A stretch of DNA of 64,000 nt from Candidatus Gottesmanbacteria bacterium GW2011_GWA2_43_14 (GTDB lineage Bacteria > Patescibacteriota > Microgenomatia > 2-02-FULL-39-11), in assembly GCA_000999095.1 (NCBI GenBank), contig LCFP01000003.1, positions 93,437-157,436 of the forward strand, given 5' to 3'. The notes beneath the pieces were generated by a model. It saw nothing but the letters and a program-made list of their open reading frames with translations, was not told where the DNA came from and made no database searches. Positions 1 through 64,000 of this stretch are shown here, piece by piece; within the stretch, counting starts at the first letter, position 1; every line of letters starts with the position of its first letter. The translations under genes were made by a program, and so were the position numbers.

Positions 1-705
1 TTCCTTATAGTCCGTAAGGCTTGATGTATTAACCAGAGATACCCTCCGCAAGCTCCAATAATTTGATTTACTATTTTCCGGTCAGGATGAAAATTCCATT
101 GTTCTGTGTAGTGTTTTAGAAATTGCCTGCAGTCGTCTTTTCCATATAGCGGATATTTGGAAATATGATCGTAGAGAAAGGAACATTTATCTGACAGCTG
201 TTTGTATTTTGGGTCAGTTAAATCAATTTCTGAAAAGACAACAGCCGAAAAATTCTTACTTGTTCTGATTATATATTCGAAATCAATCAAGTCTTGGTAT
301 TTACCGGATTTAATTAGAGAAGTGATATGGGAAATGAAGAAACCAACCGCGTATCCTTTTCCAGCTAATTCATGAAGCAAGCCGGCTATATCTAAATCGG
401 CTAAATTTTTTTCGGATGTAATTTTTTTTGCCCGGCATATTTCCGCCAATCCTTCTCTAACTTCAGTTAACAAATTCCTGTTGTCTATCGGAACATACCT
501 TAATAAGTATCGCCTATAATATTTTCCTAGAAGCCTTTTTAATATTTTCTTGTTATTGATAATTTCAAGTACTCGGTATTCACAATCATCCTGTAGCTGA
601 ATAACCGTCCCGCACTCCGTATAACGGATGATATTCAGCCATTTACGGGCATTTTCCATGGTTGTTCCATCCGTAATTGGCGGTTCGGATATTTTGGTTT
701 TTTTC
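1..705 (-). CDS. hypothetical protein, N-terminal part only (runs off the window start)
   Basis: I translated the minus strand from the ATG at 705-703. The frame stays open to position 1 (MKKTKISEPPITDGTTMENARKWLNIIRYTECG...IGACGGYLWLIHQALRTIRK). It is absent from the ORF track because there is no in-window stop. I recognise no family. Confidence 0.4.
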
Positions 706-740
706 ATAATTTAGAGCTTTAAAACAATCCAAATCATAAA

Positions 741-800
741 AGTCAGGATTTTCCGTCAGATTATACGGATTTCCGTCAGGAAGTCAAATTTTCCTGACGC
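741..800. promoter_or_regulatory. candidate operator: three copies of a TTCCGTCAG half-site in the divergent intergenic region
   Basis: TTCCGTCAG at 751-759 and 771-779. CGTCAGGAA-N8-TTCCTGACG is a perfect 9-bp inverted repeat at 774-799. The region lies between the minus-strand CDS ending at 705 and the plus-strand CDS starting at 882. Confidence 0.3.
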
Positions 801-881
801 ATAATGACAAGCAAATGATAACCTCTTCCTATATTCTATGGGCTGAATTTCTTTCTTAACGGCGCGGAGCCGAAAAAAAGG

Positions 882-1865
882 ATGAAGTTCAGCTCTTTGA
901 CAGGAAGGAATAAATCAAGCCAGGAAGCGCCCTGTCTTGAACCAAATCAATCCGTGGAGGATAAAATGAACACCAGAAGAATTTTCTGGATATCTATCGT
1001 CGTAGTACTCTTGACAGCGGCCTGTACAGGCGGAAATACGCACGAAGTTCCCATACCCAATTCAAGCTCGGCTCCTGAAGAGGAGACTGAAAAGGAAACC
1101 TTCGAATTGGAAGAGTACGGGACCGTCGCAGTGACAGCCGGTGTATTACAAGCTGGGAAAAGTTACTATTTCGTTCCTGGCACAGCAGCCAGCGGAGGAA
1201 TATCCGTCTACTCGATTGCCCGAGGCGGGATCATCGGCTACCTCATTGAACGCCTGTTCGAAACCGGACCTGGCATGATCCAGGATCTGACCGAAGGCCC
1301 CCGAACTTTCTACTGGGACGGTCAGTTTACCTCGATCAACCGGGCAACCGGGGAGGTACGCATTTTTGCCCTGGAAGATGCCTATGCCGCCGAAGCCGAG
1401 GCTGAAAATGCCGGAGAAAACGAGGAAGCGAAAGCCAAAGAGGAGGAAAAGGTGTCTGAGTCTCGTCAACTCAAATTAGTGTTTATCTGCGAAGATGATC
1501 CATCTTGGATTTCCAATTTGACTGAGATATTTGTTGAGTTATTCGGCGCTGTAGTAAAAGTGTTCACCTCTTGTGAAGATATGTTAGTTCGTTTGGATTC
1601 CGGTGAAAACCCAGATCTATTTATTGTTGATCATCACTTGGCCGGCGCAATTGGAGGTCCCAAGTGCACCGAAGAGATAAGAATCCGGAGACCTAAGGCC
1701 GTGATAATGGGTTTTCCCGGCGATAAAGGACGCAAGTCAGATGAAGGGGTTACAGTCGAGCAAAGGTTTATCGATAACGGAGCAAATTCTGTCATCGAGA
1801 AAGGAGATACTGATAGTTTTAGCAAAATTACGGATTTCGTCAAAGAAAATTTTGATACACAATAA
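882..1865 (+). CDS. putative lipoprotein with acidic linker and a C-terminal CheY-like receiver domain
   Basis: A downstream start (MNTRRIFWISIVVVLLTAAC) gives an RR n-region, h-region and a lipobox-like LTAAC. Low-complexity E/A/K segment follows. C-terminus shows KLVFICEDD, DLFIVDHH (candidate phospho-Asp), VIMGFPGD and VIEKG, which is the spacing of receiver beta1/beta3/beta4/beta5 motifs. Confidence 0.5.
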   Translation: MKFSSLTGRNKSSQEAPCLEPNQSVEDKMNTRRIFWISIVVVLLTAACTGGNTHEVPIPNSSSAPEEETEKETFELEEYGTVAVTAGVLQAGKSYYFVPGTAASGGISVYSIARGGIIGYLIERLFETGPGMIQDLTEGPRTFYWDGQFTSINRATGEVRIFALEDAYAAEAEAENAGENEEAKAKEEEKVSESRQLKLVFICEDDPSWISNLTEIFVELFGAVVKVFTSCEDMLVRLDSGENPDLFIVDHHLAGAIGGPKCTEEIRIRRPKAVIMGFPGDKGRKSDEGVTVEQRFIDNGANSVIEKGDTDSFSKITDFVKENFDTQ

Positions 1866-1876
1866 CGAGTTTTTCC

Positions 1877-1895
1877 TTCCTGTCAACTGACAGGG
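1877..1895. repeat. perfect hairpin CCTGTCA-AC-TGACAGG downstream of the 882..1865 gene
   Basis: Read directly. A second hairpin GGCGCC-TGA-GGCGC follows at 1899-1912. Neither is followed immediately by a T-tract; a T-run sits at 1946-1951. Confidence 0.25.
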
Positions 1896-1972
1896 ATCGG
1901 TGGCGCCTGAGGCGCTTCTCAAACCATCGATTCCTGTCAATTTTTTAAGTGATGAAATCGGGGTAGCGGGGA

Positions 1973-2404
1973 TTAAAATTCATTTATGCTTCGCAGATAC
2001 TGAAGGAAGTTTCCCGGTTTAATTACAATTATCCTCAAATCATTTTCGATTTTGTTTGCTTTATAATGCCGGCTGTTATGTGAAAGTAAGAATTTAGACT
2101 TTGATAGGTAGGCTCCGGCAACAAGATGCGAGTCTTTTTCGTCAATGACATAATCCCCATAATTTTTGATTAAATCTTTTTTGGTCATATCTAAAGCGAT
2201 TGTTTTGAGATTGTTGAGGATTTTTACGGTGCTCTGAGCTTCAATATTAAGTCTTTCTCCCACTTCTTTTACCTCTTGTGAGACAGTATTAGTAATTATT
2301 TTTTCAATTTTGGGAATATTAATGACGTTAAAGGAAGCGCCGGTTTTTGAAAGTAAGGAGGATATGATGACATCAGTATCTAGAAAGACCTGGATTTTTG
2401 CCAT
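1973..2404 (-). CDS. PIN-domain ribonuclease toxin (VapC-like)
   Basis: N-terminal VFLDTDVII acidic motif typical of the PIN fold. Size about 140 aa. Overlaps the upstream HTH gene by 25 nt. Confidence 0.6.
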   Translation of the reverse strand: MAKIQVFLDTDVIISSLLSKTGASFNVINIPKIEKIITNTVSQEVKEVGERLNIEAQSTVKILNNLKTIALDMTKKDLIKNYGDYVIDEKDSHLVAGAYLSKSKFLLSHNSRHYKANKIENDLRIIVIKPGNFLQYLRSINEF

Positions 2405-2655
2405 AGCTTTTGACGGACATCTCTGATAGTTTCATTCACTTTGTCCAAAGCGGCCTCATCCGACTTTTGGGCTTTTAATATATCCTCATCCATCCCGGTG
2501 AAGACAAAGGAAATTGAACTTGCGGGAATTCGATACACCTTGCCGATTTTTTTGGCAATAATTTCTCCTCTGCCGATCAGCTCATAAATGGTGTTTTTGC
2601 TCAACTGGAGTATTTCTGCTACCTGTTCCGGTGTGTACGTTCTTGGTTGTAACAT
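2380..2655 (-). CDS. HTH DNA-binding antitoxin (excisionase/MerR-like helix-turn-helix)
   Basis: TPEQVAEILQLSKNTIYELIGRGEIIAKKIGKVYRI is a classic HTH-17/excisionase-type motif. The gene is small and sits directly upstream of, and overlapping, the PIN gene. Confidence 0.5.
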   Translation of the reverse strand: MLQPRTYTPEQVAEILQLSKNTIYELIGRGEIIAKKIGKVYRIPASSISFVFTGMDEDILKAQKSDEAALDKVNETIRDVRQKLWQKSRSF

Positions 2656-2736
2656 GACTATTTTATATCAAACATGACTAAAAATGTCAATATGGAATAA
2701 AAGCATTCTAAAACCATCGATTACTGTTAAAATTTT

Positions 2737-3141
2737 TTATGGCTCGAGACGGATTTTCGGGGATAACTTATCGAAATCTTTATCGAATGAAAGGAGTTTC
2801 TTATTTTCGTTTTTGGCAGTTGTCCAGATTATCAAATCGACAAGGTCAATCTTATTTAACCGGTATATATTCAAGACTTCAAAGATCACTTCTTTTTCTT
2901 TAACCACCATCCAATCAGGGGAAAATAAAGTTAATATTTTACGGCAAGCTTCTTCCCGGGAAAGTTCATACCAATTTTCCAGTTGATAAATCATTTCCAC
3001 TACTGTCAGCGGTAATATTTCAAACTGAAATTTGCCTTCATCTGCTTCCAGAAACCTTTTTTTTACTTTTTCCGCCTGGGCGGGAACATCATTAGTCAAG
3101 TATCTCAGAATAATATTGGTATCCAAAAGGACACTTTTCAT
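2737..3141 (-). CDS. vapC: PIN-domain toxin VapC
   Basis: LLDTNIIL at the N-terminus and SFDKDF near the C-terminus are the conserved PIN acidic residues. 4-nt overlap with the upstream antitoxin gene. Confidence 0.65.
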   Translation of the reverse strand: MKSVLLDTNIILRYLTNDVPAQAEKVKKRFLEADEGKFQFEILPLTVVEMIYQLENWYELSREEACRKILTLFSPDWMVVKEKEVIFEVLNIYRLNKIDLVDLIIWTTAKNENKKLLSFDKDFDKLSPKIRLEP

Positions 3142-3395
3142 TTGTGTGTTCCCGGTTTTTTGCGGGATGACAAGTAATCAATAAACTGCCTTCTCATTTT
3201 TTTCAAATCTTCGGGTTTACTTTTCGGCTTGACGCTGCCCATCAGAGAGAAAAAGTCAGGCAGAGTATGGATGACAATTTTGTCGTCTTCTTTCATAATC
3301 ATGACTTTATCCTGCGGATCGACACCCAGTTTTTTTCTAATTTCCGAAGGTATAGTTACTTGTCCCTTTATATTTACTACCGAATATCCAATCAT
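3138..3395 (-). CDS. vapB: AbrB/MazE/SpoVT-type antitoxin (VapB-like)
   Basis: KGQVTIPSEIRKKLGV is the swapped-hairpin AbrB/MazE DNA-binding motif. 85 aa. Translationally coupled to the PIN gene. Confidence 0.6.
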   Translation of the reverse strand: MIGYSVVNIKGQVTIPSEIRKKLGVDPQDKVMIMKEDDKIVIHTLPDFFSLMGSVKPKSKPEDLKKMRRQFIDYLSSRKKPGTHK

Positions 3396-3426
3396 GATAC
3401 GATAATAAAATATGTATTACATTATG

Positions 3427-4692
3427 TCAAGTAGTAATACTATTGGTATACAGATCTTCCAGTTCCTTGACGCCGCCGAAGGCAATGCGGTCGAGAACAA
3501 GCTTATCCATCCCCAGCATCAGAGCCGGTGTGATGACGAACTCGCCGAAGCGGTCGTTGATTTTGTCCGCAGCATCAGTTGCGTCCCGCTGCCTGGTTTT
3601 TTCCGTCCGGAAAAGCTCTTCCTGGACAAATTTTTTCTCCGCCAGGCCAAAACAACTGACAGCCAGCTTGGCCACTTTTTTTGCTTGATTGGGCCGGCGG
3701 TTAAAAACCAGCATGACTTTTTTGAACAGTTCTCCCGTGGTATACATTTCCGTTGAGAAAGTTGCCCCCTGGTGCCAGTGGGTATAGTCGGTGTAGATGA
3801 CGGAAACATGGATGCCCGAAGCGGTATAGCCGTGGCGGCGGAGGCGACGGCCCATCTTTTCCGTCAGCTTCATCAAAAGCCGGGCCAGCTCTTTTTTGTC
3901 CGAGGTGAATTGGCCCAAGGCATAAGACTGGCCGAAGCTTTTGCGGCCAAACTCGACGGCATCAATCTCCCAGCCCCGCAGTCTTAAGTACCAGTAATGG
4001 CCGACAATGCTGCGGAAAACCTGCTTGACCAGAAGGTCGCGCGGGCTTTTAAGAAAATCCAAAGGAGTGAAAATGCCGTGGGCGTTGAGCCTGGCCTGGT
4101 AGCGGGTATTGATGCCGCAAAGATCGACCAGAGTCACCTGCCGGTAAACATTTTCCAGATTTTGCCAGGTAACCGTTTCCAGACCGTCCGGCTTTTTCAA
4201 AGAAGCGGCCAGTTTGGAGAGGAAGCGGTTGGTCGAAATGCCGACCGAGACGGTAATCCAGTCGCCGATTTCCTTTTTAATGCGTTTTTTTATCTGACTG
4301 CCGACATCCTCCAGGGATTTGTTTTGAAGCGGCATGGAGGTAAAGTCGAGAACAGCCTCATCAATTGATTTGGGGAAGACGTCAGGTGAATATTCCCTGA
4401 AGAGCCGGCTGAACTTGAGGTGGATGTCCCGGTATTTGGGAGGATCGGGCGGCAGGACGATAATATCCCGGCAGAGAAATCTGGCTTCCCGCACGTTCAT
4501 GCCCACTCTGATGCCGTATCTTTTGGCTTCGACAGAAGGAGCGACCACACAGCCGTTGCCCGTAGTGTAGGCGGCCACCGCCACCGGTTTGCCGCGCAAA
4601 AGGGGATTGGCCTGCTGTTCGGCTGTCGCGAAACAGGAATTCATGTCGATGTGCATGACCCGCGGCTCGTTGCGGTTAAGAGGCAAGTCCAT
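3427..4692 (-). CDS. umuC: Y-family translesion DNA polymerase, UmuC-like
   Basis: HIDMNSCFATAE (UmuC-type D-x-N variant of the DMDCFFA motif), SIDEAVLDFT (catalytic D/E) and LCGINTRYQARLNAHGI little-finger region. A likely true start is MHIDMN near 4656. Confidence 0.8.
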   Translation of the reverse strand: MDLPLNRNEPRVMHIDMNSCFATAEQQANPLLRGKPVAVAAYTTGNGCVVAPSVEAKRYGIRVGMNVREARFLCRDIIVLPPDPPKYRDIHLKFSRLFREYSPDVFPKSIDEAVLDFTSMPLQNKSLEDVGSQIKKRIKKEIGDWITVSVGISTNRFLSKLAASLKKPDGLETVTWQNLENVYRQVTLVDLCGINTRYQARLNAHGIFTPLDFLKSPRDLLVKQVFRSIVGHYWYLRLRGWEIDAVEFGRKSFGQSYALGQFTSDKKELARLLMKLTEKMGRRLRRHGYTASGIHVSVIYTDYTHWHQGATFSTEMYTTGELFKKVMLVFNRRPNQAKKVAKLAVSCFGLAEKKFVQEELFRTEKTRQRDATDAADKINDRFGEFVITPALMLGMDKLVLDRIAFGGVKELEDLYTNSITT

Positions 4693-4954
4693 CGCTCACC
4701 TCCGTCAGTGTCCAGAAAAGGGTTTCGGTGTCGAACTCCAGTTTGAAAGCCAGGGAATTGTTGCAGACGGAGAAAATATGCAGGAGTTTTTTGCCTTGTT
4801 TGACTTTGTGGTGGTAGCCGATTTTCTCAATGGTATAAAGGCGGCCCTGCCATTTGATTTTCCTGGGGGTAACCGTCCTTTTTTCCCGGTCAAAGACCGT
4901 CACCACGCTGACTTTCTCGTTGATTTTCTCGTTCATAAAAATGCCCGTCCCCAA
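4676..4954 (-). CDS. small hypothetical protein between lexA and the Y-family polymerase
   Basis: 92-aa ORF overlapping the polymerase start, consistent with translational coupling. I recognise no family. By position it could be an accessory subunit, which is inference. Confidence 0.4.
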   Translation of the reverse strand: MGTGIFMNEKINEKVSVVTVFDREKRTVTPRKIKWQGRLYTIEKIGYHHKVKQGKKLLHIFSVCNNSLAFKLEFDTETLFWTLTEVSDGLAS

Positions 4955-4961
4955 GCGGAAT

Positions 4962-5534
4962 TCAGTGATATTTCCGGACTACAGAGATAACGATGCCGAA
5001 GAGAGTAAGATTTTCCGCAGGGAAGAGGGGCGAATATTTGCTGTTGCCCGGCGCCAGAAAGACCAGATTGTCCCTTTTGCGGAAATATTTCAGGGTGAAT
5101 TCGCCGTCGATTGAAGCCACCACGATGTCGCCCTCTTTGGGTTCACGGTCCTTTTCCACGATAACCACGTCTCCTTCCTGGATGCCGGCCTCGATCATGG
5201 AATCGCCGGAAACCCGCAAAAGATATGATTTTTCCGGTTTGGCCACCAGGTAATCGTCAAAGGAAACCGAGGACAGGATCTGTTCGTCGGCAGCCGTCGG
5301 GCTGCCGGCACGGATGATGCCTAAAACCGGCAGGGAAGGCAGGAGGCGGTCGGGAATGAGCCTGCCTTTATCGTCTTTGCCCAGAATGCCGGCTTCGATG
5401 AGTTTGGCCGCCAGCTTAAAACTGGCATGTTTGGAGGCAAAACCGAAAAGGCGGCACATTTCCTGATAAGAGGGGAGCCGTTTGTTTTTGCGGAAAAAGC
5501 GGCGGATTTTTTGGGTGGCAGACTCGATGTCCAT
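4962..5534 (-). CDS. lexA: LexA repressor (S24 peptidase)
   Basis: N-terminal wHTH, Ala-Gly cleavage site (IRAGSP), VSGDSMIEAGIQEGD (catalytic Ser) and TLKYFRKRD (catalytic Lys). 190 aa. Confidence 0.8.
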   Translation of the reverse strand: MDIESATQKIRRFFRKNKRLPSYQEMCRLFGFASKHASFKLAAKLIEAGILGKDDKGRLIPDRLLPSLPVLGIIRAGSPTAADEQILSSVSFDDYLVAKPEKSYLLRVSGDSMIEAGIQEGDVVIVEKDREPKEGDIVVASIDGEFTLKYFRKRDNLVFLAPGNSKYSPLFPAENLTLFGIVISVVRKYH

Positions 5535-5535
5535 A

Positions 5536-5700
5536 CTATATTAAAAGAAGCTGTCCTCCGCTTTTAAGAATCAATTCCTGCCTGGCTTCCAGGGCCAGCT
5601 GTTTGACGGTTTTAATTTTGCCCTGGCGCAGGGCTTTTATCTGTTTCTGAAAACGCAGGTAGGTGGCCGAGAGTCTGTCAACAGGATAGTTTTTTTTCAT
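5536..5700 (-). CDS. 54-aa basic small ORF immediately upstream of lexA
   Basis: I translated the minus strand (MKKNYPVDRLSATYLRFQKQIKALRQGKIKTVKQLALEARQELILKSGGQLLLI). Its stop lies 2 nt before the lexA start. Below the ORF-track size threshold. Only weak evidence that it is coding. Confidence 0.25.
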   Translation of the reverse strand: MKKNYPVDRLSATYLRFQKQIKALRQGKIKTVKQLALEARQELILKSGGQLLLI

Positions 5701-5717
5701 AAGCCAATGTCATTATA

Positions 5718-5733
5718 GTGAACGATCGTTCAC
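5718..5733. promoter_or_regulatory. candidate LexA operator (Cheo-box type GAAC-N4-GTTC), perfect 16-bp palindrome GTGAACGATCGTTCAC
   Basis: Read directly. It matches the GAAC-N4-GTTC Gram-positive-type SOS box. It lies in the divergent region upstream of the minus-strand small ORF/lexA/umuC-like operon and of the plus-strand flavodoxin gene. Confidence 0.5.
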
Positions 5734-5780
5734 CTGTCAAGGGGAAGAAGTGCTTGTCAGGAAATTGGCGTTATAGTACC

Positions 5781-6251
5781 ATGGATGATATGAAAATTGC
5801 CATTGTTTACGCCACCAATTCCGGCGGGACGCAGCTGGCGGCGCAGATAGTTGCGGAAACTTTCGCCAAACACAACCTGACGGCGGAAATAAAAGAAGTT
5901 CAGGGCAGTATGCCTGCCGATTTAAAAAATTATGACCTGGTCATCCTGGCCTCACCCAGCTGGGATTATGAAGGCCTGGAAGGCGAGCCCCATCCGGATT
6001 ACCGCCCGTTTATGGAAAAATTCAAGGGAGAGGATTTCAGCGGACGGAAATTTGCCGTTTTCGGGCTGGGGGATTCATCCTATACTTATTTTTGCGGAGC
6101 GGTCCAGCATCTGGAAGACTTTGTCAAATCGCTAAAAGGTGAACTGGTGACTCAATCACTGCGCATTGACGGTTTTTATCTGGACCAACAGAAAAGTTCT
6201 CAGCAGTTGACTGATTGGACTGAAAGCCTTGTCACTCATCTCAATGGATAA
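5781..6251 (+). CDS. flavodoxin
   Basis: KIAIVYATNSGGTQ (FMN phosphate-binding loop), ILASPSWDYEG and FAVFGLGDSSY. The ORF-track start at 5718 would read through the palindrome; the start at MDDMKIAIVY is more plausible. Confidence 0.75.
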   Translation: MDDMKIAIVYATNSGGTQLAAQIVAETFAKHNLTAEIKEVQGSMPADLKNYDLVILASPSWDYEGLEGEPHPDYRPFMEKFKGEDFSGRKFAVFGLGDSSYTYFCGAVQHLEDFVKSLKGELVTQSLRIDGFYLDQQKSSQQLTDWTESLVTHLNG

Positions 6252-6804
6252 ATCACCTGTCCATCTTCCCCACAGAGTAATAACAGTTTCAGGCCGTGTT
6301 GCCAGTGGTGCCACGACTCTCTCCAGGGAACTGGCTAAAAAACTTCATTGGATCCTCTGGAACGGCGGGGAAATCTACCGGCAGTATGCCAGAGAGAAAA
6401 AAATTCCCCTGGAAAGGACGGATCTGTCTCCCGATGGTTACCACCTGAAACTGGACGAATACATCAAAGAAAAACTTGCGACAGAAAAAAATCTGATCAT
6501 GGAATCATGGCTGTCGGGATTTAATGCCCAGGGAATTGACGGTGTTTTTAAAATATTTATAGTTTGTTCTGTCGATTCCGTGCGGGTGGACAGACTGGTC
6601 AACCGGGAAAAAATCACCATTGATGAGGCAAAGTTGCATTTAAAGAGGCGGGAGGAGGAAAATATCAAGAAGTGGAAAAAATTGTACAAAACGGCTGATT
6701 TCTGGAATCCCGACCATTACGATCTGATAATTGATACTTACCAGAACGGTCCAACCGAAACCCTGGAGATAGCCCTGAAGGCTGCGGGTTACTACACCCT
6801 CTGA
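6229..6804 (+). CDS. cytidylate-kinase-like P-loop NTPase (archaeal-type CMP kinase family)
   Basis: ITVSGRVASGATTLSRELAKKL is a P-loop variant, and the architecture resembles short (d)CMP kinases. 191 aa. Confidence 0.5.
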   Translation: MSLISMDKSPVHLPHRVITVSGRVASGATTLSRELAKKLHWILWNGGEIYRQYAREKKIPLERTDLSPDGYHLKLDEYIKEKLATEKNLIMESWLSGFNAQGIDGVFKIFIVCSVDSVRVDRLVNREKITIDEAKLHLKRREEENIKKWKKLYKTADFWNPDHYDLIIDTYQNGPTETLEIALKAAGYYTL

Positions 6805-7241
6805 CTGTCGATCAGGATTGTAACCGGGCCGTCATTGGTAAGTTCGATGTCCATATAGGCACCGAAACGGCCGGCGGCCACTTTTTTAACACCCAGTTTA
6901 CGGAGAACGCCTATAAAAAATTCATACAGTTTTTCCGCCTTTTCCGGCCCGGCACTATCGGTAAAAGAAGGCCTGCGGCCGGCGGAAGTGTCGGCGAAAA
7001 GGGTAAACTGGCTGACAACCAAAATTTCCCCGCCCACGTCCAAAACCGAGCGGTTCATCCTGTTCTCCGTATCCGGCATGATTCTCAGATGAACTGTTTT
7101 GGCGGCCAAAGTTTCAGCCTCTTTTTCCGTGTCATCTTTGGCTATACCTATCAGAAGTAAGAGTCCTATGCCGATTTCACCTAAAACAGCTCCTTCTGAT
7201 GCTACTTTTGCCTTTTTAACTCTTTGGATGAGAATTCTCAC
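6792..7241 (-). CDS. dtd: D-aminoacyl-tRNA deacylase
   Basis: MRILIQRV start, VVSQFTLFAD (SQFTL motif) and GAYMDIELTNDGPVT. 149 aa. Confidence 0.85.
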   Translation of the reverse strand: MRILIQRVKKAKVASEGAVLGEIGIGLLLLIGIAKDDTEKEAETLAAKTVHLRIMPDTENRMNRSVLDVGGEILVVSQFTLFADTSAGRRPSFTDSAGPEKAEKLYEFFIGVLRKLGVKKVAAGRFGAYMDIELTNDGPVTILIDSQRV

Positions 7242-7310
7242 TATTTTCAGACAAAAAGAAAGGAGCGAATAAAATTCGCTTTATCCTTTCTTTTTAGTTA
7301 AACGCAAAAC

Positions 7311-7769
7311 TTATCTGGTAACTGAAATACTGACTCCAAGTTCTGCGCTGGGTGCAGTCACAGTAACTCTATTGTCTGTGGTGCTACTTACAACTGTATA
7401 ACCGGTATTGTATCCAGAACCTACAGAACAGTCGGTGATGTTGTTTCCGCCAAGCGACGGATCCTGCGGTAAAGCAGCCATATATTGCGTAATAAGATCA
7501 GTGCAGATATTGGCACCGGCTTCACTGATATTTTGGACTGTACCTGTGATTCCGACTGGTAAAGCACCCCTGTTATCAGCAGCAAACTGATGAATGGCAT
7601 TTAAAATGGCATTAACATTGCTGCTTCTTTGGGTGTTATTGGCCTGGGAGAATTGTCTGGCCGGATTGATGGCGATTAATGTAATGGCCAAAAGGGTAGC
7701 CAGGATTCCTATAACAACCAGGAGTTCGATAAGCGTGAATCCCCGGTTGCGGGCAGTTAAATTCTTCAT
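7311..7769 (-). CDS. type IV pilin (probable major pilin)
   Basis: Class III signal RNRGFTLIELLVVIGILATL, G followed by FTLIE with Glu at +5. Ser/Thr-rich C-terminal domain. Strong SD GGGAGGTGA upstream. Confidence 0.7.
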   Translation of the reverse strand: MKNLTARNRGFTLIELLVVIGILATLLAITLIAINPARQFSQANNTQRSSNVNAILNAIHQFAADNRGALPVGITGTVQNISEAGANICTDLITQYMAALPQDPSLGGNNITDCSVGSGYNTGYTVVSSTTDNRVTVTAPSAELGVSISVTR

Positions 7770-7862
7770 TAATTAATCACCTCCCTTCAAAAAAGAGTAC
7801 TATATCCAAGCTACTATGTACTGACGACTTTTGTCAACCACAATTATCATAATATCCCGGTT

Positions 7863-8534
7863 TCATCCGGCAGATTGGCGGTAGAGCATGAAAAGCAGAA
7901 AGGAAAGGAGCAGGATAAATACAGTTACAAGGAGATATATGCGGTTGAGGCCCATTACCTTATCAGGTTCCTTTTTCGGTTTGTGTGTCTCATCTTCGCG
8001 TTCTCCGGTCATCGACTGTTCTTTGAGAAAATCAGTTTTGGCCAGCAGGAAGCCGACGGTCGGAGAGTCCAGATAGTTAATATTGATACCCGTAACAGAG
8101 GCAGGCACGACGGTCATAGTATGAAAACCGGCTTTGGTGAAATTTTCCGTGAATGACTTAAGGAAAGTGCTGTTGACGGCGGAAATCAGATAGCCTTTTT
8201 CCAATTTATAGATTTTATGGATATTACTTTCGAAAGGCAGGTGATAAAGAAATTCATCAACCATGGTTTGCTGGTTATCTGTTTTGTCTTCGGCCATATT
8301 TTTTTCCAGGGTAATTTGCTGGGACAGGATATAAATTATTCTGGCAGAAGGCAGTTTGTGGTAATTGATAAAAAGGTTTATCTGCATGGCCAATTCCTTG
8401 TCGTTGACAATCTCCGCATATCTGACCATATTTTCCGGGAATTGGTAGGTATATATCTGGTTATTTTCCGGACTGAAATAATCCAGTTTATTCCTGTCCA
8501 GAAGAATAATGGCGGTGTTTGGTTTAGCGGTCAT
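7863..8534 (-). CDS. hypothetical tail-anchored protein in the pilus operon
   Basis: Single C-terminal TM (IYLLVTVFILLLSFLLFMLY) preceded by a basic stretch. The stop abuts the next gene. No recognisable family; it might be an assembly factor. Confidence 0.4.
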   Translation of the reverse strand: MTAKPNTAIILLDRNKLDYFSPENNQIYTYQFPENMVRYAEIVNDKELAMQINLFINYHKLPSARIIYILSQQITLEKNMAEDKTDNQQTMVDEFLYHLPFESNIHKIYKLEKGYLISAVNSTFLKSFTENFTKAGFHTMTVVPASVTGININYLDSPTVGFLLAKTDFLKEQSMTGEREDETHKPKKEPDKVMGLNRIYLLVTVFILLLSFLLFMLYRQSAG

Positions 8535-8915
8535 TTAAAATATTTCCTTCCATGACGAGAGAGTAACTATATTATTGTTTAAATTCAGATTTACCTCTAC
8601 CTTTTTATTCTTGCCGCCGAAATCAGCTTCAGAAGTGGCGGTTTTAACGGTTGAACCAAGAACTGAAATCCGGCAGCTTCCGCCGTTTATGTTTAATTCT
8701 TCCCCGGTATAGGCAGGATCGCGGATGAGGCGGATAACGGCGTTTTCCATACAGGAATCGGCAATGGATTTGGCTGAGTCGGAAGCTGCAATAAGAGTTG
8801 ACGAAGAAGAATCCAGGATAATCAGGGACACGGCGGCAGTAATGATGGTGACGGTTAACAGCATCAGAAACAGAAGAATAACCATGGCGAATCCCTGCGA
8901 ATTGGTTTTTTTCAT
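8535..8915 (-). CDS. prepilin-like minor pilin / pseudopilin
   Basis: N-terminal QGFAMVILLFLMLL hydrophobic segment after Gly, but with no Glu at +5. 126 aa. 4-nt overlap with its neighbours. Confidence 0.5.
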   Translation of the reverse strand: MKKTNSQGFAMVILLFLMLLTVTIITAAVSLIILDSSSSTLIAASDSAKSIADSCMENAVIRLIRDPAYTGEELNINGGSCRISVLGSTVKTATSEADFGGKNKKVEVNLNLNNNIVTLSSWKEIF

Positions 8916-9391
8916 CTTAAGCCTGCCGTGAAATGATAATTTCCGGTTCTCGTCCCGCCTGATTCCTCAATAAGGCTGCGTAATTCAAATTCTATGCTGA
9001 CTGCGTGTTTGCCACCCGGATTGCCGATTCTTTTGACGGTAAAACTGTTTAAGACGGTGCCGTAGCTGTTTAATTTGCCGGAGGCTGCGCCGCTGTCATA
9101 AATAAGATCGGATGCCGACAGCTGAAAGTTGCGGGTTTGACCGTTGACGTCAAGCTGTAATTGAGATTGGCTGTCTCCCGGATTTGGGGGACTTAAAATT
9201 TGATCAGCCTGAAAGATTTCATTTGTCATTTTCTGCATGATAAACATAGCGTCCTGGGAGCTTAAAGAAGCTGCAGATGATTCTTTTTGCACATCCAGTA
9301 CCGTGGCAATCAACTGTGTAATGAGCGTCAAAAAGGACAGCAGTAAAAAAGTGTAAAGGATAGTTTCAACTAATGTCGATCCGCGCTTCAT
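8912..9391 (-). CDS. prepilin-type minor pilin / pseudopilin
   Basis: MKRGSTLVETILYTFLLL: G then STLVE with Glu5, followed by a hydrophobic helix. Confidence 0.6.
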   Translation of the reverse strand: MKRGSTLVETILYTFLLLSFLTLITQLIATVLDVQKESSAASLSSQDAMFIMQKMTNEIFQADQILSPPNPGDSQSQLQLDVNGQTRNFQLSASDLIYDSGAASGKLNSYGTVLNSFTVKRIGNPGGKHAVSIEFELRSLIEESGGTRTGNYHFTAGLR

Positions 9392-11322
9392 AAAGAATAA
9401 TTTATGGAAACATCATATAAGACAGGGCTTAACAGGTTATCGGCCGAACTTAAATTCGCCCGGTAGCGGAAACATCTGCCGGGATTTATATAAGGTAGGT
9501 AGGTCACGCCAGGAATTGCGGCAGAAGCGTTAAAATAGGTATCTGTTTGTCCGTCGGGGCCGACAAAAGAATATTCGGCTTCCTGGCAATTATTGTTAAC
9601 AGCTTCCGCAGAGGCAACCTGGAGAGTAAGTACGGTTTGGGTGGGCCTGTCGAAAGTAAAGTCCAGGCGGTTAAAGGCAACAGTCCGGCCGGCATCAAAA
9701 GGAGCTGATTCAAAAGTCCCCGACGGGGAAAATTCCCCTCCCGGGCCTCCGGCGATGATTTTAAGTTCAGCTGAGGCATCTCCGGTAATGATATAAGAGT
9801 AATTGTCTCCGTCAGCCTCCGTGACTGAGGAAACGCCGTTGACTCCGCTGTCAATGTTAAATCCGCCGCATTTGGTCAGCGGAGGGTTAACTGATTCTCT
9901 GGAGATATTTACTACCTGGTATTCTTCACCCCCGCGGCCAACGAGGATTGCCCTGTTGCCGGGGACAACGGTAATGCCGGTGGGGTCCATGCCGCCAGCT
10001 TCATAAACAGCCGTAACCGGCCGCAAGCCTGTTTTTTCCTCGATATTGAGAACGAAAAATTCCGGAGCGGAAGCTGAGGCTTCGATTGCCAAGTAGGCTC
10101 GGCTGGCGGAACTGTTGATAAAAACATCTTTTCCGCCTGAAGCCGATAAATTCGTCCAGCCGACTACATTTAAAGTCCGGCCGTCCGGGCTGACTTCAAT
10201 AATCTGCATTTGAGTTGAAGCAGAATTAACAGCCACATAAGCGTAATTGCCCACAACAACAACCTTTTCACCGGTTCCCGCCAAAGAGACTGATCCAAGC
10301 TGGGGCCTTGACCCTATTTTCGAGCTTATATCAAAGGTATATAAAGTATCGGCAACTGTGGCAAATCCAATATTACCCGAAGTGTAAATACTTTCACCGT
10401 CAGAAATCCCGGGAGCATCAAAAAAACCAACCTCGGCGAATTTTCCGTAGGCATCCTGGTTTTCCAGATCAATGATGATTATTTCCTTGGCATTGGTATC
10501 GGTCGTTAAATAAGCATAACTTTCCTCGCCGAAAACACCATTGGTCTTGTAACCGTCAAATGTGCCATTGATGGTTCCGACAGGCGGCGCCGGAGAAGGC
10601 GGATTGCTGATGTCAACATGTGCGAAAGAAACTCCGGAGGCGTTGTTTCCGGTCCCTGAAACAACCTGTCCTTCGATGGCGGAAACCGCATTGGCAACTC
10701 CGTTTTTAGGCAGATCGACTGACTGGATGGTCAGATTGGGATTGCACCAGCCGGCAACACCCCCCGAGCCCAGCATGATTTCGCCTCCTAAATCAGCAGA
10801 AATGACCGCACCTGATATACTTCCCTGTTCAAAATCTACAACTGTTGTTTCCGTATATGACAGGTTATTTTGAAACCTGGCGAGGTAAAAGGTTTGCGAG
10901 ATATCCCCGGGATGGGGCAACACCCAGGAAACTTCGGCTGTTATTTTTTTCGTGGAAGGATCCGCCAAGCCTGCCGATTTTATGGCGCCGGAAGAGTCAC
11001 GGTAGGCATCTTCGATAGTCAGGCTTCTGGTAAAACCATTGATTGATTCACTGCCGGTAGCCAAAACAAAACTTGTGCCTGATACTTCAGGATGGTAAAG
11101 ACCGTTGGTTCCGATTTCCTGCCAGTCCCTTTCGCGGATTATTCTGACGGCTTCTTCCGCTTCCCTGACCAGGGTTTGGGCTTCCAACCGTTGGGAAAGT
11201 TGGCCCCTGCCTTCCCTTGAAGCAATTATTCCGCTGAAAATGGCCGGGAAAAGAAGAGTCATCAAAGCGACAGCGATTAGTAGTTCGATGATTGACTGGC
11301 CGCAATTTTTTCTATCAGTCAT
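9388..11322 (-). CDS. large (644 aa) prepilin-like protein, candidate pilus tip/adhesin minor pilin
   Basis: CGQSIIELLIAVALMTLL prepilin signal (G then QSIIE), followed by a roughly 600-aa beta-rich domain rich in Gly/Ser/Thr/Asn. Confidence 0.55.
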   Translation of the reverse strand: MTDRKNCGQSIIELLIAVALMTLLFPAIFSGIIASREGRGQLSQRLEAQTLVREAEEAVRIIRERDWQEIGTNGLYHPEVSGTSFVLATGSESINGFTRSLTIEDAYRDSSGAIKSAGLADPSTKKITAEVSWVLPHPGDISQTFYLARFQNNLSYTETTVVDFEQGSISGAVISADLGGEIMLGSGGVAGWCNPNLTIQSVDLPKNGVANAVSAIEGQVVSGTGNNASGVSFAHVDISNPPSPAPPVGTINGTFDGYKTNGVFGEESYAYLTTDTNAKEIIIIDLENQDAYGKFAEVGFFDAPGISDGESIYTSGNIGFATVADTLYTFDISSKIGSRPQLGSVSLAGTGEKVVVVGNYAYVAVNSASTQMQIIEVSPDGRTLNVVGWTNLSASGGKDVFINSSASRAYLAIEASASAPEFFVLNIEEKTGLRPVTAVYEAGGMDPTGITVVPGNRAILVGRGGEEYQVVNISRESVNPPLTKCGGFNIDSGVNGVSSVTEADGDNYSYIITGDASAELKIIAGGPGGEFSPSGTFESAPFDAGRTVAFNRLDFTFDRPTQTVLTLQVASAEAVNNNCQEAEYSFVGPDGQTDTYFNASAAIPGVTYLPYINPGRCFRYRANLSSADNLLSPVLYDVSINYSL

Positions 11323-11323
11323 C

Positions 11324-11824
11324 TTAATTTACGGAAATAACCGTCCCCCAGGCGTTTAAAGTCAGCATCCTGCTGACGTTGGTAACACTGTTTAATAAAG
11401 AAACGGAATTTTGACCTGCATCATAAACCGCAGCTTCACCTGTTCCGGCTGAAAAAATCACTGATTGCTGGGGTAAATTAATATTATTAAAAATTAAATC
11501 ATCGTTCAGATTGATGACGTGATTTGAAGGATCGGAGGAGGAATAGGAAGTCCCGGCAAAGAGGGTGTAGGAATTTTCTGAAAAATATATCCCGTATTCG
11601 GAAGCTGTGCCGCCATTTGCCTGCCCGCTTAAAGCTTTGAGCTGTTGTTGCCTTAAATCAGCAGACAGGGTGGTAATTTGCGTATTAAGCGATGAGCGGG
11701 GACGGGCATTGGACAAATTTAAAGAGACAACCGCATATAAAAGGATAAGTATAGACATGACGATAGTCAGCTCAATGAGGGAAAAACCATTTTGTGCCGG
11801 CCTGATATCTTTCAATTTGCTCAT
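11324..11824 (-). CDS. prepilin-type minor pilin / pseudopilin
   Basis: QNGFSLIELTIVMSILILL: G then FSLIE with Glu5. Confidence 0.6.
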   Translation of the reverse strand: MSKLKDIRPAQNGFSLIELTIVMSILILLYAVVSLNLSNARPRSSLNTQITTLSADLRQQQLKALSGQANGGTASEYGIYFSENSYTLFAGTSYSSSDPSNHVINLNDDLIFNNINLPQQSVIFSAGTGEAAVYDAGQNSVSLLNSVTNVSRMLTLNAWGTVISVN

Positions 11825-12873
11825 CTGATACCTACCTGACCGATAAGTCCGTAAATGGGAGCAATAATTGCCATCATCATGCCGCCGACCAGGACTCCCA
11901 CCACTAATAGCATGACCGGTTCCAGAAGGGCGGTAAAGGTCCTTAAGGATTTGGAAACCTGATAATCCATATAATCGGATATTTCCTGCATTGATTTCTC
12001 CAAAGCCCCGCTTTTCTCCCCGACTTCCATGAGTTTGATCATAATCGAGGGAATTATGCCTTTGCCCAATTTAAATCCTTCGGACAGTTTTTTGCCTGCC
12101 GCCACCATTTCCCCTGAAGCCACGATGATTTTGTAGGTATCCCGGCTGATAACGACATCCTTGGTCAGATCAAGGGCAGAAATAATGGGCACACCGGCAT
12201 GGAGAAGCAGGGAAAAACTGCGGGAAAAACGCGTCAAGTCCATCTCTCTCACCAGGCCTGAGATTACCGGCAGGTGAATAAGAGGAGCGAGGATCAAATG
12301 GCGGTGATTGCGGAAGAGATAGGCAACAACTGCGGCGGAAACCCCCATAACCACGAATACCATGAGTGTATTTTTAACCAGCAAATCGGAGAGGGCAATC
12401 AAAATTTTCGTCGGCATCGGCAGTTCCATCCTCAGGCGGAGAAAGACCGAAGAAATTTTGGGAACGACCACGACCAGCATTAAAAGGAGCACACCCAAAA
12501 AAACCATGCCGATTAAAACGGGATAGATCATGGCTGATTTTACTTTATCGGAAAACTCCATCTCTTTTTGGATGTTGCTTTTCAAATCCTGGAGGGTGGT
12601 TTCGAGGGTACCCGCCTCTTCCGATGCTTTCAGCAGATTAACGGTTACGGCATCGAAAACCAGGGGAAATCTGGAGAAGGAGTTATACAGATGGTTGCCC
12701 TGGGAAACATCCTCTTTGACTATTTCCAGAAATTTTTTATGCTTGCCACGGGCATCCTCCAGAAGGGCGTCAATTGCTTCCAGCAGTGAGATGCCGGCTG
12801 AGAGCATGGTAGACAAATTCTGGATCAGTGAAATTTTTTCACCGCTGTTCAGGCTGATACCGGATGTTTTCAT
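11821..12873 (-). CDS. pilC: type IV pilus inner-membrane platform protein PilC (GspF family)
   Basis: Two T2SSF-like repeats (LSTMLSAGISLLEAIDAL and FSLLLHAGVPIISALDLT) plus TM helices. 4-nt overlaps on both sides. Confidence 0.8.
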   Translation of the reverse strand: MKTSGISLNSGEKISLIQNLSTMLSAGISLLEAIDALLEDARGKHKKFLEIVKEDVSQGNHLYNSFSRFPLVFDAVTVNLLKASEEAGTLETTLQDLKSNIQKEMEFSDKVKSAMIYPVLIGMVFLGVLLLMLVVVVPKISSVFLRLRMELPMPTKILIALSDLLVKNTLMVFVVMGVSAAVVAYLFRNHRHLILAPLIHLPVISGLVREMDLTRFSRSFSLLLHAGVPIISALDLTKDVVISRDTYKIIVASGEMVAAGKKLSEGFKLGKGIIPSIMIKLMEVGEKSGALEKSMQEISDYMDYQVSKSLRTFTALLEPVMLLVVGVLVGGMMMAIIAPIYGLIGQVGIR

Positions 12874-14558
12874 ATGGTTTCCACTTTGGTTACTCTCAAG
12901 ACTTCTTCGATGGTTGTTATGCCGCGGGCAACTTTGTTCAGGCCGTCGGCCAGCATGGTTTTCATACCTTCTTTAACCGCCTGCCGGTTGATAATGTCAG
13001 CATCGCAGCGCGTTGTAATCAGTTTGCGGATTTCAGATGAAATTTCCAGGATTTCGAAGATGCCGATGCGGCCTTCATAGCCGGTATTGTGGCATATTTT
13101 GCAGCCCTGACCCTGAAAAACAATGAAGCTTTTCTGGTCGGGGAAGGTATTTAAAATGATCTCAACAGGGATCCTTTGGGCCAAATCATTCATGGTCAAT
13201 GTAACCGGCATGCGGCACATATCGCAGATTTTCCGAACCAGTCGCTGGGCAATTATCAGATTAACGGTTGAGGCTACCAGAAATGGCTCTACTTTCATAT
13301 CAATCAGCCTGGGTATTGATGCGGACGCATCATTGGTATGAAGCGTGGAAAAAACCAGATGGCCTGTCAGGGCGGCGTTGACGGCGATGCCGGCAGTTTC
13401 ATTATCCCGGATTTCGCCGACAAAAATGACATTGGGATCCTGCCGGAGGATAGACCTTAAACCATTGGCGAATGTCAAATTGGTTTTGATATTGACCTGG
13501 ATCTGGTTTGCCCCGGCAATGCGGTATTCTACCGGGTCTTCAATGGTGGTGATGTTTCTTTCCCTGATGTTGATCTGTTTCAGGAGGGTATAAATAATGG
13601 TTGTTTTGCCTGAACCTGTCGGACCGGTTGAAAGTATCATGCCGTAAGATTTCCCCAGTGCTTTATTGATTTTTTTCAGCTCCGAATCATCCACCCCGAG
13701 ATTGGACAGGGAAAACTGTTTCTTTTTTGAGGAGAGCAGTCTTAAGACAACTTTCTCTCCGTCAGCTACCGGAATGATTGAAACTCTGATGTCCAGAACT
13801 TCATATGGTGTTGTCAGTCTCATTTTTCCGTCCTGGGCGCTTAAATGCTCATCCGTCCTCAGTTTGGAGAGGACTTTGATACGGGAGACAATGCGGACGT
13901 GCAAATTTTTCGGCAGTCTTAAAGCGTCATGCAAAAGTCCGTCGATGCGGAAGCGGATTAGCAGATTTTTTTCTTCCGGCTCGATGTGGATATCGGAAGC
14001 TTTATCCTGGTAAGCATAATCAACAATCAGGTCGACGATTTTTGAAACCGGAGCCTCATCCAAAATGGCCGTATTATTGATGTCGATTTCTTCATTTATC
14101 AGGTTTTCACAGGCTGTCTGCAGGTCTTTGCGTAATAATCTTAAAGCGTTGAGAATGTCCTTTTCCGTGGCAAAATAAGGGATGATATTCAGGCCGGTTT
14201 TTTTGGAAAGCATCTCAATCGTCAGTTTATCGGTCGGGTCATTCATGGCTATTTTGAGGCCATTGGCGTCCTTGCCGAAAGCGATGGATTTAAGTTTGCG
14301 CGCGACTTTTTCCGGTGTCACCAGGAATAGTTCTTCGGGGATGGCAGTCCGGGAAAGAATGACGAAAGGAAATCCCAGTGACTGGGCAATCATTTGGCCG
14401 ATGATTTCGTCAGAAGCGATGTTCTTGTCCAGGACGGCATCATAAAAACTGATATTAGAGCTTTTGGCCATCATGGCCAAATCTTCAAGATCGCTTTCCT
14501 TGGCCAGGGAATTCTGGATGAGGATATTTTTAATCCGTGAATCAGGTACGGCTAACAT
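12870..14558 (-). CDS. pilB: type IV pilus assembly ATPase PilB (GspE family)
   Basis: Walker A GPTGSGKTT, Asp box IFVGEIRD, His box LVFSTLHTND, and a C-terminal tetracysteine (CDMC...CKICHNTG). Confidence 0.9.
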   Translation of the reverse strand: MLAVPDSRIKNILIQNSLAKESDLEDLAMMAKSSNISFYDAVLDKNIASDEIIGQMIAQSLGFPFVILSRTAIPEELFLVTPEKVARKLKSIAFGKDANGLKIAMNDPTDKLTIEMLSKKTGLNIIPYFATEKDILNALRLLRKDLQTACENLINEEIDINNTAILDEAPVSKIVDLIVDYAYQDKASDIHIEPEEKNLLIRFRIDGLLHDALRLPKNLHVRIVSRIKVLSKLRTDEHLSAQDGKMRLTTPYEVLDIRVSIIPVADGEKVVLRLLSSKKKQFSLSNLGVDDSELKKINKALGKSYGMILSTGPTGSGKTTIIYTLLKQINIRERNITTIEDPVEYRIAGANQIQVNIKTNLTFANGLRSILRQDPNVIFVGEIRDNETAGIAVNAALTGHLVFSTLHTNDASASIPRLIDMKVEPFLVASTVNLIIAQRLVRKICDMCRMPVTLTMNDLAQRIPVEIILNTFPDQKSFIVFQGQGCKICHNTGYEGRIGIFEILEISSEIRKLITTRCDADIINRQAVKEGMKTMLADGLNKVARGITTIEEVLRVTKVETI

Positions 14559-14630
14559 AGCAATAGAAGGAGAGATTTTCTCCCTGATTTAACTATAGAA
14601 CATTCCGGCGGAATTGGGGAAGAGTCGGCT

Positions 14631-15056
14631 TTAATTGTAGGTTTTTATGCGGTAGTTTTTGACGGCTTGCCGGCCGTTTTTAAGCCGGGCGGTGATGGTT
14701 AATACGGCATTTTTGATGCCCGTGTGATAAGTACAGACGGAAGTTGAACAGGTGCCGAAAAGGAGTTCGCGGGTCTTAAACGGATCATTGGCAGCTGAAA
14801 TTGTGCCGCCGACACCTTCATTTTTGCCGCTTGCGGTATAGGTCAGGGAATATGAAGCCGAATCGATATTATTTATGTTGGTAAATTGCAGGAAAAGAGC
14901 GCGTTTATCTGACCGGTATTTGACGGAAGCAGGAATCAGCGCCGTACCGGTTGTTTTTCTTGAAGGGGCGCTTTTGGGGACGAATTTTTTCGCCGCAGAA
15001 ACGGATGAAGGCAAAATCAGGAAAATAATCGGAAAAATAAAGCCAATTATCTTCAT
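14631..15056 (-). CDS. secreted hypothetical protein
   Basis: Signal peptide MKIIGFIFPIIFLILPSSVSAAKK, then a beta-rich region with conserved Cys. Confidence 0.4.
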   Translation of the reverse strand: MKIIGFIFPIIFLILPSSVSAAKKFVPKSAPSRKTTGTALIPASVKYRSDKRALFLQFTNINNIDSASYSLTYTASGKNEGVGGTISAANDPFKTRELLFGTCSTSVCTYHTGIKNAVLTITARLKNGRQAVKNYRIKTYN

Positions 15057-15079
15057 GTATCCGACATTATAAGATATAC

Positions 15080-15700
15080 TTGACTGATATGAAAACTAAA
15101 ATACCGCTTTACGTTCTGATCGGGTTAATTTTTCTGGTTATATCCGGCGGTACTTATGTTTCAGTCCGCGGCAGAATGACCAAACCGGAAAAACCGCCAA
15201 TTGCCGCTAACCCGATTCCCTCTCCGGTTGAGACTGCTGATTGGGAAGACCAGTCTGAATTTAAATTCAGTTATCCGAAGAACCTTAAATTAAACCCTCA
15301 TGATGAAGATACGGAAAACTATGCCAATCTGGAGTTAAGCAAAAGCAATCATCCGGGAAGTATTGTCTTATGGACAAAAGATACCCGGGCTTCCGACATT
15401 AAAGAATGGCTGATAAAAGAAAAAATAGCTAATGTCATCGAGACGGAACTGGACGGTTATCCGGCAGTCAAGGTTTTGAGCCAAGGAGAGAGCAAAAAAT
15501 TGACCGTCTCTGCCATCCGTTCAGGCTATCTATACCAGATCGAAGCAAATTTAACAGATGAAAAATATTGGCAGCCTGTTTTTGATTCTGTTCTAGCCTC
15601 GTACAAATTCCTGGACACTGAGAAAACGCAGATAGTCCCAAAGGATTCAGGAGGCGGACAAACAGAGATAATTTACGAAGCTGAAGAAGTAATTGAATAA
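15080..15700 (+). CDS. membrane-anchored hypothetical protein
   Basis: N-terminal TM (IPLYVLIGLIFLVISGG). No family recognised. Confidence 0.4.
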   Translation: MTDMKTKIPLYVLIGLIFLVISGGTYVSVRGRMTKPEKPPIAANPIPSPVETADWEDQSEFKFSYPKNLKLNPHDEDTENYANLELSKSNHPGSIVLWTKDTRASDIKEWLIKEKIANVIETELDGYPAVKVLSQGESKKLTVSAIRSGYLYQIEANLTDEKYWQPVFDSVLASYKFLDTEKTQIVPKDSGGGQTEIIYEAEEVIE

Positions 15701-15703
15701 CTG

Positions 15704-16942
15704 ATGGAGCAATATTTTTTTATCCCCGGCCGTTATCCGGCTCTGACTTTAGCGGAAATTATATCCGCTTTTAAAGAAGAAGGCCTTTTATACGACCTGC
15801 TGCTTTTTTCAAAAGAAGCTGCCGTCTTTTCCGTCAACGGACTTTCCGATATAAAAACCTTCAGCGGCAAATTGGGTGGGGTTGTCAAATCCGGCCGGGT
15901 GCTGGATGAAATTCTTTTTTCAGACAACGAGGATAAATTCAATTATATTTTTACAGCCGCTTTTCTAAAAGAAAAAGGCGTCCTTCTAAATTCCGGGAAA
16001 ATCAAATTTGCCTTAAGTCTCTATCAGGCTGGTGCCGATGCCGAAATCTTCAGCCGACTGGAAAAAAAACTGACAGAATTGCATGTGCATCTTAAGGACA
16101 ACCTGAAGAGCGAAAATATTAAAGCCGGATTTATCAGGATTAAAAACCGCCAGACCCAAAGCGTTTCCCTGGTTAAAAACAGTGTCTTAAAAAGCGGCTT
16201 TGAATTAAGTCTGGTGGCATCCGCCCACAGCCTGTTTGTCGGACGAACAGAGTGGGTTCAGGATTTTGAAGGCTTTGCCAGGCGTGATTTTTACAAACCC
16301 GCTAAAGACAAGCGATCAGGCATCATGCCGGTAAAATTGGCCAGAATGATGTTGAATCTTTCAGGTAAAGGAGAGTCCTCAGCGGTTGCGGACCCGTTTG
16401 CCGGTTCTGGTACCATAATTTTGGAAGCTGCGATAATGGGTTTCAGCAAAATATACGGCAGCGATATAAGCAGTAAAGCTGTCGGGGATATCAGAACTAA
16501 TTTAAACTGGCTGACTGGTAAACAGGCAAACGTCAATCTGTTTGTTTCTGATGTTGCCCGCCTTTCCCAAAAGTTACAGGCGCAGTCGATCGATGCTTTT
16601 GTGACAGAACCTTACCTGGGTCCGCCTCTTCATAAATTTCCGACACCTGAAGGCATAAACCGCTTATTCCGCGATTTAACGCCTTTATACCGGGCGGCTT
16701 TCACAAATTTCCGGAAACTATTGAAAAAAGACGGCCGGGTGGTCATCATTTTCCCGGCTTTTATCCTGTCGGGAAGATTAAAGTTATTTGAATTGGGGCC
16801 GATTGCGGATGATTTTGAACCTGTCCATCTCCTTCGGGAATTAAAAATAGCGCATGCCGATATAACCGTCAGGGGAAGTTTTCTCTACCGGAGTATAAAC
16901 CAATTTTTAATCAGGGAAATTGCACTTTTTGCCCGGAAATAA
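15704..16942 (+). CDS. putative RNA methyltransferase (THUMP-associated, RlmL/Trm14-like class I MTase)
   Basis: DPFAGSGTIILEAAIMG (SAM motif I as in RlmL/Trm14) and VTEPYLGPPL (motif IV, NPPY-like). Confidence 0.5.
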   Translation: MEQYFFIPGRYPALTLAEIISAFKEEGLLYDLLLFSKEAAVFSVNGLSDIKTFSGKLGGVVKSGRVLDEILFSDNEDKFNYIFTAAFLKEKGVLLNSGKIKFALSLYQAGADAEIFSRLEKKLTELHVHLKDNLKSENIKAGFIRIKNRQTQSVSLVKNSVLKSGFELSLVASAHSLFVGRTEWVQDFEGFARRDFYKPAKDKRSGIMPVKLARMMLNLSGKGESSAVADPFAGSGTIILEAAIMGFSKIYGSDISSKAVGDIRTNLNWLTGKQANVNLFVSDVARLSQKLQAQSIDAFVTEPYLGPPLHKFPTPEGINRLFRDLTPLYRAAFTNFRKLLKKDGRVVIIFPAFILSGRLKLFELGPIADDFEPVHLLRELKIAHADITVRGSFLYRSINQFLIREIALFARK

Positions 16943-16974
16943 CAAACAGAAGGTAAAAGGACTATAATAGTTTA

Positions 16975-17088
16975 ATGCCGGACGGCTCACAGATGAAAAT
17001 AGTCTATCTCCTGGCGGCCTTTATCGGTTCTTTACTTTTATACCTTTTGTATCTTATACTTTTCACTCCCAACGGGATTTTGACATAA
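16975..17088 (+). CDS. 37-aa hydrophobic small ORF
   Basis: I translated MPDGSQMKIVYLLAAFIGSLLLYLLYLILFTPNGILT, a single predicted TM helix. Below the ORF-track threshold. Speculative. Confidence 0.2.
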   Translation: MPDGSQMKIVYLLAAFIGSLLLYLLYLILFTPNGILT

Positions 17089-17091
17089 TTT

Positions 17092-17529
17092 ATGATGATT
17101 GTTGAGAAACTTCAAAAGGATATGACTCAGGCCTTAAAAAACGGCGACAAGCCGACCCTTTCAGTCCTGAGAATGATACTTTCCCAGATTAATTATGCCA
17201 GAATCGACAAGAAAGAAGATTTAAGCGATGACGAACTGATTCTTCTTTTAAGAAAAGAAATTAAAAAGCGGCAGGAATCAGTTGTGCTATATAAAAAGGG
17301 CCAGCGTGAGGAACTGGCCGAAAAGGAACTTCAGGAGATCGCCGTCATTAAAAAATATCTGCCTGAAGAAATTTCAGAAGAAGAGCTTATCAAAATTATT
17401 AATAAAATTGCGGATTCGGGCGGCGGAGATAATCCCGGCAAGCTGATCGGCATGGTTTTGGCCGAGGTTAAAGGCAAAGCAGACGGTTCCCGGGTTGCCG
17501 CCCTTGTTAAGGAAAGGATAAAAAAATGA
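17092..17529 (+). CDS. GatB/YqeY domain protein
   Basis: About 145 aa with LQKDMTQALKNGDK...LSVLRMILSQI, resembling the YqeY family. Confidence 0.65.
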   Translation: MMIVEKLQKDMTQALKNGDKPTLSVLRMILSQINYARIDKKEDLSDDELILLLRKEIKKRQESVVLYKKGQREELAEKELQEIAVIKKYLPEEISEEELIKIINKIADSGGGDNPGKLIGMVLAEVKGKADGSRVAALVKERIKK

Positions 17530-18140
17530 TGCCCAGAAAAAGCGTTAAAAAAAAAGTTGATTTGAAAAAACTGCTGACCCCTAAAAATTATCTGGTTGCG
17601 GGTATTATTCTTTTGGTTGCGGCTTTTTGGTTCTTCCGCAATTATTTTATCGTAGCCACCATAAACGGACAGCCCATTTCGCGATTCGAGTTGAGCGGTC
17701 GTTTATACAGCCAGTTCGGGGATCAGATTCTCGAATCCTTAATCAATGAAAGACTGATAATGGGAGCCGCCCGCCAACAGGGTATTTTTGTCACGGCCGA
17801 AGAACTTGATGCCAGACAAAATGAAATAGAGGAGAAAATCCAGGAACAGATGTCGCTTGAGGAAGCCCTTAAGCTTCAGGGTTTGACACCGACAACATTC
17901 AGAAGACAATTGGAAATCCAGCTGTCAATCGAAAAAATGTTTGAAAAGGAGTCGACCGTTTCAGCTGAGGAAATTGACAATTATGTGACTGACAATGCCG
18001 CTCTTTTCCAGGAGTCTACCGATGCCGCCAAGATGAAGAAGGACGCAACAGAGATACTGAAGCAGCAGAAGCTTAATGAAAAATACCAAACCTGGTTTGA
18101 AAAAGTTAAACAGGAGGCCAAAGTAACCAAGAATATCTGA
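17526..18140 (+). CDS. SurA N-terminal-domain-like chaperone (PrsA/PpiD-like, no PPIase domain)
   Basis: N-terminal TM, then ATINGQPISRFELSGRL...ILESLINERL, typical of the SurA_N domain. Confidence 0.45.
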   Translation: MMPRKSVKKKVDLKKLLTPKNYLVAGIILLVAAFWFFRNYFIVATINGQPISRFELSGRLYSQFGDQILESLINERLIMGAARQQGIFVTAEELDARQNEIEEKIQEQMSLEEALKLQGLTPTTFRRQLEIQLSIEKMFEKESTVSAEEIDNYVTDNAALFQESTDAAKMKKDATEILKQQKLNEKYQTWFEKVKQEAKVTKNI

Positions 18141-18141
18141 C

Positions 18142-18807
18142 ATGGAGAAAAGCAATCCCAAGTTGAAAAATTATTTTCTCTATCTATTCGGGATCGCACT
18201 GGCTGCTCTGGTTTTGATAATGCTGTTTTCCAAAAATCCTTCATCAACTACCGCCCCGGACGAATCGGGACAACCTTCGCCTGAGACAAGCGGGCAGTAT
18301 CCGGCACCGCCGGTAAATTCTCTGAAAGCTGACGGGAAATACCAGGCGGTCATCGCCACTGACGAAGGGGAGATAACCGTGGATTTGTTTTCCGAAGAAA
18401 CCCCGGTGACTGTCAATAATTTCGTTTTTCTCTCCCGCGAAGGCTTTTATGACGGGACAATTTTCCACAGGGTGATTGCGGATTTCATGATCCAGGGAGG
18501 CGATCCGAACGGAGACGGCAGCGGAGGGCCCGGATATATTTTTAACGACGAAAAAATCACGCTGGATTATGAAAGAGGCATGGTAGCCATGGCCAACAGG
18601 GGTCCGAATACCAACGGCAGCCAGTTTTTCATTATGCACAAGGATTATGAACTTCCCAAAGACTACGTCATTTTCGGCCAGGTCACCAAAGGTATGGAAA
18701 CAGTAGACAAAATAGCTACCGTCGAAACGACCGATACCGGCTCCGGTGAAAAATCCACACCTGTTGCCCCCGTCAAAGTAAACAAAGTGACAATCACCGA
18801 ATCCTGA
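18142..18807 (+). CDS. ppiB: peptidyl-prolyl cis-trans isomerase, cyclophilin type
   Basis: FHRVIADFMIQGGDP and GMVAMANRGPNTNGSQFFI cyclophilin signatures. N-terminal TM anchor. Confidence 0.85.
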   Translation: MEKSNPKLKNYFLYLFGIALAALVLIMLFSKNPSSTTAPDESGQPSPETSGQYPAPPVNSLKADGKYQAVIATDEGEITVDLFSEETPVTVNNFVFLSREGFYDGTIFHRVIADFMIQGGDPNGDGSGGPGYIFNDEKITLDYERGMVAMANRGPNTNGSQFFIMHKDYELPKDYVIFGQVTKGMETVDKIATVETTDTGSGEKSTPVAPVKVNKVTITES

Positions 18808-18817
18808 TAATCCGGAA

Positions 18818-20998
18818 TTATTTTACAACGGGCCAGGGGGAGACAATCAGGGGAACCCTGTTTTCGGGGGATAGTTGCTTATTCAATTCCTCGGTGATGA
18901 ACGGCATGAAGGGATGCAGAAGTTTCAGCGAAGTTATAAAAACATGCGTTAAAACTGCCAGAGCTTGCCGGTCGTAGTTTTTCAAACGGTCTTTTACGGC
19001 CTCGATGTATTTATCGGCAAGTGAATGCCAGAGGAATTCATAAAGTGCTTCCGCCCCCTTGTCAAAACGGAATTCTTCAACCGTTTCGGTGACTACCTCC
19101 GTAAGTTTCGTTAATTCTCCGAGGATTTTTTTATCTTCGGCATTGGTTGATTTTTCAACCGATAAATTTTCAGGATATTTTTTCTGATTGCGGTAACTTT
19201 CCCGGTGCATTTTGACAAATCTGCCGATATTCCAGAGTTTGTTGGAAAAATTGCGCATGCCCCGGATTTTATCCTCTGACATCGGCACGTCATTGCCGAA
19301 AGCAGTGCCGAAAACGAGAGCCATCCTGAGGGCATCGGCTCCGTAAAGATCTGCCATCGACAGCGGGTTGATGACATTGCCGCGGCTTTTGCTCATCTTT
19401 TGTCCTTTGGCATCCCGGACCAGACCGTGAAGGCAGACGGTTTGAAAGGGAATTTCGCCTGTAGCATATAGGCCTAGCATGATCATGCGGCAGACCCACC
19501 AGGGGAGGATATCGTAGCCGGTTTCCATAACGGAAGTCGGATAAAAATATCCAAAATCTTTTTTGCTGTTAACTTCCAGGGTGGCAAAAGGCCACTGGCC
19601 TGAGGAAAACCAGGTATCAAAAGTATCCGGGTCCTGTTCAAGATTTTGCCCTTTGCATTTCGGGCAGGAGGAAGGAGAATTGCCGTCAGTGACAATCCAT
19701 TCATCATTTCGGCAATCCAGGCATTTCCAGGCAGGAATCCTGATGCCCCAGACCACCTGGCGGCTGATGTTCCAGTCACGGAAATTAGTAAGCCACTGCA
19801 AGGCAATTTTTTCATATCTTTTGGGAGCAAATTTTATTTTTTTGCTTTTTACGGAAGCTATGGCTTTATCGGCCAATGGTCTGATCTTGATATACCACTG
19901 GGGCAGAGGCAACGGTTCAATGGTTGCGCCGCATTTATAACAGGTGCCGATGCGGTGGGTATATTTTTCATCAGTTTTTATAAGCAGTCCGTCAGCTTTG
20001 AGATCTTCGACCATCAGATCCCTGGCAGCTTTTACTTTTTTGCCGTGATACTTTTCCGCCCGCGCCCTGTATTTGGGGTCTATATTTTTTTGTGACAAGA
20101 ACCAGGAAAAATCCATACGGCCGGCAAAATCAATGATGGGAGTAACAGACAGGTTGAATTTATGCCCAAGCTCAAAATCATGAGGGTCATGGGCCGGGGT
20201 CACTTTCATGATTCCGGTACCGAAGTCCGGATCTACCTCAGGATCAGGAATAACTGTCATTTTAACCGGCCCCAAGAGCCCCATGATTTCAAAAGTTTTG
20301 CCGAGGGATGATTTGTATCTCTTGTCATCGGGATTGACTGCCAATGCCGTGTCACGGAATTTTGTCTCGGGCCTGGATGTGGCGATCGTAAACGGACCGT
20401 ACTTCATATAATAAAGCGGGTCTGTTCTTTCCACATAGAGCACTTCCAAGTCGGAGAAACCGGTGCCGTCTTTGGTGCAATAATTGACCAGCCGGTTATC
20501 TCGGTATAAAAGCCCGTCGTCATGGAGTTTTTTAAAAGTGCGGTGGACGATTTTAATAATTTCCGGATCAAGCGTAAAGACCTGGCGGGACCAGTCCAGG
20601 GAGAATCCCAGACGGCGCAACTGGTTTTCCATATTGCCGCGGTTTTCGTGGACGAAATCCCAGATCATTTTATAAAGGGTTTCCCTGTCAAAATCGAAGC
20701 GGCTTTTGCCTTCTTTCTGCAGTTTTTTTTCAAATACAAACTGAGTTTCAAAACCGGCATGGTCAGCGCCCGGCAGCCAGAGGGTGGCATCACCTTTCAT
20801 GCGATGGTAGCGGATCATGATGTCTTCAACCGTATACATGGCATGTCCCAGATGTAAATCGGCATTGGCATTGGGCGGAGGCAGGATGATTGCGAAGGGT
20901 GTTTTAACTTTATTCGCTTCGGGTCTAAAGTACCCTTTTTTCTCCCAGAAGGTATACCAATTTTTTTCAATTTCCTGATGTTTGTAGCGTTTATCCAT
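18818..20998 (-). CDS. valS: valine--tRNA ligase (short form)
   Basis: PPPNANADLHLGHA (HIGH), IMIRYHRMKG, DHAGFETQ, editing-domain SRPETKFRDTALAVNPDD and KMSKSRGNVI. Probable start at MDKRYKHQ; the ORF track extends to 21094. Confidence 0.8.
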   Translation of the reverse strand: MDKRYKHQEIEKNWYTFWEKKGYFRPEANKVKTPFAIILPPPNANADLHLGHAMYTVEDIMIRYHRMKGDATLWLPGADHAGFETQFVFEKKLQKEGKSRFDFDRETLYKMIWDFVHENRGNMENQLRRLGFSLDWSRQVFTLDPEIIKIVHRTFKKLHDDGLLYRDNRLVNYCTKDGTGFSDLEVLYVERTDPLYYMKYGPFTIATSRPETKFRDTALAVNPDDKRYKSSLGKTFEIMGLLGPVKMTVIPDPEVDPDFGTGIMKVTPAHDPHDFELGHKFNLSVTPIIDFAGRMDFSWFLSQKNIDPKYRARAEKYHGKKVKAARDLMVEDLKADGLLIKTDEKYTHRIGTCYKCGATIEPLPLPQWYIKIRPLADKAIASVKSKKIKFAPKRYEKIALQWLTNFRDWNISRQVVWGIRIPAWKCLDCRNDEWIVTDGNSPSSCPKCKGQNLEQDPDTFDTWFSSGQWPFATLEVNSKKDFGYFYPTSVMETGYDILPWWVCRMIMLGLYATGEIPFQTVCLHGLVRDAKGQKMSKSRGNVINPLSMADLYGADALRMALVFGTAFGNDVPMSEDKIRGMRNFSNKLWNIGRFVKMHRESYRNQKKYPENLSVEKSTNAEDKKILGELTKLTEVVTETVEEFRFDKGAEALYEFLWHSLADKYIEAVKDRLKNYDRQALAVLTHVFITSLKLLHPFMPFITEELNKQLSPENRVPLIVSPWPVVK

Positions 20999-21008
20999 AA
21001 GATTTGGG

Positions 21009-22037
21009 CTAATTATACTCCACTTCCATGCCAGGCTGTGCCTCAACCTGACGCCAGGGGGCGGCCTTGCCCCGGAAAAAAGCATAAGCGGCAATATAAG
21101 ACGCGTTGTCAGTACAGAGGTTTGGGGGAGGAATATGGAGAGAAATTTCGGATTTTGACCTTTTGATTTCCGATTTCATTTTTTCAGTCAGCCGGCTGTT
21201 GGCGGCAACTCCGCCTCCGACCAGCAGGCTTTTCACCTGATGGATTTGGGAAGCCCTGAGCGTTTTTTTTACCAGGACATCTGTGATGGCCTCTTCTATT
21301 TCCAAAGCCAGTTCCGCTTTTTGCCCGGAGGTAATACCCGCTTTTCCCATTTTTTGGACTTCCCTTAAAACAGCTGTTTTAAGCCCTGAAAATGAAAAAT
21401 TCAAATTGTCAGTTCCTGTCATCGGACGGGGCAGGCGGATGCCTGAAAGTGATTTTTTTAGGCGGATTCCGGCTGCTGCTTTTGCTATGGCCGGTCCTCC
21501 CGGGTAACCCAAGCCTAAAAGCCGGGCAGTCTTGTCAAAAGCTTCTCCGGCTGCATCATCCAGGGTCCCTCCCAACCAGATAATTTCCCGGTGGCTTTTA
21601 AGAAGGTAAAGTTCAGTGTGGCCTCCGGAGACTACCAGGCCAAGAGAGGGAAATACAGGAGGATTTTCAGGTTTTAGAAAATTTGCATAAAGATGGGCTA
21701 AAACATGGTTGACGGGAATAAGGGGTTTTCCACAGGCTAAGCTGAGCGTTTTGGCCGCTTCGACACCGACTAGTAGCGAGCCGATAAGTCCGGGACCGAC
21801 GGTTACGGCTATGGCATCAATGTTCTGCAGAGCAGTTCCGGAGATTTCCAACGCTTCATTAATGGTCGGGATAATGCACCTGACCTGCTCGCGGGCAGCT
21901 TTTTCAGGTATGATGCCTCCGTATTTTTCATGCATCCACATTGATGAGGAAACAATGTTTGAGAGGATGGTTGTGCCGTCTCGAACTACCGCTGCGGCGG
22001 TCTCATCGCAGGAAGATTCTATACCCAGGATGATCAT
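21009..22037 (-). CDS. tsaD: tRNA N6-adenosine threonylcarbamoyltransferase TsaD
   Basis: MIILGIESSCDETAAAVV start and Kae1/TsaD His-motif (VNHVLAHL), VSGGVAANSRL. Confidence 0.9.
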   Translation of the reverse strand: MIILGIESSCDETAAAVVRDGTTILSNIVSSSMWMHEKYGGIIPEKAAREQVRCIIPTINEALEISGTALQNIDAIAVTVGPGLIGSLLVGVEAAKTLSLACGKPLIPVNHVLAHLYANFLKPENPPVFPSLGLVVSGGHTELYLLKSHREIIWLGGTLDDAAGEAFDKTARLLGLGYPGGPAIAKAAAGIRLKKSLSGIRLPRPMTGTDNLNFSFSGLKTAVLREVQKMGKAGITSGQKAELALEIEEAITDVLVKKTLRASQIHQVKSLLVGGGVAANSRLTEKMKSEIKRSKSEISLHIPPPNLCTDNASYIAAYAFFRGKAAPWRQVEAQPGMEVEYN

Positions 22038-22525
22038 AAATGCTCTTTCTTCAGAAGATCCGCAATCCGTGATGATGACAGGGATTTATTGAAGGGCAAG
22101 ACTTTCAATTGGCCACCGCTTTTTTCCGCCTGGCTTTTTTTGAGATCAAGCAAAGGATCATTGTCGGTTGCGGCGATCACATCAGGCTCCAGCCTTCTGA
22201 TTAACTCATCGTAACCGGCATCCGATTCAATAAGAGGCAACATGACAATAAAAGCTACCGAAGTCAGTGAGGCTAGCATTTCCGCCCGCTCTTTTTGGGA
22301 AAAGACAGGCCTGAGCTCGCCTTTCAGAAGTCTCACTTTTTCATCCGGTTCCAGTAAAATGAACACTCTGCCTCCCAATTTTTCCGCTGAACGGATGAAT
22401 TTGATATGTCCCGGGTGGAGAATGTCAAAACAGCCGCCGACGACAGTAACTACAGTCCGACTTTTCTTATAGGATTTAATTATCGCTTCTGCTTTTTTAA
22501 CTGAAATTATTTTGTTAACCGGCAT
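22034..22525 (-). CDS. cytidylyltransferase-family nucleotidyltransferase (HldE domain-II-like, ADP-heptose-synthase-like)
   Basis: VVGGCFDILHPGHIKFI (HxGH), LEPDEKVRLLKG and RPVFSQKERAEMLASL parallel the RfaE/HldE adenylyltransferase domain. Confidence 0.55.
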   Translation of the reverse strand: MPVNKIISVKKAEAIIKSYKKSRTVVTVVGGCFDILHPGHIKFIRSAEKLGGRVFILLEPDEKVRLLKGELRPVFSQKERAEMLASLTSVAFIVMLPLIESDAGYDELIRRLEPDVIAATDNDPLLDLKKSQAEKSGGQLKVLPFNKSLSSSRIADLLKKEHL

Positions 22526-22554
22526 GTGTCTAGCTATATCACACCTGGTGTGTG
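22524..22554. repeat. REP-like palindromic element copy 1 (ATGTGTCTAGCTATATCACACCTGGTGTGtgc)
   Basis: Read directly. Its 3' arm is degenerate. It sits in the 35-bp gap between two minus-strand genes. Confidence 0.6.
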
Positions 22555-22559
22555 CAGAA

Positions 22560-24029
22560 TTATACTTTTGTCCCTCTCATAAAAACGGCCTGCCATGGTT
22601 GGAAGGAAGAGAAGAAAGTTTTTTCAATCAGGGTTTCGTTATTGCGTGTCACCCGGTAGGTAAAACTGGTTTTCGCTCCCCACGCTTTCCAATCAACCTG
22701 TTTGACGACGCCGTTGTTTAAAGTGGGGTCGTCGATGTAAAGATCATCCGGCGGGGCTGCCTGGGATAGGATAATCGGTTTACCGACTTCGGCCACCCTG
22801 CCGTCGGCAGTCCCGTAAAGTTCAAAAGTCAGGCCATAATTGGCTTTATCGGTTTTAGCCTGGATAAGCAGGTAATTGCCGGTATCGTTTTTGAATTTTA
22901 AATCCACACTGGGTGCGAAAACAGTAGCGTCAATACCCGGTCCGGAATCCTGCTCATAATAGCTGACGCGGTAGGAATGGGCATGCCTTTCTTCGATAGG
23001 CAGTCCCGCGGCAAGGGCAGCCCGGAAAAGAGTGGTTGATACCTGGCAAACTCCGCCCCCGTCGCCAAGAACGGTCCGGCCGTCTTTAATAATGTAGGCA
23101 GCCTGGAAACCCGTGGCCGCCGACACATCCCCGAGAGCTTCATTAAAGGAAAAAATTTCGTCGGGAGCAATCAGGCGGCCATTGAACCGGGAAGCGGCCA
23201 GTTCCACATTGTGTACGCGGCCGGGAATCGAACCCGTAAATCTTGAGGTGCCGACCCCCACCAGTTCCTTAATGCCGAAATCATTGGAATTTTCGGTGGT
23301 TACGGCCGGTTCCAGTTTTTCCACCGGTAATTTCAGGCGGTAAGCAACAGGCGGGGATGATCCCCGGTCAATTTCTTCAAAATAAGCCAGTATCATGGAA
23401 GTAGTTTTATCCCTGTTTAAGGCAAGACCGCTTTTTGACGGAGTAAAGAGGAGTACTTTGCCCTCTTCAAATTTAAAAGTGGCATCCTGCGCAGGCCGGT
23501 TAACCAGGGAAGCGAAATAATCCAGGTTTTCCTCCAGGATCTGCGGGTTAAAGCGGAAAACACTGTCAAGATTTGTGCCGAGGGAAGCAGCCTGCCATTT
23601 CTGGTAAAGGTCAGACAAAAAATTGCCTGACCGGCCCAATGAAAAAGCCTGGTCAGCCGAAAGTCGGCCGTCATAGGAAGCTTCCAGCTCGACGGCTGAG
23701 ATAGTGGCTGTTTTGTCTTCATATGACATGATAATCGAAGCATCAGTAAAAACGGCACTTTTTGCCTCAAAATGGCGGATGACGTCTTCTCTGGTTTTAC
23801 CGCCAAAAGGCAAGCTGTCGATGGTCACACCGGGGTAAATCCGGTCACTATAGATATTGTCGTAATGAAGATAGGCGCTTACCAGAAAAACCACCATCAG
23901 AAGCGACAAAAGAAAGGGCACGAGAAGTAGGATTTTTAACAGCCTTTTGTGGCCGTACAAACGGTGCAAATGCCCGTAATTCAGTTTATCTTCCGGTGTG
24001 TTTTGTTTATTCTTTTTAGCCTTGACCAT
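22560..24029 (-). CDS. VanW-family protein
   Basis: N-terminal TM, then GDGGGVCQVSTTLFRAALAAGLPIEERHAHSY, a hallmark of the VanW domain. Confidence 0.7.
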   Translation of the reverse strand: MVKAKKNKQNTPEDKLNYGHLHRLYGHKRLLKILLLVPFLLSLLMVVFLVSAYLHYDNIYSDRIYPGVTIDSLPFGGKTREDVIRHFEAKSAVFTDASIIMSYEDKTATISAVELEASYDGRLSADQAFSLGRSGNFLSDLYQKWQAASLGTNLDSVFRFNPQILEENLDYFASLVNRPAQDATFKFEEGKVLLFTPSKSGLALNRDKTTSMILAYFEEIDRGSSPPVAYRLKLPVEKLEPAVTTENSNDFGIKELVGVGTSRFTGSIPGRVHNVELAASRFNGRLIAPDEIFSFNEALGDVSAATGFQAAYIIKDGRTVLGDGGGVCQVSTTLFRAALAAGLPIEERHAHSYRVSYYEQDSGPGIDATVFAPSVDLKFKNDTGNYLLIQAKTDKANYGLTFELYGTADGRVAEVGKPIILSQAAPPDDLYIDDPTLNNGVVKQVDWKAWGAKTSFTYRVTRNNETLIEKTFFSSFQPWQAVFMRGTKV

Positions 24030-25620
24030 GGTTAAATATTGCGGTTATGATAGCATAAGAATGGGTGACTCAGCAAAAGACGGTTCAAGCGGGGAGATCT
24101 TTTCCGGAAAAGAGCAATCAGCTTATCAGGAAGCCATGCAGGCTCCGGAAGAGGACCTTCATGTCCGGGAGGAACCTTACCAACAAACGGAAAGCCAGAC
24201 CGAACAGCCAGGCCTGGATATGCCGCCACCTCCTGACGGACAGCCGCCGCCACCCTTTGTCGAAGACAACCGCAAGAAATTTCTCTTTATTTTCATCTTC
24301 ATCATTTTTATCGTCGTGGTAGGACTGTTTGCTTTCAGCCTGGTCCGGGGCAGAGGTCAAAAACCGCAGGAAACGGAAAAAATTACCCTGAATTATTGGG
24401 GCTTGTGGGAGGAACCCGAGGTAATGCGTCCGGTATTTGATGAATATACAGCAAAAAATCCGCACATAACTGTTAACTATCAAAGGCAGGATCCTGTCCA
24501 GTACCGAGAACGTCTTACGGCCGCAATCGACCGGGATGAGGGTCCTGACATTTTCCGTTTTCACAATACCTGGCTGCCGATGTTGGCAAACCATCTGGAC
24601 AGCCTGCCAAATGAAATCTATTCGGCTGAGGAATTCGCAAAGATGTTTTACCCTGTTGCCGTAAAAGATCTGAAATCCGGAGATAATTTTTACGGCCTGC
24701 CCCTGGAAATAGACGGACTGGTTCTGTTTTACAATACGGACATTCTTGAGGGAGCAAATGTAGCTATCCCCAAAACCTGGGTAGATGTGCAAAATGCGGT
24801 CAGCAAACTGACCGTTAAGGAAGAAAACCGGATAGTCACTTCCAGCATATCCCTGGGTACGGCGGAAAATATTGCCCATTTCAGCGATATATTGGGCCTG
24901 ATGCTGCTGCAGAACGGCACGGTTCTTTCGAAATCATTGTTTAGCTGTGCCGACAGTTCGACTGTAAACTGCGGTGTGGAAGCCCTGACTTTTTACCGGA
25001 AGTTCGCTGATGAGCCGAACAATACCTGGGATTTGACGCTGGAAAATTCACTGGCAGCTTTTGCAGGTGGAAAAACAGCCATGATGCTGGCTCCCAGCTG
25101 GCAGGCAATAACCGTAAACACCATGAACCCTGACTTGAATTTCAAAACCGCTCAGGTACCCCAGTTGCCATGCGACCGCGATCCCTGCCCGGGTGTCAAC
25201 TGGGCGTCTTACTGGGTGGAGGGGGTGTCAGCCAAATCCGTCAGTAAAGATGAAGCCTGGAAATTGTTAAAATTCCTGACACAACCTGAGACGATGAGAA
25301 AACTTTATGCTGAACAGGTGAAAATGAGGAAACTTTCCGGGGAACCGTATTCACGGGTCGAAATGGGCAAAGAGCTTTCTGATAATCCCTACGTAAGCTC
25401 TGTCATCGCCAGCGCTCCCAGCATGCAGTCTTTTTATCTGGCTTCCCAAACATATGATGGGGAAACAGGCATCAATACGAGTCTGATTACCTATTTGAAG
25501 GACGCTGTCAACTCGTTGGAGCAGGGCAGCTCCAGCGAGACTGCCCTTAAGACAGCTGAAAGCGGTTTCGATCAGGTGCTCATCAGATTCGGTTTAAAGG
25601 AAGCCCCGCCCGAAGAATAA
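23998..25620 (+). CDS. extracellular solute-binding protein (ABC-type, family 1-like), membrane anchored
   Basis: N-terminal Pro-rich segment plus TM, then LNYWGLWEEPEVMRPVFDEY...PSWQAITVN, as in sugar/oligosaccharide SBPs. No permease or ATPase genes are adjacent. Confidence 0.55.
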   Translation: MFCLFFLALTMVKYCGYDSIRMGDSAKDGSSGEIFSGKEQSAYQEAMQAPEEDLHVREEPYQQTESQTEQPGLDMPPPPDGQPPPPFVEDNRKKFLFIFIFIIFIVVVGLFAFSLVRGRGQKPQETEKITLNYWGLWEEPEVMRPVFDEYTAKNPHITVNYQRQDPVQYRERLTAAIDRDEGPDIFRFHNTWLPMLANHLDSLPNEIYSAEEFAKMFYPVAVKDLKSGDNFYGLPLEIDGLVLFYNTDILEGANVAIPKTWVDVQNAVSKLTVKEENRIVTSSISLGTAENIAHFSDILGLMLLQNGTVLSKSLFSCADSSTVNCGVEALTFYRKFADEPNNTWDLTLENSLAAFAGGKTAMMLAPSWQAITVNTMNPDLNFKTAQVPQLPCDRDPCPGVNWASYWVEGVSAKSVSKDEAWKLLKFLTQPETMRKLYAEQVKMRKLSGEPYSRVEMGKELSDNPYVSSVIASAPSMQSFYLASQTYDGETGINTSLITYLKDAVNSLEQGSSSETALKTAESGFDQVLIRFGLKEAPPEE

Positions 25621-25627
25621 AAACCTT

Positions 25628-26500
25628 ATGTCTCTATCCCTTGAGGATGCCATCATCCGCACCATTTGCTATGCAGACGTATTTGATTTTCCACTCACCA
25701 TTCCCGAAGTCAGAAAATATCTGATAGGTTTCAGTTTGCCTGGTTTAAAAGAAAAAGACCTGATAAAAAAAGTTAAATACCTCCCGGATATATCCTCTAA
25801 GTCCGGTTACTATTTTTTAAAAGGCCGGGAAACCAATGTTTCCGGGCGTCTTAGAAAAGAATATTTTTCCGGTCAAAAATACAAACTTCTTCAAAAAATA
25901 TTAAAATTCATGACTTTCTGGCCCCAGGTTTTAATGATAGGAGTAACTGGTACCCTGGCCATGAATAACGCCGACCGGGATGATGACATCGATCTGCTTC
26001 TCGTTTCCGACAGCAGGCAATTGTGGACTACCAGGTTTCTGGTGGTCAGCCTGCTTAAGACTTTGGGTTTATACAGAAATCCCAAGGATACAAAAGTAAA
26101 CAATAAAATCTGTTTAAATATGTATTTGGATGAAAATCACCTCGAATTACCTGTGGCTGAAAGAGATTTATACAGCGCCCATGAAATCATCCAGCTCCTG
26201 CCGGTTTATGACCGGGGAGGATATTATCAGAAATTCCGGTCTTCAAACAGCTGGGTCAACCAGTTTTTGCCGAATAGCGAAGTTTTTGCCGGTAACAATT
26301 CAGAAAATCCTTCCGGAAAAAGCCGACAGGAGCTATTTACCGAATCCATTTTACGGAAAATCCAGCTCTGGAAAATCAACAAAAACCTGTCCAATGAAGT
26401 CATCCGGCCGGGATTCCTGCGGTTTCACCCCCATGACAACAGGGAAAAAATTCTTAAGAAATACCAGCACAATCTGCAAAAAATTCATACAATCCCCTGA
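25628..26500 (+). CDS. hypothetical protein with nucleotidyltransferase-fold motif
   Basis: GVTGTLAMNNADRDDDIDLLLV matches the Pol-beta-like NTase G[SG]...D.D pattern. Confidence 0.35.
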   Translation: MSLSLEDAIIRTICYADVFDFPLTIPEVRKYLIGFSLPGLKEKDLIKKVKYLPDISSKSGYYFLKGRETNVSGRLRKEYFSGQKYKLLQKILKFMTFWPQVLMIGVTGTLAMNNADRDDDIDLLLVSDSRQLWTTRFLVVSLLKTLGLYRNPKDTKVNNKICLNMYLDENHLELPVAERDLYSAHEIIQLLPVYDRGGYYQKFRSSNSWVNQFLPNSEVFAGNNSENPSGKSRQELFTESILRKIQLWKINKNLSNEVIRPGFLRFHPHDNREKILKKYQHNLQKIHTIP

Positions 26501-26561
26501 TAAATTATGTTAATATAGATAATTATCTATTTATTAATTCATTACCTGTAAGGAGGATTTT

Positions 26562-26963
26562 ATGAAGATGAATCCCGTAATTCATTTTGAAATGTCCGCG
26601 GACAATCAGAACCGCGCGGCTGAATTTTATGCCAAAGTTTTCGGCTGGCAGTATAAAAAGACCGGAGCTGAAATGGGAAATTATGTCGTCGTGTCAACTA
26701 CCGAATCAGACGAAAAAGGCCCGAAGAAACCGGGGGCTATAAACGGCGGGCTTTACGATAGGTCGCAGGTTAAACCTGACCAGCAGTACCCATCGGTTGT
26801 CATCCATGTTGAGGATTACAAGGAGCACATGGAGAAAATTGAGAAGGAAGGCGGCAAAATTCTCGGCGAACCAATGGAAATCCCGGGTGTCGGCTGGTAC
26901 GTTTCATTCAGGGATACGGAAGGCAACAGGGTAGGCATCCTCCAGCCGATTCCTATGAATTAA
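26562..26963 (+). CDS. VOC-family (glyoxalase/bleomycin-resistance fold) protein
   Basis: HFEMSADNQNRAAEFYAKVFGW...GWYVSFRDTEGNRVGILQ. Confidence 0.65.
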   Translation: MKMNPVIHFEMSADNQNRAAEFYAKVFGWQYKKTGAEMGNYVVVSTTESDEKGPKKPGAINGGLYDRSQVKPDQQYPSVVIHVEDYKEHMEKIEKEGGKILGEPMEIPGVGWYVSFRDTEGNRVGILQPIPMN

Positions 26964-26964
26964 A

Positions 26965-27318
26965 ATGCTTAATCTGAATTCCATCATGCTGGGGACACGC
27001 AAGCCGAAAGTTCTGGCTGACTTTTACGAAAAGGTTTTGGCGAAAAAAGCGGACTGGTCAGAAAAAGGCTGGTACGGTTGGAAAATGGGAGAAGTAAGTT
27101 TTTCCATAGGGGAGCATTCCGAAGTTGAGGGTAAAGCCAAGGAACCGCAGAGAATTATATTTAATTTGGAAACCAAGAAAGTCAAAGAGGAGTTTGACAG
27201 GATCAAATCCGCCGGGGCCAGGGTAATCAAAGAGCCTTATGAAATGGGGGGAATGTGGATAGCCACTTTTGCCGACCCTGACGGAAATTATTTCCAGTTA
27301 ATGACTCCATGGGAATAG
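26965..27318 (+). CDS. VOC-family protein (second tandem copy)
   Basis: IMLGTRKPKVLADFYEKVL...GMWIATFADPDGNYFQL. It starts 2 nt after the previous gene. Confidence 0.6.
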   Translation: MLNLNSIMLGTRKPKVLADFYEKVLAKKADWSEKGWYGWKMGEVSFSIGEHSEVEGKAKEPQRIIFNLETKKVKEEFDRIKSAGARVIKEPYEMGGMWIATFADPDGNYFQLMTPWE

Positions 27319-27329
27319 GACTATACCTC

Positions 27330-27358
27330 TTGACAAGGAAATAATCTTCTTCTAAAAT
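27330..27358 (+). promoter_or_regulatory. sigma70-like promoter for groES-groEL (TTGACA-17-TAAAAT)
   Basis: Read directly: TTGACA 27330-27335, a 17-nt spacer, TAAAAT 27353-27358. Confidence 0.5.
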
Positions 27359-27383
27359 AGCAGTCATCTTAATTAAGTGCCAA
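27357..27383 (+). promoter_or_regulatory. degenerate CIRCE-like element (ATAGCAGTC-N9-AAGTGCCAA)
   Basis: Compared with TTAGCACTC-N9-GAGTGCTAA there are 2 mismatches per arm. The left arm matches the hrcA CIRCE left arm. Position immediately downstream of the -10 is typical. Confidence 0.35.
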
Positions 27384-27431
27384 AATTAAGGCAAAATTTA
27401 TAAAGATTAATAATTTAACAGGAGCCATATT

Positions 27432-27734
27432 ATGCAAATAAAACCGGGCAGCGTTAAACCCCTTTTTGATAATGTTCTGATCAAACCCCTGGAGGAAGAA
27501 TCCAAGACCCCGTCAGGCATCGTCCTTCCCGAAAGCGCCAAGGAAAAACCGCAGATCGGCCAGATTATGGCTGTCGGACCGGGAGCCATTGATGAGGACG
27601 GCAAAAGAATCCTCATGTCGGTTAAAGTCGGACAGAAAGTCATTTATAAAAAATGGGGCGGCAATGAAGTAAAAATCGATCACCAGGAATGGTTGGTGGT
27701 CGAACAGAAAGACATCATCGCCGTCATTGAGTAA
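27432..27734 (+). CDS. groES: co-chaperonin GroES
   Basis: MQIKPGSVKPLFDNVLIKP...IVLPESAKEKPQIGQIMAVGPG. Confidence 0.9.
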   Translation: MQIKPGSVKPLFDNVLIKPLEEESKTPSGIVLPESAKEKPQIGQIMAVGPGAIDEDGKRILMSVKVGQKVIYKKWGGNEVKIDHQEWLVVEQKDIIAVIE

Positions 27735-27752
27735 AGATTCATTATTAAATAA

Positions 27753-29420
<1,668 letters not shown>

Positions 29421-29440
29421 GTTAAACTTAAAATTAGAAA

Positions 29441-29473
29441 CAAAAAAAACCCTCCCAAGCAGAGGGTTTTTTT
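29441..29473 (+). terminator. rho-independent terminator after groEL
   Basis: A-tract, CCCTC stem, CCAAGCA loop, GAGGG stem, then TTTTTTT. Read directly. Confidence 0.7.
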
Positions 29474-29531
29474 ATGGAAAGAATAACTAATTTAGATTGA
29501 ATATGCCTTTCCTACGTGATATATTTAGCAC

Positions 29532-30392
29532 ATGAGCCGTAAGGCAATAATCGTTCTGTTGATTTTTTTCGGGGTCTTTCTTTTTGCCGTTTACAAGCTG
29601 ATTGCCGGAAGCCGGGGCAATATTGCCGGTCTAAAGGTGCAGTCGACACCGGCTGCCTCTGTTTACCTTGACGACGAACTTATCGGTAAAACTCCCTATG
29701 ACCAGAAACATCCGCCGGGTGAATACGTTCTAAAGTTGATCGCGGATGAAAACGAATCAAGCGCCGTTCCGTGGCAGGGGAAAGTTGTTTTAAATCCTCA
29801 GGTTTTAACCTTCGTCAGAAGGGAAATGGGATTAAGTGAAGTGGTTTCTGCCGGAGAAATTGTCACTATGGAAAAAATTTCCGGTGGCGAAACGCAAATT
29901 GCCGTTTTTTCCTCCCCCGATGCAGCCGCAGTTTTGCTGGATGGGATTGACAGGGGAGTCACGCCGCTTAACCTGACCATAAGTCCCGGAGAGCATGATG
30001 TGACTGTCACCTCCACCGGTTTTATCGGCCGGACTGTCCGGGTGAAAACCGTTGAAAGTTATAAAGTGACCGTCAATTTTAATTTGGCAGTTGCCGGTGA
30101 TATCGTCCTTCCGGCAACCCCAACCCCGACAGATGAAGCAGGGGCAACAACTGCTCCGGAGGATGAAGACGGAGAGCCCTCTGACTCAGGAAATTTCGTC
30201 ACCATTAACGACACTCCAACAGGATTTCTGAGAGTGCGGTTTGATGCGACAACTTCAGCCAGTGAAGTTGCCCGCTTAAATCCCGGAGTCAAGGTGCCGT
30301 TTATCGAAGAAAAATCAGGCTGGTTCAAAGTAGAATACGAAACCGGTAAAGAAGGCTGGATTTCCTCCCGTTACGCTGAAAGAACCAATTAA
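29532..30392 (+). CDS. membrane-anchored PEGA-domain / bacterial SH3 (SH3b) protein
   Basis: N-terminal TM. Two PEGA-like segments (VYLDDELIGKTPY...PGEYVL; VLLDGIDRGVTPLNLTISPGEHDV). C-terminal SH3b-like GFLRVRFDATTSASEVARLNPGVKV...GWFKVEYETGKEGWISSRY. Confidence 0.55.
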   Translation: MSRKAIIVLLIFFGVFLFAVYKLIAGSRGNIAGLKVQSTPAASVYLDDELIGKTPYDQKHPPGEYVLKLIADENESSAVPWQGKVVLNPQVLTFVRREMGLSEVVSAGEIVTMEKISGGETQIAVFSSPDAAAVLLDGIDRGVTPLNLTISPGEHDVTVTSTGFIGRTVRVKTVESYKVTVNFNLAVAGDIVLPATPTPTDEAGATTAPEDEDGEPSDSGNFVTINDTPTGFLRVRFDATTSASEVARLNPGVKVPFIEEKSGWFKVEYETGKEGWISSRYAERTN

Positions 30393-30408
30393 GCAATGGT
30401 TTCCCCGA

Positions 30409-30441
30409 ATGTGTCTAGCTATATCACCCCCGGGGTGATAC
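30409..30441. repeat. REP-like palindromic element copy 2 with compensatory stem changes (…TATCACCCC-C-GGGGTGATAC)
   Basis: Read directly. It overlaps the last 6 codons and the stop of the minus-strand MraY-like gene. Confidence 0.6.
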
Positions 30442-31503
30442 GGTTTTTTGGGGGAGTTTTTTGAAGAAGTTCAGCCAGACAATCAGCATGGCCACCAAAA
30501 TGACAATCAGGAGAAAGGCAAAGACTTTTTGCTTTGGGTTCAGAGATAAGGCGGCAGTACCGGCGATAAAGGAAATAGCCCAATAAAAAAGCGCAATCCT
30601 TCTTTTCCCCCAGCCCAATTTTAACAGGTGATGATGCAGATGTTCCGATGAGGCTTTGACCGGAGAAGCTCCGCTTAAAATCCTTTTGCCCAGGATAAAG
30701 ACGGCATCGGTCATAGGTACTGCTAGGACCAGAAGGGCTGTGCCGAATTTGGAAAAAGATAAAATTGACAAAACCCCCAGCATGAATCCGGCCAGGGTTT
30801 TCCCGCCATATCCGGGCATGATTTTTTGCGGATAATAATTCCAGGGAAGAAATCCCAGATATGAGCCGGCCGTTAAAAAAGCCAGGGCGGTCACATAATA
30901 TTGGTTGGGATCGGCTATATAGCGGATTGACAGCATGCCGATGACAACGGCTGAAATGGAGACAAAACCGGGCAGCTGGCCGTCGACCCCTCCTGACCAG
31001 CCGATGATGTTGGTAGTCCAGACTATCCAGATAAAAGCCAAAACCTGTGACAGGTACAAAGAGCCCAATCCCAAAAGATTTAAATCCACGGAAATATTAT
31101 CGAAGCGGATGATTCCTCCGAAGGGACTGGTGACATAGGGAATATTGATGCCGCCTAAGATGACAATTGCCGCCGCCAGGCAGTTGATGAAAAAGCGCAA
31201 GTAGGGAGAACGGTCTTTGCGGTCATCCCAAAGTCCGGAGAGTATAAGAATAAGGGCCCCTAAAAAGATACCGGTTGCCAGGGGTTGAATTTTCAGAAAT
31301 ATAAACAATGGCAGAAATATTCCCAAAAGTAGCGGGATGCCTCCTGCCCGGGGAATAATGCCGGTATGGGTATGCGCCGGGTGCGGCCGTTTTTTTGAAT
31401 CGTCGAGCAGTTTGTATTTTGAGGCCAGTTTAATGGTCGGCGGAACCAACAGAAAGGTGACCAGAAAAGACAGGCTGATCAAAAATGAAAAAGTTAAAAA
31501 CAT
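30424..31503 (-). CDS. MraY/WecA-family polyprenyl-phosphate sugar-1-phosphate transferase
   Basis: Multi-TM protein with NIIGWSGGVDGQLPG and MTDAVFILGKRI...SSEHLHHHLLKLG, matching MraY-family motifs. The C-terminal VSPRG* is encoded inside the REP copy. Confidence 0.65.
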   Translation of the reverse strand: MFLTFSFLISLSFLVTFLLVPPTIKLASKYKLLDDSKKRPHPAHTHTGIIPRAGGIPLLLGIFLPLFIFLKIQPLATGIFLGALILILSGLWDDRKDRSPYLRFFINCLAAAIVILGGINIPYVTSPFGGIIRFDNISVDLNLLGLGSLYLSQVLAFIWIVWTTNIIGWSGGVDGQLPGFVSISAVVIGMLSIRYIADPNQYYVTALAFLTAGSYLGFLPWNYYPQKIMPGYGGKTLAGFMLGVLSILSFSKFGTALLVLAVPMTDAVFILGKRILSGASPVKASSEHLHHHLLKLGWGKRRIALFYWAISFIAGTAALSLNPKQKVFAFLLIVILVAMLIVWLNFFKKLPQKTVSPRG

Positions 31504-31856
31504 CAGCTGATTAAAAATATAATTCTTAAAAATGTTATAAGCAGAATAAGCCCGACCGTAAGTGCCGTAACCGCCAAAATCCTGGAAGTCAACATTTCCC
31601 TTTCATAAATTTGAGCTGCCCACGCAAGATGAACCATAAAAATGACAATTGATAAAACAGGCAAAATTAAGAGGGTGTAAGGTGTCCCTAAGACGTCTTC
31701 ACTTCTGGGAAGGGAATAAAAAAGAGGCAGTTCCGGCGGCAGTTCCTGCCATTTCCAGACAATAACCGCCATAAAAACCGCCATCAGAATCAGAAATATC
31801 TGGAGGCAGCGGAGTATAATAGTATCCTTCAATACTCTCTTCAGTTTGTTTTTCAT
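31503..31856 (-). CDS. small integral membrane protein
   Basis: Three predicted TM helices. No family recognised. Confidence 0.35.
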   Translation of the reverse strand: MKNKLKRVLKDTIILRCLQIFLILMAVFMAVIVWKWQELPPELPLFYSLPRSEDVLGTPYTLLILPVLSIVIFMVHLAWAAQIYEREMLTSRILAVTALTVGLILLITFLRIIFLIS

Positions 31857-31859
31857 AAA

Positions 31860-33146
31860 CTAGTCGCTGACTACAATCCCGAATGAAGCATCATCTTTGA
31901 CCAGGTATGTCCTGGCAAAAGAAGCGGGAAAAGTGAAGCGGGAGACATCGTCAAAAATGACATTAACTCCGATATAGTTGGGGATAGCCGTGTTTTGCGG
32001 ATTATAGACAAACGTTTTATCAGGAACCTGAGAGTAATAGGCAGTCTCGAGATAAGCAATCGGCGTTTCAGTGTAAATGTAATCGCTTTCTTCAATTGAG
32101 GCGTTTATTTCGCGGAGAGCGGATTTGAAATCGGTTTTTTTCCGGAAGGGAACTATATAAAAATTGAAGTAAACAGTCAAAGCAAAAAGGGATACGGCCA
32201 ACAGATATCGCCGGGTTTTCTTTTTCAGGGCGAAGATACCGAAGGATACGGCAAAAATCTCACAAACCGTAATGAAGATAAGATAACGGTTGACGTAAAT
32301 CGGTCTTTTGACCATCGAATAACTTAAAATCAAAAAAAGCGGCAGTATGACAGGCAGAATAAACATGGCGGCGGTTTTTTTATTTTTCCGTAAGCCTGAA
32401 AAACCGAGGAAAATTATACCCAGGGAGATGATGAAAGTATATTTCCAGAAGTACCAGGGTGTACCCTGATAACCCGTAAAAAGATTTCCCAAGGATGATC
32501 TGACCAGCTGCCAGTCAACCGGATATATCCAGGATTCTTTTGATTTAACAAACTGCACAGCCACAACCGGCAGCCAGGGCAGAAAATAGAGCAGCGGTTT
32601 GAGGATGAGGAAGAGCTGTTTTTTCCGGGAACGGAAAACATAATCATGGACAGCCAGAGACAGCGGGAGCATCAGGAAAAAAGTATGGGAATAGAGTCCG
32701 AGAACGGCAGAGATTGTATAGCCGCGCCAATTTTTGAAAAGAAAGAAATATAAAGCGGCAGTCGACATCAGGGCATAGAGTGAATACATCCTCATTTCAA
32801 AGGCATAATAAAGCAGCATCGGATTGACCAGATAGAATAAGAAAATAAAAACCGCAAATTTCCGGTCAGTAATTTTTTTACCTATCAGATAGGCAAAATA
32901 TGATCCGATAAGATGGAAAATTAACGACAAAAGCCGTAAACCTAAGTCCGAATGTCCGGCCAGGTAAATCCAGAGATGCAAAAGAAGATAATAGAGGGGG
33001 GGGTTGAAATCCTGGGCGGTGGTGATGATGATTTTGACCAGATTCGGTTTGGCCATGAAATAGGAAAAAGCCTCATCGCGCCACACCGACTGGTTAAAGT
33101 AAAAGAGAGGAGTATGCAGTGTGAGGAATTCTAGAAAAGCATTCAT
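31860..33146 (-). CDS. GT-C fold glycosyltransferase (GT39/ArnT/PMT-like)
   Basis: Polytopic membrane protein. First loop has RDEAFSYFMA (the DE motif of ArnT/PMT-like enzymes). Hydrophobic throughout. Confidence 0.5.
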   Translation of the reverse strand: MNAFLEFLTLHTPLFYFNQSVWRDEAFSYFMAKPNLVKIIITTAQDFNPPLYYLLLHLWIYLAGHSDLGLRLLSLIFHLIGSYFAYLIGKKITDRKFAVFIFLFYLVNPMLLYYAFEMRMYSLYALMSTAALYFFLFKNWRGYTISAVLGLYSHTFFLMLPLSLAVHDYVFRSRKKQLFLILKPLLYFLPWLPVVAVQFVKSKESWIYPVDWQLVRSSLGNLFTGYQGTPWYFWKYTFIISLGIIFLGFSGLRKNKKTAAMFILPVILPLFLILSYSMVKRPIYVNRYLIFITVCEIFAVSFGIFALKKKTRRYLLAVSLFALTVYFNFYIVPFRKKTDFKSALREINASIEESDYIYTETPIAYLETAYYSQVPDKTFVYNPQNTAIPNYIGVNVIFDDVSRFTFPASFARTYLVKDDASFGIVVSD

Positions 33147-34627
33147 ATCTTTTCCGTTACTTTGTATTCCAGCCGTTTTCCCAAAAGCAGTCTGGTATGC
33201 GCTTCAAGTGCAGGCAATGATGACAGGAGGAAGGAAACCACTGGCAGAAGAATCCATTGGAAAACCAGAAGCGGCGTTTTGGCGATTGAGAAACTGGCCG
33301 GCCTTTTCGGCCTGGATTTGGCATCAATCAATATCAGGATGGCCAGAAAAGCGGTTGTCATCGTCAGAATCAGGCCGGACATTTTCGGAAGGTTATGCCC
33401 TAGAGCTGTTCTGGAAAAAACAGGATTGATTATCTGCAGAACATAAGCTCCCAATGTCAGGATAAAAAAGGACGTTGGCCAGAAAAGATGGGTTTCAATC
33501 ACATAAAGTACCCTTAATAGTTTTGGGATCAAATGAATCTCGGGTGTGGTGAAAAATTTGGACAGGGCGTACGGTATATCGGTAATGCCCCAGGCCCATC
33601 TTTTTTCCTGTTCGTATCTCGATTTAAGCGAATGCCAGATCGAATAGCTGTTGACAGCATCCCTGGTGATGGTAAGGAATATCGGTATGGTTTTGACCTT
33701 TTCGCCGTAAGTGAAAAAAGCCTGGAGAAAGATATGCCAGTCTTCAGGAATAATATCCCTGTCCCAGTAACCGATCGCTTCCAGCAGTTTTAAGGACAGG
33801 GAATAGGTGGATATTTGGATCAGGTTGTCAGGTTTGGATAGGGAAGCCAGGCGGACAATTGAAGAGATGGTAGCCTGAAGCCTGACCGGCAGCGAAACTT
33901 CCCAAAAATTGCTGTAAAGCAAAACCGGTGCCCAATAGAAATGGTAATAACGGTCAGGGTCATTGAGAAACAGATGAGTCAGGTAAGAGAAATAGGAGGG
34001 AGGGATAAGAGAGTCGGCATCGCAGGATGTTATGGTCACAAGCTCAGGATCAAGACGCCTTTTTCTGATCTGCCTGGAAACGAATTGGGCAGCCCAGGCG
34101 CTGTTTGAAGCTTTGCCGATGACTTCATTGGGTAACCGCGGATGGTAGGTAGCGGTAATCAGGCCGAACTTTGATTTAAATTCTTTAATAAGCATGTCAG
34201 CCCTGTCTTTGGCTTCCTGTCCTTCCCTTTTCTCCATAGCCAGGACGATTAAGAGCCTCTTTCGCGGGAAATCCTGCCTGGTAAGGTATTCCAGGGTTCT
34301 TCTGACTTTGGCTACCGTTTCCCGGTAATTGGTAATGATGATGACATGGTGGCAACCGGCATACGAGCGGTTTTTTCTGGCCAGCATAAGCCAGTTTATC
34401 CTGCTCATTTTTTTAAGTTTGAGGTAGGAAAGCGTCGAGTAGATTGTAACCGACAGCGATTTGTAAAAAAAATAAACGTTAAAAGAAAGAAGGATATAGG
34501 CAACAACCGCCGGATGAAAGGGCGACAGCCAAACAGGCAGGCTGATAATTGCCCAGGTCAGAAGCGGAAAAATAATTTCGAAAGCGCGCTGGAAATGTCC
34601 AGGGTAACGGCTAACAAGACTGTTCAT
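33143..34627 (-). CDS. processive family-2 glycosyltransferase (cellulose/chitin-synthase-like)
   Basis: TSCDADSLIP (DxD) and QEKRWAWG (QxxRW motif), flanked by N- and C-terminal TM bundles. Confidence 0.6.
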   Translation of the reverse strand: MNSLVSRYPGHFQRAFEIIFPLLTWAIISLPVWLSPFHPAVVAYILLSFNVYFFYKSLSVTIYSTLSYLKLKKMSRINWLMLARKNRSYAGCHHVIIITNYRETVAKVRRTLEYLTRQDFPRKRLLIVLAMEKREGQEAKDRADMLIKEFKSKFGLITATYHPRLPNEVIGKASNSAWAAQFVSRQIRKRRLDPELVTITSCDADSLIPPSYFSYLTHLFLNDPDRYYHFYWAPVLLYSNFWEVSLPVRLQATISSIVRLASLSKPDNLIQISTYSLSLKLLEAIGYWDRDIIPEDWHIFLQAFFTYGEKVKTIPIFLTITRDAVNSYSIWHSLKSRYEQEKRWAWGITDIPYALSKFFTTPEIHLIPKLLRVLYVIETHLFWPTSFFILTLGAYVLQIINPVFSRTALGHNLPKMSGLILTMTTAFLAILILIDAKSRPKRPASFSIAKTPLLVFQWILLPVVSFLLSSLPALEAHTRLLLGKRLEYKVTEKI

Positions 34628-34645
34628 TGTCGCCCTATTTTAACA

Positions 34646-35470
34646 CTAGTTCATGGAAAGGTTAAACAGTTGAACTGCGTTGGCGGAAGTAAGGCGGGCC
34701 AGCCTCTCAACGGGCATTTTCAGGGAAGCGGCAATGAATTGGGCGGTATGGATTAAATTGGCAGGTGTGTTGCGGCTGCCGCGAAAAGGCTCGGGTGTCA
34801 GAAAAGGAGAATCCGTTTCCAAAAGAAGCCTTTCCAAGGGAGTTTTGCTCATGGTTTCAACCAAACGGAAGTTGTCCGGATAGGTGATGTTGCCGTCGAA
34901 ACCGGCATAAAAGCCCAAAGACAGCACTTTTTCCAGCTGAGCGGGAGTGCCGTCGAAACAATGAAAGACACCGGACAGGCGGTTGTCTATTAAGAATTTT
35001 TCCAAAAAGCCCAGCATTACTTCATGTGCCTGCCGGCAATGAAGGATGACAGGCTTTCTAAGTTCAACAGCCAAATCAAGCTGCAGCCCAAACAGTTTCA
35101 GCTGCAATTGGCGCAAATCCTGGGCAATCGGCGGATAATTACTGTACTGATAATGGTCAAGACCGATTTCGCCGATGGCGACTGTTTTCTTCCGGACAGC
35201 CAAATCTTTCAGCTTTTCCTTAAGCTCGGCAATTTTTTGGTTATTGTTCAGATATTCGCCAAATTCAGCCGCATGATGCGGATGGATTCCGGTGGCGGCG
35301 TAAGTACCCGTATATTTATCGGCGATTTCAATAGCTTTTCTTGAGGAATCGATTTTGGCACCGGGGATGATGATTTCTGATACACCCGCATCTCTGGCTG
35401 TTTTCAGGACCTGATCCAGATCTTTTTTAAAGGCTTTGAAATTAAGATGGCAGTGGCTGTCGATGAACAT
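34646..35470 (-). CDS. tatD: TatD-family metal-dependent hydrolase
   Basis: MFIDSHCHLNF start, GEIGLDHY, and a conserved His/Asp/Glu pattern. Confidence 0.85.
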   Translation of the reverse strand: MFIDSHCHLNFKAFKKDLDQVLKTARDAGVSEIIIPGAKIDSSRKAIEIADKYTGTYAATGIHPHHAAEFGEYLNNNQKIAELKEKLKDLAVRKKTVAIGEIGLDHYQYSNYPPIAQDLRQLQLKLFGLQLDLAVELRKPVILHCRQAHEVMLGFLEKFLIDNRLSGVFHCFDGTPAQLEKVLSLGFYAGFDGNITYPDNFRLVETMSKTPLERLLLETDSPFLTPEPFRGSRNTPANLIHTAQFIAASLKMPVERLARLTSANAVQLFNLSMN

Positions 35471-36904
35471 CTAGCTGATTCTGGGAAATAAGGATTTTCC
35501 GGCCACGATAGGTTTTGCCGTAAACTGTGCCAGGATGGTTTCCGCCGTCCCGGGCATAAACGGAGCAAAGTTGCAGGCGATTCGGATAATACCGTTGACA
35601 TAACTGTTTAAAGAATCGGAAAGAGCCTGTCCTTTAAGTTTCCAGGGAGTTTGCCGGTTGATATCCCCGTCGATAGCCGAGATTTTTTTCCAGACCTCCA
35701 AAAGCGCTTCATTAAACTTGTAATTGGAAATTAAAGAAATTACTTCAGGGTAAAAAACTCCGATGCCGGACTTTTTGTTAACATCAAGACTGAAATTACT
35801 TTTTTCGCAAAGCTTCGCCACCCTGGCTACCAGGTTACCAAGTCCGTTTGCCAGATCGGCATTATAGACTTCCCGGAATCTTCTTTCCGAATAATCACCG
35901 TCGGCGTAGGACGGAATTTCTTTAAGCAGATAATAGCGGATAGAGTCAGATCCGTACTTGTCGATGACCACGGCAGGGTCGATGACGTTGCCGACTGTCT
36001 TTGACATTTTCTGTCCGTCGACCGTCAGATAACCGTGGATATAAATACCTTTGGGCAGTTTAAGTCCGGCTGATTTAAGGATGGCTGTCCAGTAAATGGA
36101 ATGAAAACGGTTTATGCCTTTGCCGATGACATGCAAATCGGCCGGCCAATATTTTTCATATTTTTTTTCATCCCAGCCGAATCCTATGCCTGACTGGTAA
36201 ATATTTAAAGCATCAAACCAGACGTAGATAATCTGATTGGGATCGTCCGGCACCTCGACACCCCAACTTTTGGCCCGGGTCCGGCTTCTGGAGATGGAAA
36301 AATCCGTCAGGCCCTGTCTGATAAAAGACAGCGTTTCATTTTTCCTGAAATCAGGGGTAATTTTCAGTTTGTCGGAAGTTATTAAATCCGTCAAAAATTC
36401 CTGGTATTTCGACAACCGGAAAAAATAATTCTCTTCGGTTACCTCTTCCAGTTTTCTGCCGGGATGTTCGAAGCATTCTCCTTTTTCATCCAGTTCGTCT
36501 CCGGTATAGAAAGCCTCGCAGCCGACACAGTAAAGTCCGGTGTAATTCTTTTTATAGATATCTCCGTTATGGGCGCATTTTTGCCAGAGAAGCTGTGATG
36601 ACTGATGATGCCGGGGACTTGTGCCTCTTTGCCAGACGTCGAATTTTACCTGCAGTTTTTCAGCCAGCTGCAGAAATTTTTCTCCGTTTTGATCGGTAAA
36701 TTCCTTTGGGTCCAAGCCTTTTTCTTCGGCTGCCCTGATTATTTTCAAGCCGTTCTCGTCAGCCCCGCAAAGGTAGAGGACATCTTTATTTTGAATTGTT
36801 TGAAAGCGCCTGATGACATCGGCATAAACAAACTCCTGTGCATGGCCGATATGAGGAGCCGCATTGACGTAAGGTATGGCTGAAGTCAAATAGAATTTGT
36901 TCAT
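35471..36904 (-). CDS. metG: methionine--tRNA ligase (short form)
   Basis: TSAIPYVNAAPHIGHA (HIGH), a CxxC...CxxC zinc knuckle (YCVGCEAF) and KMSKTVGNVIDP. 477 aa. Confidence 0.85.
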   Translation of the reverse strand: MNKFYLTSAIPYVNAAPHIGHAQEFVYADVIRRFQTIQNKDVLYLCGADENGLKIIRAAEEKGLDPKEFTDQNGEKFLQLAEKLQVKFDVWQRGTSPRHHQSSQLLWQKCAHNGDIYKKNYTGLYCVGCEAFYTGDELDEKGECFEHPGRKLEEVTEENYFFRLSKYQEFLTDLITSDKLKITPDFRKNETLSFIRQGLTDFSISRSRTRAKSWGVEVPDDPNQIIYVWFDALNIYQSGIGFGWDEKKYEKYWPADLHVIGKGINRFHSIYWTAILKSAGLKLPKGIYIHGYLTVDGQKMSKTVGNVIDPAVVIDKYGSDSIRYYLLKEIPSYADGDYSERRFREVYNADLANGLGNLVARVAKLCEKSNFSLDVNKKSGIGVFYPEVISLISNYKFNEALLEVWKKISAIDGDINRQTPWKLKGQALSDSLNSYVNGIIRIACNFAPFMPGTAETILAQFTAKPIVAGKSLFPRIS

Positions 36905-36950
36905 GTGTACAGTATTATATCAGGCTGGCGGTTTTTTCGGATCAGTGGTG

Positions 36951-37358
36951 TCAGTTGAGGATTGTGAAACCGGCTTTGGAGAAATGACTGTCAAATGTTG
37001 CCGCCCTGTCTATCGCTAATCTTTTCATGACGGCAAATGAAGTACAATCGGTAAAGGATAGTCTGCTCCAATTTTCGGTAAACCATTTCCAGGCGCCTGA
37101 TTCATCACTCGCAAGAACCCTGACTATTTTTAAGACGCTTCTCATATCAAGGATAGTTTCCCTAAAACTCAGCACTTTCTCCAATCCTGCTTTTGAACGG
37201 ATTAGAGTAAGTGTCTCATCCAGAATAAAATTGGTGGTAATAAGCAGTGCTTTTTCATTTATTAATTTTTGATAGATGGCCAAAGCAGAAATATAAAAAT
37301 CGTCATCCTCGTCAATTAAAGCTTTGAAGAAACTGGAATCGATAAAAACGCTATTCAT
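36951..37358 (-). CDS. PIN-domain toxin (VapC-like)
   Basis: MNSVFIDSSFF, ILDETL and SFTDCTSFAVMKRLAIDRAATFDSHF are typical PIN acidic residues. The ORF-track N-terminal extension overlaps the antitoxin, so I use the MNSVF start. Confidence 0.6.
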   Translation of the reverse strand: MNSVFIDSSFFKALIDEDDDFYISALAIYQKLINEKALLITTNFILDETLTLIRSKAGLEKVLSFRETILDMRSVLKIVRVLASDESGAWKWFTENWSRLSFTDCTSFAVMKRLAIDRAATFDSHFSKAGFTILN

Positions 37359-37662
37359 CTTCAATTCCGTAGATGACCATATCATCGGGAGAAGCTCCCA
37401 AACCTTTTCCCATAGTTTTGCTTTTGGCAAATTCGATCAATGCCTCATATCCCCGGGGAGGTGATTTTATTTCTCTTTTACCCAATATTGATTTAACATT
37501 CTCAGTCCGGATCAATCGACTGATATATTCATTGACGCTTATTCCCTGAGAGGCGGCCGTAGATCTGACCTGTAACCATTCGTCTTCGGGAATTCTTAAA
37601 TTAGTGACTATTTTTTTGACTGTCATAATACTAAATATACTATAGTATGAATAGTATGTCAA
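37351..37662 (-). CDS. ribbon-helix-helix (CopG/Arc-like) antitoxin
   Basis: KKIVTNLRIPEDEWLQVRSTAASQGISVNEYISRLI is an RHH motif. The real start is likely MTVKK near 37626. Confidence 0.5.
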   Translation of the reverse strand: MTYYSYYSIFSIMTVKKIVTNLRIPEDEWLQVRSTAASQGISVNEYISRLIRTENVKSILGKREIKSPPRGYEALIEFAKSKTMGKGLGASPDDMVIYGIEDE

Positions 37663-37691
37663 GAGTGAGCAGCGGCAAAACAGTTTCTATG

Positions 37692-37991
37692 CTATTTCCT
37701 AAAATAGATTTCGACGGAAACCGCCAGCGCCATCAAAATCAAAAGATTAAAAAAATTCAGAATGTTGAATTGGGCCAATAGCAGGATAGCGGTTATTAAT
37801 AATGTATAGAGAATTACTCTGAAACGGGCAAAAAATAACGATAACAGGTAAATTAAATTAAGAAGTATTAAGAGATAAAAAATAACAATATTCAGAATCG
37901 TTTCCGGCGGGACGGACGTAAGATAGCCAATTAATATTATTCCCAATATGACACTGAGTACTTTCCGGTAAGCCGAAATTTTTCGTCTCAT
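37692..37991 (-). CDS. small multi-TM membrane protein
   Basis: Highly hydrophobic 99 aa with three predicted helices. AT-rich region. Confidence 0.3.
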   Translation of the reverse strand: MRRKISAYRKVLSVILGIILIGYLTSVPPETILNIVIFYLLILLNLIYLLSLFFARFRVILYTLLITAILLLAQFNILNFFNLLILMALAVSVEIYFRK

Positions 37992-38029
37992 GTTTTCATT
38001 TTAGAGGCAGCGTAGTAGAATGGAAAGTC

Positions 38030-38995
38030 GTGGAAACTGCCGCCATCCTTATATTTTTCTTAGTTACGACCCTGGTTGTCCTTTTCGTCACACGCTACTG
38101 GATCGGAAATCTTGAAAAAAAGCGGCAGGTCTCCGATGACCTTTTGGAATGGCTGAGAAGCACCAATGCCAGGCTGGATGACCAGAGCAAAACTATTGTG
38201 GCAACCCTCAACGATTCGACCAAAGCCCTGAATGAAAGGCTTGACAATGCCGCCAGGTTTATAAGTGATGTCCAGAAAAATATCGGCGAAATGAGCGAAA
38301 TCGGGCATGACATGAAAGAACTTTCTGAATTTTTAAAAAGCCCGAAATTGAGAGGCAATATCGGAGAACAGATTCTCAAGGAGATTTTGGGGCAGATGCT
38401 GCCGAAACAAAGTTTTCATTTCCAATACGCGTTCAAATCAGGGGCTATCGTCGATGCCGCCATCAAAACCGTCAACGGGCTGGTGCCTGTCGATGCCAAA
38501 TTTCCGATGGAAAATTTCCGGAAACTAAGCGTAGGCAGGGATGCGGAAACCAGAAAAAGCGCCTCCAAAAATTTCCTTGCCGACGTTAAAAAACATCTGG
38601 AGTCAATTTCCAAAAAATACATTCTGACGGAGGAGGGGACAACTGATTTTGCCCTGATGTACGTGCCTTCCGAAGCGGTTTTTTACGAAATAGTCAACAA
38701 TCCGGAGCTGTTTGATTATGCGCATAGCAAAGCGGTTCTGCCTGTTTCGCCGATGACTTTCTATGCCTATTTAAAAGCGGTCCTGATGTCGATGGAGGGT
38801 CAAAGAATTGAAACCGAAGCCCGGGAAATTTTGAAAATCATTAAGGGCATGCAGAAAGATTATGCAGAAATCCAGGATAATCTGGGATTACTGTCAAAAC
38901 ATTTGACCAATGCTTATAATCAGATGCATCAGGTCGAGACAAGGTTTATGCTGTTGGGACAGAAGTTCCAGGGTAAAATGGGGCTTTTGAAATAA
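38030..38995 (+). CDS. rmuC: DNA recombination protein RmuC
   Basis: N-terminal TM plus coiled-coil, GEQILKEIL, VDAAIK, LPVDAKFPMENF, DFALMYVPSEAVFYE and VLPVSPMTFYAYLKAV are RmuC-family blocks. Confidence 0.75.
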   Translation: METAAILIFFLVTTLVVLFVTRYWIGNLEKKRQVSDDLLEWLRSTNARLDDQSKTIVATLNDSTKALNERLDNAARFISDVQKNIGEMSEIGHDMKELSEFLKSPKLRGNIGEQILKEILGQMLPKQSFHFQYAFKSGAIVDAAIKTVNGLVPVDAKFPMENFRKLSVGRDAETRKSASKNFLADVKKHLESISKKYILTEEGTTDFALMYVPSEAVFYEIVNNPELFDYAHSKAVLPVSPMTFYAYLKAVLMSMEGQRIETEAREILKIIKGMQKDYAEIQDNLGLLSKHLTNAYNQMHQVETRFMLLGQKFQGKMGLLK

Positions 38996-38998
38996 TTT

Positions 38999-39793
38999 AT
39001 GGCAGAAAACGGCCGGATCAGGGAAGCCAGGGAAGGCTATTTAACGGGCGATAAGGCGAAAATCCGCAGTTCCCATTTGCCGCACCGCATCAGGGAAGAT
39101 CTGAAACACCCAGAAAGGCACGGGGGAGCGGGTTTTAATTTGCCGGAAATAATATTAGGAGGACAGGACGGTCTGGTTAATGTCCTGGGTGTCATCCTGG
39201 GAGTGGCCGCTGCCACCGCCGAAACCAATATAGTTTTAGTAGCCGGCCTGGCAGCCACTTTTGCCGAAAGCATCTCCATGGGAGCCGTCGCTTATACCTC
39301 GACCATAGCTGAGGCAGACTACTATCAGTCGGAAGTGGAACGGGAACGGTATGAAATCAGGCAATTTCCGGAAGGCGAAAAAAGTGAAGTAAGGGAGCTC
39401 TACCGGTCCTACGGTTTTGCCGGAAAAATATTGGAAGAGATCGTCGAAAAAATCACGGCCAACCGCGATATCTGGCTCAGAGTGATGATGGAGCAGGAGC
39501 TCAAACTGCAAAAAGTAGTGAGGAAGGATGCTTTGCCGGCTGCTTTGATAGTCGGTTTTTCATCCCTGGCAGGATCCGTAATTCCCCTGACGCCGTTTTT
39601 CTTCCTGCCGATTGGAGAAGGAATTATCCTGTCTGTGACATTGTCCGCCCTGACCCTCTTTGTCATAGGTTATTATAAAGCCAAGATGACCTTAGGCAGA
39701 AAACTGGTCAAAAACGGTTTGGAAATGCTGGCAATAGGCATGGTCTCCGCGCTTGCCGGTTTTCTGGTCGGCAAACTATTTAACTTCAATTAA
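38999..39793 (+). CDS. VIT1/CCC1-family iron/manganese transporter
   Basis: ILGGQDGLVNVLGVILGVAAAT is the VIT-family TM1 signature. Cytoplasmic N-terminal domain, five TM segments. Confidence 0.6.
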   Translation: MAENGRIREAREGYLTGDKAKIRSSHLPHRIREDLKHPERHGGAGFNLPEIILGGQDGLVNVLGVILGVAAATAETNIVLVAGLAATFAESISMGAVAYTSTIAEADYYQSEVERERYEIRQFPEGEKSEVRELYRSYGFAGKILEEIVEKITANRDIWLRVMMEQELKLQKVVRKDALPAALIVGFSSLAGSVIPLTPFFFLPIGEGIILSVTLSALTLFVIGYYKAKMTLGRKLVKNGLEMLAIGMVSALAGFLVGKLFNFN

Positions 39794-42739
39794 ATGTCTG
39801 AATTCAAACTCAACCAGTCCCAGTTGGAAGCGGTCCGGCACGGCAGCGGCCCCTTGCTAATTATAGCGGGAGCGGGTACCGGCAAAACAACTGTGGTAAC
39901 TGAAAGGATCAGATATTTAATCGAAAATAAACATGCCAGTCCAACCGAAATTCTGGCTTTGACCTTTACCGAGAAAGCGGCCAGGGAAATGGAAGAAAGA
40001 GTTGACCGCATCCTTCCCTATGGCATGACGGAGACATGGATAACCACTTTCCATGCTTTCGGCGACCGCCTGCTTCGCAAAGAAGCGCTGGAAATAGGTT
40101 TAAGTCCGGGTTTTAAACTGATGACTCAGGCGGAAACAATTATTTTTTTCCGTAACAACCTATTCCAATTTGAACTTAATTACTACCGGCCCCTGGGCAA
40201 CCCCGGCAAATTCATCGAAGCCCTCCTGACACATTTTGACAGGTTGCGTGATGAGGATATAAGCCCAAACCAATACCTTGAATGGGCGGTGGGCAAAAGC
40301 CAAAAGCATAAAGGCAAAAGTGATGAAGAAAAAACAGAAACGGAAAAAAATCTGGAACTGGCCTATGCCTACCTGAAATATGAAGAGTTGAAGGTAAAAG
40401 AAGGAGTCATCGATTTTTCCGACCTGATTGCCGGCAGTTTAAAATTGTTCCGTCAGAGAAAAAATATTCTCCAAGAATACCGCAGCAGATTTAAATTTAT
40501 CCTGATTGACGAATTCCAGGATACCAATTTCGCGCAAAACGAGCTGACCCAACTATTGGCGGCAGAGCACAAGAATATCACGGTCGTCGGTGACGATGAC
40601 CAGGCAATCTATCGTTTCCGGGGGGCGGCCGTATCCAATATCATCCAGTTCCGGAATACTTACCCCGAGGCCAAGATCGTCGTTTTGACAGGAAATTACC
40701 GTTCCACGGCCGCAATCCTGGATACTGCCTACCGTTTGATCCAAAACAACAATCCGGACAGGCTGGAGGAGCGGGAAAATATAGACAAGAAACTTACCCC
40801 CGAAAGACGGTTAAAAGGGGAGGCTGTCCAATTCCTGTTTGAGGAAAGGGTAGAAGATGAGGCGGAAGCGGTGGTTAAAAAAATAAGGGATCTGGCTGCA
40901 GCCGATTCGGGGCAGCATAAAAAATATGCCTGGAAAGATTTTGCCATACTTCTTCGGGCCAACAACCACTCGGAACCTTTTGTCAAAGCCCTGGCCAGGG
41001 CAGGTGTTCCCTACCAGTTTTTGGGCCCAGGCAGATTGTTCAAGCAAAAGGAAGTAAAAAATCTGATCGCATACCTTAAATTCCTGAGCGAAAACGACAA
41101 CTCCGTCGCTTTATACAGGGTATTGAGCATGGTTGAATTTGATATTCCGGTCAGGGATCTGGCTGCCCTTTTAAATTTTTCCAAAAGGCTGGGCCTGTCG
41201 CTTTATGAAGGCATTGATACAATCAGCGCCCACCACAGGCAGCTGGCCGACCATTGGAGCCTGAAAAGCAATTACCGCATGTACCTGCCTTATCTGTCGC
41301 AAAAAACCGTGGATACCGTCAATAAATTCATCCTGATGGCGGAAAAACATCTCGGGGATGCCAAAAATGACACTGCCGGGCAAATCCTCTATTCATTCCT
41401 CGAGGATACCGGCATTCTCAGGAACCTGACTGAATATAAAACTGCCCTGGAGGAGAAAGAAGCGGTCAATATTTCGCGCTTTTTCGACAAGTTAAAATCC
41501 TATGAAGCAGGGCATGAGGATGCCTCCATTTTTGCCGTCAGCGACTGGATTGACATGTCCATGGAGCTTGGAGAAAGCCCTTTGGCTGCCGATTCCGACT
41601 GGACGGGCAACGACGCCGTCAACCTCTTAACCGTCCATTCAAGCAAAGGCCTGGAGTTCCCGGTTGTTTTCCTGGTCAATCTCGTATCTGAAAGGTTTCC
41701 CACCAGGGAAAGGGCAGACAGGATTCCCATTCCCGATGAACTGATAAAGGAAATTTTGCCGGAGGGCGATTACCATCTGGAGGAAGAGAGGCGGTTGTTT
41801 TATGTAGGGGCAACCCGGGCCCGCGACCGGCTTTATTTCACTTCTGCCAAATATTACGGCGAAGGAAAAAGGGAACGCAAAATATCCCCCTTCGTTTCTG
41901 AAGCACTGGGGAAACTGCCGGACCGGCCGCTTCATGAAGCCGACCAGCTTAATTTATTGAACTGGCAGAAAAGCGAAGTAAAAACACCCGTGTCAGACAG
42001 GCCGCCAATCGAATACTTATCATATTCTCAGATAGGGACTTACCTCACTTGTCCTTTGCAGTATAAATACCGTTATATCATCAGAATTCCCGTTCCCCAG
42101 TCGGGAGCCGCTTCCTTCGGTTCTTCCATGCATTTGGCTTTGCAGAAATTTTATGAGCTTTATAAAAAAGGGGAAAAGCCTGATGAGATGAAACTGCTTC
42201 GACTTCTGGACGAAGCCTGGATTCCTTTGGGTTTCGGCACAAAAAAATATGAGGAGAAGATGAAAGCCAAAGGCCGGGAGATGCTTTCCGCTTATTTTGA
42301 AAAAGCCTTTGATCCCAAGGTGCAGGTTGCTGATCTGGAAAAACTGTTCCGGATTAAACTGACTCCAGGCTTAAAACTGGGAGGAAAAATCGACCGCGTT
42401 GACATGCTGACTGACGGCAGGCTGGAAATAATCGATTATAAAACCGGCAAGAAACCCGGGGAAAAAGAAATAAAAAATAATCTGCAGATGACGGTTTACG
42501 CGCTTGCCGCTGAAGATAGCGGCATCTATAATAAAAAACCGGAGCAGGTAGTTTTGTCGTTTTATTTTCTGGCAACCGGTGACAAAATGTCTACCAGCCG
42601 CACCAAGGCAGATCTGGAGAAGGCCGGGGAAAAGATCATCGCCACGGCCAAGGATATTGACGGAAGCTTATTTGAAGCCAAAGTCGGACCATGGTGCACT
42701 TTCTGCGATTTTAAAATGATTTGCGAGGCCTGGCAGTAA
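39794..42739 (+). CDS. UvrD/PcrA-type SF1 helicase fused to a C-terminal Cas4/AddB-like PD-(D/E)xK nuclease with four-Cys cluster
   Basis: LNQSQLEAVRHGSGPLLIIAGAGTGKTTV (Walker A), FILIDEFQDTN, TGNYRS, and LTVHSSKGLEFPVVFL...YVGATRAR (motif VI). Then LTCPLQYKY, GKIDRVDML, RLEIIDYKTGKKP and PWCTFCDFKMIC, giving C-x(n)-C-x2-C-x5-C. Confidence 0.8.
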   Translation: MSEFKLNQSQLEAVRHGSGPLLIIAGAGTGKTTVVTERIRYLIENKHASPTEILALTFTEKAAREMEERVDRILPYGMTETWITTFHAFGDRLLRKEALEIGLSPGFKLMTQAETIIFFRNNLFQFELNYYRPLGNPGKFIEALLTHFDRLRDEDISPNQYLEWAVGKSQKHKGKSDEEKTETEKNLELAYAYLKYEELKVKEGVIDFSDLIAGSLKLFRQRKNILQEYRSRFKFILIDEFQDTNFAQNELTQLLAAEHKNITVVGDDDQAIYRFRGAAVSNIIQFRNTYPEAKIVVLTGNYRSTAAILDTAYRLIQNNNPDRLEERENIDKKLTPERRLKGEAVQFLFEERVEDEAEAVVKKIRDLAAADSGQHKKYAWKDFAILLRANNHSEPFVKALARAGVPYQFLGPGRLFKQKEVKNLIAYLKFLSENDNSVALYRVLSMVEFDIPVRDLAALLNFSKRLGLSLYEGIDTISAHHRQLADHWSLKSNYRMYLPYLSQKTVDTVNKFILMAEKHLGDAKNDTAGQILYSFLEDTGILRNLTEYKTALEEKEAVNISRFFDKLKSYEAGHEDASIFAVSDWIDMSMELGESPLAADSDWTGNDAVNLLTVHSSKGLEFPVVFLVNLVSERFPTRERADRIPIPDELIKEILPEGDYHLEEERRLFYVGATRARDRLYFTSAKYYGEGKRERKISPFVSEALGKLPDRPLHEADQLNLLNWQKSEVKTPVSDRPPIEYLSYSQIGTYLTCPLQYKYRYIIRIPVPQSGAASFGSSMHLALQKFYELYKKGEKPDEMKLLRLLDEAWIPLGFGTKKYEEKMKAKGREMLSAYFEKAFDPKVQVADLEKLFRIKLTPGLKLGGKIDRVDMLTDGRLEIIDYKTGKKPGEKEIKNNLQMTVYALAAEDSGIYNKKPEQVVLSFYFLATGDKMSTSRTKADLEKAGEKIIATAKDIDGSLFEAKVGPWCTFCDFKMICEAWQ

Positions 42740-43518
42740 TGAAAATAAAAAAACTGGAAGACTATCTTTTTAAACTGCTTCATTTCGACAAACTTCTTAA
42801 TCCGGAAAAGATTGATCCATTTATGACCAATGGTTTGATGGTCAAAGGCAAAGAGGAAATAACCCGCCTCGGTTTCGGAGTTTCCGCCTCGCTTGTCCTG
42901 TTTGAAAAAGCAGCTGCGGGAAAATGCGACGGGATCATCGTCCATCATTCATTCAATCTGCCTCCTTCAAACCGCTATGACCAGATTTTCCAAAAGCGCC
43001 TGTCTTTTCTTATCTCCCGGCAGATTTCGCTTTTCGGCTACCATTTCCTTTTGGATGCCCATCCGCAAATCGGCAATAACGCCCAAATCCTCAAGGCAAT
43101 CGGGGCAAAACCTGAGGCTCCCTATCTCTTCCATGGAGACCCCTGGGGTTTTTCCGGCAGTTTCAGCAGGGAAGAAAGCCTGCAGAAAATTATTGAAAAA
43201 ATAAAGCCGTTTCTTTCACCGCAAAGTATTTTTTACGATTACGGACCGGAGATGATCAGAAAAGTGGCGGCTGTCTCCGGCAAAGGAGCGCCTGGGCCGG
43301 GTGATATGCAACGGCTTATGGATAATAATATTGATCTCTATATAACGGGTGAAGCCCATGAGTGGAACCGGGAGCTTTTCCGCGAAGCGAACATCAACTT
43401 CATCGCCGGCGGCCATTACCATACGGAAATGTTCGGCCTTAAAGCCCTGATGGCCAAAATCCAAAAAGACCTCCCCGAACTCTCCCTTGTCTTTCTCGAT
43501 GTGCCAAACAAGGTCTGA
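42739..43518 (+). CDS. Nif3-family dinuclear-metal protein
   Basis: GIIVHHS, GYHFLLDAHP and FIAGGHYHTEMFG (GHYxTE). The start is TAATG-coupled to the helicase stop. Confidence 0.7.
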   Translation: MKIKKLEDYLFKLLHFDKLLNPEKIDPFMTNGLMVKGKEEITRLGFGVSASLVLFEKAAAGKCDGIIVHHSFNLPPSNRYDQIFQKRLSFLISRQISLFGYHFLLDAHPQIGNNAQILKAIGAKPEAPYLFHGDPWGFSGSFSREESLQKIIEKIKPFLSPQSIFYDYGPEMIRKVAAVSGKGAPGPGDMQRLMDNNIDLYITGEAHEWNRELFREANINFIAGGHYHTEMFGLKALMAKIQKDLPELSLVFLDVPNKV

Positions 43519-43610
43519 AAGTTCTATTAGACCCTTATCAATTGGACTGTCCAACTCGTCCTAATATATAATCAGCCTGGCTATTTGGATTATTTTAATG
43601 CTCTAAATCG

Positions 43611-44564
43611 ATGCTTGATAAAGAAACTAAAAGGGCAAGATCATCAGTTGTATGGGAGCCAGGATTAACTGTTGCCGATATTGCCTATCTATTAAAAACT
43701 GCAAAAATGGTTGGAAAAATTGTGTCAACGCCTTCTCAAACCATTATTAAGGAACAAGCGGACGATGCCGCTGAGATATTCAGCAGAAATAAATCAAGCG
43801 GTATACCGGTGATAATTGCCGCCTGGAACGAGCAAGAGGATCTGCCCAGATTACTGTATGCATTATCTTTGTCAGAAGGTCCTGTTAAGCCATTGGTAAT
43901 CGATAACGGCAGCGATGATAATACCAGAAAAATCGCGGAAAGATTCGGAGTGACTGTACTGGAAGAGGAGAGGGGAGGAATTATTTATGCCAGAAGGAAA
44001 GGTTATCTGCATTTGAAAAAGGAGAGCGGCAATCCATACATAGTGCTTTGTTTGGATGCTGATTCAATTCCCGGCCAGAATTGGTCTCAAACTATGACGG
44101 AGATGCTTAATAATTATCCGCCAGAAGGGGGTGAGGCTTTCGGATTCTTTGCCTATTATGGAGGAACTTTTTTATCTGATTTACTGCTCGATATTATTTA
44201 CCATAGACCTAATTTTTCCTATCCGATTTATAAAAATACGGTACGTACCCATGGCGGTAATTCCGGAATTAAATTTGACCGAGAAGGGAGAATAATCGAT
44301 GCTTTAACCAGTTTAAATCCAAAATTTGTAACCGGAACGAGTACTTATATTTTAGATGCTGTTTTAGATAATGGAGGATATGCCAGAAGAAATTTGAATC
44401 CCAGGTCTGTTGCATTTACTAGATCAGACCGATTTCCAAACCTGGTATCGGTGCTGGCTTTCGCATTTAAAATGAACAGACTGAAAATGTATAGTGATTA
44501 TTTCGGTAGAAATCCCAGAGTTGATTATTTCAACGGAAGTAGGTATGAAGAAAAGAATAAATAA
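43611..44564 (+). CDS. family-2 glycosyltransferase (GT-A)
   Basis: GIPVIIAAWNEQEDL, VIDNGSDDNT and IVLCLDADS (DxD). Markedly AT-rich compared with its neighbours. Confidence 0.6.
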   Translation: MLDKETKRARSSVVWEPGLTVADIAYLLKTAKMVGKIVSTPSQTIIKEQADDAAEIFSRNKSSGIPVIIAAWNEQEDLPRLLYALSLSEGPVKPLVIDNGSDDNTRKIAERFGVTVLEEERGGIIYARRKGYLHLKKESGNPYIVLCLDADSIPGQNWSQTMTEMLNNYPPEGGEAFGFFAYYGGTFLSDLLLDIIYHRPNFSYPIYKNTVRTHGGNSGIKFDREGRIIDALTSLNPKFVTGTSTYILDAVLDNGGYARRNLNPRSVAFTRSDRFPNLVSVLAFAFKMNRLKMYSDYFGRNPRVDYFNGSRYEEKNK

Positions 44565-44598
44565 GATATGACGGAGTTTAGAGTTTGCACCAACACGA

Positions 44599-45261
44599 TT
44601 AACCGCTTCCGTGATAGCCGGGAATGTTTGTTTTTTTGATGACGGCCGGTACTCCGGCCACAAGAGTGTTGGCCGGAACATCTTCTTTGACGACGCTACC
44701 TGCTGCTACCACGCTATTTTCACCTATAATAATTTTCGGCAGGATTTTTGCCCCCATTGCCACATAAGCCCCTTTTTTAATTACAGAAAAACCGGCCAGT
44801 ATGGCGCCGCTTTCAACGGTTGCCAACTCTTCGATTGCTACATCGTGGCCGATCAATGCTCCCCGATTTATCAGGGTAAAATCACCTATATTTGAGTGCG
44901 CGCCGATAACGCAACCGGCGGCAATAATGGCTCCTTTGGTTGATACAACAGCGCGACGGGACAAAATTGCCCCGGGATGGACCAGGCTGACGGGATGGAA
45001 AAACTTTGGCGGAAGACTGTCAATGATTGATTGGCGGAATGACGGAGTATGAATGCAGCAGGAAAAATATTTTATAGCCCGATCGTTTTCGAGCTCACCG
45101 ATTGTGACTACCAGGTAACCGTCAATCTCTTTTATTTTTTGGCCTTTCTGGTTGTCAACCGGAATTATTTGTTTGAAACCTACCAATTCAGCCAGTTCAA
45201 TGACTTCAGAAATAAAACCGGTTCTGACTCCGACAAGATAAATTTTTTTCCTGCCCGTCAT
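44599..45261 (-). CDS. NeuD/PglD-family sugar N/O-acyltransferase (hexapeptide left-handed beta-helix)
   Basis: N-terminal Rossmann-like KIYLVGVRTGF, then hexapeptide repeats (IGAHSNIGDFTLINRGALIGHDVAIEELATVESGAIL) and VAGVPAVIKK. Confidence 0.7.
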   Translation of the reverse strand: MTGRKKIYLVGVRTGFISEVIELAELVGFKQIIPVDNQKGQKIKEIDGYLVVTIGELENDRAIKYFSCCIHTPSFRQSIIDSLPPKFFHPVSLVHPGAILSRRAVVSTKGAIIAAGCVIGAHSNIGDFTLINRGALIGHDVAIEELATVESGAILAGFSVIKKGAYVAMGAKILPKIIIGENSVVAAGSVVKEDVPANTLVAGVPAVIKKTNIPGYHGSG

Positions 45262-46157
45262 AATCCCAGGAGTTTTCTGGTAGTACGGGTATCAGCCAAA
45301 GGTCTTCCCATGGATTTGGCCACCCTGATTATCCTTTCCACCAGTTTGGCGTTTGTAGCCGGTTCTTTTTTATCCCCGTCCATATAAAAGCTGTCTTCGA
45401 GACCTACTCTGATATGTCCTCCGGCAGTCAGTGAAAAAAGGTTGGCAGGATACTGGTATTTGCCGACTCCGGTTATGGCAAAGCGCCAATCCGGTTTCAT
45501 CATCGATAAAAAAAGATCAGCCGTCCTGTGGTCGAAGGGTGATGTTCCTAAAGATCCCAGAAAAATATTGATCCATCTGGGTGTATCCAGAAGGCCTTTC
45601 CTGATCAGATACAGGCCGTAATTGATCATGCCCGGTTCAAATATTTCCCACTCGGGCTGTATCTTCCGCTTTTTCATGACAGATGCGAGATGCATAATAG
45701 TCTCAGGGGAGTTCAGGCAGGCTTCCTTGGGAAAATTGAAGGATCCCAATGTTAAAGAGGCAAAGTCAGGTTTCTGACCGCCATTAAGTTCCAATACATG
45801 GCTTCTCTCCCGGTGTTTTTGGAAAATCCGCCCGCTGGTGGTTGCGCAAATCACAACATGGCTGTTTATTTTTCTGATGCCGGTTATGATTTCGGCAAAA
45901 ATATTTTTATGGTAGTGAGGTTTTCCGTCCTTGTCGCGTGCGTGCAAATGGAGCATGGTGGCGCCGAGTTTAATAACAGCAGCCGCATCGCGGATAATTT
46001 CCGGCGGGGAAAGCGGAACGGACGGGTTATCTTTTTTGCCCGGTACATTGCCTGTCAGGCAGACGTTGATGATTAAGGGAGCGGAAATCACGTGATTTAT
46101 TGTATCATAAGTGCCAAGACAGAAGATGCTATCAGATAAGCCCGCAACAAGTTTCAT
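45258..46157 (-). CDS. BKACE-family (DUF849, 3-keto-5-aminohexanoate-cleavage-enzyme-like) beta-keto acid cleavage enzyme
   Basis: LIINVCLTGNVPGKKDNPSVPLSPPEI, GATMLHLHARDKDG and GGHIRVGLEDSFY are BKACE zinc-site blocks. The true start may be the GTG near 46091. 4-nt overlap with the NeuD-like gene. Confidence 0.7.
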   Translation of the reverse strand: MKLVAGLSDSIFCLGTYDTINHVISAPLIINVCLTGNVPGKKDNPSVPLSPPEIIRDAAAVIKLGATMLHLHARDKDGKPHYHKNIFAEIITGIRKINSHVVICATTSGRIFQKHRERSHVLELNGGQKPDFASLTLGSFNFPKEACLNSPETIMHLASVMKKRKIQPEWEIFEPGMINYGLYLIRKGLLDTPRWINIFLGSLGTSPFDHRTADLFLSMMKPDWRFAITGVGKYQYPANLFSLTAGGHIRVGLEDSFYMDGDKKEPATNAKLVERIIRVAKSMGRPLADTRTTRKLLGL

Positions 46158-47034
46158 ACTGTGCGTTTACAACGGTGAAAAAACACTGGCGGCTACTCTC
46201 AGTTCCCTTTACGGACAAAAAGAGATTGATTTGGAGATTATTGCCGTCAATGACGGATCCGAAGATAAATCCGGGGAAATACTGCAGAAATTTAAAACGA
46301 AATTCGGCCGGATGACAATAGTCAATATTGGTCATTCCGGTTTGGCAGTTGCCCGTAATACCGGGATAGGTCTTGCCCGCGGAGATTATTTGGCTTCAGC
46401 CGCCCAGGATGATATATATTTCCCCGAAAAAACAATCGGACAGATAAAATACCTGGAAAAGAATAAACTTGATTTTTGTTTCAGTGAGGTTGAATTGATT
46501 GACAGCCGCGGAAGAAAAACCCAAGATAAGAGCCTTAAAATTTATAATGCCCGACTGCTTCCCTGGCCGTTGGTAATTCCGCAGGTGATCTGGCGTTTTG
46601 CCGTCTGTTCACCGACTTTTCTTTGCCGGAAGAATTGTTATCAGAAATTGAAATGGAACCCGGGCATTCTTCTTTTTAACGACAAGTATTTATGGATTAA
46701 GATGTTCATGCATTTCAGGGGAGGCAAACTGCCGCAGGTTGCCCTAAAGCACAGGATGGCCAACAGGCAAAAACAGGGGTTATATAAGCGGAATTTTCCG
46801 GCGGGTTTTTTATATCTGGAACACAGGGCAGCGGTTTTGTCAGCTGTCCTGCCGTCATTTTTCCCGGAGAAAATCTTTTCCGGGAAAGAAAATTTTTTCG
46901 GGCTGGTCAGTTGTATACTGGCTTTGCAAAAAAACCCCGGAGACAAAAGGAGTTTCATGCTGCTGGCCTCTATATATCAAAAATACGGATTTTCATTCGC
47001 GGCTAAACATTTCACTGCCCTGGCAAAAATTTAA
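46111..47034 (+). CDS. family-2 glycosyltransferase (GT-A)
   Basis: SFILCVYNGEKTL, IIAVNDGSEDKS and LAVARNTGIGLARGDYLASAAQDD. Confidence 0.65.
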   Translation: MPRQKMLSDKPATSFILCVYNGEKTLAATLSSLYGQKEIDLEIIAVNDGSEDKSGEILQKFKTKFGRMTIVNIGHSGLAVARNTGIGLARGDYLASAAQDDIYFPEKTIGQIKYLEKNKLDFCFSEVELIDSRGRKTQDKSLKIYNARLLPWPLVIPQVIWRFAVCSPTFLCRKNCYQKLKWNPGILLFNDKYLWIKMFMHFRGGKLPQVALKHRMANRQKQGLYKRNFPAGFLYLEHRAAVLSAVLPSFFPEKIFSGKENFFGLVSCILALQKNPGDKRSFMLLASIYQKYGFSFAAKHFTALAKI

Positions 47035-47036
47035 TC

Positions 47037-47894
47037 CTACCTTGAAAAATTCTCCATCAGGACTACCTTTTTATCGGAGAAGCCTTCCTTGAATTTGGTG
47101 AAACCGCGCCAGCTTTCTGAGGCAACGGGAAACCGCCCGTCATAAACGCCTTCGAAATCCAGGACCTTGGCTCCTCTTTTTTTAGCGCGTTTGACCGCTT
47201 CCCAGACCAGAAGAGATGGAGCAAATAATTTTTTCCCGAGGGGCAGGGCAGCGGCATACCAGTAATAAGCCAGTGAATTGTGGTAAAGAAGCAGGATGCC
47301 GGCAACTGTTTTGCCTTCCCGTGTTTTAGCAAGAAGAAGGTCCGCTTTTTCCGGATAAAAATTTTGCCAAAGTTTCTTCATTTCGCCCGCAATCAGAAAG
47401 CCCATAGGGTAAAACTGCGATTTGCGTACGGCAATGAACGCTTTGAGATCTTCCGACAGCTCAACTTTTATTTCATTTTTCAAAGCCCGGCGCACCGCCC
47501 GCCTTTTGGCTTCCGAAAAGGATTTGAAAATCGCATCTTCAGACCGGGTTAAGTCAACAATTATGGTGGTAGTGGGATTGTACGGATCAGTGTTTATGCG
47601 GAAATCAGAGGTCTGCAGCTTTTTTTTCTCCTTTTTATAAAAGACTGAATTGACGGATAGATGGGGAGAAATTTTAAAACGGTATATCCTGTTTTTTTTA
47701 AGAAAATCATTAAGACCGGTTAAAAGTAGTGGAGAATCCGGCCTGGGACATTTGGCGAAACTGCCTATAAGGGGAAATTTGCGCAGATACACATGACGGG
47801 AATTGAAAACAACGGTCTTCCAGCCGATACCTTCCATAAATGAAGCGAATCGGTCGGATTGCCTGATATCCCTGGCCGGATTATGTTGTTTCAT
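47037..47894 (-). CDS. FemAB-family aminoacyltransferase-like protein
   Basis: GNAT-like fold, with a C-terminal GFTKFKEGF block shared with the upstream paralog. Confidence 0.5.
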   Translation of the reverse strand: MKQHNPARDIRQSDRFASFMEGIGWKTVVFNSRHVYLRKFPLIGSFAKCPRPDSPLLLTGLNDFLKKNRIYRFKISPHLSVNSVFYKKEKKKLQTSDFRINTDPYNPTTTIIVDLTRSEDAIFKSFSEAKRRAVRRALKNEIKVELSEDLKAFIAVRKSQFYPMGFLIAGEMKKLWQNFYPEKADLLLAKTREGKTVAGILLLYHNSLAYYWYAAALPLGKKLFAPSLLVWEAVKRAKKRGAKVLDFEGVYDGRFPVASESWRGFTKFKEGFSDKKVVLMENFSR

Positions 47895-48949
47895 CTTAAG
47901 GAGGCTTTCAATTTCAGGTAGATTTCCCTAAGCTGCTGGAGCCCGTTAAAAAGACGGTAGGTGAGAGGTTTGGCAGTCAGGTCAAAACTGCCGGCAAATT
48001 CGGTCAGTTTGGCGCCGTAGCCTTCCTTGAATTTATGAAAACCGTACCAGGGATCTTTGGGATCGGGATCGGGATCGAGGGCCCCCCACATATCGAACAA
48101 ATTGGCGCCGTGCTTTTTGCCGTAGCGGATCACTTCCCACATCATCAGATTGGAGGGCATAAACTGGCGCAATTGAAGGGATGAGGCGCCGTAGGGATAA
48201 TATAAAACGCCGTTGAAGAGAAATACGATCCAGGCGACCAAAACTTTTTCATCTTCGCCGCCGCCGTGTTTGGCCAATAAAAGCCGGGCAATGCCGGTTG
48301 GGTGCATCGTTTCCCACATAAGCCTGTGGTATTTCTCCGTATGGGCAAAAAACTTCTGTCTGATGGTTGTCTCTTTTAACAGTTGAAGATAGGTTTCGAA
48401 GGCTTCAGGGGAATTGTCTTCAATTATGCGGATGCCTTTTTTTTGCGAGAGGCGGATATTGTAGCGGGTTTTGGGATGCATGGCGGAAAGGAGCAGGTCT
48501 TCGGAGGCAGTCAGGTCGAGGCGGAATGTATAGCGGGTGAAAAGGGGATGGGGGGAAGGCAGCAGGTGTTTAACGACGTCAACGCCTGCGTGAAAATCTT
48601 TCTTTTCGATATCCGGCTCCAATTTGATTAAAATGGCATTTTTTTGATCGCCCAATTCCGTAAGTTTTCGAATAAGCTCACCAGAGGGAATTTTGCCTTT
48701 GGGAAAATAGCCGATTGAGTAGGAAGTAAAAGGAACGGGATGAAATGTCACCAGGGCAGTTTCCGTTAATTTATCCTTTACATACCTGCCTAGCCTGACG
48801 ACATCGATACCGGTTTTTAAGCGGAATTCCCCCCATTCCCATGACTGGAGCGGATGGCCGGCCACTTTATTGAAGGCAACCCGTTCATTTTTTTCAACTA
48901 TGCGGATCATTTTAATGTTATTATAATCTGAGAGAGCTATGGTAAACAA
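47891..48949 (-). CDS. FemAB/FemX-family peptidyl (aminoacyl-tRNA-dependent) transferase
   Basis: LQSWEWGEFR near the N-terminus and the C-terminal GFHKFKEGYGAK. 4-nt overlap with the paralog. Confidence 0.65.
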   Translation of the reverse strand: MFTIALSDYNNIKMIRIVEKNERVAFNKVAGHPLQSWEWGEFRLKTGIDVVRLGRYVKDKLTETALVTFHPVPFTSYSIGYFPKGKIPSGELIRKLTELGDQKNAILIKLEPDIEKKDFHAGVDVVKHLLPSPHPLFTRYTFRLDLTASEDLLLSAMHPKTRYNIRLSQKKGIRIIEDNSPEAFETYLQLLKETTIRQKFFAHTEKYHRLMWETMHPTGIARLLLAKHGGGEDEKVLVAWIVFLFNGVLYYPYGASSLQLRQFMPSNLMMWEVIRYGKKHGANLFDMWGALDPDPDPKDPWYGFHKFKEGYGAKLTEFAGSFDLTAKPLTYRLFNGLQQLREIYLKLKASLR

Positions 48950-49340
48950 AAAGAAGGGAAGAAAATTCCGGATCCATTATATCCCCTTAATTGTCATCGC
49001 CGTCCTTCTGGGCATCATCTACACTAGTATTGTCAGTCGAGAAACTCTGGATTCCCGGTCAGTCAATATTACCCTCCGGTCAAAAGACGAGCTGGATGCG
49101 GATTATTATGAAGATATGGCCAAAACAGATCTTGCCGATAAATTGAGTATACCGATATCGGAAATAAAGACTGTTCAAACGGAAAAAACGGAATTTAATG
49201 ACACAAGTTTAGGTTGTCCCGAGAAAAATAAATTTTATGCCCAGGTCATAACACCGGGTTTTAATATTACATTGTCAGCTAGGGAGAAAGCTTATGATTA
49301 TCACGCGGGATCAGAAAAAGTCGTGATATGTCCTCTCTAA
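48939..49340 (+). CDS. membrane-anchored hypothetical protein
   Basis: Basic N-terminus, one TM (IPLIVIAVLLGIIY), and a short extracytoplasmic domain. Confidence 0.35.
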   Translation: MVNKKKGRKFRIHYIPLIVIAVLLGIIYTSIVSRETLDSRSVNITLRSKDELDADYYEDMAKTDLADKLSIPISEIKTVQTEKTEFNDTSLGCPEKNKFYAQVITPGFNITLSAREKAYDYHAGSEKVVICPL

Positions 49341-51122
49341 CAGGTTCTCGGGAATTTCCGAGAGGAATCGGGAAACCATATTCTGGGATCTTTGACCGAA
49401 ATAAAGCCTTCTTCTGGCATAGGTTAAATATAATTTTTCTTTAGCCCGCGTCAATCCGACATAACACAGTCTTCTTTCCTCCTCAATTTCATCGGGGTCC
49501 ATCAAAGTCATCGAATGGGGGAATAGCCCCTCTTCCATGCCGACCAGAAAAATGGTTTTGAACTCCAGGCCTTTGGCGGCATGCATGGTCATCAGGGTGA
49601 CCTTTTCCCCTTCAGCATCCCCGGCTGTCACATCCGGGGTATATTCCTGTTCGATCAAGGCGACATTTTCCAGGAACATGTCGATGTCAGGGAATTCCGA
49701 AGCCACACTTCGCAGTTCTTTGATGTTTTCCAGCCTGGCCAATTCTTCCGGATTTTTTTTATCATACAAGTCAGGATAAAAGGTGGCTTCCATTATTTCG
49801 TCAAGAAGGGTCAGGGTATTTTTCCCGGCATTTTTTTTCCCGGAATTTTTTTCCAGATAGCGGAAAAATTTCTCCAGCCTTCTTTTGCCGATTTTTTCCG
49901 CCCGTTTAAGGGAAACGGATTCTTTGGGATTAACCGTCAGCCGAAGGTATGCCAAAACGTCTTTGATTTCCTTTCTTTCATAAAAGCGGGTGCCGCCGAC
50001 TAAGATATAGGGGATGCCGCGGTGCAGAAGGACTTCTTCGATGATGCGGCTTTGGGCATTGGTCCTGTAAAGAACGGCTGTTTCAGAAAGCCGGTAACCG
50101 GTCAACTCGTCGGCAATAAAACCGGCTTCGTCATGCTCGTTGGCCGCTTCATAAATTCTGATGGGGTAGCCGCTGCCTTTGTCAGTCCACAATTTGAGAA
50201 TGGGGTGGGTAATGTTTTTGGATATGACGGCATGGGCGGCATCGAGGATATTTTGGCTTGAGCGGTAATTCTTTTCCAGATGATAGACTGCCGTTTCGGG
50301 AAAATCCTGCTGGAAGCGGTTGATATTCCTGTAATCGGCTCCCCGCCAGGCATAGATGCTTTGCGACGCGTCGCCGACTACGGTCAGGTTTTTTCTGTCG
50401 CCGGCCAGAAGTTTGACCAGTTCGTATTGCGCCTTGTTGGTATCCTGATATTCGTCGACCAGTATGAACTGGAAGATACGGCGGTATTTTTCCAGAATCT
50501 GTTTATCATTTTGAAAAAGCCTGACGATTGTAAAAATCAGATCTTCAAAATCCAAAGCCCTGTTTTCCCGGAGAATTTCCTGGTAGACCGGATACAGGCG
50601 AGCAACTTCCTCCTGGAAATAGCCCCGGGCAAAACTTTGATATTCCACAGAGTCGATCAGCTCGTTTTTTGCCTGGGAGATGGTGGCGGCCACGGCATTG
50701 GGACTGATGCTTTTTTTATCGATGGACAGTTTATTCATGGCCTCAATGACAGCTTCCCTGGTATCGATGTCGTCATAAATTAAAAAGTTGACGGGAATAC
50801 CGATGTGTTTTCCCTCCAGCCTTAACAGCCTGGCCGACAACGAATGGAAGGTTGTCATCAGGGGCAGACCATGTGTTGAACGGGGGGAAATTTTGAGAAG
50901 ATGCCTTATCCTGTCCTGCATTTCCCTGGCGGCTTTATTGGTAAAGGTGACCATCAGAATATTTTCCGGTCGTATGCCTTCGGAAACCAGATAAGCGACT
51001 TTAAAAGTCAGCACCCTGGTTTTACCGCTGCCGGCTCCGGCCAAAATAAGACTCGGTCCGGCAATGTGTTTTACCGCCGTCTGCTGATCAGGGTTTAATT
51101 GTTCCAGCAGGTTATTTTCCAT
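49311..51122 (-). CDS. pcrA: ATP-dependent DNA helicase PcrA/UvrD
   Basis: LNPDQQTAVKHIAGPSLILAGAGSGKTRVLT, ILVDEYQDTN, YRSSQNIL and MTMHAAKGLEFKTIFLVGMEEGLFP...YVGLTRAKEKLYLT. Start taken at MENNLLEQ. Confidence 0.85.
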   Translation of the reverse strand: MENNLLEQLNPDQQTAVKHIAGPSLILAGAGSGKTRVLTFKVAYLVSEGIRPENILMVTFTNKAAREMQDRIRHLLKISPRSTHGLPLMTTFHSLSARLLRLEGKHIGIPVNFLIYDDIDTREAVIEAMNKLSIDKKSISPNAVAATISQAKNELIDSVEYQSFARGYFQEEVARLYPVYQEILRENRALDFEDLIFTIVRLFQNDKQILEKYRRIFQFILVDEYQDTNKAQYELVKLLAGDRKNLTVVGDASQSIYAWRGADYRNINRFQQDFPETAVYHLEKNYRSSQNILDAAHAVISKNITHPILKLWTDKGSGYPIRIYEAANEHDEAGFIADELTGYRLSETAVLYRTNAQSRIIEEVLLHRGIPYILVGGTRFYERKEIKDVLAYLRLTVNPKESVSLKRAEKIGKRRLEKFFRYLEKNSGKKNAGKNTLTLLDEIMEATFYPDLYDKKNPEELARLENIKELRSVASEFPDIDMFLENVALIEQEYTPDVTAGDAEGEKVTLMTMHAAKGLEFKTIFLVGMEEGLFPHSMTLMDPDEIEEERRLCYVGLTRAKEKLYLTYARRRLYFGQRSQNMVSRFLSEIPENLLERTYHDFF

Positions 51123-51143
51123 GATACAATGATTAATCATATC

Positions 51144-51824
51144 ATGGTAAAGAAAGACCTTTTGATTGCCGGCAATTGGAAATGCAATAAAACAAAAGAT
51201 CAGGCGGCTGATTTTTTCCGGGTTTTTTCGGATAAAATCAAAGAAGCCGATAAACCCCCTAACGTTGAAGCGGTGATCTTTCCGTCCCTTATTCATCTCG
51301 ATTTGGCCAATGAGTTGGTGAAAAAATTAAGTCTTCCCATTCAGCTGGGGGCGCAAAATATCTCGGCTTTTCCCGAAGGGGCTTTTACCGGAGAAGTGGC
51401 GGCCGGCCAACTCAAAGAAGTGGCGCAATATGTTTTGATCGGGCATTCGGAAAGAAGAATCAACCAAAAAGAAGATGACAGGCTTTTAGCGGAAAAAGCG
51501 GCCAGAGCCAGGGAAGCCGGTTTAAAAATAATCTATTGCGTCTCCCAGTTATCTGACAATTTGGCTGATGTGGCGGATGTGATCGCTTATGAACCCGTCT
51601 GGGCAATCGGGACCGGCAAGGCTGCCACGCCCGAAGACGCTGAAGAGAAAGCACGCGCCATCAAAAACCGACAACCGAAGGTGAAAGTACTGTATGGAGG
51701 CAGCGTCAGTCCGGAAAATATCAGGGACTTTCTGAAAATGCCCTCAGTCGACGGAGTGCTCCCCGGCAAAACGAGTTTGGACCCGGCCCTTTTTTACAGC
51801 ATGCTGAAAAATGCCGCCTTTTAA
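51144..51824 (+). CDS. tpiA: triose-phosphate isomerase
   Basis: LIAGNWKCNKT, IGHSERR, AYEPVWAIGTGKAAT and YGGSV. Confidence 0.9.
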   Translation: MVKKDLLIAGNWKCNKTKDQAADFFRVFSDKIKEADKPPNVEAVIFPSLIHLDLANELVKKLSLPIQLGAQNISAFPEGAFTGEVAAGQLKEVAQYVLIGHSERRINQKEDDRLLAEKAARAREAGLKIIYCVSQLSDNLADVADVIAYEPVWAIGTGKAATPEDAEEKARAIKNRQPKVKVLYGGSVSPENIRDFLKMPSVDGVLPGKTSLDPALFYSMLKNAAF

Positions 51825-52905
51825 AAGAAAGCTTTTGAAGTTTAAGAAACCTCTCCTTACCGTCTTTTTGGCGGCAATTGCCTTGGGCTTTTTATATTTT
51901 TCGCTGAAAGTCTACCTGCCTATATATTCTTTCAGCAAAACCAACGGCCTTAATTTTAAGACAGCCGTGAATCTTTTAACTGACAAGAAGGGTAGCCTTT
52001 TAAAAAAAACGGACGGGAGGACAAATATTCTTCTTTTAGGCATAAGCGGAGGTAAACACGAAGGCGCGGAGCTGACAGACTCCATAATTTTTCTGAGTAT
52101 CCATCCGGAAAATAAAGATAATGTGATGATTTCAATTCCGAGGGATATTTGGCTGCCGTCTTTAAAAACAAAAATAAACTCCACCTACTATTACGGCGAA
52201 TCCAAAAGAACAGGCGGGGGCATGACCCTGACCAAAAGCGCCGTTTCCGAAGTTTTCGGCCAGCCTGTCCATTATGCGGTCCTGATCGATTTTGCCACGT
52301 TCAGGGATGTCATTGATTCTTTGGGCGGTATCGATGTTTATGTTGAATCGGCTTTTGAGGATAAGAAATTTCCCATTCCGGGCAAGGAAAATGATTTTTG
52401 CGGAGGTGACTCAGAATATAAATGCCGCTATGAATCCATAAGTTTCGGTCAGGGTTGGCAACATCTGGACGGGGACAAAGCCCTGAAATTCGTCCGTTCC
52501 AGAAATGCCGAGAACGGTGAGGGTAATGATTTCTCCAGAGGACGCCGGCAGCAGTTGGTTCTCAAGGCGGTAGCTCAAAAAATAAGAAAATCGCTGTCTT
52601 TCAACAATCTCAACCGGGCAAAAGAACTGTCTCAGGACCTGACTGAAGCCATTGATACCGACCTTAACATTTCCGAAATGCTGTTTTTGGGAAAATACCT
52701 GATGGAGGAAGGTGCTGACGAATTCCGGCAGATAAGGCTCGACACGGGAGACGATCAGAAAAATATCAAAGGCATTCTGGAAAATCCCCCGACCTGGCAA
52801 TATGACGGACAATGGGTATTAGTCCCCAAAGACACCGATTACGATAAATTTGAAGAGTACCTAGACTGCCACCTGGACAGCCCCGGCTGCAAACTGGAAC
52901 CCTGA
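51811..52905 (+). CDS. LytR-CpsA-Psr (LCP) family cell-wall polymer transferase
   Basis: TM anchor, NILLLGISGG, DSIIFLSIHP, ISIPRDIWL and GDKALKFVRSRN. Confidence 0.8.
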   Translation: MPPFKRKLLKFKKPLLTVFLAAIALGFLYFSLKVYLPIYSFSKTNGLNFKTAVNLLTDKKGSLLKKTDGRTNILLLGISGGKHEGAELTDSIIFLSIHPENKDNVMISIPRDIWLPSLKTKINSTYYYGESKRTGGGMTLTKSAVSEVFGQPVHYAVLIDFATFRDVIDSLGGIDVYVESAFEDKKFPIPGKENDFCGGDSEYKCRYESISFGQGWQHLDGDKALKFVRSRNAENGEGNDFSRGRRQQLVLKAVAQKIRKSLSFNNLNRAKELSQDLTEAIDTDLNISEMLFLGKYLMEEGADEFRQIRLDTGDDQKNIKGILENPPTWQYDGQWVLVPKDTDYDKFEEYLDCHLDSPGCKLEP

Positions 52906-52910
52906 CCGGG

Positions 52911-52942
52911 ATGTGTCTAGCTGTATCACACCTGGTGTGATA
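52911..52942. repeat. REP-like palindromic element copy 3 (ATGTGTCTAGCTGTATCACACCTGGTGTGATAT)
   Basis: Read directly. It lies 5 nt after the LCP stop and upstream of the RAYT-like gene. Confidence 0.65.
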
Positions 52943-52945
52943 TAG

Positions 52946-52975
52946 ATTGACACGTTCCGGAAATTATTTCATATT
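52946..52975 (+). promoter_or_regulatory. candidate promoter for the RAYT-like gene (TTGACA-17-CATATT)
   Basis: TTGACA at 52946-52951, a 17-nt spacer, then CATATT. A GTG start follows at 52982. Confidence 0.3.
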
Positions 52976-52981
52976 AAAAGT

Positions 52982-53656
52982 GTGACAACCAGAAAACTGC
53001 CAATAGTTACCAGCGAGATATACCACATATTTAACAGAAGTGTAGGGCAGCAACCGATATTCAGGAATATCTATGAAAATAAACTGTTTGTCGAACTAAT
53101 CGAATACTATCATTTTTTTCATACCAATCTCCGTTTTTCTTACTACAACCGTTTGCCGAAGGATCAAAGAGATAAGATTTTAAAAGACCTGTACATTAAG
53201 AAGTTATTCAATATTGAAATATATTCTTTTTCTCTTATGCCAAACCACTTTCATCTATTGGCAATGCAAAAATCTGAAAAAGGCATAAGTAACTTTGTCA
53301 GATGTCTTCAAGACAGTTATGCAAAATATTTCAATATGAAAAATAAAAGAGAAGGCGCTTTATTTCAGTCACCGTTTAAAAGTGTCAGAATGGAAACTGA
53401 AGAACAACTTTTACATGTTTCCAGATATATACATCTCAATCCTTTGACATCTTATGTTTTAAGAAATAAAGAAGATTTAATTAATTATCAATGGAATTCG
53501 TTCAGAGATTATGTCAGTGCTTCTCCAAGACGCTTTATAAAAACAAATCTGATTAGTTCATTTTTTAATAAGAACAATAGTTTTGAGGAATTTACTTTTA
53601 ACCAACTGGATTATCAGAGAAAATTAAAAATGGTGAAACACCTGATTTTGGAATGA
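52982..53656 (+). CDS. REP-associated tyrosine transposase (RAYT) / IS200-like HUH transposase
   Basis: HUH motif in SLMPNHFHLLAMQ, and a catalytic-Tyr block VSRYIHLNPLTSYV (YIHxNP). AT-rich versus flanks, and flanked on both sides by the palindromic element. Confidence 0.65.
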   Translation: MTTRKLPIVTSEIYHIFNRSVGQQPIFRNIYENKLFVELIEYYHFFHTNLRFSYYNRLPKDQRDKILKDLYIKKLFNIEIYSFSLMPNHFHLLAMQKSEKGISNFVRCLQDSYAKYFNMKNKREGALFQSPFKSVRMETEEQLLHVSRYIHLNPLTSYVLRNKEDLINYQWNSFRDYVSASPRRFIKTNLISSFFNKNNSFEEFTFNQLDYQRKLKMVKHLILE

Positions 53657-53662
53657 TCCCGG

Positions 53663-53695
53663 ATGTGTCTAGCTGTATCACACCTGGTGTGATAC
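53663..53695. repeat. REP-like palindromic element copy 4
   Basis: ATGTGTCTAGCTGTATCACACCTGGTGTGATAC. It shares the G variant with copy 3. Confidence 0.65.
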
Positions 53696-53701
53696 GGATG
53701 A

Positions 53702-55090
53702 TTAGAGTTTGAGGAGGAATTTGGAGCCGACTAATAGCAGGGTCAGCCCGCTGCCTAAAAGAAAACCCGTAAAGGTAGTGACTCCTGATCTTGGCGGCAG
53801 ATCGATCTGCCCTGCCCCGGTAGGAGTCGGGGGTTCCGGCGTCGGGGTTGGCGTTTCAGTCGGCGTCGGTGACGGTGTCGGCGTTTCAGTCGGCGTCGGG
53901 GTTTCAGTAACCTCAACCTCCTCCGCGGGGGTTGCGGATGGGGGAGTATCTGTGGGAGTTTCCGAAGCTGACGGTGTAGCGTCTCCAAGAACAGCTTCAC
54001 CGCTTTTTAATACAGCGAACTTCCGGCTCAATGTTGTCGGCCGTCCGTATTTGTCCGTGCTTTGGATGCGGATTTCGTGAATGCCCGGTTCCAGGGCTTT
54101 TTTCGGGCGGAAACTCCAGGTACCGTCAGCTCCGACAGTCAAAGAAACGGTCTGCGGAGTGGACATAACGGTAACCGTTATTTTCTCGCCGGGAATACCG
54201 ACCCCCCGCAAAACCGGTTGGCGGTCGGCTGTGGCATCCATTTCCGACCTGGGGAAATAAAAACCGACACCGTTTTCCGGAATTTGGGCTGGTTTGCGGG
54301 CTGTTTCCCGGCCTAAAATTACGGAAGATTTATTTTCAGGGCTGTTTGGTAAAAAATTATACCTCTTGCCGATCTGCATGTCCGGCAGCATTCCCTGTTT
54401 CACGGTCGCCAGATCAGTCACGGCTGATGAATAATCCCGGCTGTTTTCCTTTACGGTGATCTGGATCTGCGAGCTGTCGTCAAGATAAGGCCTGGAGAGA
54501 AAGTCCTGGGTCCTCAGATTGTTTAAGGGAATTACCCACATGCCCAGCCGGTCGCTCCAGGCGGATAACGGGCTGGCCTGTCCGACCAACAGATAAACAA
54601 GCAAATTTTCCGCCGGACTGCCATCTCTTGCGAGTATCCTGCCTTTGACAGGCGGCAGTTCCAAAGAAGCCGGTAAGGGCACGCCCGTTTTTTGCACAAA
54701 CTCGGGACATTTTTCCCTGAAAGGACAACCGCTTCCTCCGGAGAATATTTTCAATGTGTATTCCCGGTCGGCATGCAAATTTTTTACCGAAAAAACATGC
54801 TGCGTTCGCTCCCGGGGATTGCCGTCGCTGTCCCGTTCATCGAGAAGGGAAGTCCTGACGCCTTCTCCGCTGACGGACACTGAAGTAATAACCGCTTTTT
54901 CCGTCAGGAAGGAAAGAGAAAGCGAATTGTCCGTTATATTGGTAATGTGAACGTCAGCCGGCGAAGGCAGGTCTTCGGCATTGGTGGTGAGCTGTTTGAA
55001 TGTGCCGTCGAAATAGACGGTTAAGCCTATACCGGCGAACAAAATGAACAGGGCTAGAAGTGTGGGAATTTTTCTTTGTTTACGGTACAT
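53702..55090 (-). CDS. cell-surface protein with Ig/FN3-like domains, Thr/Pro-rich linker and C-terminal hydrophobic anchor
   Basis: N-terminal signal/anchor. TPTPTETPTPSPTPTETPTPTPEPPTPT linker, then DLPPRSG + hydrophobic segment + KFLLKL, which resembles a sorting-signal/anchor architecture. Confidence 0.45.
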   Translation of the reverse strand: MYRKQRKIPTLLALFILFAGIGLTVYFDGTFKQLTTNAEDLPSPADVHITNITDNSLSLSFLTEKAVITSVSVSGEGVRTSLLDERDSDGNPRERTQHVFSVKNLHADREYTLKIFSGGSGCPFREKCPEFVQKTGVPLPASLELPPVKGRILARDGSPAENLLVYLLVGQASPLSAWSDRLGMWVIPLNNLRTQDFLSRPYLDDSSQIQITVKENSRDYSSAVTDLATVKQGMLPDMQIGKRYNFLPNSPENKSSVILGRETARKPAQIPENGVGFYFPRSEMDATADRQPVLRGVGIPGEKITVTVMSTPQTVSLTVGADGTWSFRPKKALEPGIHEIRIQSTDKYGRPTTLSRKFAVLKSGEAVLGDATPSASETPTDTPPSATPAEEVEVTETPTPTETPTPSPTPTETPTPTPEPPTPTGAGQIDLPPRSGVTTFTGFLLGSGLTLLLVGSKFLLKL

Positions 55091-55283
55091 AATTGATTTC
55101 CCTTCTGCCCTGGAGCTGGCCTATGATTGTCATGTCAAAATTGGGAGTTAGAGCTTCAGTTTTTTTAGCTTCGGCCAGGCCGGTTGTATCACTGTATTTG
55201 GCATGATAAACGCCGAAAACGACCCAGGCAACTACCGTCGAAAAGGTAATAATGGCCAATATGTAAAGTTCTTTACGGTTCAT
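55080..55283 (-). CDS. small single-TM protein
   Basis: 67 aa with one TM helix. Overlaps both neighbours by 4-11 nt. Confidence 0.3.
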   Translation of the reverse strand: MNRKELYILAIITFSTVVAWVVFGVYHAKYSDTTGLAEAKKTEALTPNFDMTIIGQLQGRREINYVP

Positions 55284-55935
55284 AATATGCAGAGCCTTTG
55301 GCGGTAATTCTTAATATGCCGCTTGATGTCCCGCCTTCATGGGCTATATCCAATGATTCCAGCGTGATTATGCGCTGCCAATTGAGTATATCATCCAGGT
55401 AGTTTTTGATATTTTCATATGAGCCGTTTCCGATGAGTATAAAGTTCATTTTCTGAAGTTTTTGTTTTTCACTGAGGGTAGAAATCGGGGCGGAGTCTAT
55501 TTGCAGCTGGTTGATATTAAAACCGTTGGCCAGCGCAGATTCTTCCAAACCGCGGGAAAGCGAGGTGAAATCGGCATTTCGCGGTAAAGCCAGGTCAATC
55601 AGCGAGATGCCGTCCCTGACTTTTTCATATTCACTTTGGGCTCTGATAATTAAACTTATCTGGTTTTCATAATCCAGATTCCGGTTTTTAAGATCATTGA
55701 CTTCTTTGATCAGGGAAACTGCCGTTATCAGAGTCGGCCGGATGGCAAACAGGCCGAAAAATGACAGGCAAAAAAGAGATAAAGTAATCGTGAAATAGGA
55801 TGCCGTTTTACTGTTTTTCAAAACAGGTTTAAATCTCTGGCGAGTTTTTATCAGGAGGTTGTTTTTTGCGTCAAATAAGGACATATCGTTTTTTTTAAAC
55901 TTTCCTGGCAAGGTTTGCCTGGACCCTGAATTCAA
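55273..55935 (-). CDS. PilO-like pilus assembly protein
   Basis: Short cytoplasmic N-terminus, one TM, coiled-coil, then an alpha/beta periplasmic-type domain. Lies downstream of the PilN-like gene. Confidence 0.4.
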   Translation of the reverse strand: MNSGSRQTLPGKFKKNDMSLFDAKNNLLIKTRQRFKPVLKNSKTASYFTITLSLFCLSFFGLFAIRPTLITAVSLIKEVNDLKNRNLDYENQISLIIRAQSEYEKVRDGISLIDLALPRNADFTSLSRGLEESALANGFNINQLQIDSAPISTLSEKQKLQKMNFILIGNGSYENIKNYLDDILNWQRIITLESLDIAHEGGTSSGILRITAKGSAYYEP

Positions 55936-56458
55936 CTTTGCCGTCGGGAAGCCTTTTCAAATCTTCCAGTTGGACATCCGAGAAGATCTCGTCTTCCTGG
56001 ATATTTTTTAATAGGACATTAAAACTGGTCAGACTGTCGGAAACTGCCGTAAATCTGACTTTTGATTTGCTGAATGAGAGGAGGTTGAAGTTCGTATCAG
56101 CCGGAGTTTTGTTTTCCAGAAAATTTATTGTCTGAAGGATAGCATCGTAATTCCCGGTGATGCTTTTAATATCGGCCAGGCTTTTTTGGACCCTGATGAT
56201 TTCATTGTTCACTTCGGCAATGGAGCCGACTAAGGCTTCTTTTTGTCCGACTGATTCCTTCAGGTCAGTCCGATCGCGGTCAAGCTTGAACCTTCCGAAA
56301 AAGACCGACAGGACGACAATCTGGATGATGATAATAATATAGCGGCCGTAAGTCAGAGCCCAATTGAGGAATTGGGAAGACAGGCTTTCTTCCTTGGCCT
56401 TTTGGACAAGCAGGTTAATTTCCGTTTTGCTTTTTTTACTTTGTCCCATACAAAACAA
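55895..56458 (-). CDS. PilN-like pilus assembly protein
   Basis: N-terminal EINLLVQK (the INLLP-type PilM-binding motif), TM, then coiled-coil. Confidence 0.5.
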   Translation of the reverse strand: MFCMGQSKKSKTEINLLVQKAKEESLSSQFLNWALTYGRYIIIIIQIVVLSVFFGRFKLDRDRTDLKESVGQKEALVGSIAEVNNEIIRVQKSLADIKSITGNYDAILQTINFLENKTPADTNFNLLSFSKSKVRFTAVSDSLTSFNVLLKNIQEDEIFSDVQLEDLKRLPDGKVEFRVQANLARKV

Positions 56459-56537
56459 AAGGATGGTTAAATCCTTAAATGCGATCTACTTATCCATTAT
56501 ACAGAAAATCAGAAACGGGAAAACTGGGAGAAAGGAA

Positions 56538-56828
56538 TTACTTCTTTTTCCCGGGTTTGGCGGCCGGAGGGCTTTTTTTAACTGCCGGAGTTTTCTTTTT
56601 CAGCAGTTTTGACAGGTTTGACTTCAAGCGGGATGATTTGTTGTCATGATAGATTTTTTTCTTGCTTGCTTGGTCCAACAGGCTGGCTGCCTTATTATAA
56701 AGCTTTTCCGAAGGATTCTCCCTGTATAATTTGATGGCTTCTTTGACCTTGTTTTTGACAACAAGATTTACGGACCGTCTTTTAACGTCCTGCCTGAGTT
56801 TTTTTTCCGCTGATCTGGTGATAGGCAT
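56538..56828 (-). CDS. rpsT: 30S ribosomal protein S20
   Basis: MPITRSAEKKLRQDVKRRSVN is a bS20-like N-terminus. Basic, 96 aa. Confidence 0.8.
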   Translation of the reverse strand: MPITRSAEKKLRQDVKRRSVNLVVKNKVKEAIKLYRENPSEKLYNKAASLLDQASKKKIYHDNKSSRLKSNLSKLLKKKTPAVKKSPPAAKPGKKK

Positions 56829-56846
56829 GATTTACGTAGTATACTA

Positions 56847-58517
56847 GTGGAACTTGCAATGGTCAAGCTGATTAAAAACACTCTGACTATTCTGACGCGC
56901 CAGGAGAAGAACATACTGTCGGCGGCTTCGGTCATTATGACGGCTGTCGCTGTCTCCCGGCTTTTGGGTCTTTTCAGGGACAGGCTTCTGGCTGCCCGCT
57001 TTTCCCCGGAAGATTTGGGAGTTTATTACGCTGCTTTCCGGCTGCCCAACATGATTTTCGAGCTTTTGGTCATGGGAGCTTTGGCAACCGCTTTTATTCC
57101 GGTTTTTACTTCCTTTCTGGATAACAAAAGCAAGGAAGAAGCCAACAGACTGGCTTCCTCGGTCATCAATATCGGCCTGGTACTTTTTCTTTTTCTGGCT
57201 TTGCCTTTAATGATTTTTACTCCCTTCATCTCCCGTAAGCTGGCGCCGGGTTTTGACGAGAATCAAATCAGGCTGATGGTCGCATTTACCAGGATCATGA
57301 TTATTCCCCAGGTTTTTCCCCTGATTATAGGCAACTTTCTGACGGGCATCCTCCAGTCATACCGGAATTTTCTGATACCCGCCCTGGCGCCTGTCGTCTA
57401 TAACGTCGGCATTATTTTAGGCATTCTTTTTTTGACACCTGCGGCCGGACTGTACGCTCCGGTTGTCGGAGTGGTTTTCGGAGCATTGCTGTTTGTTTTA
57501 ATCCAAATTCCGTCCATTCTTTCATACGGATACCGCCACAAATTAAGTTTTGATTACAAAAACAAGGGTGTCAGGACAATCGGCAAACTGATGCTGCCGC
57601 GTACCCTTGGCCTGGCTGTTTCCCAAATCGATACCACCGTTGATCTGGTTTTGTCTACCCTTTTGGGCGCCTCGGCCGTTACTGTTTTTAATTTTGCCCA
57701 GCATTTGCAGCAGCTTCCGATAGGGCTTTTCGGTGTCAGTATTTCCCAGGCCTCGCTGCCGGCTTTGTCATCAGCCGCCGCCAGAGATGATAAACCCGAA
57801 TTCAAAAAAATATTACTTTCATCTTTCCATCAGATTCTTTTTCTGGTCCTGCCGGTTTCCTTTATACTGATTGTTTTGAGGATTCCCGTCGTCAGGCTTG
57901 TTTTCGGCGCATCAACTCTGTTTGACTGGGAATCAACCGTACTGACGGGCCTGACCCTGGCATATTTTTCGGTCTCCCTGTTCGCCCAATCCCTGGTTCA
58001 TCTTCTTGCCCGCGGATTTTACGCCCTGCAGGACACGAAAACTCCGGTTGTCATCGGCTTTGCGGCTGTCTTGACCAACGCAGCCTTATCAGTCCTGTTT
58101 GTAATGGTTTATCATCTGCCAATCTGGTCACTGGGATTTTCGGCCTCTGTGGCCAGTATATTGAATATGTTTCTGCTTTTGGTCTTTCTGATCAGAAAGG
58201 TAGGCAGTTTCGGCTACCATGAACTTCTCTACCCGATGTTCAAAATCTTTCTGGCAGGACTGGTGGCTGCTTTTGCCCTCTATATTCCCATCAAAGTCCT
58301 AGACCAGCTGGTTTTTGACACGACCCGCACCATCAACCTCTTTTTTCTGACAGGTATTTCCACTTTTATCGGATTGGCGGTCTATCTTTTTATCGCCTGG
58401 TTTTTGGATGTGCCCCAGATAGCAATCATCTTCAAAATTTTCCAAAGGCTCAAGCCCAGGGAGAAGGGTGTCCTTCTGGATACCACCCAGGAAGTGGTCA
58501 ATTTGCAGGAGAACTGA
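56847..58517 (+). CDS. murJ: lipid II flippase MurJ (MviN)
   Basis: 14 predicted TM segments, with LGLFRDRLLAARF and FGVSISQASLP blocks typical of MurJ. Confidence 0.8.
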   Translation: MELAMVKLIKNTLTILTRQEKNILSAASVIMTAVAVSRLLGLFRDRLLAARFSPEDLGVYYAAFRLPNMIFELLVMGALATAFIPVFTSFLDNKSKEEANRLASSVINIGLVLFLFLALPLMIFTPFISRKLAPGFDENQIRLMVAFTRIMIIPQVFPLIIGNFLTGILQSYRNFLIPALAPVVYNVGIILGILFLTPAAGLYAPVVGVVFGALLFVLIQIPSILSYGYRHKLSFDYKNKGVRTIGKLMLPRTLGLAVSQIDTTVDLVLSTLLGASAVTVFNFAQHLQQLPIGLFGVSISQASLPALSSAAARDDKPEFKKILLSSFHQILFLVLPVSFILIVLRIPVVRLVFGASTLFDWESTVLTGLTLAYFSVSLFAQSLVHLLARGFYALQDTKTPVVIGFAAVLTNAALSVLFVMVYHLPIWSLGFSASVASILNMFLLLVFLIRKVGSFGYHELLYPMFKIFLAGLVAAFALYIPIKVLDQLVFDTTRTINLFFLTGISTFIGLAVYLFIAWFLDVPQIAIIFKIFQRLKPREKGVLLDTTQEVVNLQEN

Positions 58518-58530
58518 ATTGCCATCCCGA

Positions 58531-58563
58531 ATGTGTCTAGCTATATCACACCTGGTGTGATAC
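58531..58563. repeat. REP-like palindromic element copy 5
   Basis: ATGTGTCTAGCTATATCACACCTGGTGTGATAC, in the convergent gap between murJ and the glycosidase gene. Confidence 0.65.
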
Positions 58564-58575
58564 AAGATACAAGAG

Positions 58576-60501
58576 TTAGAGGGTGACGGCTCCGTTGAAG
58601 CTTCTGGTGACGACTGGCTTGCCGTCATAAATTATTGAGAGGTTGTCGATGGCTCCGGGAAAGGGAAAGACGGACAAACGTGAGGCGGATCCCAGGGCAA
58701 GGGACGGGTCTAGACTCTTTTCGCTTAAGTTTCCGTCAACAGAAAGGGAAAATTTATCATAAGACCGGCGTAAAGTGACTCTGTGCCAGTCGCTTTGATT
58801 TTTCCAACCCATTATTTCCCGGGCCAGGATTTCCGTTTTTTGCCCGTCATAGACTGACATCGTCAAAAAATCGATTGTTTTGGAGGTGCGTTTCTCCAGG
58901 CTGATTTTAACAGGAGGGTTTTCTCCCTGGGTAAATTCCAGTTCCAGCAAAAGGACGGGTTTGTCGTCGTCCGGCCAAAGCGGTTTGAGCCAAAAGTCCA
59001 GTTGGGTTTCCGCGGCTTCCATCCCGGGCAGCAGCAAAACCAGCGGTTCTGTCTGGCCGAGGAAGGAAAGGGCCAAATCCGCACCCCCTTCTACCCCCTG
59101 GATAAACTGGGCCAAGCCGCTTATCCTGGAAAGGGAGATGTGGACAACCGCATCGGGCAACAGAACGAAATTTTTGCTGATAGTGCCGTCCAGCGATGTT
59201 ATCAGGGAATTGGCATCGGTATCCCTGAGCACATCTTTTGCCTTCAGGCGGTAATATCCCGGTTCCAAGCCGCTTAAGATTACGGGTACATTCTCCAGAT
59301 TTTTTTCCGCCAGGTCGTAGTTGACCAGGAGAATGCCGATGTCACCGTTGTCCTTCTTTGCTGCCATTGCTTTAACAAAAGTGCCTTCCCCGGCGATTTT
59401 TAATTTTCTGCCGGAAATCCGCGAAAGGGTCATAAAAACACGGTAACGGCTTTTGACTTCCAGAGGATTGGTGCTTTTTTCATGCGTAATCAGGCCCCAT
59501 TTGCCGCCGTCAGGCGGCGGGCCGTCTTTGACTTCAAAATTGAAAACTGCTTCAGCCCTATTGCCCAATTGCGCTACAACTGCTGCCGCATGGGCTGCCG
59601 CCTTGTTGCCTTGGCTCATTTCATTTTTTTCCGAATCTATACCCCACTCGCTGATGACGAGGGGCAGAGACGAAAGATTGGGATAAAGGGAGAGGATTTC
59701 CCGTGTTTTTTCAAGGTCGCGGCGGAATACCAGGGGATCCTGGTGGTAACGGTGAAAGGAGTAGAAATCCAGGCGGGCTTTTCCTTCCGAAGCTATTTTT
59801 GCCATGGCTTCGATCCATTTGGGATAGTATGAGCCGACAGCCGGACCGCCGAAGTAAAAAGGATTGGCCCCGCTTACGGCTGCAGCGCCGCGGGCGGCGG
59901 AGATATAGAGATCAGCGTAGCTTTTAGAGCCGGCCGGTGTAAATTTGCCAAAACCGGGCAGTTCCGGTTCATTCCAGACTTCATAATAGACGCCGGCCAG
60001 ATTGCGGAAATCCTTTCCCGAGTAGTGCAGGACCGTTTCCTTAACCAGGTTTTCCCACAACAGCCAATCCGACGGTTTATCGATGACCGAACCTGTTGCG
60101 GTAAACTCAGCAGGCATATATGACAGGCTGAAAAAAGGTTTGGCGCCCATCTCCAGAATCCGGTCAACCGTTTCGTCTAAAAGGGTGAAATCGAAAACCA
60201 GCCCTTGAGCAGTTTTTTTGACCACCCGGTAGCGGTCATAAATGTGGTCGATCCTGATGTAGCGGGGGGAAAGCGGTTTCATAAGCCCGGTCACATTGTC
60301 AAACATGGGCGGCGGCTCTTCGCCGCCCTGGGCGAAATTGGCCCAGCTGTTTTTGATATCGCCGTCTGTGTTTTTTACATCGATTGCGATATTGGCGGGT
60401 ACGGAAGCGGCCCTGCCGATCAAAGACAAAACATCATCCGAGTATAAGAGAAGCAGGGGAATCAGGATAAACAAAACAAGAGGCAGCAGTTTTTTCAGCA
60501 T
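58576..60501 (-). CDS. secreted clan GH-A glycoside hydrolase with C-terminal beta-sandwich domain
   Basis: VYYEVWNEPE (the NEP acid/base motif of GH5/GH39-type TIM barrels). N-terminal signal/TM. Start taken at MLKKLLPL; the ORF track extends to 60552 across the CIRCE. Confidence 0.5.
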   Translation of the reverse strand: MLKKLLPLVLFILIPLLLLYSDDVLSLIGRAASVPANIAIDVKNTDGDIKNSWANFAQGGEEPPPMFDNVTGLMKPLSPRYIRIDHIYDRYRVVKKTAQGLVFDFTLLDETVDRILEMGAKPFFSLSYMPAEFTATGSVIDKPSDWLLWENLVKETVLHYSGKDFRNLAGVYYEVWNEPELPGFGKFTPAGSKSYADLYISAARGAAAVSGANPFYFGGPAVGSYYPKWIEAMAKIASEGKARLDFYSFHRYHQDPLVFRRDLEKTREILSLYPNLSSLPLVISEWGIDSEKNEMSQGNKAAAHAAAVVAQLGNRAEAVFNFEVKDGPPPDGGKWGLITHEKSTNPLEVKSRYRVFMTLSRISGRKLKIAGEGTFVKAMAAKKDNGDIGILLVNYDLAEKNLENVPVILSGLEPGYYRLKAKDVLRDTDANSLITSLDGTISKNFVLLPDAVVHISLSRISGLAQFIQGVEGGADLALSFLGQTEPLVLLLPGMEAAETQLDFWLKPLWPDDDKPVLLLELEFTQGENPPVKISLEKRTSKTIDFLTMSVYDGQKTEILAREIMGWKNQSDWHRVTLRRSYDKFSLSVDGNLSEKSLDPSLALGSASRLSVFPFPGAIDNLSIIYDGKPVVTRSFNGAVTL

Positions 60502-60541
60502 TAATTTGATCTTAACAGGAATTTCCACGGCTTGACAAACC

Positions 60542-60568
60542 TTAGCAGTCATGATATCTTAGTGCTAA
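60542..60568 (+). promoter_or_regulatory. CIRCE operator (TTAGCAGTC-N9-TAGTGCTAA) upstream of hrcA-grpE-dnaK
   Basis: One mismatch per arm to TTAGCACTC-N9-GAGTGCTAA. It lies 5 nt upstream of the hrcA ATG. Confidence 0.6.
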
Positions 60569-60573
60569 TTTGT

Positions 60574-61305
60574 ATGGTTGATCTTACCGACAGACAGCTC
60601 CATATCCTCAAGGTAATCATCGAGGAATATATTGATACTGCCATGCCGGTAGCCTCGGAGACTTTGGACAAAAAATACAACCTGGGCGTTTCCCCGGCTA
60701 CCATCCGCAATGAAATGGTCAGACTGACGACATCCGGTTATCTTAAACAGCCGCATACATCAGCCGGGCGAACCCCGACCCCTCTGGCTTTAAAATTCTA
60801 TGTCGATCGTTTAATGAAGCCCAAGGAATTGTCCGTATCGGACGAAGTTTCCGTCAAACAGAATATCTGGGACCACAGAAAGGAAATGGACGAGCTTTTG
60901 CGCGAAGCGACCAGAACTTTGGCTAAGCAGAGTAAAACCCTGTCCCTGGCAGCCACCGATGAGGGAGATTTTTTCACCTCCGGTATCGGCAATATTCTCG
61001 AGATGCCTGAATTTTACGACATAGACATCACCAAGCATCTTTTGGACACTTTGGATGAGGCCGAGTACTGGTGGAAAATACTTTCCGGCTATTCCGATCA
61101 GGATGAAAGCCTCTATATTCTGGTGGGTGAAGAGTTCGGGGGCAATCTCCTCAACAATTGCGGCGGCATCTTCGTCAGTTTCCGGTCTGCCGAACACAAA
61201 GGGGCTATCGGAGTTGTGGGGCCGACCAGGCTGAATTATTCCAGGCTGGTTCCGGTCGTGCGCTATATGGGCAGTCTCATCAATGATCTGGCCAAAAATC
61301 TGTAA
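60574..61305 (+). CDS. hrcA: heat-inducible transcription repressor HrcA (short form)
   Basis: LTDRQLHILKVIIEEYIDTAMPVASETL...SPATIRNEM is the wHTH of HrcA. TAATG-coupled to grpE. Confidence 0.8.
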   Translation: MVDLTDRQLHILKVIIEEYIDTAMPVASETLDKKYNLGVSPATIRNEMVRLTTSGYLKQPHTSAGRTPTPLALKFYVDRLMKPKELSVSDEVSVKQNIWDHRKEMDELLREATRTLAKQSKTLSLAATDEGDFFTSGIGNILEMPEFYDIDITKHLLDTLDEAEYWWKILSGYSDQDESLYILVGEEFGGNLLNNCGGIFVSFRSAEHKGAIGVVGPTRLNYSRLVPVVRYMGSLINDLAKNL

Positions 61306-61745
61306 TGCAAATGAAGAAAGACGACATAAAAAAAGAAAATCTAAAGGAAGAGATTGAAAGCTGGAAAAATAAATATTTAAGAGCCCTGGCTGATTACCAG
61401 AACCTAGAGAGGCGAATCAGTGAAAACAGGCTGGAGGAAAGAAAACAGGCGGCTACTGAATTTGTTCTTAAATTTCTGCCTGTTTTGGACGATTTGCTGC
61501 ATGCTCAAAGGGATTTGGAGAACCCCGGCTTGAATCTTATCCTGAAAAAAGCCGATGACATTTTAAAATCGGAAAACATCGAAAAAATCGGGACCAAGGA
61601 TAAGGAATTTGATCCTCACCTGATGGAATGCGTGGAACTGGCAGAGAGTGAAGCGGACAACAGGGTTGTAAAAGAAGTCCGGCCGGGTTACCGCCGGGGA
61701 GATAAGATTTTGAGGGCTGCCCGGGTGGTCGTCGGACAGATCTGA
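61305..61745 (+). CDS. grpE: nucleotide exchange factor GrpE
   Basis: [21 protein letters not shown], and the C-terminal beta domain [19 protein letters not shown]. Confidence 0.85.
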
Positions 61746-61804
61746 AAACAGCCGGTGTAAATGAAGCTCACCAGCAGCGAGGCCGAAACGTCATCCCGTC
61801 AGTT

Positions 61805-63607
61805 GTGGATCCCGTCAAACGGATCGTCGGTGACGTGGCCAAACGCCAGATGATCATCAATCCCAAATCGACTGTCTTTTCCATTAAACGCCTGATGGGC
61901 AGGAAATTCAACGACAAATCGGTCCAGAAGGACATGAAATGGCTGCCTTATACCATCAAGGCCGGACGCGACAACATGGCGGTTGTCGAGGTCGAAGGCA
62001 AAACTTATACGCCCCAGGAAATTTCCGCCCAGATTTTGCAGAAGATCAAAGCCGACGCGGAAAGCTATTTGGGTGATAAAGTCACCGAAGCAGTCATCAC
62101 CGTCCCGGCTTATTTTGACGATGCCCAAAGGCAGGCCACCAAACAGGCGGGCGAGATTGCCGGGCTGATCGTCAAAAGGATTATTAACGAGCCGACGGCG
62201 GCAGCTTTGGCATATGGTCTCGATAAAAAACATTCCCATACAGTAGCAGTTTACGATTTGGGAGGCGGCACTTTTGATATTTCCGTTTTGGAGCTTGGTG
62301 AAGGCGTTTATGAAGTCAAAGCCACCAACGGCGATACGCATCTTGGAGGAGACGACTTTGATCAGGTCATCCTGGATTATATTGCTGAGGAATTTAAGAA
62401 AGAACAGAATGTCGATCTCAGGAAAGACCCGCAGGCACTGCAGAGATTGAGGGATGCTGCCGAGAAAGCCAAGATAGAACTGTCGACCTCGATTGTGGCC
62501 GATATCAATCTGCCGTTTATCACCCAGGGTAAGGAAGGGCCTCTTCACCTGGTGCAGAAACTCACCAGGGCCAAGCTGGAAACAATTGTGGGGGAACTGA
62601 TTGATAAGACAATCCCTCCGGTTGAGGCCTGCCTGAAGGATGCCGGCATCGACAAAAGCAAAATCGATGAAATTGTTTTAGTCGGCGGCATGACCAGAAT
62701 GCCGAGAGTCCTTGCCAAAGTCAAGGAATTTTTCGGAAAAGAGCCGAATAAAAGCGTCAATCCTGATGAAGTGGTGGCCATAGGCGCGGCTGTCCAGGCC
62801 GGTGTTTTGACAGGTGAAGTCAAGGATGTGGTTTTGCTGGATGTTACGCCTTTGACTTTGGGCGTTGAGACGCTAGGCGGAGTTTCCACTCCATTGATTA
62901 CCAGGAATACGACCGTCCCGACGAGCAAAAGCGAAGTTTTCTCGACGGCTGCCGATAACCAGACTTCGGTCGAGATAAATATTCTGCAGGGAGAAAGGCC
63001 GATGGCGGCAGACAATAAATCATTGGGCCGCATTATTCTCGACGGCATCCCGCCGGCACCCAGGGGGGTGCCCCAGGTCGAAGTCAATTTTGACATAGAT
63101 GCCAACGGCATCCTCAATGTCTCGGCCAAGGACAAGGCGACCGGAAAAAGCCAAAGCATCAGGATCACTTCCTCGACAGGCCTGTCGCAGGATGAAATCG
63201 AAAAAATGACCAAGGAAGCGGAAGCCCACTCCAAAGAGGATCAGGAGAAAAAAGACAAAATTGAGACCCGCAACAAGGCAGACAATATGATTTATGTGGC
63301 GGAAAAATCCCTAAAGGACGCGGAAGGCAAAGTTGGTGATGACGTAAAAAAAGAGGTTGAGGAAAAAATCAGCGCCCTCAAAGGCATTCTGGAGAGCGGC
63401 GGTAAAGAAGAACTGGAAAGTAAAACCAAAGACCTTTCCGATTCGCTGTCGAAAATCGGCCAGGCCATGTACCAGGGCCAGCAAACTCAGCCTCCTTCGG
63501 CTGACCAGCCGCCTTCCGGAGATAATAAAGAGGACAAAAACGGGGAAAAGAAGAAAGGCAAGAAAAAAGACAAGGAAGATGTCCAGGAAGGCGAAGTAGT
63601 CTCGTAA
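61805..63607 (+). CDS. dnaK: chaperone DnaK (Hsp70), lacking the canonical N-terminal ~25-45 residues
   Basis: [64 protein letters not shown] and LVGGMTRMP. The first available start is GTG at 61805. The IGIDLGTTNS phosphate-1 motif has no coding space. Confidence 0.85.
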
Positions 63608-64000
63608 TGGTACCAATCGGAAAAAAAATCAATCTCACGGCAGAACTGTTTGCCGTTTGCGATTATACATTGATCTCCCGGGACGGAAAAATCTCGATCA
63701 TCGGCATCTTTGACCGGATCGGGTCGGTTAATTTTCCGACCGTCCATCCGAAGATGGTTCTGGCGGCAGTACTGCGGGGAGAGAAAAACAGCAAGTTGAT
63801 AATTTCCCTTGAAGTGATCAGTCCTGCCGGAAGAGAAGTGCTAAAGGAGCAGAATAAAACCATCCAAATTCAATTAACGCTTAGTCCATTCGGAAAAGGC
63901 AACTTAATAATTGATTTAGTGACTTTCCGTTTTGATACCGAAGGGGAATACCGTTTCATCCTGAAACATGATAATAAAATTTTTGCCCAGACTTCCGTTA
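63607..64000 (+). CDS. hypothetical protein (N-terminal 131 aa; continues past the window end)
   Basis: I translated from the ATG overlapping the dnaK stop (TAATG): [39 protein letters not shown]... It is not DnaJ-like, since no J-domain is present. Absent from the ORF track because there is no in-window stop. Confidence 0.35.
   Translation, partial: MVPIGKKINLTAELFAVCDYTLISRDGKISIIGIFDRIGSVNFPTVHPKMVLAAVLRGEKNSKLIISLEVISPAGREVLKEQNKTIQIQLTLSPFGKGNLIIDLVTFRFDTEGEYRFILKHDNKIFAQTSV

What the first reader, a model, noticed from the sequence alone, without database searches (positions are those of the whole stretch)
43611..48949. Glycan/peptide-modification cluster that embeds a BKACE-family beta-keto-acid cleavage enzyme next to a NeuD-like acyltransferase and two FemAB-family genes
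Gene order is GT2 (AT-rich), NeuD/PglD-like hexapeptide acyltransferase, BKACE (HLHARD and GHIRVGLED blocks), GT2, FemAB-like, FemAB/FemX-like. BKACE to NeuD and FemAB to FemAB overlap by ATGA. BKACE enzymes interconvert beta-keto acids and acyl-CoAs. Their placement in a sugar/peptidoglycan-decoration operon is unusual. It suggests an unusual acyl donor (for example a 3-oxo/3-hydroxybutyryl-type group) that the NeuD-like enzyme would transfer onto an amino sugar. FemAB proteins, which depend on aminoacyl-tRNA, would add amino acids. The pathway interpretation is inference.
Basis: inference. Interest (0 to 1): 0.6.

Follow-up and report, generated by a model that had tools for sequence, protein, structure and literature searches.

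The report
BKACE–acyltransferase sugar-decoration module
A small gene module that pairs a beta-keto-acid cleavage enzyme with an amino-sugar acyltransferase and a glycosyltransferase has been inserted next to unrelated cell-wall genes in a Gottesmanbacteria genome. The same enzyme pairing recurs in many uncultured bacteria, which points to an undescribed way of making an unusual acyl group for surface sugars.

Summary
The six genes, their Pfam families, the two ATGA overlaps and the BKACE motifs are all present (Candidatus Gottesmanbacteria GW2011_GWA2_43_14).

The "cluster" is composite:
- Window 43519-47036 (GT2a, LbH, BKACE, GT2b) is a 3.5-kb insertion into a conserved housekeeping backbone: RmuC-VIT1-UvrD-NIF3 | FemAB-FemAB-UvrD-TIM-LCP.
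- Other Gottesmanbacteria keep this backbone without the insertion.
- The FemAB pair is a core Patescibacteria gene pair resembling S. aureus FemX. It is not linked to BKACE elsewhere.

The conserved unit is GT2b head-to-head with BKACE-LbH. It sits at four or more different genomic positions in Microgenomates.

Outside CPR, the same LbH subfamily and the same BKACE clade form a four-gene cassette with a DegT sugar aminotransferase and a GT-like gene. BKACE lies within 3 kb of the LbH gene in 27 of 79 metagenomic loci.

All LbH-linked BKACEs fall in one clade. It keeps the catalytic residues and has its own pocket signature. Its members are also found fused to GNAT acyltransferases.

Best reading: BKACE makes a non-acetyl acyl-CoA that the PglD/PerB-like enzyme transfers onto an amino sugar. 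The acyl group is unknown. I found no literature on this pairing.

The parts
43519..47036 (.). 3.5-kb insertion carrying the module, between NIF3 and the FemAB pair
   Evidence: L174 and L175 have NIF3 followed directly by the FemAB pair (5 bp apart in L174) within the same backbone order. No flanking repeats were found.
45258..46091 (-). BKACE (277 aa from GTG 46091; the longest ORF runs to ATG 46157)
   Evidence: Pfam PF05853 at 248 bits. Kce 2Y7D at E 1e-45. Zn and catalytic residues are kept, with the clade signature S84 R86 T108 N170 N215 D236. It scores below all four NCBIfam equivalog cut-offs.
44599..45261 (-). PglD/PerB/VioB-like left-handed beta-helix acyltransferase, overlapping the BKACE stop codon by ATGA
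   Evidence: Hexapep Pfam hit. TIGR03570 at 136.5 bits. The catalytic His (IGHD) aligns with PerB His141. AF2 model pLDDT 95.5; Foldseek matches PerB, PglD and PglB-ATD over the full length with TM 0.82-0.93.
46126..47034 (+). GT2b glycosyltransferase, head-to-head with BKACE (about 34 bp apart); third conserved member of the module
   Evidence: Pfam GT2 at 83 bits. Orthologs of 45-71% identity sit divergent from BKACE in L001, L003, L004, L092 and L093.
43611..44564 (+). GT2a glycosyltransferase, a lineage-specific passenger of the insertion
   Evidence: Pfam GT2 at 54 bits. GC 0.393. No ortholog in any related locus; L001 has a PIN/MazE pair at this position.
47891..48913 (-). FemX-like aminoacyl-tRNA-dependent transferase; a core gene, not part of the module
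   Evidence: S. aureus FmhB/FemX 6SNR at E 4e-26 over both domains. More than 6000 homologs, 53-71% identical in the top 120 clusters. Same place in the backbone in L174 and L175.
47037..47894 (-). Shorter FemAB paralog (285 aa), overlapping the previous gene by ATGA; a core gene, not part of the module
   Evidence: Pfam FemAB at 54 bits. 30% identical to the long paralog. Orthologs in L174 and L175 at 53-58% identity.

Best explanation
The real unit is a three-gene module: GT2b divergent from a translationally coupled BKACE-LbH pair, plus a lineage-specific GT2a. It was inserted between NIF3 and the core FemAB pair.

Proposed mechanism (inferred):
1. BKACE uses acetyl-CoA to cleave a small, probably polar or anionic, beta-keto acid. 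The products are acetoacetate and a non-acetyl acyl-CoA.
2. The PglD/PerB-like LbH enzyme uses its conserved catalytic histidine to transfer that acyl group onto the amino group of a nucleotide-activated amino sugar.
3. GT2b installs the acylated sugar on a cell-surface glycan.

Shown here: the gene families, intact catalytic residues, conserved linkage, the distinct BKACE clade, and the insertion.

Inferred: the direction of the reaction, the identity of the acyl group, the identity of the sugar, and the target glycan.

The FemAB pair most likely builds peptidoglycan cross-bridges independently of the module.
For: 1. Linkage in CPR. BKACE is followed by LbH in all CPR relatives from 78% to 48% identity. 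The flanks differ: the NIF3/Fem slot, adenine deaminase/MiaAB, beta-eliminating lyase, GT1/PMT_2, and ABC exporter/Wzx.

2. Linkage outside CPR.
- BKACE lies within 3 kb of the LbH gene in 27 of 79 distinct loci of the LbH subfamily.
- Among 16 loci with at least 2.5 kb on both sides, 6 have BKACE, 11 have DegT and 4 have all four cassette genes.
- Gene order is shuffled but the gene set is kept, and there is no fifth conserved gene.
- The DegT genes resemble the PseC, WecE and ArnB 4-aminotransferases.

3. One BKACE clade. All 30 LbH-adjacent BKACEs fall in one clade, apart from Kce, 3NO5 and about 70 other BKACEs, and share a pocket signature.

4. Other acyltransferase partners. The same clade is fused to GNAT acyltransferases. 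In L014 it overlaps a short LbH gene.

5. Alternative donor supply. LbH relatives without BKACE carry other candidate donor-supply genes: ACP plus AMP-ligase in L090, and acyl-CoA dehydrogenase plus AMP-ligase in L091.

6. LbH structure. The fold and the catalytic His match PerB and PglD.

7. The insertion, and the independence of the FemAB pair.
Against: - No sugar aminotransferase or dehydratase was found in about 200 kb of CPR sequence around these modules, so the acceptor in this genome is unknown.
- BKACE is facultative. Close LbH relatives such as L170 lack it within 8 kb.
- Many clade members are unlinked to any acyltransferase: L010-L012 and L015.
- Kce Tyr145 is Phe here, as in BsfD, which does non-canonical chemistry. 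Most of the family also has Phe at this position.
- The source of a beta-keto acid in a metabolically reduced CPR cell is unclear.
- The trees are NJ without support values.
- NeuD-family enzymes can also be O-acyltransferases.
Confidence: 0.6

Rival explanations
1. BKACE and LbH are a unit, but BKACE does not supply an acyl-CoA. It might perform non-canonical chemistry: BsfD-like C-acetylation with decarboxylation, simple decarboxylation, or action on a sugar-derived beta-keto acid such as an NDP-4-keto-hexuronate. LbH would then simply acetylate.
For: BsfD shows that the fold can do C-acetylation without retro-Claisen cleavage, and it has Phe at the Kce Tyr145 position, as this clade does. 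Some BKACE groups only decarboxylate. The clade has a remodelled pocket. The L013 DegT scores best on the ArnB model.
Against: Phe145 is the majority state across the family (68 of 72 other BKACEs), so it does not discriminate. Partnership with three different kinds of acyl-CoA-dependent acyltransferase is most simply explained by a shared CoA thioester: two-domain LbH, short LbH and fused GNAT. The cassette contains no oxidoreductase to make a keto-uronate.
Confidence: 0.2
2. One reading: all six genes form one pathway, in which the FemAB enzymes add amino acids to the BKACE/NeuD-modified sugar or peptide.
For: The genes are adjacent in the window and in its 78%-identical relative L001/L002. 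In one distant locus (L091) a FemAB-like gene lies next to an LbH gene of this subfamily, inside a sugar cluster.
Against: The FemAB pair keeps its place in the NIF3...UvrD-TIM-LCP backbone in genomes where the module is absent or about 40 kb away. No FemAB gene lies within 8 kb in L003, L004, L006, L007 or L093, and 0 of 16 assessable non-CPR loci have one. FemAB is far more widespread and conserved than the module. It resembles the Lipid II enzyme FemX.
Confidence: 0.05
3. Chance neighbourhood: BKACE is a catabolic enzyme (lysine fermentation or a similar pathway) that merely lies beside cell-envelope genes in a compact genome.
For: The top NCBIfam hit is the lysine-fermentation Kce model. 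CPR genomes are gene-dense, with mixed functions side by side.
Against: The Kce score of 223 bits is far below the 382-bit cut-off. No lysine-fermentation partners occur in any locus. Linkage to LbH is conserved across phyla and across rearrangements. Kce Glu14 is replaced by Val or Ile.
Confidence: 0.03

Closest known systems
[quoted passage not shown]
   Same: TIM-barrel BKACE domain. The Zn ligands His46, His48 and Glu230 and the residues Glu143, Arg226 and Asp231 are conserved. Arg at Kce position 86 is shared with the 3-oxoadipate enzyme 3NO5.
   Different: It scores below the cut-offs of all four named specificities. It belongs to a separate clade with its own signature: Q80C, G84S, A86R, G88F, H168Y/W, N170, N215, D236 and E14V. 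Its context is glycan genes rather than catabolism.
PglD, PerB, PglB-ATD, WeeI and VioB: nucleotide-4-amino-sugar N-acetyltransferases
   Same: Two-domain fold with TM 0.82-0.93. The catalytic histidine is conserved. Non-CPR relatives sit next to DegT aminotransferases.
   Different: The window protein is below the TIGR03570 cut-off, and its N-terminal domain is not recognised as PglD_N. It is paired with a BKACE, which suggests a donor other than acetyl-CoA. No aminotransferase is linked in CPR.
Sugar N-acylation cassettes with dedicated donor supply (for example V. cholerae O1 perosamine tetronate with ACP and ligase, or 3-hydroxybutanoyl and formyl sugar pathways; from my own knowledge)
   Same: The logic is the same: aminotransferase, N-acyltransferase and an enzyme that makes the unusual acyl donor. 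L090 shows the ACP/ligase version with this LbH subfamily.
   Different: Here the putative donor-making enzyme is a BKACE. I found no report of this in the searched literature.
BsfD (flavophos biosynthesis; PDB 9ZSC)
   Same: A DUF849 enzyme recruited into a biosynthetic rather than catabolic pathway. It has Phe at the Kce Tyr145 position.
   Different: BsfD is only a distant match (E 5e-27). It acts on a beta-keto phosphonate and has no acyltransferase partner.
S. aureus FmhB/FemX and Weissella FemX (Lipid II/UDP-MurNAc-pentapeptide aminoacyl transferases)
   Same: The 340-aa FemAB protein matches both FemX domains without the coiled-coil insert.
   Different: It is a neighbour only because of the insertion, and it is not linked to the module elsewhere.

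Membership tests
BKACE / DUF849 (PF05853) | Domain score above the Pfam gathering threshold | tested here: met
   248.2 bits against 24.8.
BKACE / DUF849 (PF05853) | Zn ligands His46, His48 and Glu230, plus Glu143, Arg226 and Asp231 (Kce numbering) | tested here: met
   All are conserved in the window protein and invariant in the clade.
BKACE / DUF849 (PF05853) | Tyr145, proposed to interact with the CoA sulfur in canonical BKACEs | tested here: not met
   It is Phe in the window and the whole clade. It is also Phe in 68 of 72 other family members and in BsfD.
BKACE / DUF849 (PF05853) | Acetyl-CoA-dependent cleavage of a beta-keto acid | not testable with these tools
   Needs an enzyme assay.
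Named BKACE specificities (Kce, 3-oxoadipate, 3,5-dioxohexanoate, KAL-KCE) | NCBIfam equivalog cut-off | tested here: not met
   223.4 against 382; 193.9 against 350; 123.3 against 430; 127.5 against 725. As a control, 3NO5 scores 493.5 against 350.
Lysine-fermentation Kce pathway | Neighbouring lysine aminomutases, 3,5-diaminohexanoate dehydrogenase and 3-aminobutyryl-CoA lyase | tested here: not met
   None was found in the window flanks or in any related locus.
NeuD/PglD/PerB/VioB sugar acyltransferases | N-terminal alpha/beta domain plus a left-handed beta-helix | tested here: met
   AF2 pLDDT 95.5. Foldseek matches PerB over the full length at TM 0.86/0.90 and PglD at 0.82/0.93. The Pfam PglD_N domain is not detected by sequence.
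NeuD/PglD/PerB/VioB sugar acyltransferases | Catalytic histidine (PerB His141, PglD His125) | tested here: met
   IGHD aligns with PerB VDHD. His139 is invariant in 40 homologs.
NeuD/PglD/PerB/VioB sugar acyltransferases | TIGR03570 curated cut-off | tested here: not met
   136.5 against 160.8 for the window protein. The L089 relative passes at 170.5.
NeuD/PglD/PerB/VioB sugar acyltransferases | Linked sugar aminotransferase that supplies the amine acceptor | tested here: inconclusive
   Absent from the window and from about 200 kb of CPR loci. Present in 11 of 16 assessable non-CPR loci.
FemABX aminoacyl-tRNA transferases | FemAB domain and two-domain similarity to a solved FemX | tested here: met
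   116 and 54 bits. 6SNR at E 4e-26 for the long protein, weak for the short one.
GT2 glycosyltransferases | PF00535 above threshold | tested here: met
   GT2a 54 bits, GT2b 83 bits. Only GT2b is conserved with the module.

The most novel reading that the evidence does not exclude
A distinct and widespread BKACE clade (signature S84, R86, N170, N215, D236) is a dedicated generator of an uncommon acyl-CoA from a common beta-keto acid. Examples would be an oxalyl-, malonyl-, succinyl-, glyceryl- or formyl-type thioester. It feeds acyl-CoA-dependent N-acyltransferases: PglD-like LbH enzymes in glycan cassettes, and fused GNAT domains elsewhere. This would be a new and portable biosynthetic route to non-acetyl N-acyl sugars on the surfaces of many uncultured phyla, including CPR bacteria.
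Probability: 0.4. Interest if true: 0.7.

Novelty: new variant of a known kind. Interest (0 to 1): 0.6.

Why it matters
BKACE enzymes are known from catabolism (lysine fermentation, carnitine, deoxyribonate, 3-oxoadipate) and, recently, from one phosphonate pathway. A BKACE clade recruited to supply acyl donors for amino-sugar decoration would have three consequences:
- It would give a function to a large unannotated part of DUF849.
- It would explain how organisms make some non-acetyl N-acyl sugars.
- It would give a compact three- or four-gene cassette that can be expressed and assayed directly.

It also shows that CPR bacteria exchange small glycan-decoration modules between genomic sites. 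That bears on how these episymbionts vary their surfaces.

Tried and rejected
- Metagenome scan with the single BKACE protein found nothing. I repeated the scan with the LbH alignment instead.
It returned mostly distant BKACEs and no Gottesmanbacteria. It served as a background set.
I redid it with database proteins only.
- I searched for a fifth conserved cassette gene that could make the beta-keto acid or the keto-sugar. None was found.
- I searched for DegT and Glyco_trans_1_2 genes in the window and in CPR loci. None was found.
- I looked for flanking repeats or mobile-element marks at the insertion borders. Only chance-level matches appeared.
- The promoter/terminator scan was uninformative for the 34-bp divergent region.
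- There are no tRNA or Rfam hits in the window.
- I tried to assign the substrate from published active-site groups. The residue lists are not in the accessible texts.
- The Halorubrum locus L087 has BKACE 3 kb from LbH-DegT. I judged it coincidental because its BKACE lies outside the clade.
- I rejected Tyr145Phe as evidence for BsfD-like chemistry, because Phe is the majority state in the family.
Full report
**Source and observation**

The window comes from Candidatus Gottesmanbacteria bacterium GW2011_GWA2_43_14 (CPR, Microgenomates). The BKACE, LbH and FemAB products are 100% identical to proteins of that assembly.

- GT2a, 43611-44564 (+).
- A NeuD/PglD-like hexapeptide acyltransferase, 44599-45261 (-).
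- BKACE, 45258-46157 (-).
- GT2b, 46111-47034 (+).
- Two FemAB genes, 47037-47894 and 47891-48949 (-).

Both ATGA overlaps are in the sequence. The HLHARD and GHIRVGLED blocks align with the Zn ligands and catalytic residues of Kce. GT2a is AT-richer, at GC 0.393 against 0.459. Homologs indicate shorter true starts for BKACE (GTG 46091, 277 aa), for GT2b (ATG 46126) and for the long FemAB (ATG 48913).

**The cluster is composite**

The flanks are housekeeping genes:
- Upstream: RmuC, VIT1, a UvrD/PD-(D/E)XK helicase-nuclease and NIF3.
- Downstream: a small ORF, UvrD, TIM, an LCP ligase and a Big_13 protein.

Two other Gottesmanbacteria loci, L174 and L175, carry this same backbone in the same order, at 42-64% protein identity. 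In them NIF3 is followed directly by the FemAB pair, 5 bp apart in L174. They have no GT2a, LbH, BKACE or GT2b.

L174 comes from the same contig as L004. There the GT2b|BKACE-LbH triad lies about 40 kb away. Window 43519-47036 is therefore a 3.5-kb insertion next to the FemAB pair.

The nearest relative (L001/L002, 78% BKACE identity) has the module in the same slot with different passengers. A PIN/MazE pair replaces GT2a, and two unknown genes are added. I found no flanking repeats.

The long FemAB protein has more than 6000 homologs at E<=1e-30. The top 120 clusters are 53-71% identical. It matches both domains of S. aureus FmhB/FemX. The short one is a 30%-identical paralog. These are core genes, most simply peptidoglycan cross-bridge enzymes. 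They are not linked to BKACE in L003, L004, L006, L007 or L093, nor in any of 16 assessable non-CPR loci.

**The conserved unit**

BKACE is followed by LbH in every CPR relative examined, down to 48% identity in a Roizmanbacteria locus. GT2b orthologs (45-71% identity) sit head-to-head with BKACE in the Gottesmanbacteria loci except L006, where a GT1 gene lies upstream instead. The surroundings differ:
- Adenine deaminase, AI-2E, MiaA and MiaB.
- Beta-eliminating lyase and 2-hydroxyacid dehydrogenase.
- GT1 and PMT_2.
- An ABC exporter and a Wzx-type flippase.

A module that moves as a unit is good evidence for functional coupling.

**Beyond CPR**

A metagenome scan with the LbH alignment returned 79 distinct loci of this LbH subfamily, spanning GC 0.35-0.69.
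- 27 of them carry a BKACE within 3 kb. This is a lower bound, because many contigs are short.
- Of the 16 loci with at least 2.5 kb on both sides, 6 have BKACE, 11 have a DegT sugar aminotransferase, 7 have a Glyco_trans_1_2-like gene and 4 have all four.
- Gene order varies, but the set of four is kept and no fifth gene recurs.
- Annotated examples are L013 (Limnocylindrales) and L089.
- The DegT genes resemble the PseC, WecE and ArnB 4-aminotransferases, and the L089 LbH passes the TIGR03570 cut-off.

By contrast, of 80 BKACE loci sampled across GTDB, only L013 and L014 have an adjacent LbH gene.

**A distinct BKACE clade**

In an NJ tree of 112 BKACEs, all 30 LbH-adjacent ones fall in one clade. 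That clade is separate from Kce, from 3NO5 and from about 70 others.

The clade keeps His46, His48, Glu143, Arg226, Glu230 and Asp231. It differs at the following positions:
- Q80C.
- G84S (invariant).
- A86R (invariant).
- G88F.
- T108.
- F119S/C.
- H168Y/W.
- N170 (invariant).
- N215.
- D236 (invariant).
- E14V/I.

The window protein is below the cut-offs of all four named BKACE specificities. 3NO5 qualifies as the 3-oxoadipate enzyme and shares Arg86. That makes an anionic or polar R-group a reasonable guess, but an unproven one.

The same clade and signature also occur in three other settings:
- Fused to GNAT acyltransferases and preceded by a CapK-like ligase.
- Next to a short LbH gene in L014.
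- Between CapK-like genes in DPANN archaea.

Partnership with three kinds of acyl-CoA-dependent acyltransferase is most simply explained if BKACE delivers a CoA thioester.

**The acyltransferase**

The AF2 model (pLDDT 95.5) matches PerB, PglD, PglB-ATD, WeeI and Pcryo_0637 over the full length, with TM 0.82-0.93. The catalytic histidine is invariant.

LbH relatives that lack BKACE carry other candidate donor-supply genes. L090 has ACP plus an AMP-ligase, and L091 has an acyl-CoA dehydrogenase plus an AMP-ligase. This fits a subfamily that often uses non-acetyl donors, although it rests on two loci.

**Mechanism and caveats**

I propose three steps:
1. Beta-keto acid + acetyl-CoA gives acyl-CoA + acetoacetate (BKACE).
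2. Acyl-CoA + NDP-amino sugar gives NDP-N-acyl sugar (LbH).
3. The acylated sugar is transferred to a surface glycan (GT2b).

All three steps are inferred. The weak points are:
- No aminotransferase or dehydratase was found in about 200 kb of CPR sequence.
- BKACE is facultative among close LbH relatives.
- Many clade members are unlinked to an acyltransferase.
- Non-canonical DUF849 chemistry exists, as BsfD shows.
- The trees lack support values.

**Novelty**

Full-text searches found no link between BKACE or DUF849 and glycosyltransferases, polysaccharides, O-antigen or DegT beyond incidental co-mentions. The family's genomic-context study (NetSyn) does not mention such a context.

I rate this a new variant of a known kind: a sugar N-acylation cassette with a new type of donor-supplying enzyme. 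Interest is 0.6.

Noticed in passing
window 52982-53656 (+): An IS200-like Y1 transposase ORF (Pfam Y1_Tnp, 38 bits) lies between the LCP gene and the Big_13/fn3 surface protein. L174 and L175 have no match to it in the corresponding part of the same backbone, so it looks like a second local insertion.
   Followed up: partly
L172/L173 5727-8374; L008 and L009 around 8001: BKACE-GNAT fusion proteins (about 457 aa) of the same clade are preceded by an overlapping CapK-like AMP-binding gene. DPANN archaeal members sit between CapK-like genes, beside proline-biosynthesis-like genes. This may be a second, non-glycan use of the clade.
   Followed up: partly
L091 2348-8826: A sugar cluster holds FdtA, two DegT genes, a GT2, an LbH of this subfamily and an adjacent FemAB/Acetyltransf_6-like gene, followed by an acyl-CoA dehydrogenase and an AMP-ligase. 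This is the only case seen where a Fem-like gene sits beside this LbH subfamily.
   Followed up: no
L090 7001-11627: LbH-DegT is followed by an acyl carrier protein and an AMP-ligase instead of BKACE. This may be an alternative acyl-donor supply for the same acyltransferase subfamily.
   Followed up: no
window 48939-49340 (+): A small ORF (133 aa, hydrophobic N-terminus) lies divergent from the FemAB pair and overlaps the 3' end of UvrD by about 30 nt. It is conserved at the same place in L001, L174 and L175 at about 40% identity. No family was assigned.
   Followed up: no
L001 4258-6014 and 8507-9157: The same NIF3/FemAB slot in the 78%-identical relative holds two unknown genes (482 and 90 aa; no Pfam or NCBIfam hit for the larger) and a PIN/MazE toxin-antitoxin pair. 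The slot is a variable region in this lineage.
   Followed up: partly
L007 8849-9598: In the Roizmanbacteria locus an unknown 249-aa gene with no family hit sits between BKACE and LbH.
   Followed up: no
window 1-64000: There are no tRNA genes and no Rfam family at gathering score in the whole 64-kb window.
   Followed up: yes
window 46091-46126: BKACE and GT2b start only about 34 bp apart, head-to-head. The spacing is 34-59 bp in relatives, so any promoters must lie inside the neighbouring coding regions. The consensus scan found nothing convincing.
   Followed up: partly

Follow-up and report, generated by a model that had tools for sequence, protein, structure and literature searches.

The stretch of DNA analysed here, a window of 64 kb, carries a gene for a 224-residue protein that is bracketed by two copies of a 33-nucleotide repeat (Table 1). 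The host, which the initial annotation had guessed to be a compact, Patescibacteria-like organism, is indeed a CPR bacterium, Candidatus Gottesmanbacteria. The HUH and tyrosine motifs ascribed to the open reading frame between the copies (52982-53656) are both present, as MPNHFHLL and YIHLNP, and a search with the Pfam profile Y1_Tnp (PF01797) gives 38 bits against a cutoff of 23, covering profile positions 10-119 of 121. The HMMER alignment runs over both the HUH and the Tyr motifs, with PNHFH opposite PDHVH of the ISDra2 TnpA. The histidines of the HUH motif are H89 and H91, and the predicted catalytic tyrosine, Y149, lies within YIHLNP. Six residues, H89, H91, Y149, H151, N153 and P154, do not vary among 24 homologues, nor does the W171-x-S173 tail, and an L-F-Q-S motif is also present. 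In the case of the AlphaFold model (pLDDT 90.9), the top PDB fold retrieved by Foldseek is TnpAREP bound to a REP hairpin (4er8; E 1.4e-6, TM 0.71 normalised to target length), followed by the TnpA structures of IS608 and ISDra2 (2a6m, 2xma and 2vjv), while the profile match to 4er8 is weak (E 0.06). The clade has an additional segment of ~24 residues (44-67), with invariant R51, S53, R57 and L58.

More specific models score below their cutoffs. Membership among the classical REP-associated RAYTs was not borne out by NCBIfam REP_Tyr_transpos (NF047646), which gives 47.4 bits with a cutoff of 80, and transpos_IS200 reaches 16.6 bits, below its cutoff of 55. A Pfam scan of residues 155-224, with E values up to 10, returned no HTH domain, the only match being DUF956 (E 0.084). 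As had been noted, the open reading frame is AT-rich with respect to its surroundings (GC 0.307, as against 0.459 in the window); the gene lies 15 GC points under the host, and homologous genes are more AT-rich than their flanks in 38 of 39 loci. The nearest homologue of the protein is only 63-64% identical, too distant for a donor or a recent transfer to be traced. From genome to genome the homologues diverge by 35-65%, and tblastn found no second copy of the gene in the 64-kb window.

Table 1. Features of the Y1 cassette and its lone end copies, in window coordinates
Feature	Position	Strand	Basis and remarks
Lone end copy, right arm truncated	22519..22553	+	between two tandem minus-strand genes
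Lone end copy	30404..30441	+	between a PEGA/SH3 gene and a convergent glycosyltransferase-4 gene; compensatory stem change
Cassette left end, 55-nt near-perfect 'double-foot' palindrome	52906..52960	both	fold, bottom-strand match
Sigma-70-like promoter	52947..52975	+	10 of 12 consensus positions; transcription itself predicted
Y1 HUH tyrosine transposase-like gene, 224 aa	52982..53656	+	PF01797, motifs, fold
Cassette right end, CCCGG + foot ATGTGTCTAGCT + 11-bp hairpin	53658..53701	+	core 53663-53695
Lone end copy	58526..58563	+	exact match; between convergent genes MurJ and GH39

The five copies of the 33-mer listed in the initial annotation (at 22524, 30409, 52911, 53663 and 58531) were all recovered, all on the plus strand, where shuffled sequences are expected to contain none. 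Their claimed closeness to gene 3' ends stands, every copy lying 0-17 nt from a stop codon, and three of the copies are found between convergent genes. The CCGR tetranucleotide that was said to precede each of them directly adjoins three of the five, whereas two are shifted from it by a single base; taken more broadly, the 5' flank has the consensus (A)TCCCGR. The copy at 22524 is devoid of the distal right arm (GGTGTGtgcag), folds no better than shuffles (z 0.01) and supplies, with its 5' end, the ATG of the ORF 22034..22525. The copy at 30409 differs at three positions, two of which form a compensatory stem pair (CACACC/GGTGTG to CACCCC/GGGGTG); it is followed by a T run, which most copies lack, and the minus-strand gene 30424..31503 takes its final five codons and its stop from it. 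The copy at 52911 ends in T, not C, and it shares the A-to-G variant pointed out earlier with the other flanking copy, at 53663, and with no other. This variant lengthens the stem, so that the downstream copy folds with 11 pairs versus 8 in the lone copies.

Extension of the window by 7 kb, to ~71 kb of the host genome, brought to light a further lone copy, overlooked before, 3.6 kb past the right end of the window (L104:17099). The examined region thereby holds four lone copies and two cassette ends. Its coding share is ~97%, and all four lone copies are at gene ends, as clean units of 33-60 nt at stop codons with no gene remnants; REPIN doublets were looked for among them and none was found. 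All six elements in the ~71 kb are on the G-rich strand, which amounts to about five independent events. This bias would fit a targeting of the lagging-strand template, the numbers being too small to test it. Neither known RNA families nor tRNA genes were found in the window.

The cassette begins immediately 3' of the LytR stop codon at 52905, and its right end directly abuts the convergent gene, whose stop codon follows at 53702. Its left end is made of a top-strand foot (a stretch of ~12 nt that is conserved 5' of the stem) and hairpin, at 52911-52943, joined to a bottom-strand foot at 52943-52955. The latter, a sixth and inverted foot that had escaped the initial annotation, turns 52906-52960 into a palindrome, with a bottom-strand repeat match at 52934-52955 and a DNA fold of -17 kcal/mol (z -6.3). 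The promoter-like sequence TTGACA-17-CATATT described ahead of the gene was found again by a promoter scan. Read as its reverse complement, the bottom-strand foot GTGTCAA provides the -35 box, and TTGACA is located 35-36 nt ahead of the start codon in most loci of the close subfamily; the downstream and lone copies carry GTGTCTA, that is, TAGACA in reverse, a poorer -35 box. Only 6 nt separate the -10 box from the GTG start, with no Shine-Dalgarno sequence, so that the mRNA is probably leaderless.

This end architecture accompanies the gene in its relatives. Of 62 homologous loci, 51 have upstream and downstream flank repeats whose match scores higher than the 95th percentile of between-locus controls (Mann-Whitney p 6e-27), and the repeat pair tracks the gene across loci even though its sequence shifts between lineages. 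Throughout the family the ends are inverted: the GTGTCAA foot and the covarying hairpin lie on the bottom strand upstream of the gene, and downstream of it the same unit lies on the top strand. In all 28 elements of the close subfamily, which comprise nine different stem sequences, the five inner pairs of the stem are perfectly Watson-Crick, and the distance from foot to loop is 19-22 nt in 26 of the 28 (those where the foot pattern was found). The foot, GTGTC(T/A)A, begins ~20 nt ahead of the loop and ~8-10 nt ahead of the stem; no GT[AG]G foot (GTAG or GTGG) was found at the stem base. Each end is composed of a conserved foot, GTGTC(A/T)A, and a lineage-specific hairpin that follows it, with a constant foot-to-loop spacing of ~20 nt. 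Lone copies elsewhere are rare (5 in ~380 kb, from 28 other loci), and the orientation of the gene with respect to GC skew had no consistent sign in 28 loci. The CCCGR flank was considered as a possible target site in the IS608 sense; in several relatives the pre-foot bases lie inside the inverted repeat, which argues that they belong to the element.

The genomes of sister Gottesmanbacteria provide sites where the element is missing. Two of them (L098 and L099) share with the window the gene order UvrD-TIM-LytR/pilus genes-S20-MurJ/GH39-HrcA and have, in place of its 796 bp at 52906-53701, 8 nt and 1 nt, respectively. The junction at 58531 measures 0-5 nt in these two genomes and in L096, whose MurJ is 85% identical to that of the window, versus 58 nt in the window itself (58518-58575). 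Empty counterparts exist for two more lone copies as well, for that at 30409 in both L100 and L102 (69-72% identical) and for that at 22524 in L100, where the element is absent from the orthologous junction. Spacers equivalent to the copy sites are only 0-16 nt long in relatives, and the gene has different neighbours in L010, in L014 and in the window. Since the cassette and the lone copies are absent from sister Gottesmanbacteria with the same gene order, they are most simply read as insertions; precise loss of the cassette from the sister lineages is a less likely alternative. Aligned in this way, the empty sites fix the boundaries of the cassette and of the lone copies to within a few bases.

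The copy at 30409 has an orthologous copy in the closest relative, L003, where the neighbouring protein is 84% identical; judged by the 85% identity of its MurJ, L096, in which the 58531 site is empty, stands just as close. An exact 19-mer scan of species-representative genomes other than the window's own detected single copies in two CPR genomes, L003 and L004, together with three further matches in unrelated organisms that showed no hairpin and were taken as chance. The whole genome of L003 contains just one exact 19-mer; evidently, copies either can survive where there is no cassette or stay at a very low number. A Y1 gene of L100 was discarded as proof of cassette movement, as it belongs to a different subclade, is 35% identical and has different ends.

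A number of reports describe the class that the protein fits, as judged by comparison with published motif strings; it has been named TIRtron/TIRYT (Di Nocera et al. 2013, PMC3733652), TnpAY1 subclass 2.1 (Quentin et al. 2018, PMC6006769) and RAYT group 1 (Bertels et al. 2017, PMC5581495). Subclass 2.1 is characterised by the motifs NH[YF]H, FQ and Y[IV]HLNP, by a median length of 238 aa and by a Ser that is conserved in the proximal tail (Table 1 in PMC6006769). The protein described here has NHFH, FQ, YIHLNP and the W-x-S tail, and its length is within ~220-240 aa. It also resembles the TIRYTs in IS-like traits and in a moderate repeat abundance, the 16-mers flanking group 1 RAYTs having on average ~12 occurrences per replicon (PMC5581495). 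TIRYT genes lie between terminal inverted repeats, many of which carry the motif GGGGWSAS; inverted flanking repeats occur here and in 51 of 62 relatives, with a foot, GGTGTCAA, that agrees with this consensus at only six of eight positions. A classical TIRYT member with GGGGACGGGGGTAGA inverted repeats, 35% identical, is found in a related Gottesmanbacteria genome. In contrast to TIRYTs, the inverted repeat consists here of a foot and a covarying hairpin at fixed spacing, whereas subclass 2.1 has been reported to be without REP-like hairpins or canonical REPs (PMC6006769). Other differences are the extra segment of ~24 residues, the CPR host, and the distal HTH-like domain of TIRYTs (Bac_DnaA_C, HTH_23 or HTH_28), which was not found in this protein; subgroup 2.1.2 is heterogeneous in its distal C-terminal HTH-like region (PMC6006769).

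The best structural match, TnpAREP of E. coli (RayT/YafM, PDB 4ER8; subclass 2.2, REP/BIME), has the YxxxNP motif in common with the protein. As in its REPtron, the gene is bracketed by inverted hairpin repeats with a conserved 5' foot, and lone copies lie downstream of genes, often between convergent ones. However, a REP is defined by a GT[AG]G tetranucleotide placed 0-2 nt 5' of the stem (PMC6006769), whereas the foot here is not GTAG and begins ~8-10 nt ahead of the stem. Classical REP-associated RAYTs are flanked by a repeat that is strongly over-represented in the extragenic space of the genome, with tens to hundreds of copies; the copies here, four lone ones and two ends in the ~71 kb covered, appear far fewer than the hundreds known in enterobacteria and pseudomonads, with no REPIN doublets. 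The genes of classical RAYTs are also single-copy and inherited vertically at a stable locus, whereas the present locus is empty in the syntenic L098 and L099 and its contexts vary. The TnpA of IS200/IS605 elements (IS608, ISDra2) has the same HUH/Tyr fold and likewise comes with subterminal hairpins that have adjacent recognition bases, but the present element shows YxxxNP instead of YxxxQ, is single-copy, has ends that are inverted family-wide rather than direct, and is accompanied by no tnpB partner. The literature searched contained nothing relevant on RAYTs or REPs in CPR bacteria.

Taken as a whole, 52906-53701 is probably a 796-bp single-gene cassette of the REPtron/TIRtron type, encoding a Y1 HUH single-strand-DNA endonuclease/ligase of RAYT group 1/TIRYT/subclass 2.1 and delimited by two inverted ends. 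What the data show directly is the family of the protein and its fold, how the ends are built and how they covary across the family, where the promoter lies, the empty sites and the AT-rich composition. The element belongs to a known class of mobile or ex-mobile elements and is not a new type of system. The initial annotation had seen in it a REP-RAYT pair, and part of that view holds: there is a Y1 HUH enzyme, with a fold nearest to TnpAREP and a YxxxNP tyrosine motif, hairpin repeats flank its gene and occur alone at gene ends, and the gene is present once in 64 kb. Nevertheless, a canonical domesticated system, in which a resident single-copy RAYT sustains, throughout the genome, a large and genome-structuring population of REPs/REPINs, is unlikely. 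The motifs fit subclass 2.1, not 2.2, 2.4 or 2.5, and are not those of the classical REP-associated groups, the REP_Tyr_transpos score of 47 bits is well under 80, the stem has no adjoining GT[AG]G foot, and the lone copies, which form no REPIN doublets, are almost missing from other lineages. The genome-structuring role once suggested for the pair finds no support in a dispersal as modest as four lone copies in ~71 kb, nor in a gene 15 GC points under its host; as the cassette is absent from syntenic sister genomes, it behaves as an insertion and not as a resident genome-structuring system.

An ordinary class 1.1 insertion sequence of the IS200 type, moving as a unit and leaving the lone copies as decayed former insertions, would have the size (~0.8 kb), the one gene, the hairpin ends, the AT richness and the absence from sister genomes observed here, and on the top strand of the window each end does show a foot and hairpin, directly oriented in the manner of IS200/IS608. 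We regard it as improbable all the same, because the tyrosine motif is YIHLNP and not YxxxQ, the transpos_IS200 score (16.6 bits) is far from 55, the window has no second copy, the homologues are 35-65% different with none near-identical, and the lone copies, 33-60 nt long, sit cleanly at stop codons and contain no gene remnants. It is harder still to believe that the hairpins are host signals (terminators, mRNA-stabilising 3' hairpins or an operator) mechanistically separate from the protein, a reading that we hold to be very improbable. It would account for the location of every copy at a gene 3' end, three of them between convergent genes, for the T run after the copy at 30409 and for the overlap of the upstream copy with the promoter. 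However, a scan detected no terminator-like site around the Y1 gene, for which reason the intrinsic-terminator version was dropped, and most copies have no T run; moreover, the stem is preceded on its 5' side by a conserved 12-nt foot, 51 of 62 loci have the repeat pair together with the gene, in a sequence that changes by lineage, and relatives manage with equivalent spacers of 0-16 nt.

For the REPtron/TIRtron-type cassette, a mode of action may be proposed by analogy with TnpAREP and with the TnpA of IS608 and ISDra2. The protein would bind the folded hairpin together with the foot on transiently single-stranded DNA, Tyr149 would cut nearby, helped by a metal held by His89 and His91, and the strands would then be rejoined. 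Over evolutionary time, the 224-residue protein may have placed both the cassette and the lone ends into very short spacers at gene 3' ends. The upstream foot would double as the -35 box of a leaderless mRNA, and therefore binding of the protein at the left end could repress its own gene. The presence of a single gene copy, with no second cassette of near-identical sequence, gives no support for present-day mobility.

A tentative and rather doubtful extension of our interpretation is that the cassette, whose protein has an architecture found in more than 2,700 proteins, is the type example of a large undescribed Y1 clade, possibly specific to Microgenomates, with a foot/-35 box and a freely covarying hairpin at a fixed spacing of 20 nt, which would still be active in tiny CPR genomes and whose lone ends would have been taken over by the host. 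If true, these lone ends would serve the host as spacers, stop codons or start codons in places where neighbouring genes normally touch or overlap.

In a small CPR genome, with ~97% of the region coding, a repeat family and its enzyme stand out. The known picture of REPs and RAYTs is unchanged by the present results, but it is extended to a new phylum, and the hairpin-less TIRYT class becomes linked to the hairpin-bearing REPtrons. The empty sites offer a natural before-and-after comparison for an element of the RAYT group 1/TIRYT type, a group whose DNA targets are poorly defined. Covariation over dozens of lineages separates what is fixed (foot, spacing and stem pairing) from what is free (the stem sequence), and the recognition rules of the family become directly testable with oligonucleotides.

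The ORF at the centre of the cassette encodes a Y1 HUH protein, as the initial annotation proposed, its 224-aa product matching the Pfam Y1_Tnp profile with 38 bits (cutoff 23). The top PDB fold match of its AlphaFold model (built from 24 homologues; pLDDT 90.9) is E. coli TnpAREP on a REP hairpin (4er8; E 1.4e-6, TM 0.71, target-length normalised), followed by IS608 TnpA and ISDra2 TnpA. The 24 homologues all retain the HUH histidines H89 and H91, as well as Y149, H151, N153, P154, W171 and S173. A wider search found 2,748 homologues, mostly of ~224 aa, the named ones chiefly from Woese-, Davies-, Roizman- and Gottesmanbacteria; the identical database entry, annotated as hypothetical, comes from Candidatus Gottesmanbacteria GW2011_GWA2, in line with the CPR host previously deduced.

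The proposal of a REP-RAYT system holds as regards the fold, nearest to TnpAREP, and the hairpins flanking the gene, but not as regards a classical REP-associated RAYT: the NCBIfam REP_Tyr_transpos score (47 bits) is below the cutoff of 80, the GT[AG]G foot is not found in the window element, and the locus is unstable across relatives. An IS200 element was likewise rejected (transpos_IS200 16.6 bits, cutoff 55). The NHFH, FQ and YIHLNP motifs and the length agree with subclass 2.1 as tabulated by Quentin et al. 2018 (Table 1; PMC6006769). This subclass is equivalent to RAYT group 1 in Bertels et al. 2017 (PMC5581495) and to most of the TIRYTs described by Di Nocera et al. 2013 (PMC3733652); judged by its motifs, the protein fits this class. 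It differs in the hairpins on its ends, since subclass 2.1 has terminal inverted repeats, some forming moderately abundant families, and no reported REP-like hairpins (PMC6006769), in having no detectable C-terminal HTH domain, and in a clade-specific insertion of ~24 aa (residues 44-67, relative to the TIRYT-like protein of L100). This insertion, with invariant R51, S53, R57 and L58 and the consensus LRFSHYNRLP, may serve to recognise the foot, the conserved GTGTC(T/A)A 5' of each hairpin. In the literature searched, we found nothing on elements of this kind in CPR bacteria. In Gottesmanbacteria GCA_001779115.1 (L100:11930-12905; also L101), a distinct Y1 gene, whose 213-aa product is 35% identical to the window protein, lies between the PEGA/SH3 gene and GroEL, flanked by inverted repeats GGGGACGGGGGTAGA near the published TIRYT motif GGGGWSAS (PMC3733652); the orthologous window spacer (29421-29531) has no Y1 gene.

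Features of the window and the corresponding sites in relatives (L003, closest relative; L096, MurJ 85% identical; L098 and L099, sister Gottesmanbacteria; L100 and L102, relatives at 69-72% identity). The search for 33-mer copies allowed <=3 mismatches and gave 0 in 100 shuffles.
Feature	Position	Strand	Window	Relatives
Partial copy	22524	+	33-mer's first 19 nt, right arm shortened; tandem-gene junction	none in L100
33-mer copy	30409	+	glycosyltransferase-4 3' end	present in L003; absent in L100, L102
Cassette site, LytR stop to convergent stop	52906-53701		796 nt	8 nt in L098; 1 nt in L099
Palindrome	52906-52960		55 nt, near-perfect	
33-mer copy	52911	+		
Inverted foot	52943-52955		reverse complement of foot	
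Promoter-like TTGACA-17-CATATT	52947-52975		10/12 positions matched	
Y1 gene	52982-53656		224 aa	
33-mer copy	53663	+		
33-mer copy, MurJ/GH39 junction	58531	+	58 nt (58518-58575)	0-5 nt in L096, L098, L099

The 33-mer ATGTGTCTAGCT(A/G)TATCACACC-T-GGTGTGATAC recurs, as first described, in five copies of one orientation, each with a stop codon 0-17 nt away. The variant assigned to the two ORF-flanking copies, G at position 13, is common to both and gives a longer predicted stem (11 pairs in the downstream copy vs 8 in lone copies); copy 30409 carries two compensatory changes, CACACC/GGTGTG to CACCCC/GGGGTG, with pairing retained. Because of an inverted foot overlooked in the initial annotation, ACGTGTCAATCTA on the bottom strand, the upstream end is palindromic (DNA fold -17 kcal/mol, z -6.3). 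Host genes draw part of their coding sequence from the repeat: on the minus strand, the glycosyltransferase-4 gene (30424..31503) ends inside the hairpin of copy 30409, which supplies its last five codons and TGA stop (30424-30441), and in ORF 22034..22525 the ATG (22523-22525) is made up of the base preceding copy 22524 and that copy's first two bases.

Homologue loci were taken from assemblies and 80 metagenome contigs, and flank repeats were considered matching when scoring above the 95th percentile of between-locus controls. Matching upstream and downstream repeats occur in 51 of the 62 loci with both flanks available (median score 20.5 vs 7.5 in controls, p 6e-27). The conserved arrangement in the close subfamily is inverted, with GGTGTCAA-nn-TA and then a hairpin on the bottom strand upstream, and G(T/G)GT(C/G)(T/A)A... 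and then the same hairpin on the top strand downstream. Stem sequence varies by lineage (e.g., CACACC, CACCCC, CCCACTCC, TTCCACCT, AACCTT); among 28 elements examined, with nine stem variants, the five inner pairs are always perfect, and the foot starts 19-22 nt ahead of the loop in the 26 with a recognisable foot pattern. Fixed spacing combined with free stem sequence is what would be predicted for one protein recognising a folded hairpin and the adjacent bases. More distant relatives carry other palindromes at both end positions, often nnAGGTC(C/G)GACCTnn. In Shapirobacteria, a different CPR class, L004:5676-5730 has an identical 22-nt foot and left arm, ATGTGTCTAGCTATATCACACC, after which the right arm occurs twice, CCGGGGGTGTGC...CCGGGGGTGTGC; the identical 29-nt downstream end is found at locus L010, which has a Y1 protein at 59% identity. 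Two loci, L037 and L094, each hold two family Y1 genes <20 kb apart with their own flanking hairpin pairs (e.g., CACCTGGAAGGTG and CACCTTAAAGGTG in L037).

On the top strand the upstream foot reads TTGACAC, and in most close-subfamily loci TTGACA starts 35-36 nt ahead of the start codon, with a TATAAT-like hexamer ~17 nt after it and no Shine-Dalgarno sequence. A promoter scan recovered the promoter-like sequence noted earlier in the window; only 6 nt separate its -10 box from the GTG start, a spacing that makes a leaderless mRNA likely. Downstream and lone copies have GTGTCTA, whose reverse reading, TAGACA, is a weaker -35 box.

The sister genomes L098 and L099 (MurJ 69-70% identical) share with the window the order UvrD-TIM-LytR / 465-aa gene-PilO-PilN-S20-MurJ / GH39-HrcA-GrpE-DnaK, and the Y1 gene is absent from both syntenic loci. 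The gene is AT-rich, as claimed (GC 0.307 vs 0.459 for the window), and exceeds its flanks in AT content in 38 of 39 loci (median 7 points). Precise loss of the elements from the relatives is a less parsimonious account, and the cassette is most simply explained as an insertion rather than a resident locus. Copy 30409 is shared with L003 (neighbouring protein 84% identical; 69-72% in L100 and L102), but L096, equally close by MurJ, has no element at the 58531 site; if L003 and L096 are one lineage, these copies were inserted at different times. In L003 (3875-3960), a 479-aa gene follows the orthologous lone copy where the window, L100 and L102 have the PEGA/SH3 gene, the gene order breaking exactly at the repeat. 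A PhdYeFM/ParE toxin-antitoxin pair adjoins the PEGA/SH3 gene at L102:5892-6464 and is uncalled at that position in L100. The 462-aa protein adjoining the cassette (53702..55090, minus strand) has a Pro/Thr-rich repeat, TPTPTETPTPSPTPTETPTPTP, ahead of a C-terminal hydrophobic segment, with short tandem DNA repeats GGCGTTTCAGTCGGCGTCGG at 53755-54000; its sister-genome homologues match fn3 and Big_13.

Three lone copies lie in the window and a fourth 3.6 kb past its right end (L104:17099), that is, 4 in ~71 kb of 97% coding DNA. The 28 other loci yielded 5 extra copies in ~380 kb flanking the Y1 gene, confined to three loci, and the 19-mer has a single exact match in each of two further CPR reference genomes. 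Dispersal is therefore modest, and the genome-structuring REP population suggested initially is unsupported. The low copy number is consistent with RAYT group 1, in which flanking 16-mers occur roughly 12 times (Bertels et al. 2017, PMC5581495), and agrees with the moderately abundant TIRYT repeat families (PMC3733652).

Judging by its homology to TnpAREP and to the TnpA of IS608 and ISDra2, the most likely activity of the protein is binding to single-stranded DNA at the folded hairpin and its foot; it would then cut and rejoin the DNA via Tyr149 and an HUH-bound metal. All six elements in ~71 kb, representing only about five independent events, are on the G-rich strand, a placement that would fit a protein acting on the lagging-strand template; gene orientation shows no strand bias across the 28 other loci. 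The 224-aa protein may have mobilised the lone copies, and the Y1 gene may be autoregulated via its promoter-bearing end, in a mode of action that would resemble that of REPtrons and TIRtrons.

What the first reader, a model, noticed from the sequence alone, without database searches (positions are those of the whole stretch)
61703..61900. dnaK is 5'-truncated: no coding space for the Hsp70 phosphate-1 motif, and DnaK-like codons run in-frame into the grpE 3' end
The grpE stop is at 61743-61745. In the dnaK frame, the sequence upstream of the GTG at 61805 still translates to DnaK-like residues (…[16 protein letters not shown], compare …ENAEGARTTPSVVAF). That frame contains no ATG/GTG/TTG between the in-frame stop at 61703-61705 and 61805, and it overlaps grpE. 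The IGIDLGTTNS beta-hairpin encoded by the first ~25 codons of every functional Hsp70 is therefore absent. Possible explanations are a ~100-bp deletion, a pseudogenised or N-terminally shortened DnaK, or an assembly/consensus error at this position.
Basis: partly seen in the sequence, partly recalled or inferred. Interest (0 to 1): 0.55.

Follow-up and report, generated by a model that had tools for sequence, protein, structure and literature searches.

The report
Foreign 41-base patch truncates dnaK record
The dnaK gene looks 5'-truncated in this record only because 147 native bases were replaced by a 41-base fragment of a Burkholderiales gene; other assemblies of the same population carry a normal, full-length dnaK, so this is most likely a consensus-level chimera and not a new kind of Hsp70.

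Summary
grpE stops at 61743-61745, the first possible dnaK start is GTG 61805, and the 600-aa ORF lacks Hsp70 profile positions 1-42, including IGIDLGTTNS.

It is not a simple deletion, and it is not a lineage feature. The window comes from Ca. Gottesmanbacteria GW2011_GWA2_43_14. Seven other assemblies of the same population have flanks 99.8-100% identical. They carry 147 native bases at this spot: the grpE tail, the Shine-Dalgarno site, the ATG and dnaK codons 1-31, giving a 639-aa DnaK. The window has 41 bases there instead (61739-61779).

Those 41 bases match exactly the antisense strand of a SCO1/SenC gene found in Burkholderiales MAGs and 11 metagenome contigs. The left junction lies in a 17(+2)-nt microhomology. 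The right junction is blunt.

Two other assemblies break 11 nt from the junction. One k=31 Logan assembly (SRR29904086) reproduces the patch, so patch-bearing molecules probably existed in reads.

Best reading (0.6): a rare chimeric molecule or misjoin was promoted into the consensus at a weak spot. Main rival (0.25): a real recombinant dnaK-null allele. Interest is low.

The parts
60532..61305 (+). hrcA, the first gene of the hrcA-grpE-dnaK-(DUF6941)-dnaJ heat-shock operon (context).
   Evidence: ORF. Pfam HrcA on the called gene. 100% identical in other assemblies.
61305..61745 (+). grpE as it stands in this record (146 aa). It is native up to 61738. Its last two codons and the TGA stop come from the patch. 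The intact allele encodes 158 aa ending ...[22 protein letters not shown].
   Evidence: Pfam GrpE E=1.6e-31.
61718..61738 (+). Microhomology block TGCCCGGGTGGTCGTCGGACA. This is native grpE 3' sequence that also occurs in the donor gene: 17-18 nt exact, then one mismatch, then CA. The left junction of the patch lies at its end.
   Evidence: Alignment of the window, the intact allele and 13 donor sequences. The chance of a 17-nt match at a fixed position is about 6e-11.
61739..61779 (.). Foreign 41-nt patch GATCTGAAAACAGCCGGTGTAAATGAAGCTCACCAGCAGCG. It matches the antisense strand of a Burkholderiales-type SCO1/SenC gene (sense strand codes ...[14 protein letters not shown]...). It replaces 147 native nt: the grpE tail, the SD site, the ATG and dnaK codons 1-31.
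   Evidence: replacement. (36-nt core exact in 11 metagenome contigs and 2 Burkholderiales MAGs). (41/41 identical in L011 and L013). (SCO1-SenC Pfam, E=3e-11).
61780..61804 (+). Native dnaK sequence resumes here (codons 32-39, GRNVIPSV). It lies upstream of the annotated start and has no start codon or ribosome-binding site.
61805..63607 (+). Annotated dnaK ORF (GTG start, 600 aa; GenBank KKS98238.1). It is 100% identical to residues 40-639 of the intact DnaK P0002.

Best explanation
The truncation is a property of this consensus sequence. It is not a property of the organism's usual gene. The population of Ca. Gottesmanbacteria GW2011_GWA2_43_14 has a normal grpE-dnaK junction and a 639-aa DnaK.

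In this record, 147 native bases are replaced by 41 bases copied from the antisense strand of a Burkholderiales SCO1/SenC gene.

The most likely sequence of events is as follows.
1. A DNA strand ending in the grpE 3' sequence ...GCCCGGGTGGTCGTCGGACA paired with the near-identical stretch of the foreign gene.
2. It was extended for 41 nt on that template.
3. It was then joined, without homology, to dnaK codon 32.
4. This gave one or a few chimeric molecules in the sequencing library. They could be a rare cellular variant or a library chimera.
5. The true path is weak at this exact place. It is AT-rich, the genome has roughly 14x coverage, and two other assemblies break 11 nt away.
6. Assemblers needing long k-mers (IDBA-UD with mink 40 plus ra2.py curation; Logan/Minia with k=31) therefore took the chimeric bridge. 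MEGAHIT runs starting at k=21 took the true path.

What is shown: the replacement, the donor, the microhomology, the intact allele elsewhere, the breaks in other assemblies, and the chimera-only k-mers.

What is inferred: the low abundance of the patch, the weak coverage, and that all the long-contig assemblies come from the same read set (GWA2 = SAMN03202995 = SRR1658344).

If this allele exists in cells, it would make no working DnaK. It has no SD site, no start codon and no phosphate-1 loop.
For: The intact junction, with 99.8-100% identical flanks, is present in L002, L003, L017, L018, L019, L020 and L021. These represent four assembly pipelines and at least four samples.

About 56 kb of the window was compared with independent assemblies. 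It shows no other structural difference.

The patch core is exact in 13 foreign sequences, and all are in a SCO1/SenC context.

The left junction has 17(+2) nt of microhomology and the right junction is blunt.

The JGI contig L026 and the ENA k141 contig L027 both end at ...GGACAAAAAGAGAAAT. The JGI contig L003 starts at AAGAGAAAT.... The true path is therefore fragile within 11 nt of the patch.

The replaced segment begins with 75 nt of 31% GC. At 14x coverage with 150-nt reads, about 0.6, 1.4 and 3.3 random gaps per Mb are expected for minimum overlaps of 21, 31 and 40 nt.

The GW2011 assemblies used IDBA-UD with mink 40 and ra2.py (PMC5220378). Unsupported local errors are reported as common in IDBA-UD assemblies, for example 13 in a 1.13-Mb genome (PMC7111523).

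The organism gives long contigs in only one sample of each assembly series, and all of those carry the intact allele.
Against: A Logan contig from run SRR29904086 (L001, 9,055 bp, bounded by REP repeats at both ends) carries the identical patch with no fork. Logan uses k=31 and discards k-mers seen only once (PMC12424806). Fifty-five 31-mers across the two junctions occur in neither the native nor any donor sequence. Patch-bearing reads must therefore exist in that run and must outweigh the intact path there. If that run is a different sample, the patch allele is abundant somewhere, and that favours the rival explanation.

A two-junction chimera within 41 nt is unusual for library artefacts. 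No de Bruijn mechanism can create the blunt right junction without a read that contains it.

The identity of SRR29904086, and the equation GWA2 = SAMN03202995, could not be checked.
Confidence: 0.6

Rival explanations
1. The patch is a real recombinant allele carried by a substantial subpopulation. DNA from a neighbouring Burkholderiales entered a Gottesmanbacteria cell. It then served as a short template or patch in illegitimate recombination or break repair. A native 3' end primed at the 17(+2)-nt microhomology, 41 nt were copied, and the end was joined without homology. This removed the grpE tail, the SD site, the start codon and dnaK codons 1-31, giving a dnaK-null lineage. That lineage dominated at least one sequenced sample.
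For: The patch is reproduced in a read-based k=31 assembly of another SRA run. That contig has no fork at the site and is bounded only by repeats. The junction anatomy fits primer-type microhomology use: long microhomology on one side, the native A kept at the mismatch, and a blunt join on the other. The patch size lies within the 3 to about 100 bp range of SPDIR microindels, which can use foreign DNA taken up by transformation (bioRxiv 10.1101/2023.11.22.568220). The window encodes type IV pilus-type genes (T2SSE, T2SSF, PilN/PilO, N_methyl pilin), which fits a capacity for DNA uptake.
Against: No JGI or ENA assembly of the twelve GW2011 samples in the collections carries the patch. All four long-contig assemblies of the population have the intact allele. 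The allele destroys a near-universal chaperone gene. Such events are extremely rare in the one organism where they were measured (about 1e-13 per cell and locus). The right junction has no convincing microhomology.
Confidence: 0.25
2. The patch is a purely computational error. IDBA-UD scaffolding or ra2.py re-assembly built it with no read containing it, and the Logan run is not independent of the GenBank record (for example, reads simulated from deposited genomes).
For: Local assembly errors unsupported by any read are described as frequent in IDBA-UD assemblies (PMC7111523). The site is one where other assemblers fail. The Logan contig is a clean single haplotype, broken only at REP repeats, and is 100% identical to the record.
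Against: IDBA-UD was run with mink 40, so a 17-21-nt shared stretch cannot link the two genomes. The right junction shares no k-mer at all, even at k=12. The sister run SRR29904083 is so large that its DNA could not be fetched, which suggests a deep real metagenome. This genome was not found in the GTDB representative set that was scanned.
Confidence: 0.12
3. This lineage has a genuinely N-terminally shortened DnaK that is expressed from GTG 61805 and is functional.
For: The 600-aa frame is open and otherwise perfectly conserved.
Against: The same strain has the full-length gene elsewhere. The listed relatives are full length, apart from one entry named 'partial' and one near-full 585-aa entry. 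There is no SD site before the GTG. Residues equivalent to E. coli DnaK 1-39 are missing, including the phosphate-1 loop that binds ATP and Mg2+; this is established Hsp70/actin-fold knowledge. The upstream sequence is foreign.
Confidence: 0.01

Closest known systems
Local assembly errors and chimeric consensus in short-read metagenome-assembled genomes (IDBA-UD / ra2.py curation; Chen et al. 2020, PMC7111523)
   Same: It is a single short stretch of consensus that disagrees with other assemblies of the same population. It sits at a spot where assemblers break, and it damages gene calls in a deposited MAG.
   Different: The stretch is an exact copy of a gene fragment from another phylum, with a microhomology junction. 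It also reappears in a k=31 read-based assembly, so at least some reads probably contain it. Typical local errors have no read support.
[quoted passage not shown] 2016; bioRxiv 10.1101/2023.11.22.568220)
   Same: A short heterologous patch (41 nt) replaces a short native stretch (147 nt). The donor is identifiable foreign DNA. The crossover lies at an extended microhomology containing one mismatch.
   Different: Only one of the two joints has microhomology. An in vivo origin is not shown. SPDIR has been demonstrated only in laboratory Acinetobacter baylyi.
Canonical bacterial hrcA-grpE-dnaK-dnaJ operon and DnaK (Hsp70, PF00012)
   Same: Gene order and sequence are ordinary. From residue 40 onward the protein is a standard DnaK, 75-90% identical to the other DnaKs listed, most of those that carry a name being Gottesmanbacteria.
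   Different: In this record the SD site, the start codon and the first 31 codons (phosphate-1 motif) are gone. A DUF6941 gene sits between dnaK and dnaJ.

Membership tests
Functional DnaK/Hsp70 | Full HSP70 domain, including the N-terminal phosphate-1 motif (I/V)DLGTTNS | tested here: not met
   The window ORF matches Pfam HSP70 positions 43-599 only. The intact allele P0002 matches 1-599 and starts MAKIIGIDLGTTNS.
Functional DnaK/Hsp70 | A usable translation start (start codon with a Shine-Dalgarno site) | tested here: not met
   There is no ATG, GTG or TTG in frame from 61706 to 61804. No SD site precedes GTG 61805. The intact allele has the SD AGGAG 9 nt before its ATG (sequence AAAGGAGAAATAAA then ATG).
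Functional DnaK/Hsp70 | Location in the hrcA-grpE-dnaK-dnaJ heat-shock operon | tested here: met
   Gene order with Pfam labels.
Assembly or consensus chimera | The disputed stretch is absent from independent assemblies of the same population | tested here: inconclusive
   It is absent from seven JGI and ENA assemblies. It is present in one Logan assembly of run SRR29904086.
Assembly or consensus chimera | The disputed stretch belongs to another organism in the community | tested here: met
   It is 41/41 identical to SCO1/SenC antisense in L011 and L013. The core is exact in 11 metagenome contigs and 2 Burkholderiales MAGs.
Assembly or consensus chimera | No read, or only very few reads, support the junctions | not testable with these tools
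The k=31, count >= 2 rule of Logan argues that at least two read occurrences exist in SRR29904086.
De Bruijn graph misjoin through a shared repeat | A shared k-mer of at least k-1 bases at each junction | tested here: not met
   The left junction shares 17-21 nt, which is less than 39 (IDBA-UD mink 40) and less than 30 (Logan). The right junction shares nothing, even at k=12.
SPDIR-type microindel | A short patch (3 to about 100 bp) of ectopic or foreign origin replaces native sequence | tested here: met
   41 nt replace 147 nt and the donor is identified.
SPDIR-type microindel | Microhomology or extended microhomology at both crossover joints | tested here: inconclusive
   The left joint has 17 nt, one mismatch, then 2 nt. 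The right joint has 0-1 nt. A GCGG...GCCG similarity lies 2 nt out of register and could be chance.
SPDIR-type microindel | It arose in a living cell and is inherited | not testable with these tools
   This needs read-level allele frequencies across samples, or PCR on archived DNA.

The most novel reading that the evidence does not exclude
The patch is a genuine in vivo event. A candidate-phyla-radiation bacterium took up DNA from a co-resident Burkholderiales and incorporated 41 nt of it by microhomology-primed illegitimate recombination (SPDIR-like, or templated break repair). This knocked out dnaK in a lineage that reached detectable abundance in the aquifer. It would be a natural, donor-resolved example of a mutation class so far shown only in the laboratory. 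It would also be direct evidence of cross-phylum DNA uptake by an ultra-small episymbiont.
Probability: 0.3. Interest if true: 0.55.

Novelty: not a real feature. Interest (0 to 1): 0.2.

Why it matters
There are two practical consequences. First, GenBank KKS98238.1 (DnaK, 600 aa) and KKS98237.1 (GrpE, 144 aa), and their UniRef entries, misrepresent the organism. Anyone inferring a missing or aberrant Hsp70 in this CPR genome would be misled. The correct sequences are the 639-aa DnaK and the 158-aa GrpE recovered here. Second, this is a clean worked example of how a foreign fragment can enter a curated MAG at a weak-coverage spot, and of how cross-assembly comparison exposes it.

Only if read mapping showed the patch to be an abundant real allele would it gain biological interest. 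It would then be a natural short-patch illegitimate recombination with foreign DNA in a CPR bacterium, and a naturally occurring dnaK-null lineage.

Tried and rejected
1. A second dnaK, or a displaced N-terminal exon, within the window. tblastn with E. coli, B. subtilis and a consensus N-terminus found nothing.
2. A frameshift that hides the N-terminus. None of the three frames upstream of 61781 encodes IGIDLGTTNS.
3. A simple deletion. This is rejected because 41 unrelated bases fill the gap.
4. The patch as an inverted or duplicated piece of nearby sequence. There is no other copy in the window with up to 3 mismatches, and no local repeats in 61500-62000.
5. A mobile element or prophage inserted at the break site seen in other assemblies. 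Two scans of viral contigs for the flanks found nothing. The GrpE 90% cluster holds only the intact and patch forms. The 9-mer AAGAGAAAT is not enriched in the window. The cause of the break stays open; the candidates are a coverage gap and a polymorphic insertion.
6. Tracing SRR29904086, SRR1658344 and SAMN03202995 in the literature. There were no hits for these accessions.
7. Other Logan runs carrying this locus. Only SRR29904086 and SRR29904083 were found, and the latter contig ends inside grpE.
8. Other discrepancies between this record and independent assemblies. None was found over about 56 kb apart from 3 SNPs against one assembly.

Full report
**What is in the window.** Positions 60532-63607 hold a heat-shock operon.
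- hrcA lies at 60532-61305.
- grpE lies at 61305-61745 and encodes 146 aa, with TGA at 61743-61745.
- A DnaK-like ORF follows. Its first possible start is GTG 61805, and it runs to 63607 (600 aa).
- A DUF6941 gene and dnaJ come next.

In the dnaK frame there is a TAA at 61703-61705 and no ATG, GTG or TTG until 61805. Pfam HSP70 matches profile positions 43-599 of 599. E. coli DnaK aligns only from residue 32, at window 61781. No N-terminal DnaK fragment lies elsewhere in the 64 kb. No Shine-Dalgarno sequence precedes the GTG.

**Source and relatives.** The ORF is identical to GenBank KKS98238.1 from Candidatus Gottesmanbacteria bacterium GW2011_GWA2_43_14, on a 181,511-bp contig. The 120 best homologues listed are almost all 625-648 aa. 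The two shorter ones are a 576-aa entry named 'partial' and a 585-aa entry covering 98% of the query. One protein, P0002 (639 aa, from JGI and ENA assemblies), is 100% identical over all 600 residues. It begins [40 protein letters not shown], as do the three next relatives whose sequences were read (88-89% identical).

**The difference at DNA level.**
- L002 is a 169-kb ENA scaffold from BioSample SAMN03202995. It is 100.000% identical to window 51794-61738 and 61780-64000.
- Between those two blocks, L002 has 147 nt and the window has 41 nt at 61739-61779.
- The 147 nt encode the last residues of GrpE (...VVVGQKEKFKKVVPEEGK*), the ribosome-binding site (AAAGGAGAAATAAA, followed directly by ATG) and dnaK codons 1-31.
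- The intact junction is also present in L003, L017, L018, L019, L020 and L021. These are JGI 3300025308, ENA assemblies of SAMN03202998 and SAMN03202999, ERZ27254729 and ERZ27254739, and SRR1658465.
- A 182,015-bp MEGAHIT contig from SRR1658344 (ERZ978281) appears to carry the intact allele too. This is read from the contig lengths on record for P0002, not from its junction sequence, which was not fetched.
- The rest of the window (2870-24558 and 29794-64000) is collinear with independent assemblies. There are no indels and at most 3 SNPs.

The grpE-dnaK junction is the only structural discrepancy in about 56 kb.

**What the 41 bases are.**
- Their 36-nt core occurs exactly in 11 JGI metagenome contigs and in two Burkholderiales MAGs.
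- It is always inside the same gene, on the antisense strand.
- That gene encodes ...[27 protein letters not shown]... and matches Pfam SCO1/SenC (E=3e-11). It sits next to a large membrane-protein ORF that I did not identify with any search.
- All 41 nt are identical in L011 and L013.

Only GRNVIPSVV is DnaK. A 14-codon stretch without a stop has a chance probability of about 0.5.

**Junction anatomy.** The native grpE 3' end TGCCCGGGTGGTCGTCGGACA (61718-61738) is nearly identical to the donor sequence just before the patch, (c/t)GCCCGGGTGGTCGTCGGGCAGA(t/c)CTG. That is 17-18 nt exact, one mismatch at which the window keeps the native A, and then CA. A 17-nt match at a fixed place has a chance probability of about 6e-11, so the similarity guided the join. 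At the right junction (61779|61780) there is essentially no shared sequence. The only similarity, GCGG...GCCG, is 2 nt out of register.

**Can an assembler have invented it?**
- The GW2011 data were assembled with IDBA-UD (mink 40, maxk 100), and local scaffolding errors were corrected with ra2.py (PMC5220378).
- A shared stretch of 17-21 nt cannot connect two genomes at k of 40 or more.
- The right junction shares no k-mer with either parent, even at k=12.
- At k=31, 55 k-mers are specific to the chimera.
- The same patch, with 100% identical flanks, is present in a Logan contig from run SRR29904086: L001, 9,055 bp, with both ends inside copies of a REP-like repeat.
- Logan builds k=31 unitigs, discards k-mers seen only once, and simplifies the graph with Minia3 (PMC12424806).

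Unless that run is not an independent read set, reads containing both junctions exist.

**Why it may still be only a consensus artefact.** Several points argue that the patch is rare.
- No JGI or ENA assembly of the twelve GW2011 samples (SAMN03202994-3005; PMC4742961) has the patch.
- The organism gives long contigs (137-182 kb) in exactly one sample of each assembly series. All of these carry the intact allele.
- That sample is probably the GWA2 library from which the GenBank genome was built. This is an inference.
- Two of those assemblies break at the same base inside the intact allele. L026 (JGI) and L027 (ENA, k141) end with ...GGACAAAAAGAGAAAT, 11 nt past the patch's left junction. The JGI contig L003 starts with AAGAGAAAT..., so the two ends overlap by 9 nt.
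- The replaced segment starts with 75 nt of 31% GC.
- By the naming convention as I know it, the genome name suffix "_43_14" indicates about 14x coverage. At 14x with 150-nt reads, about 0.6, 1.4 and 3.3 random gaps per Mb are expected for minimum overlaps of 21, 31 and 40 nt.

A weak spot in the true path explains two things. It explains why MEGAHIT, which starts at k=21, passes through, while assemblers that need longer k-mers break or take an alternative bridge. It also explains why a rare chimeric molecule was promoted to consensus exactly here: such molecules only matter where the true path fails. The Banfield group reports that local assembly errors are common in IDBA-UD assemblies, for example 13 in a 1.13-Mb genome (PMC7111523).

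**Verdict on mechanism.** My best explanation (0.6) is that one or a few chimeric molecules were present in the library. They were formed by priming at the microhomology, 41 nt of copying on the Burkholderiales template, and a homology-free rejoin at dnaK codon 32. Some assemblers then chose this bridge because the true path is weak. I cannot tell whether those molecules came from a rare cell lineage or from library preparation.

The main rival (0.25) is a real recombinant allele that is abundant in at least one sample, as the clean Logan contig suggests. Its anatomy resembles short-patch double illegitimate recombination, which can use foreign DNA (bioRxiv 10.1101/2023.11.22.568220). However, only one joint shows microhomology.

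A purely computational origin with a non-independent Logan run gets 0.12. A functional short DnaK gets about 0.01.

**Consequences.** If the patch allele exists in cells, it has no SD site, no start codon and no phosphate-1 loop (E. coli DnaK residues 1-31, including D8 and T11-N13; established Hsp70 knowledge). It would therefore be a dnaK null. GrpE would probably still work, because only its non-conserved tail is changed. For the organism as a whole, dnaK is ordinary. The deposited DnaK and GrpE entries should be treated as erroneous or unrepresentative.

Noticed in passing
Intact allele, L002 9946-9956, equivalent to window 61739 (contig ends of L026, L027 and L003): Two independent assemblies (JGI metaSPAdes and ENA MEGAHIT k141) end at the same base, ...GGACAAAAAGAGAAAT. 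The adjoining JGI contig starts at AAGAGAAAT..., which gives a 9-nt overlap. This could be a chance coverage gap in a roughly 14x genome. It could also be the graph signature of a polymorphic insertion with a 9-bp target duplication in the grpE tail.
   Followed up: partly
window 22524-22555, 30409-30440, 52911-52942, 53663-53694, 58531-58562: A REP-like palindromic repeat, ATGTGTCTAGCT(G/A)TATCACACCTGGTGTGATA, has 5 copies in the window, against 0 expected. Two copies flank a Y1 (IS200/IS605-type) transposase gene at about 52982-53656, an arrangement resembling a REP-associated tyrosine transposase (RAYT). Both ends of the Logan contig L001 fall inside such repeats.
   Followed up: partly
L017 1-278 (joins at window 59906): The SPIRE scaffold from SAMN03202999 has 278 nt of unrelated sequence joined inside the GH39 gene. 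This is another chimeric or variant join, in a low-coverage assembly of the same population.
   Followed up: partly
window 63605-64000: A DUF6941 gene sits between dnaK and dnaJ. Its ATG overlaps the dnaK stop (GTAATGG), which suggests translational coupling to dnaK. Its role in the chaperone operon is unknown.
   Followed up: no
window about 3427-5500 (L022 19025-21132): An S24 peptidase (LexA/UmuD-like) gene lies close to a Y-family polymerase (IMS) gene, an arrangement like an SOS-mutagenesis cassette. Toxin-antitoxin genes (MazE, PIN) lie nearby.
   Followed up: no
window 29794-52739 versus L023: There are three single-base differences between this record and the MEGAHIT contig from SRR1658344. 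The JGI assembly agrees with the window at all of the positions it covers.
   Followed up: no
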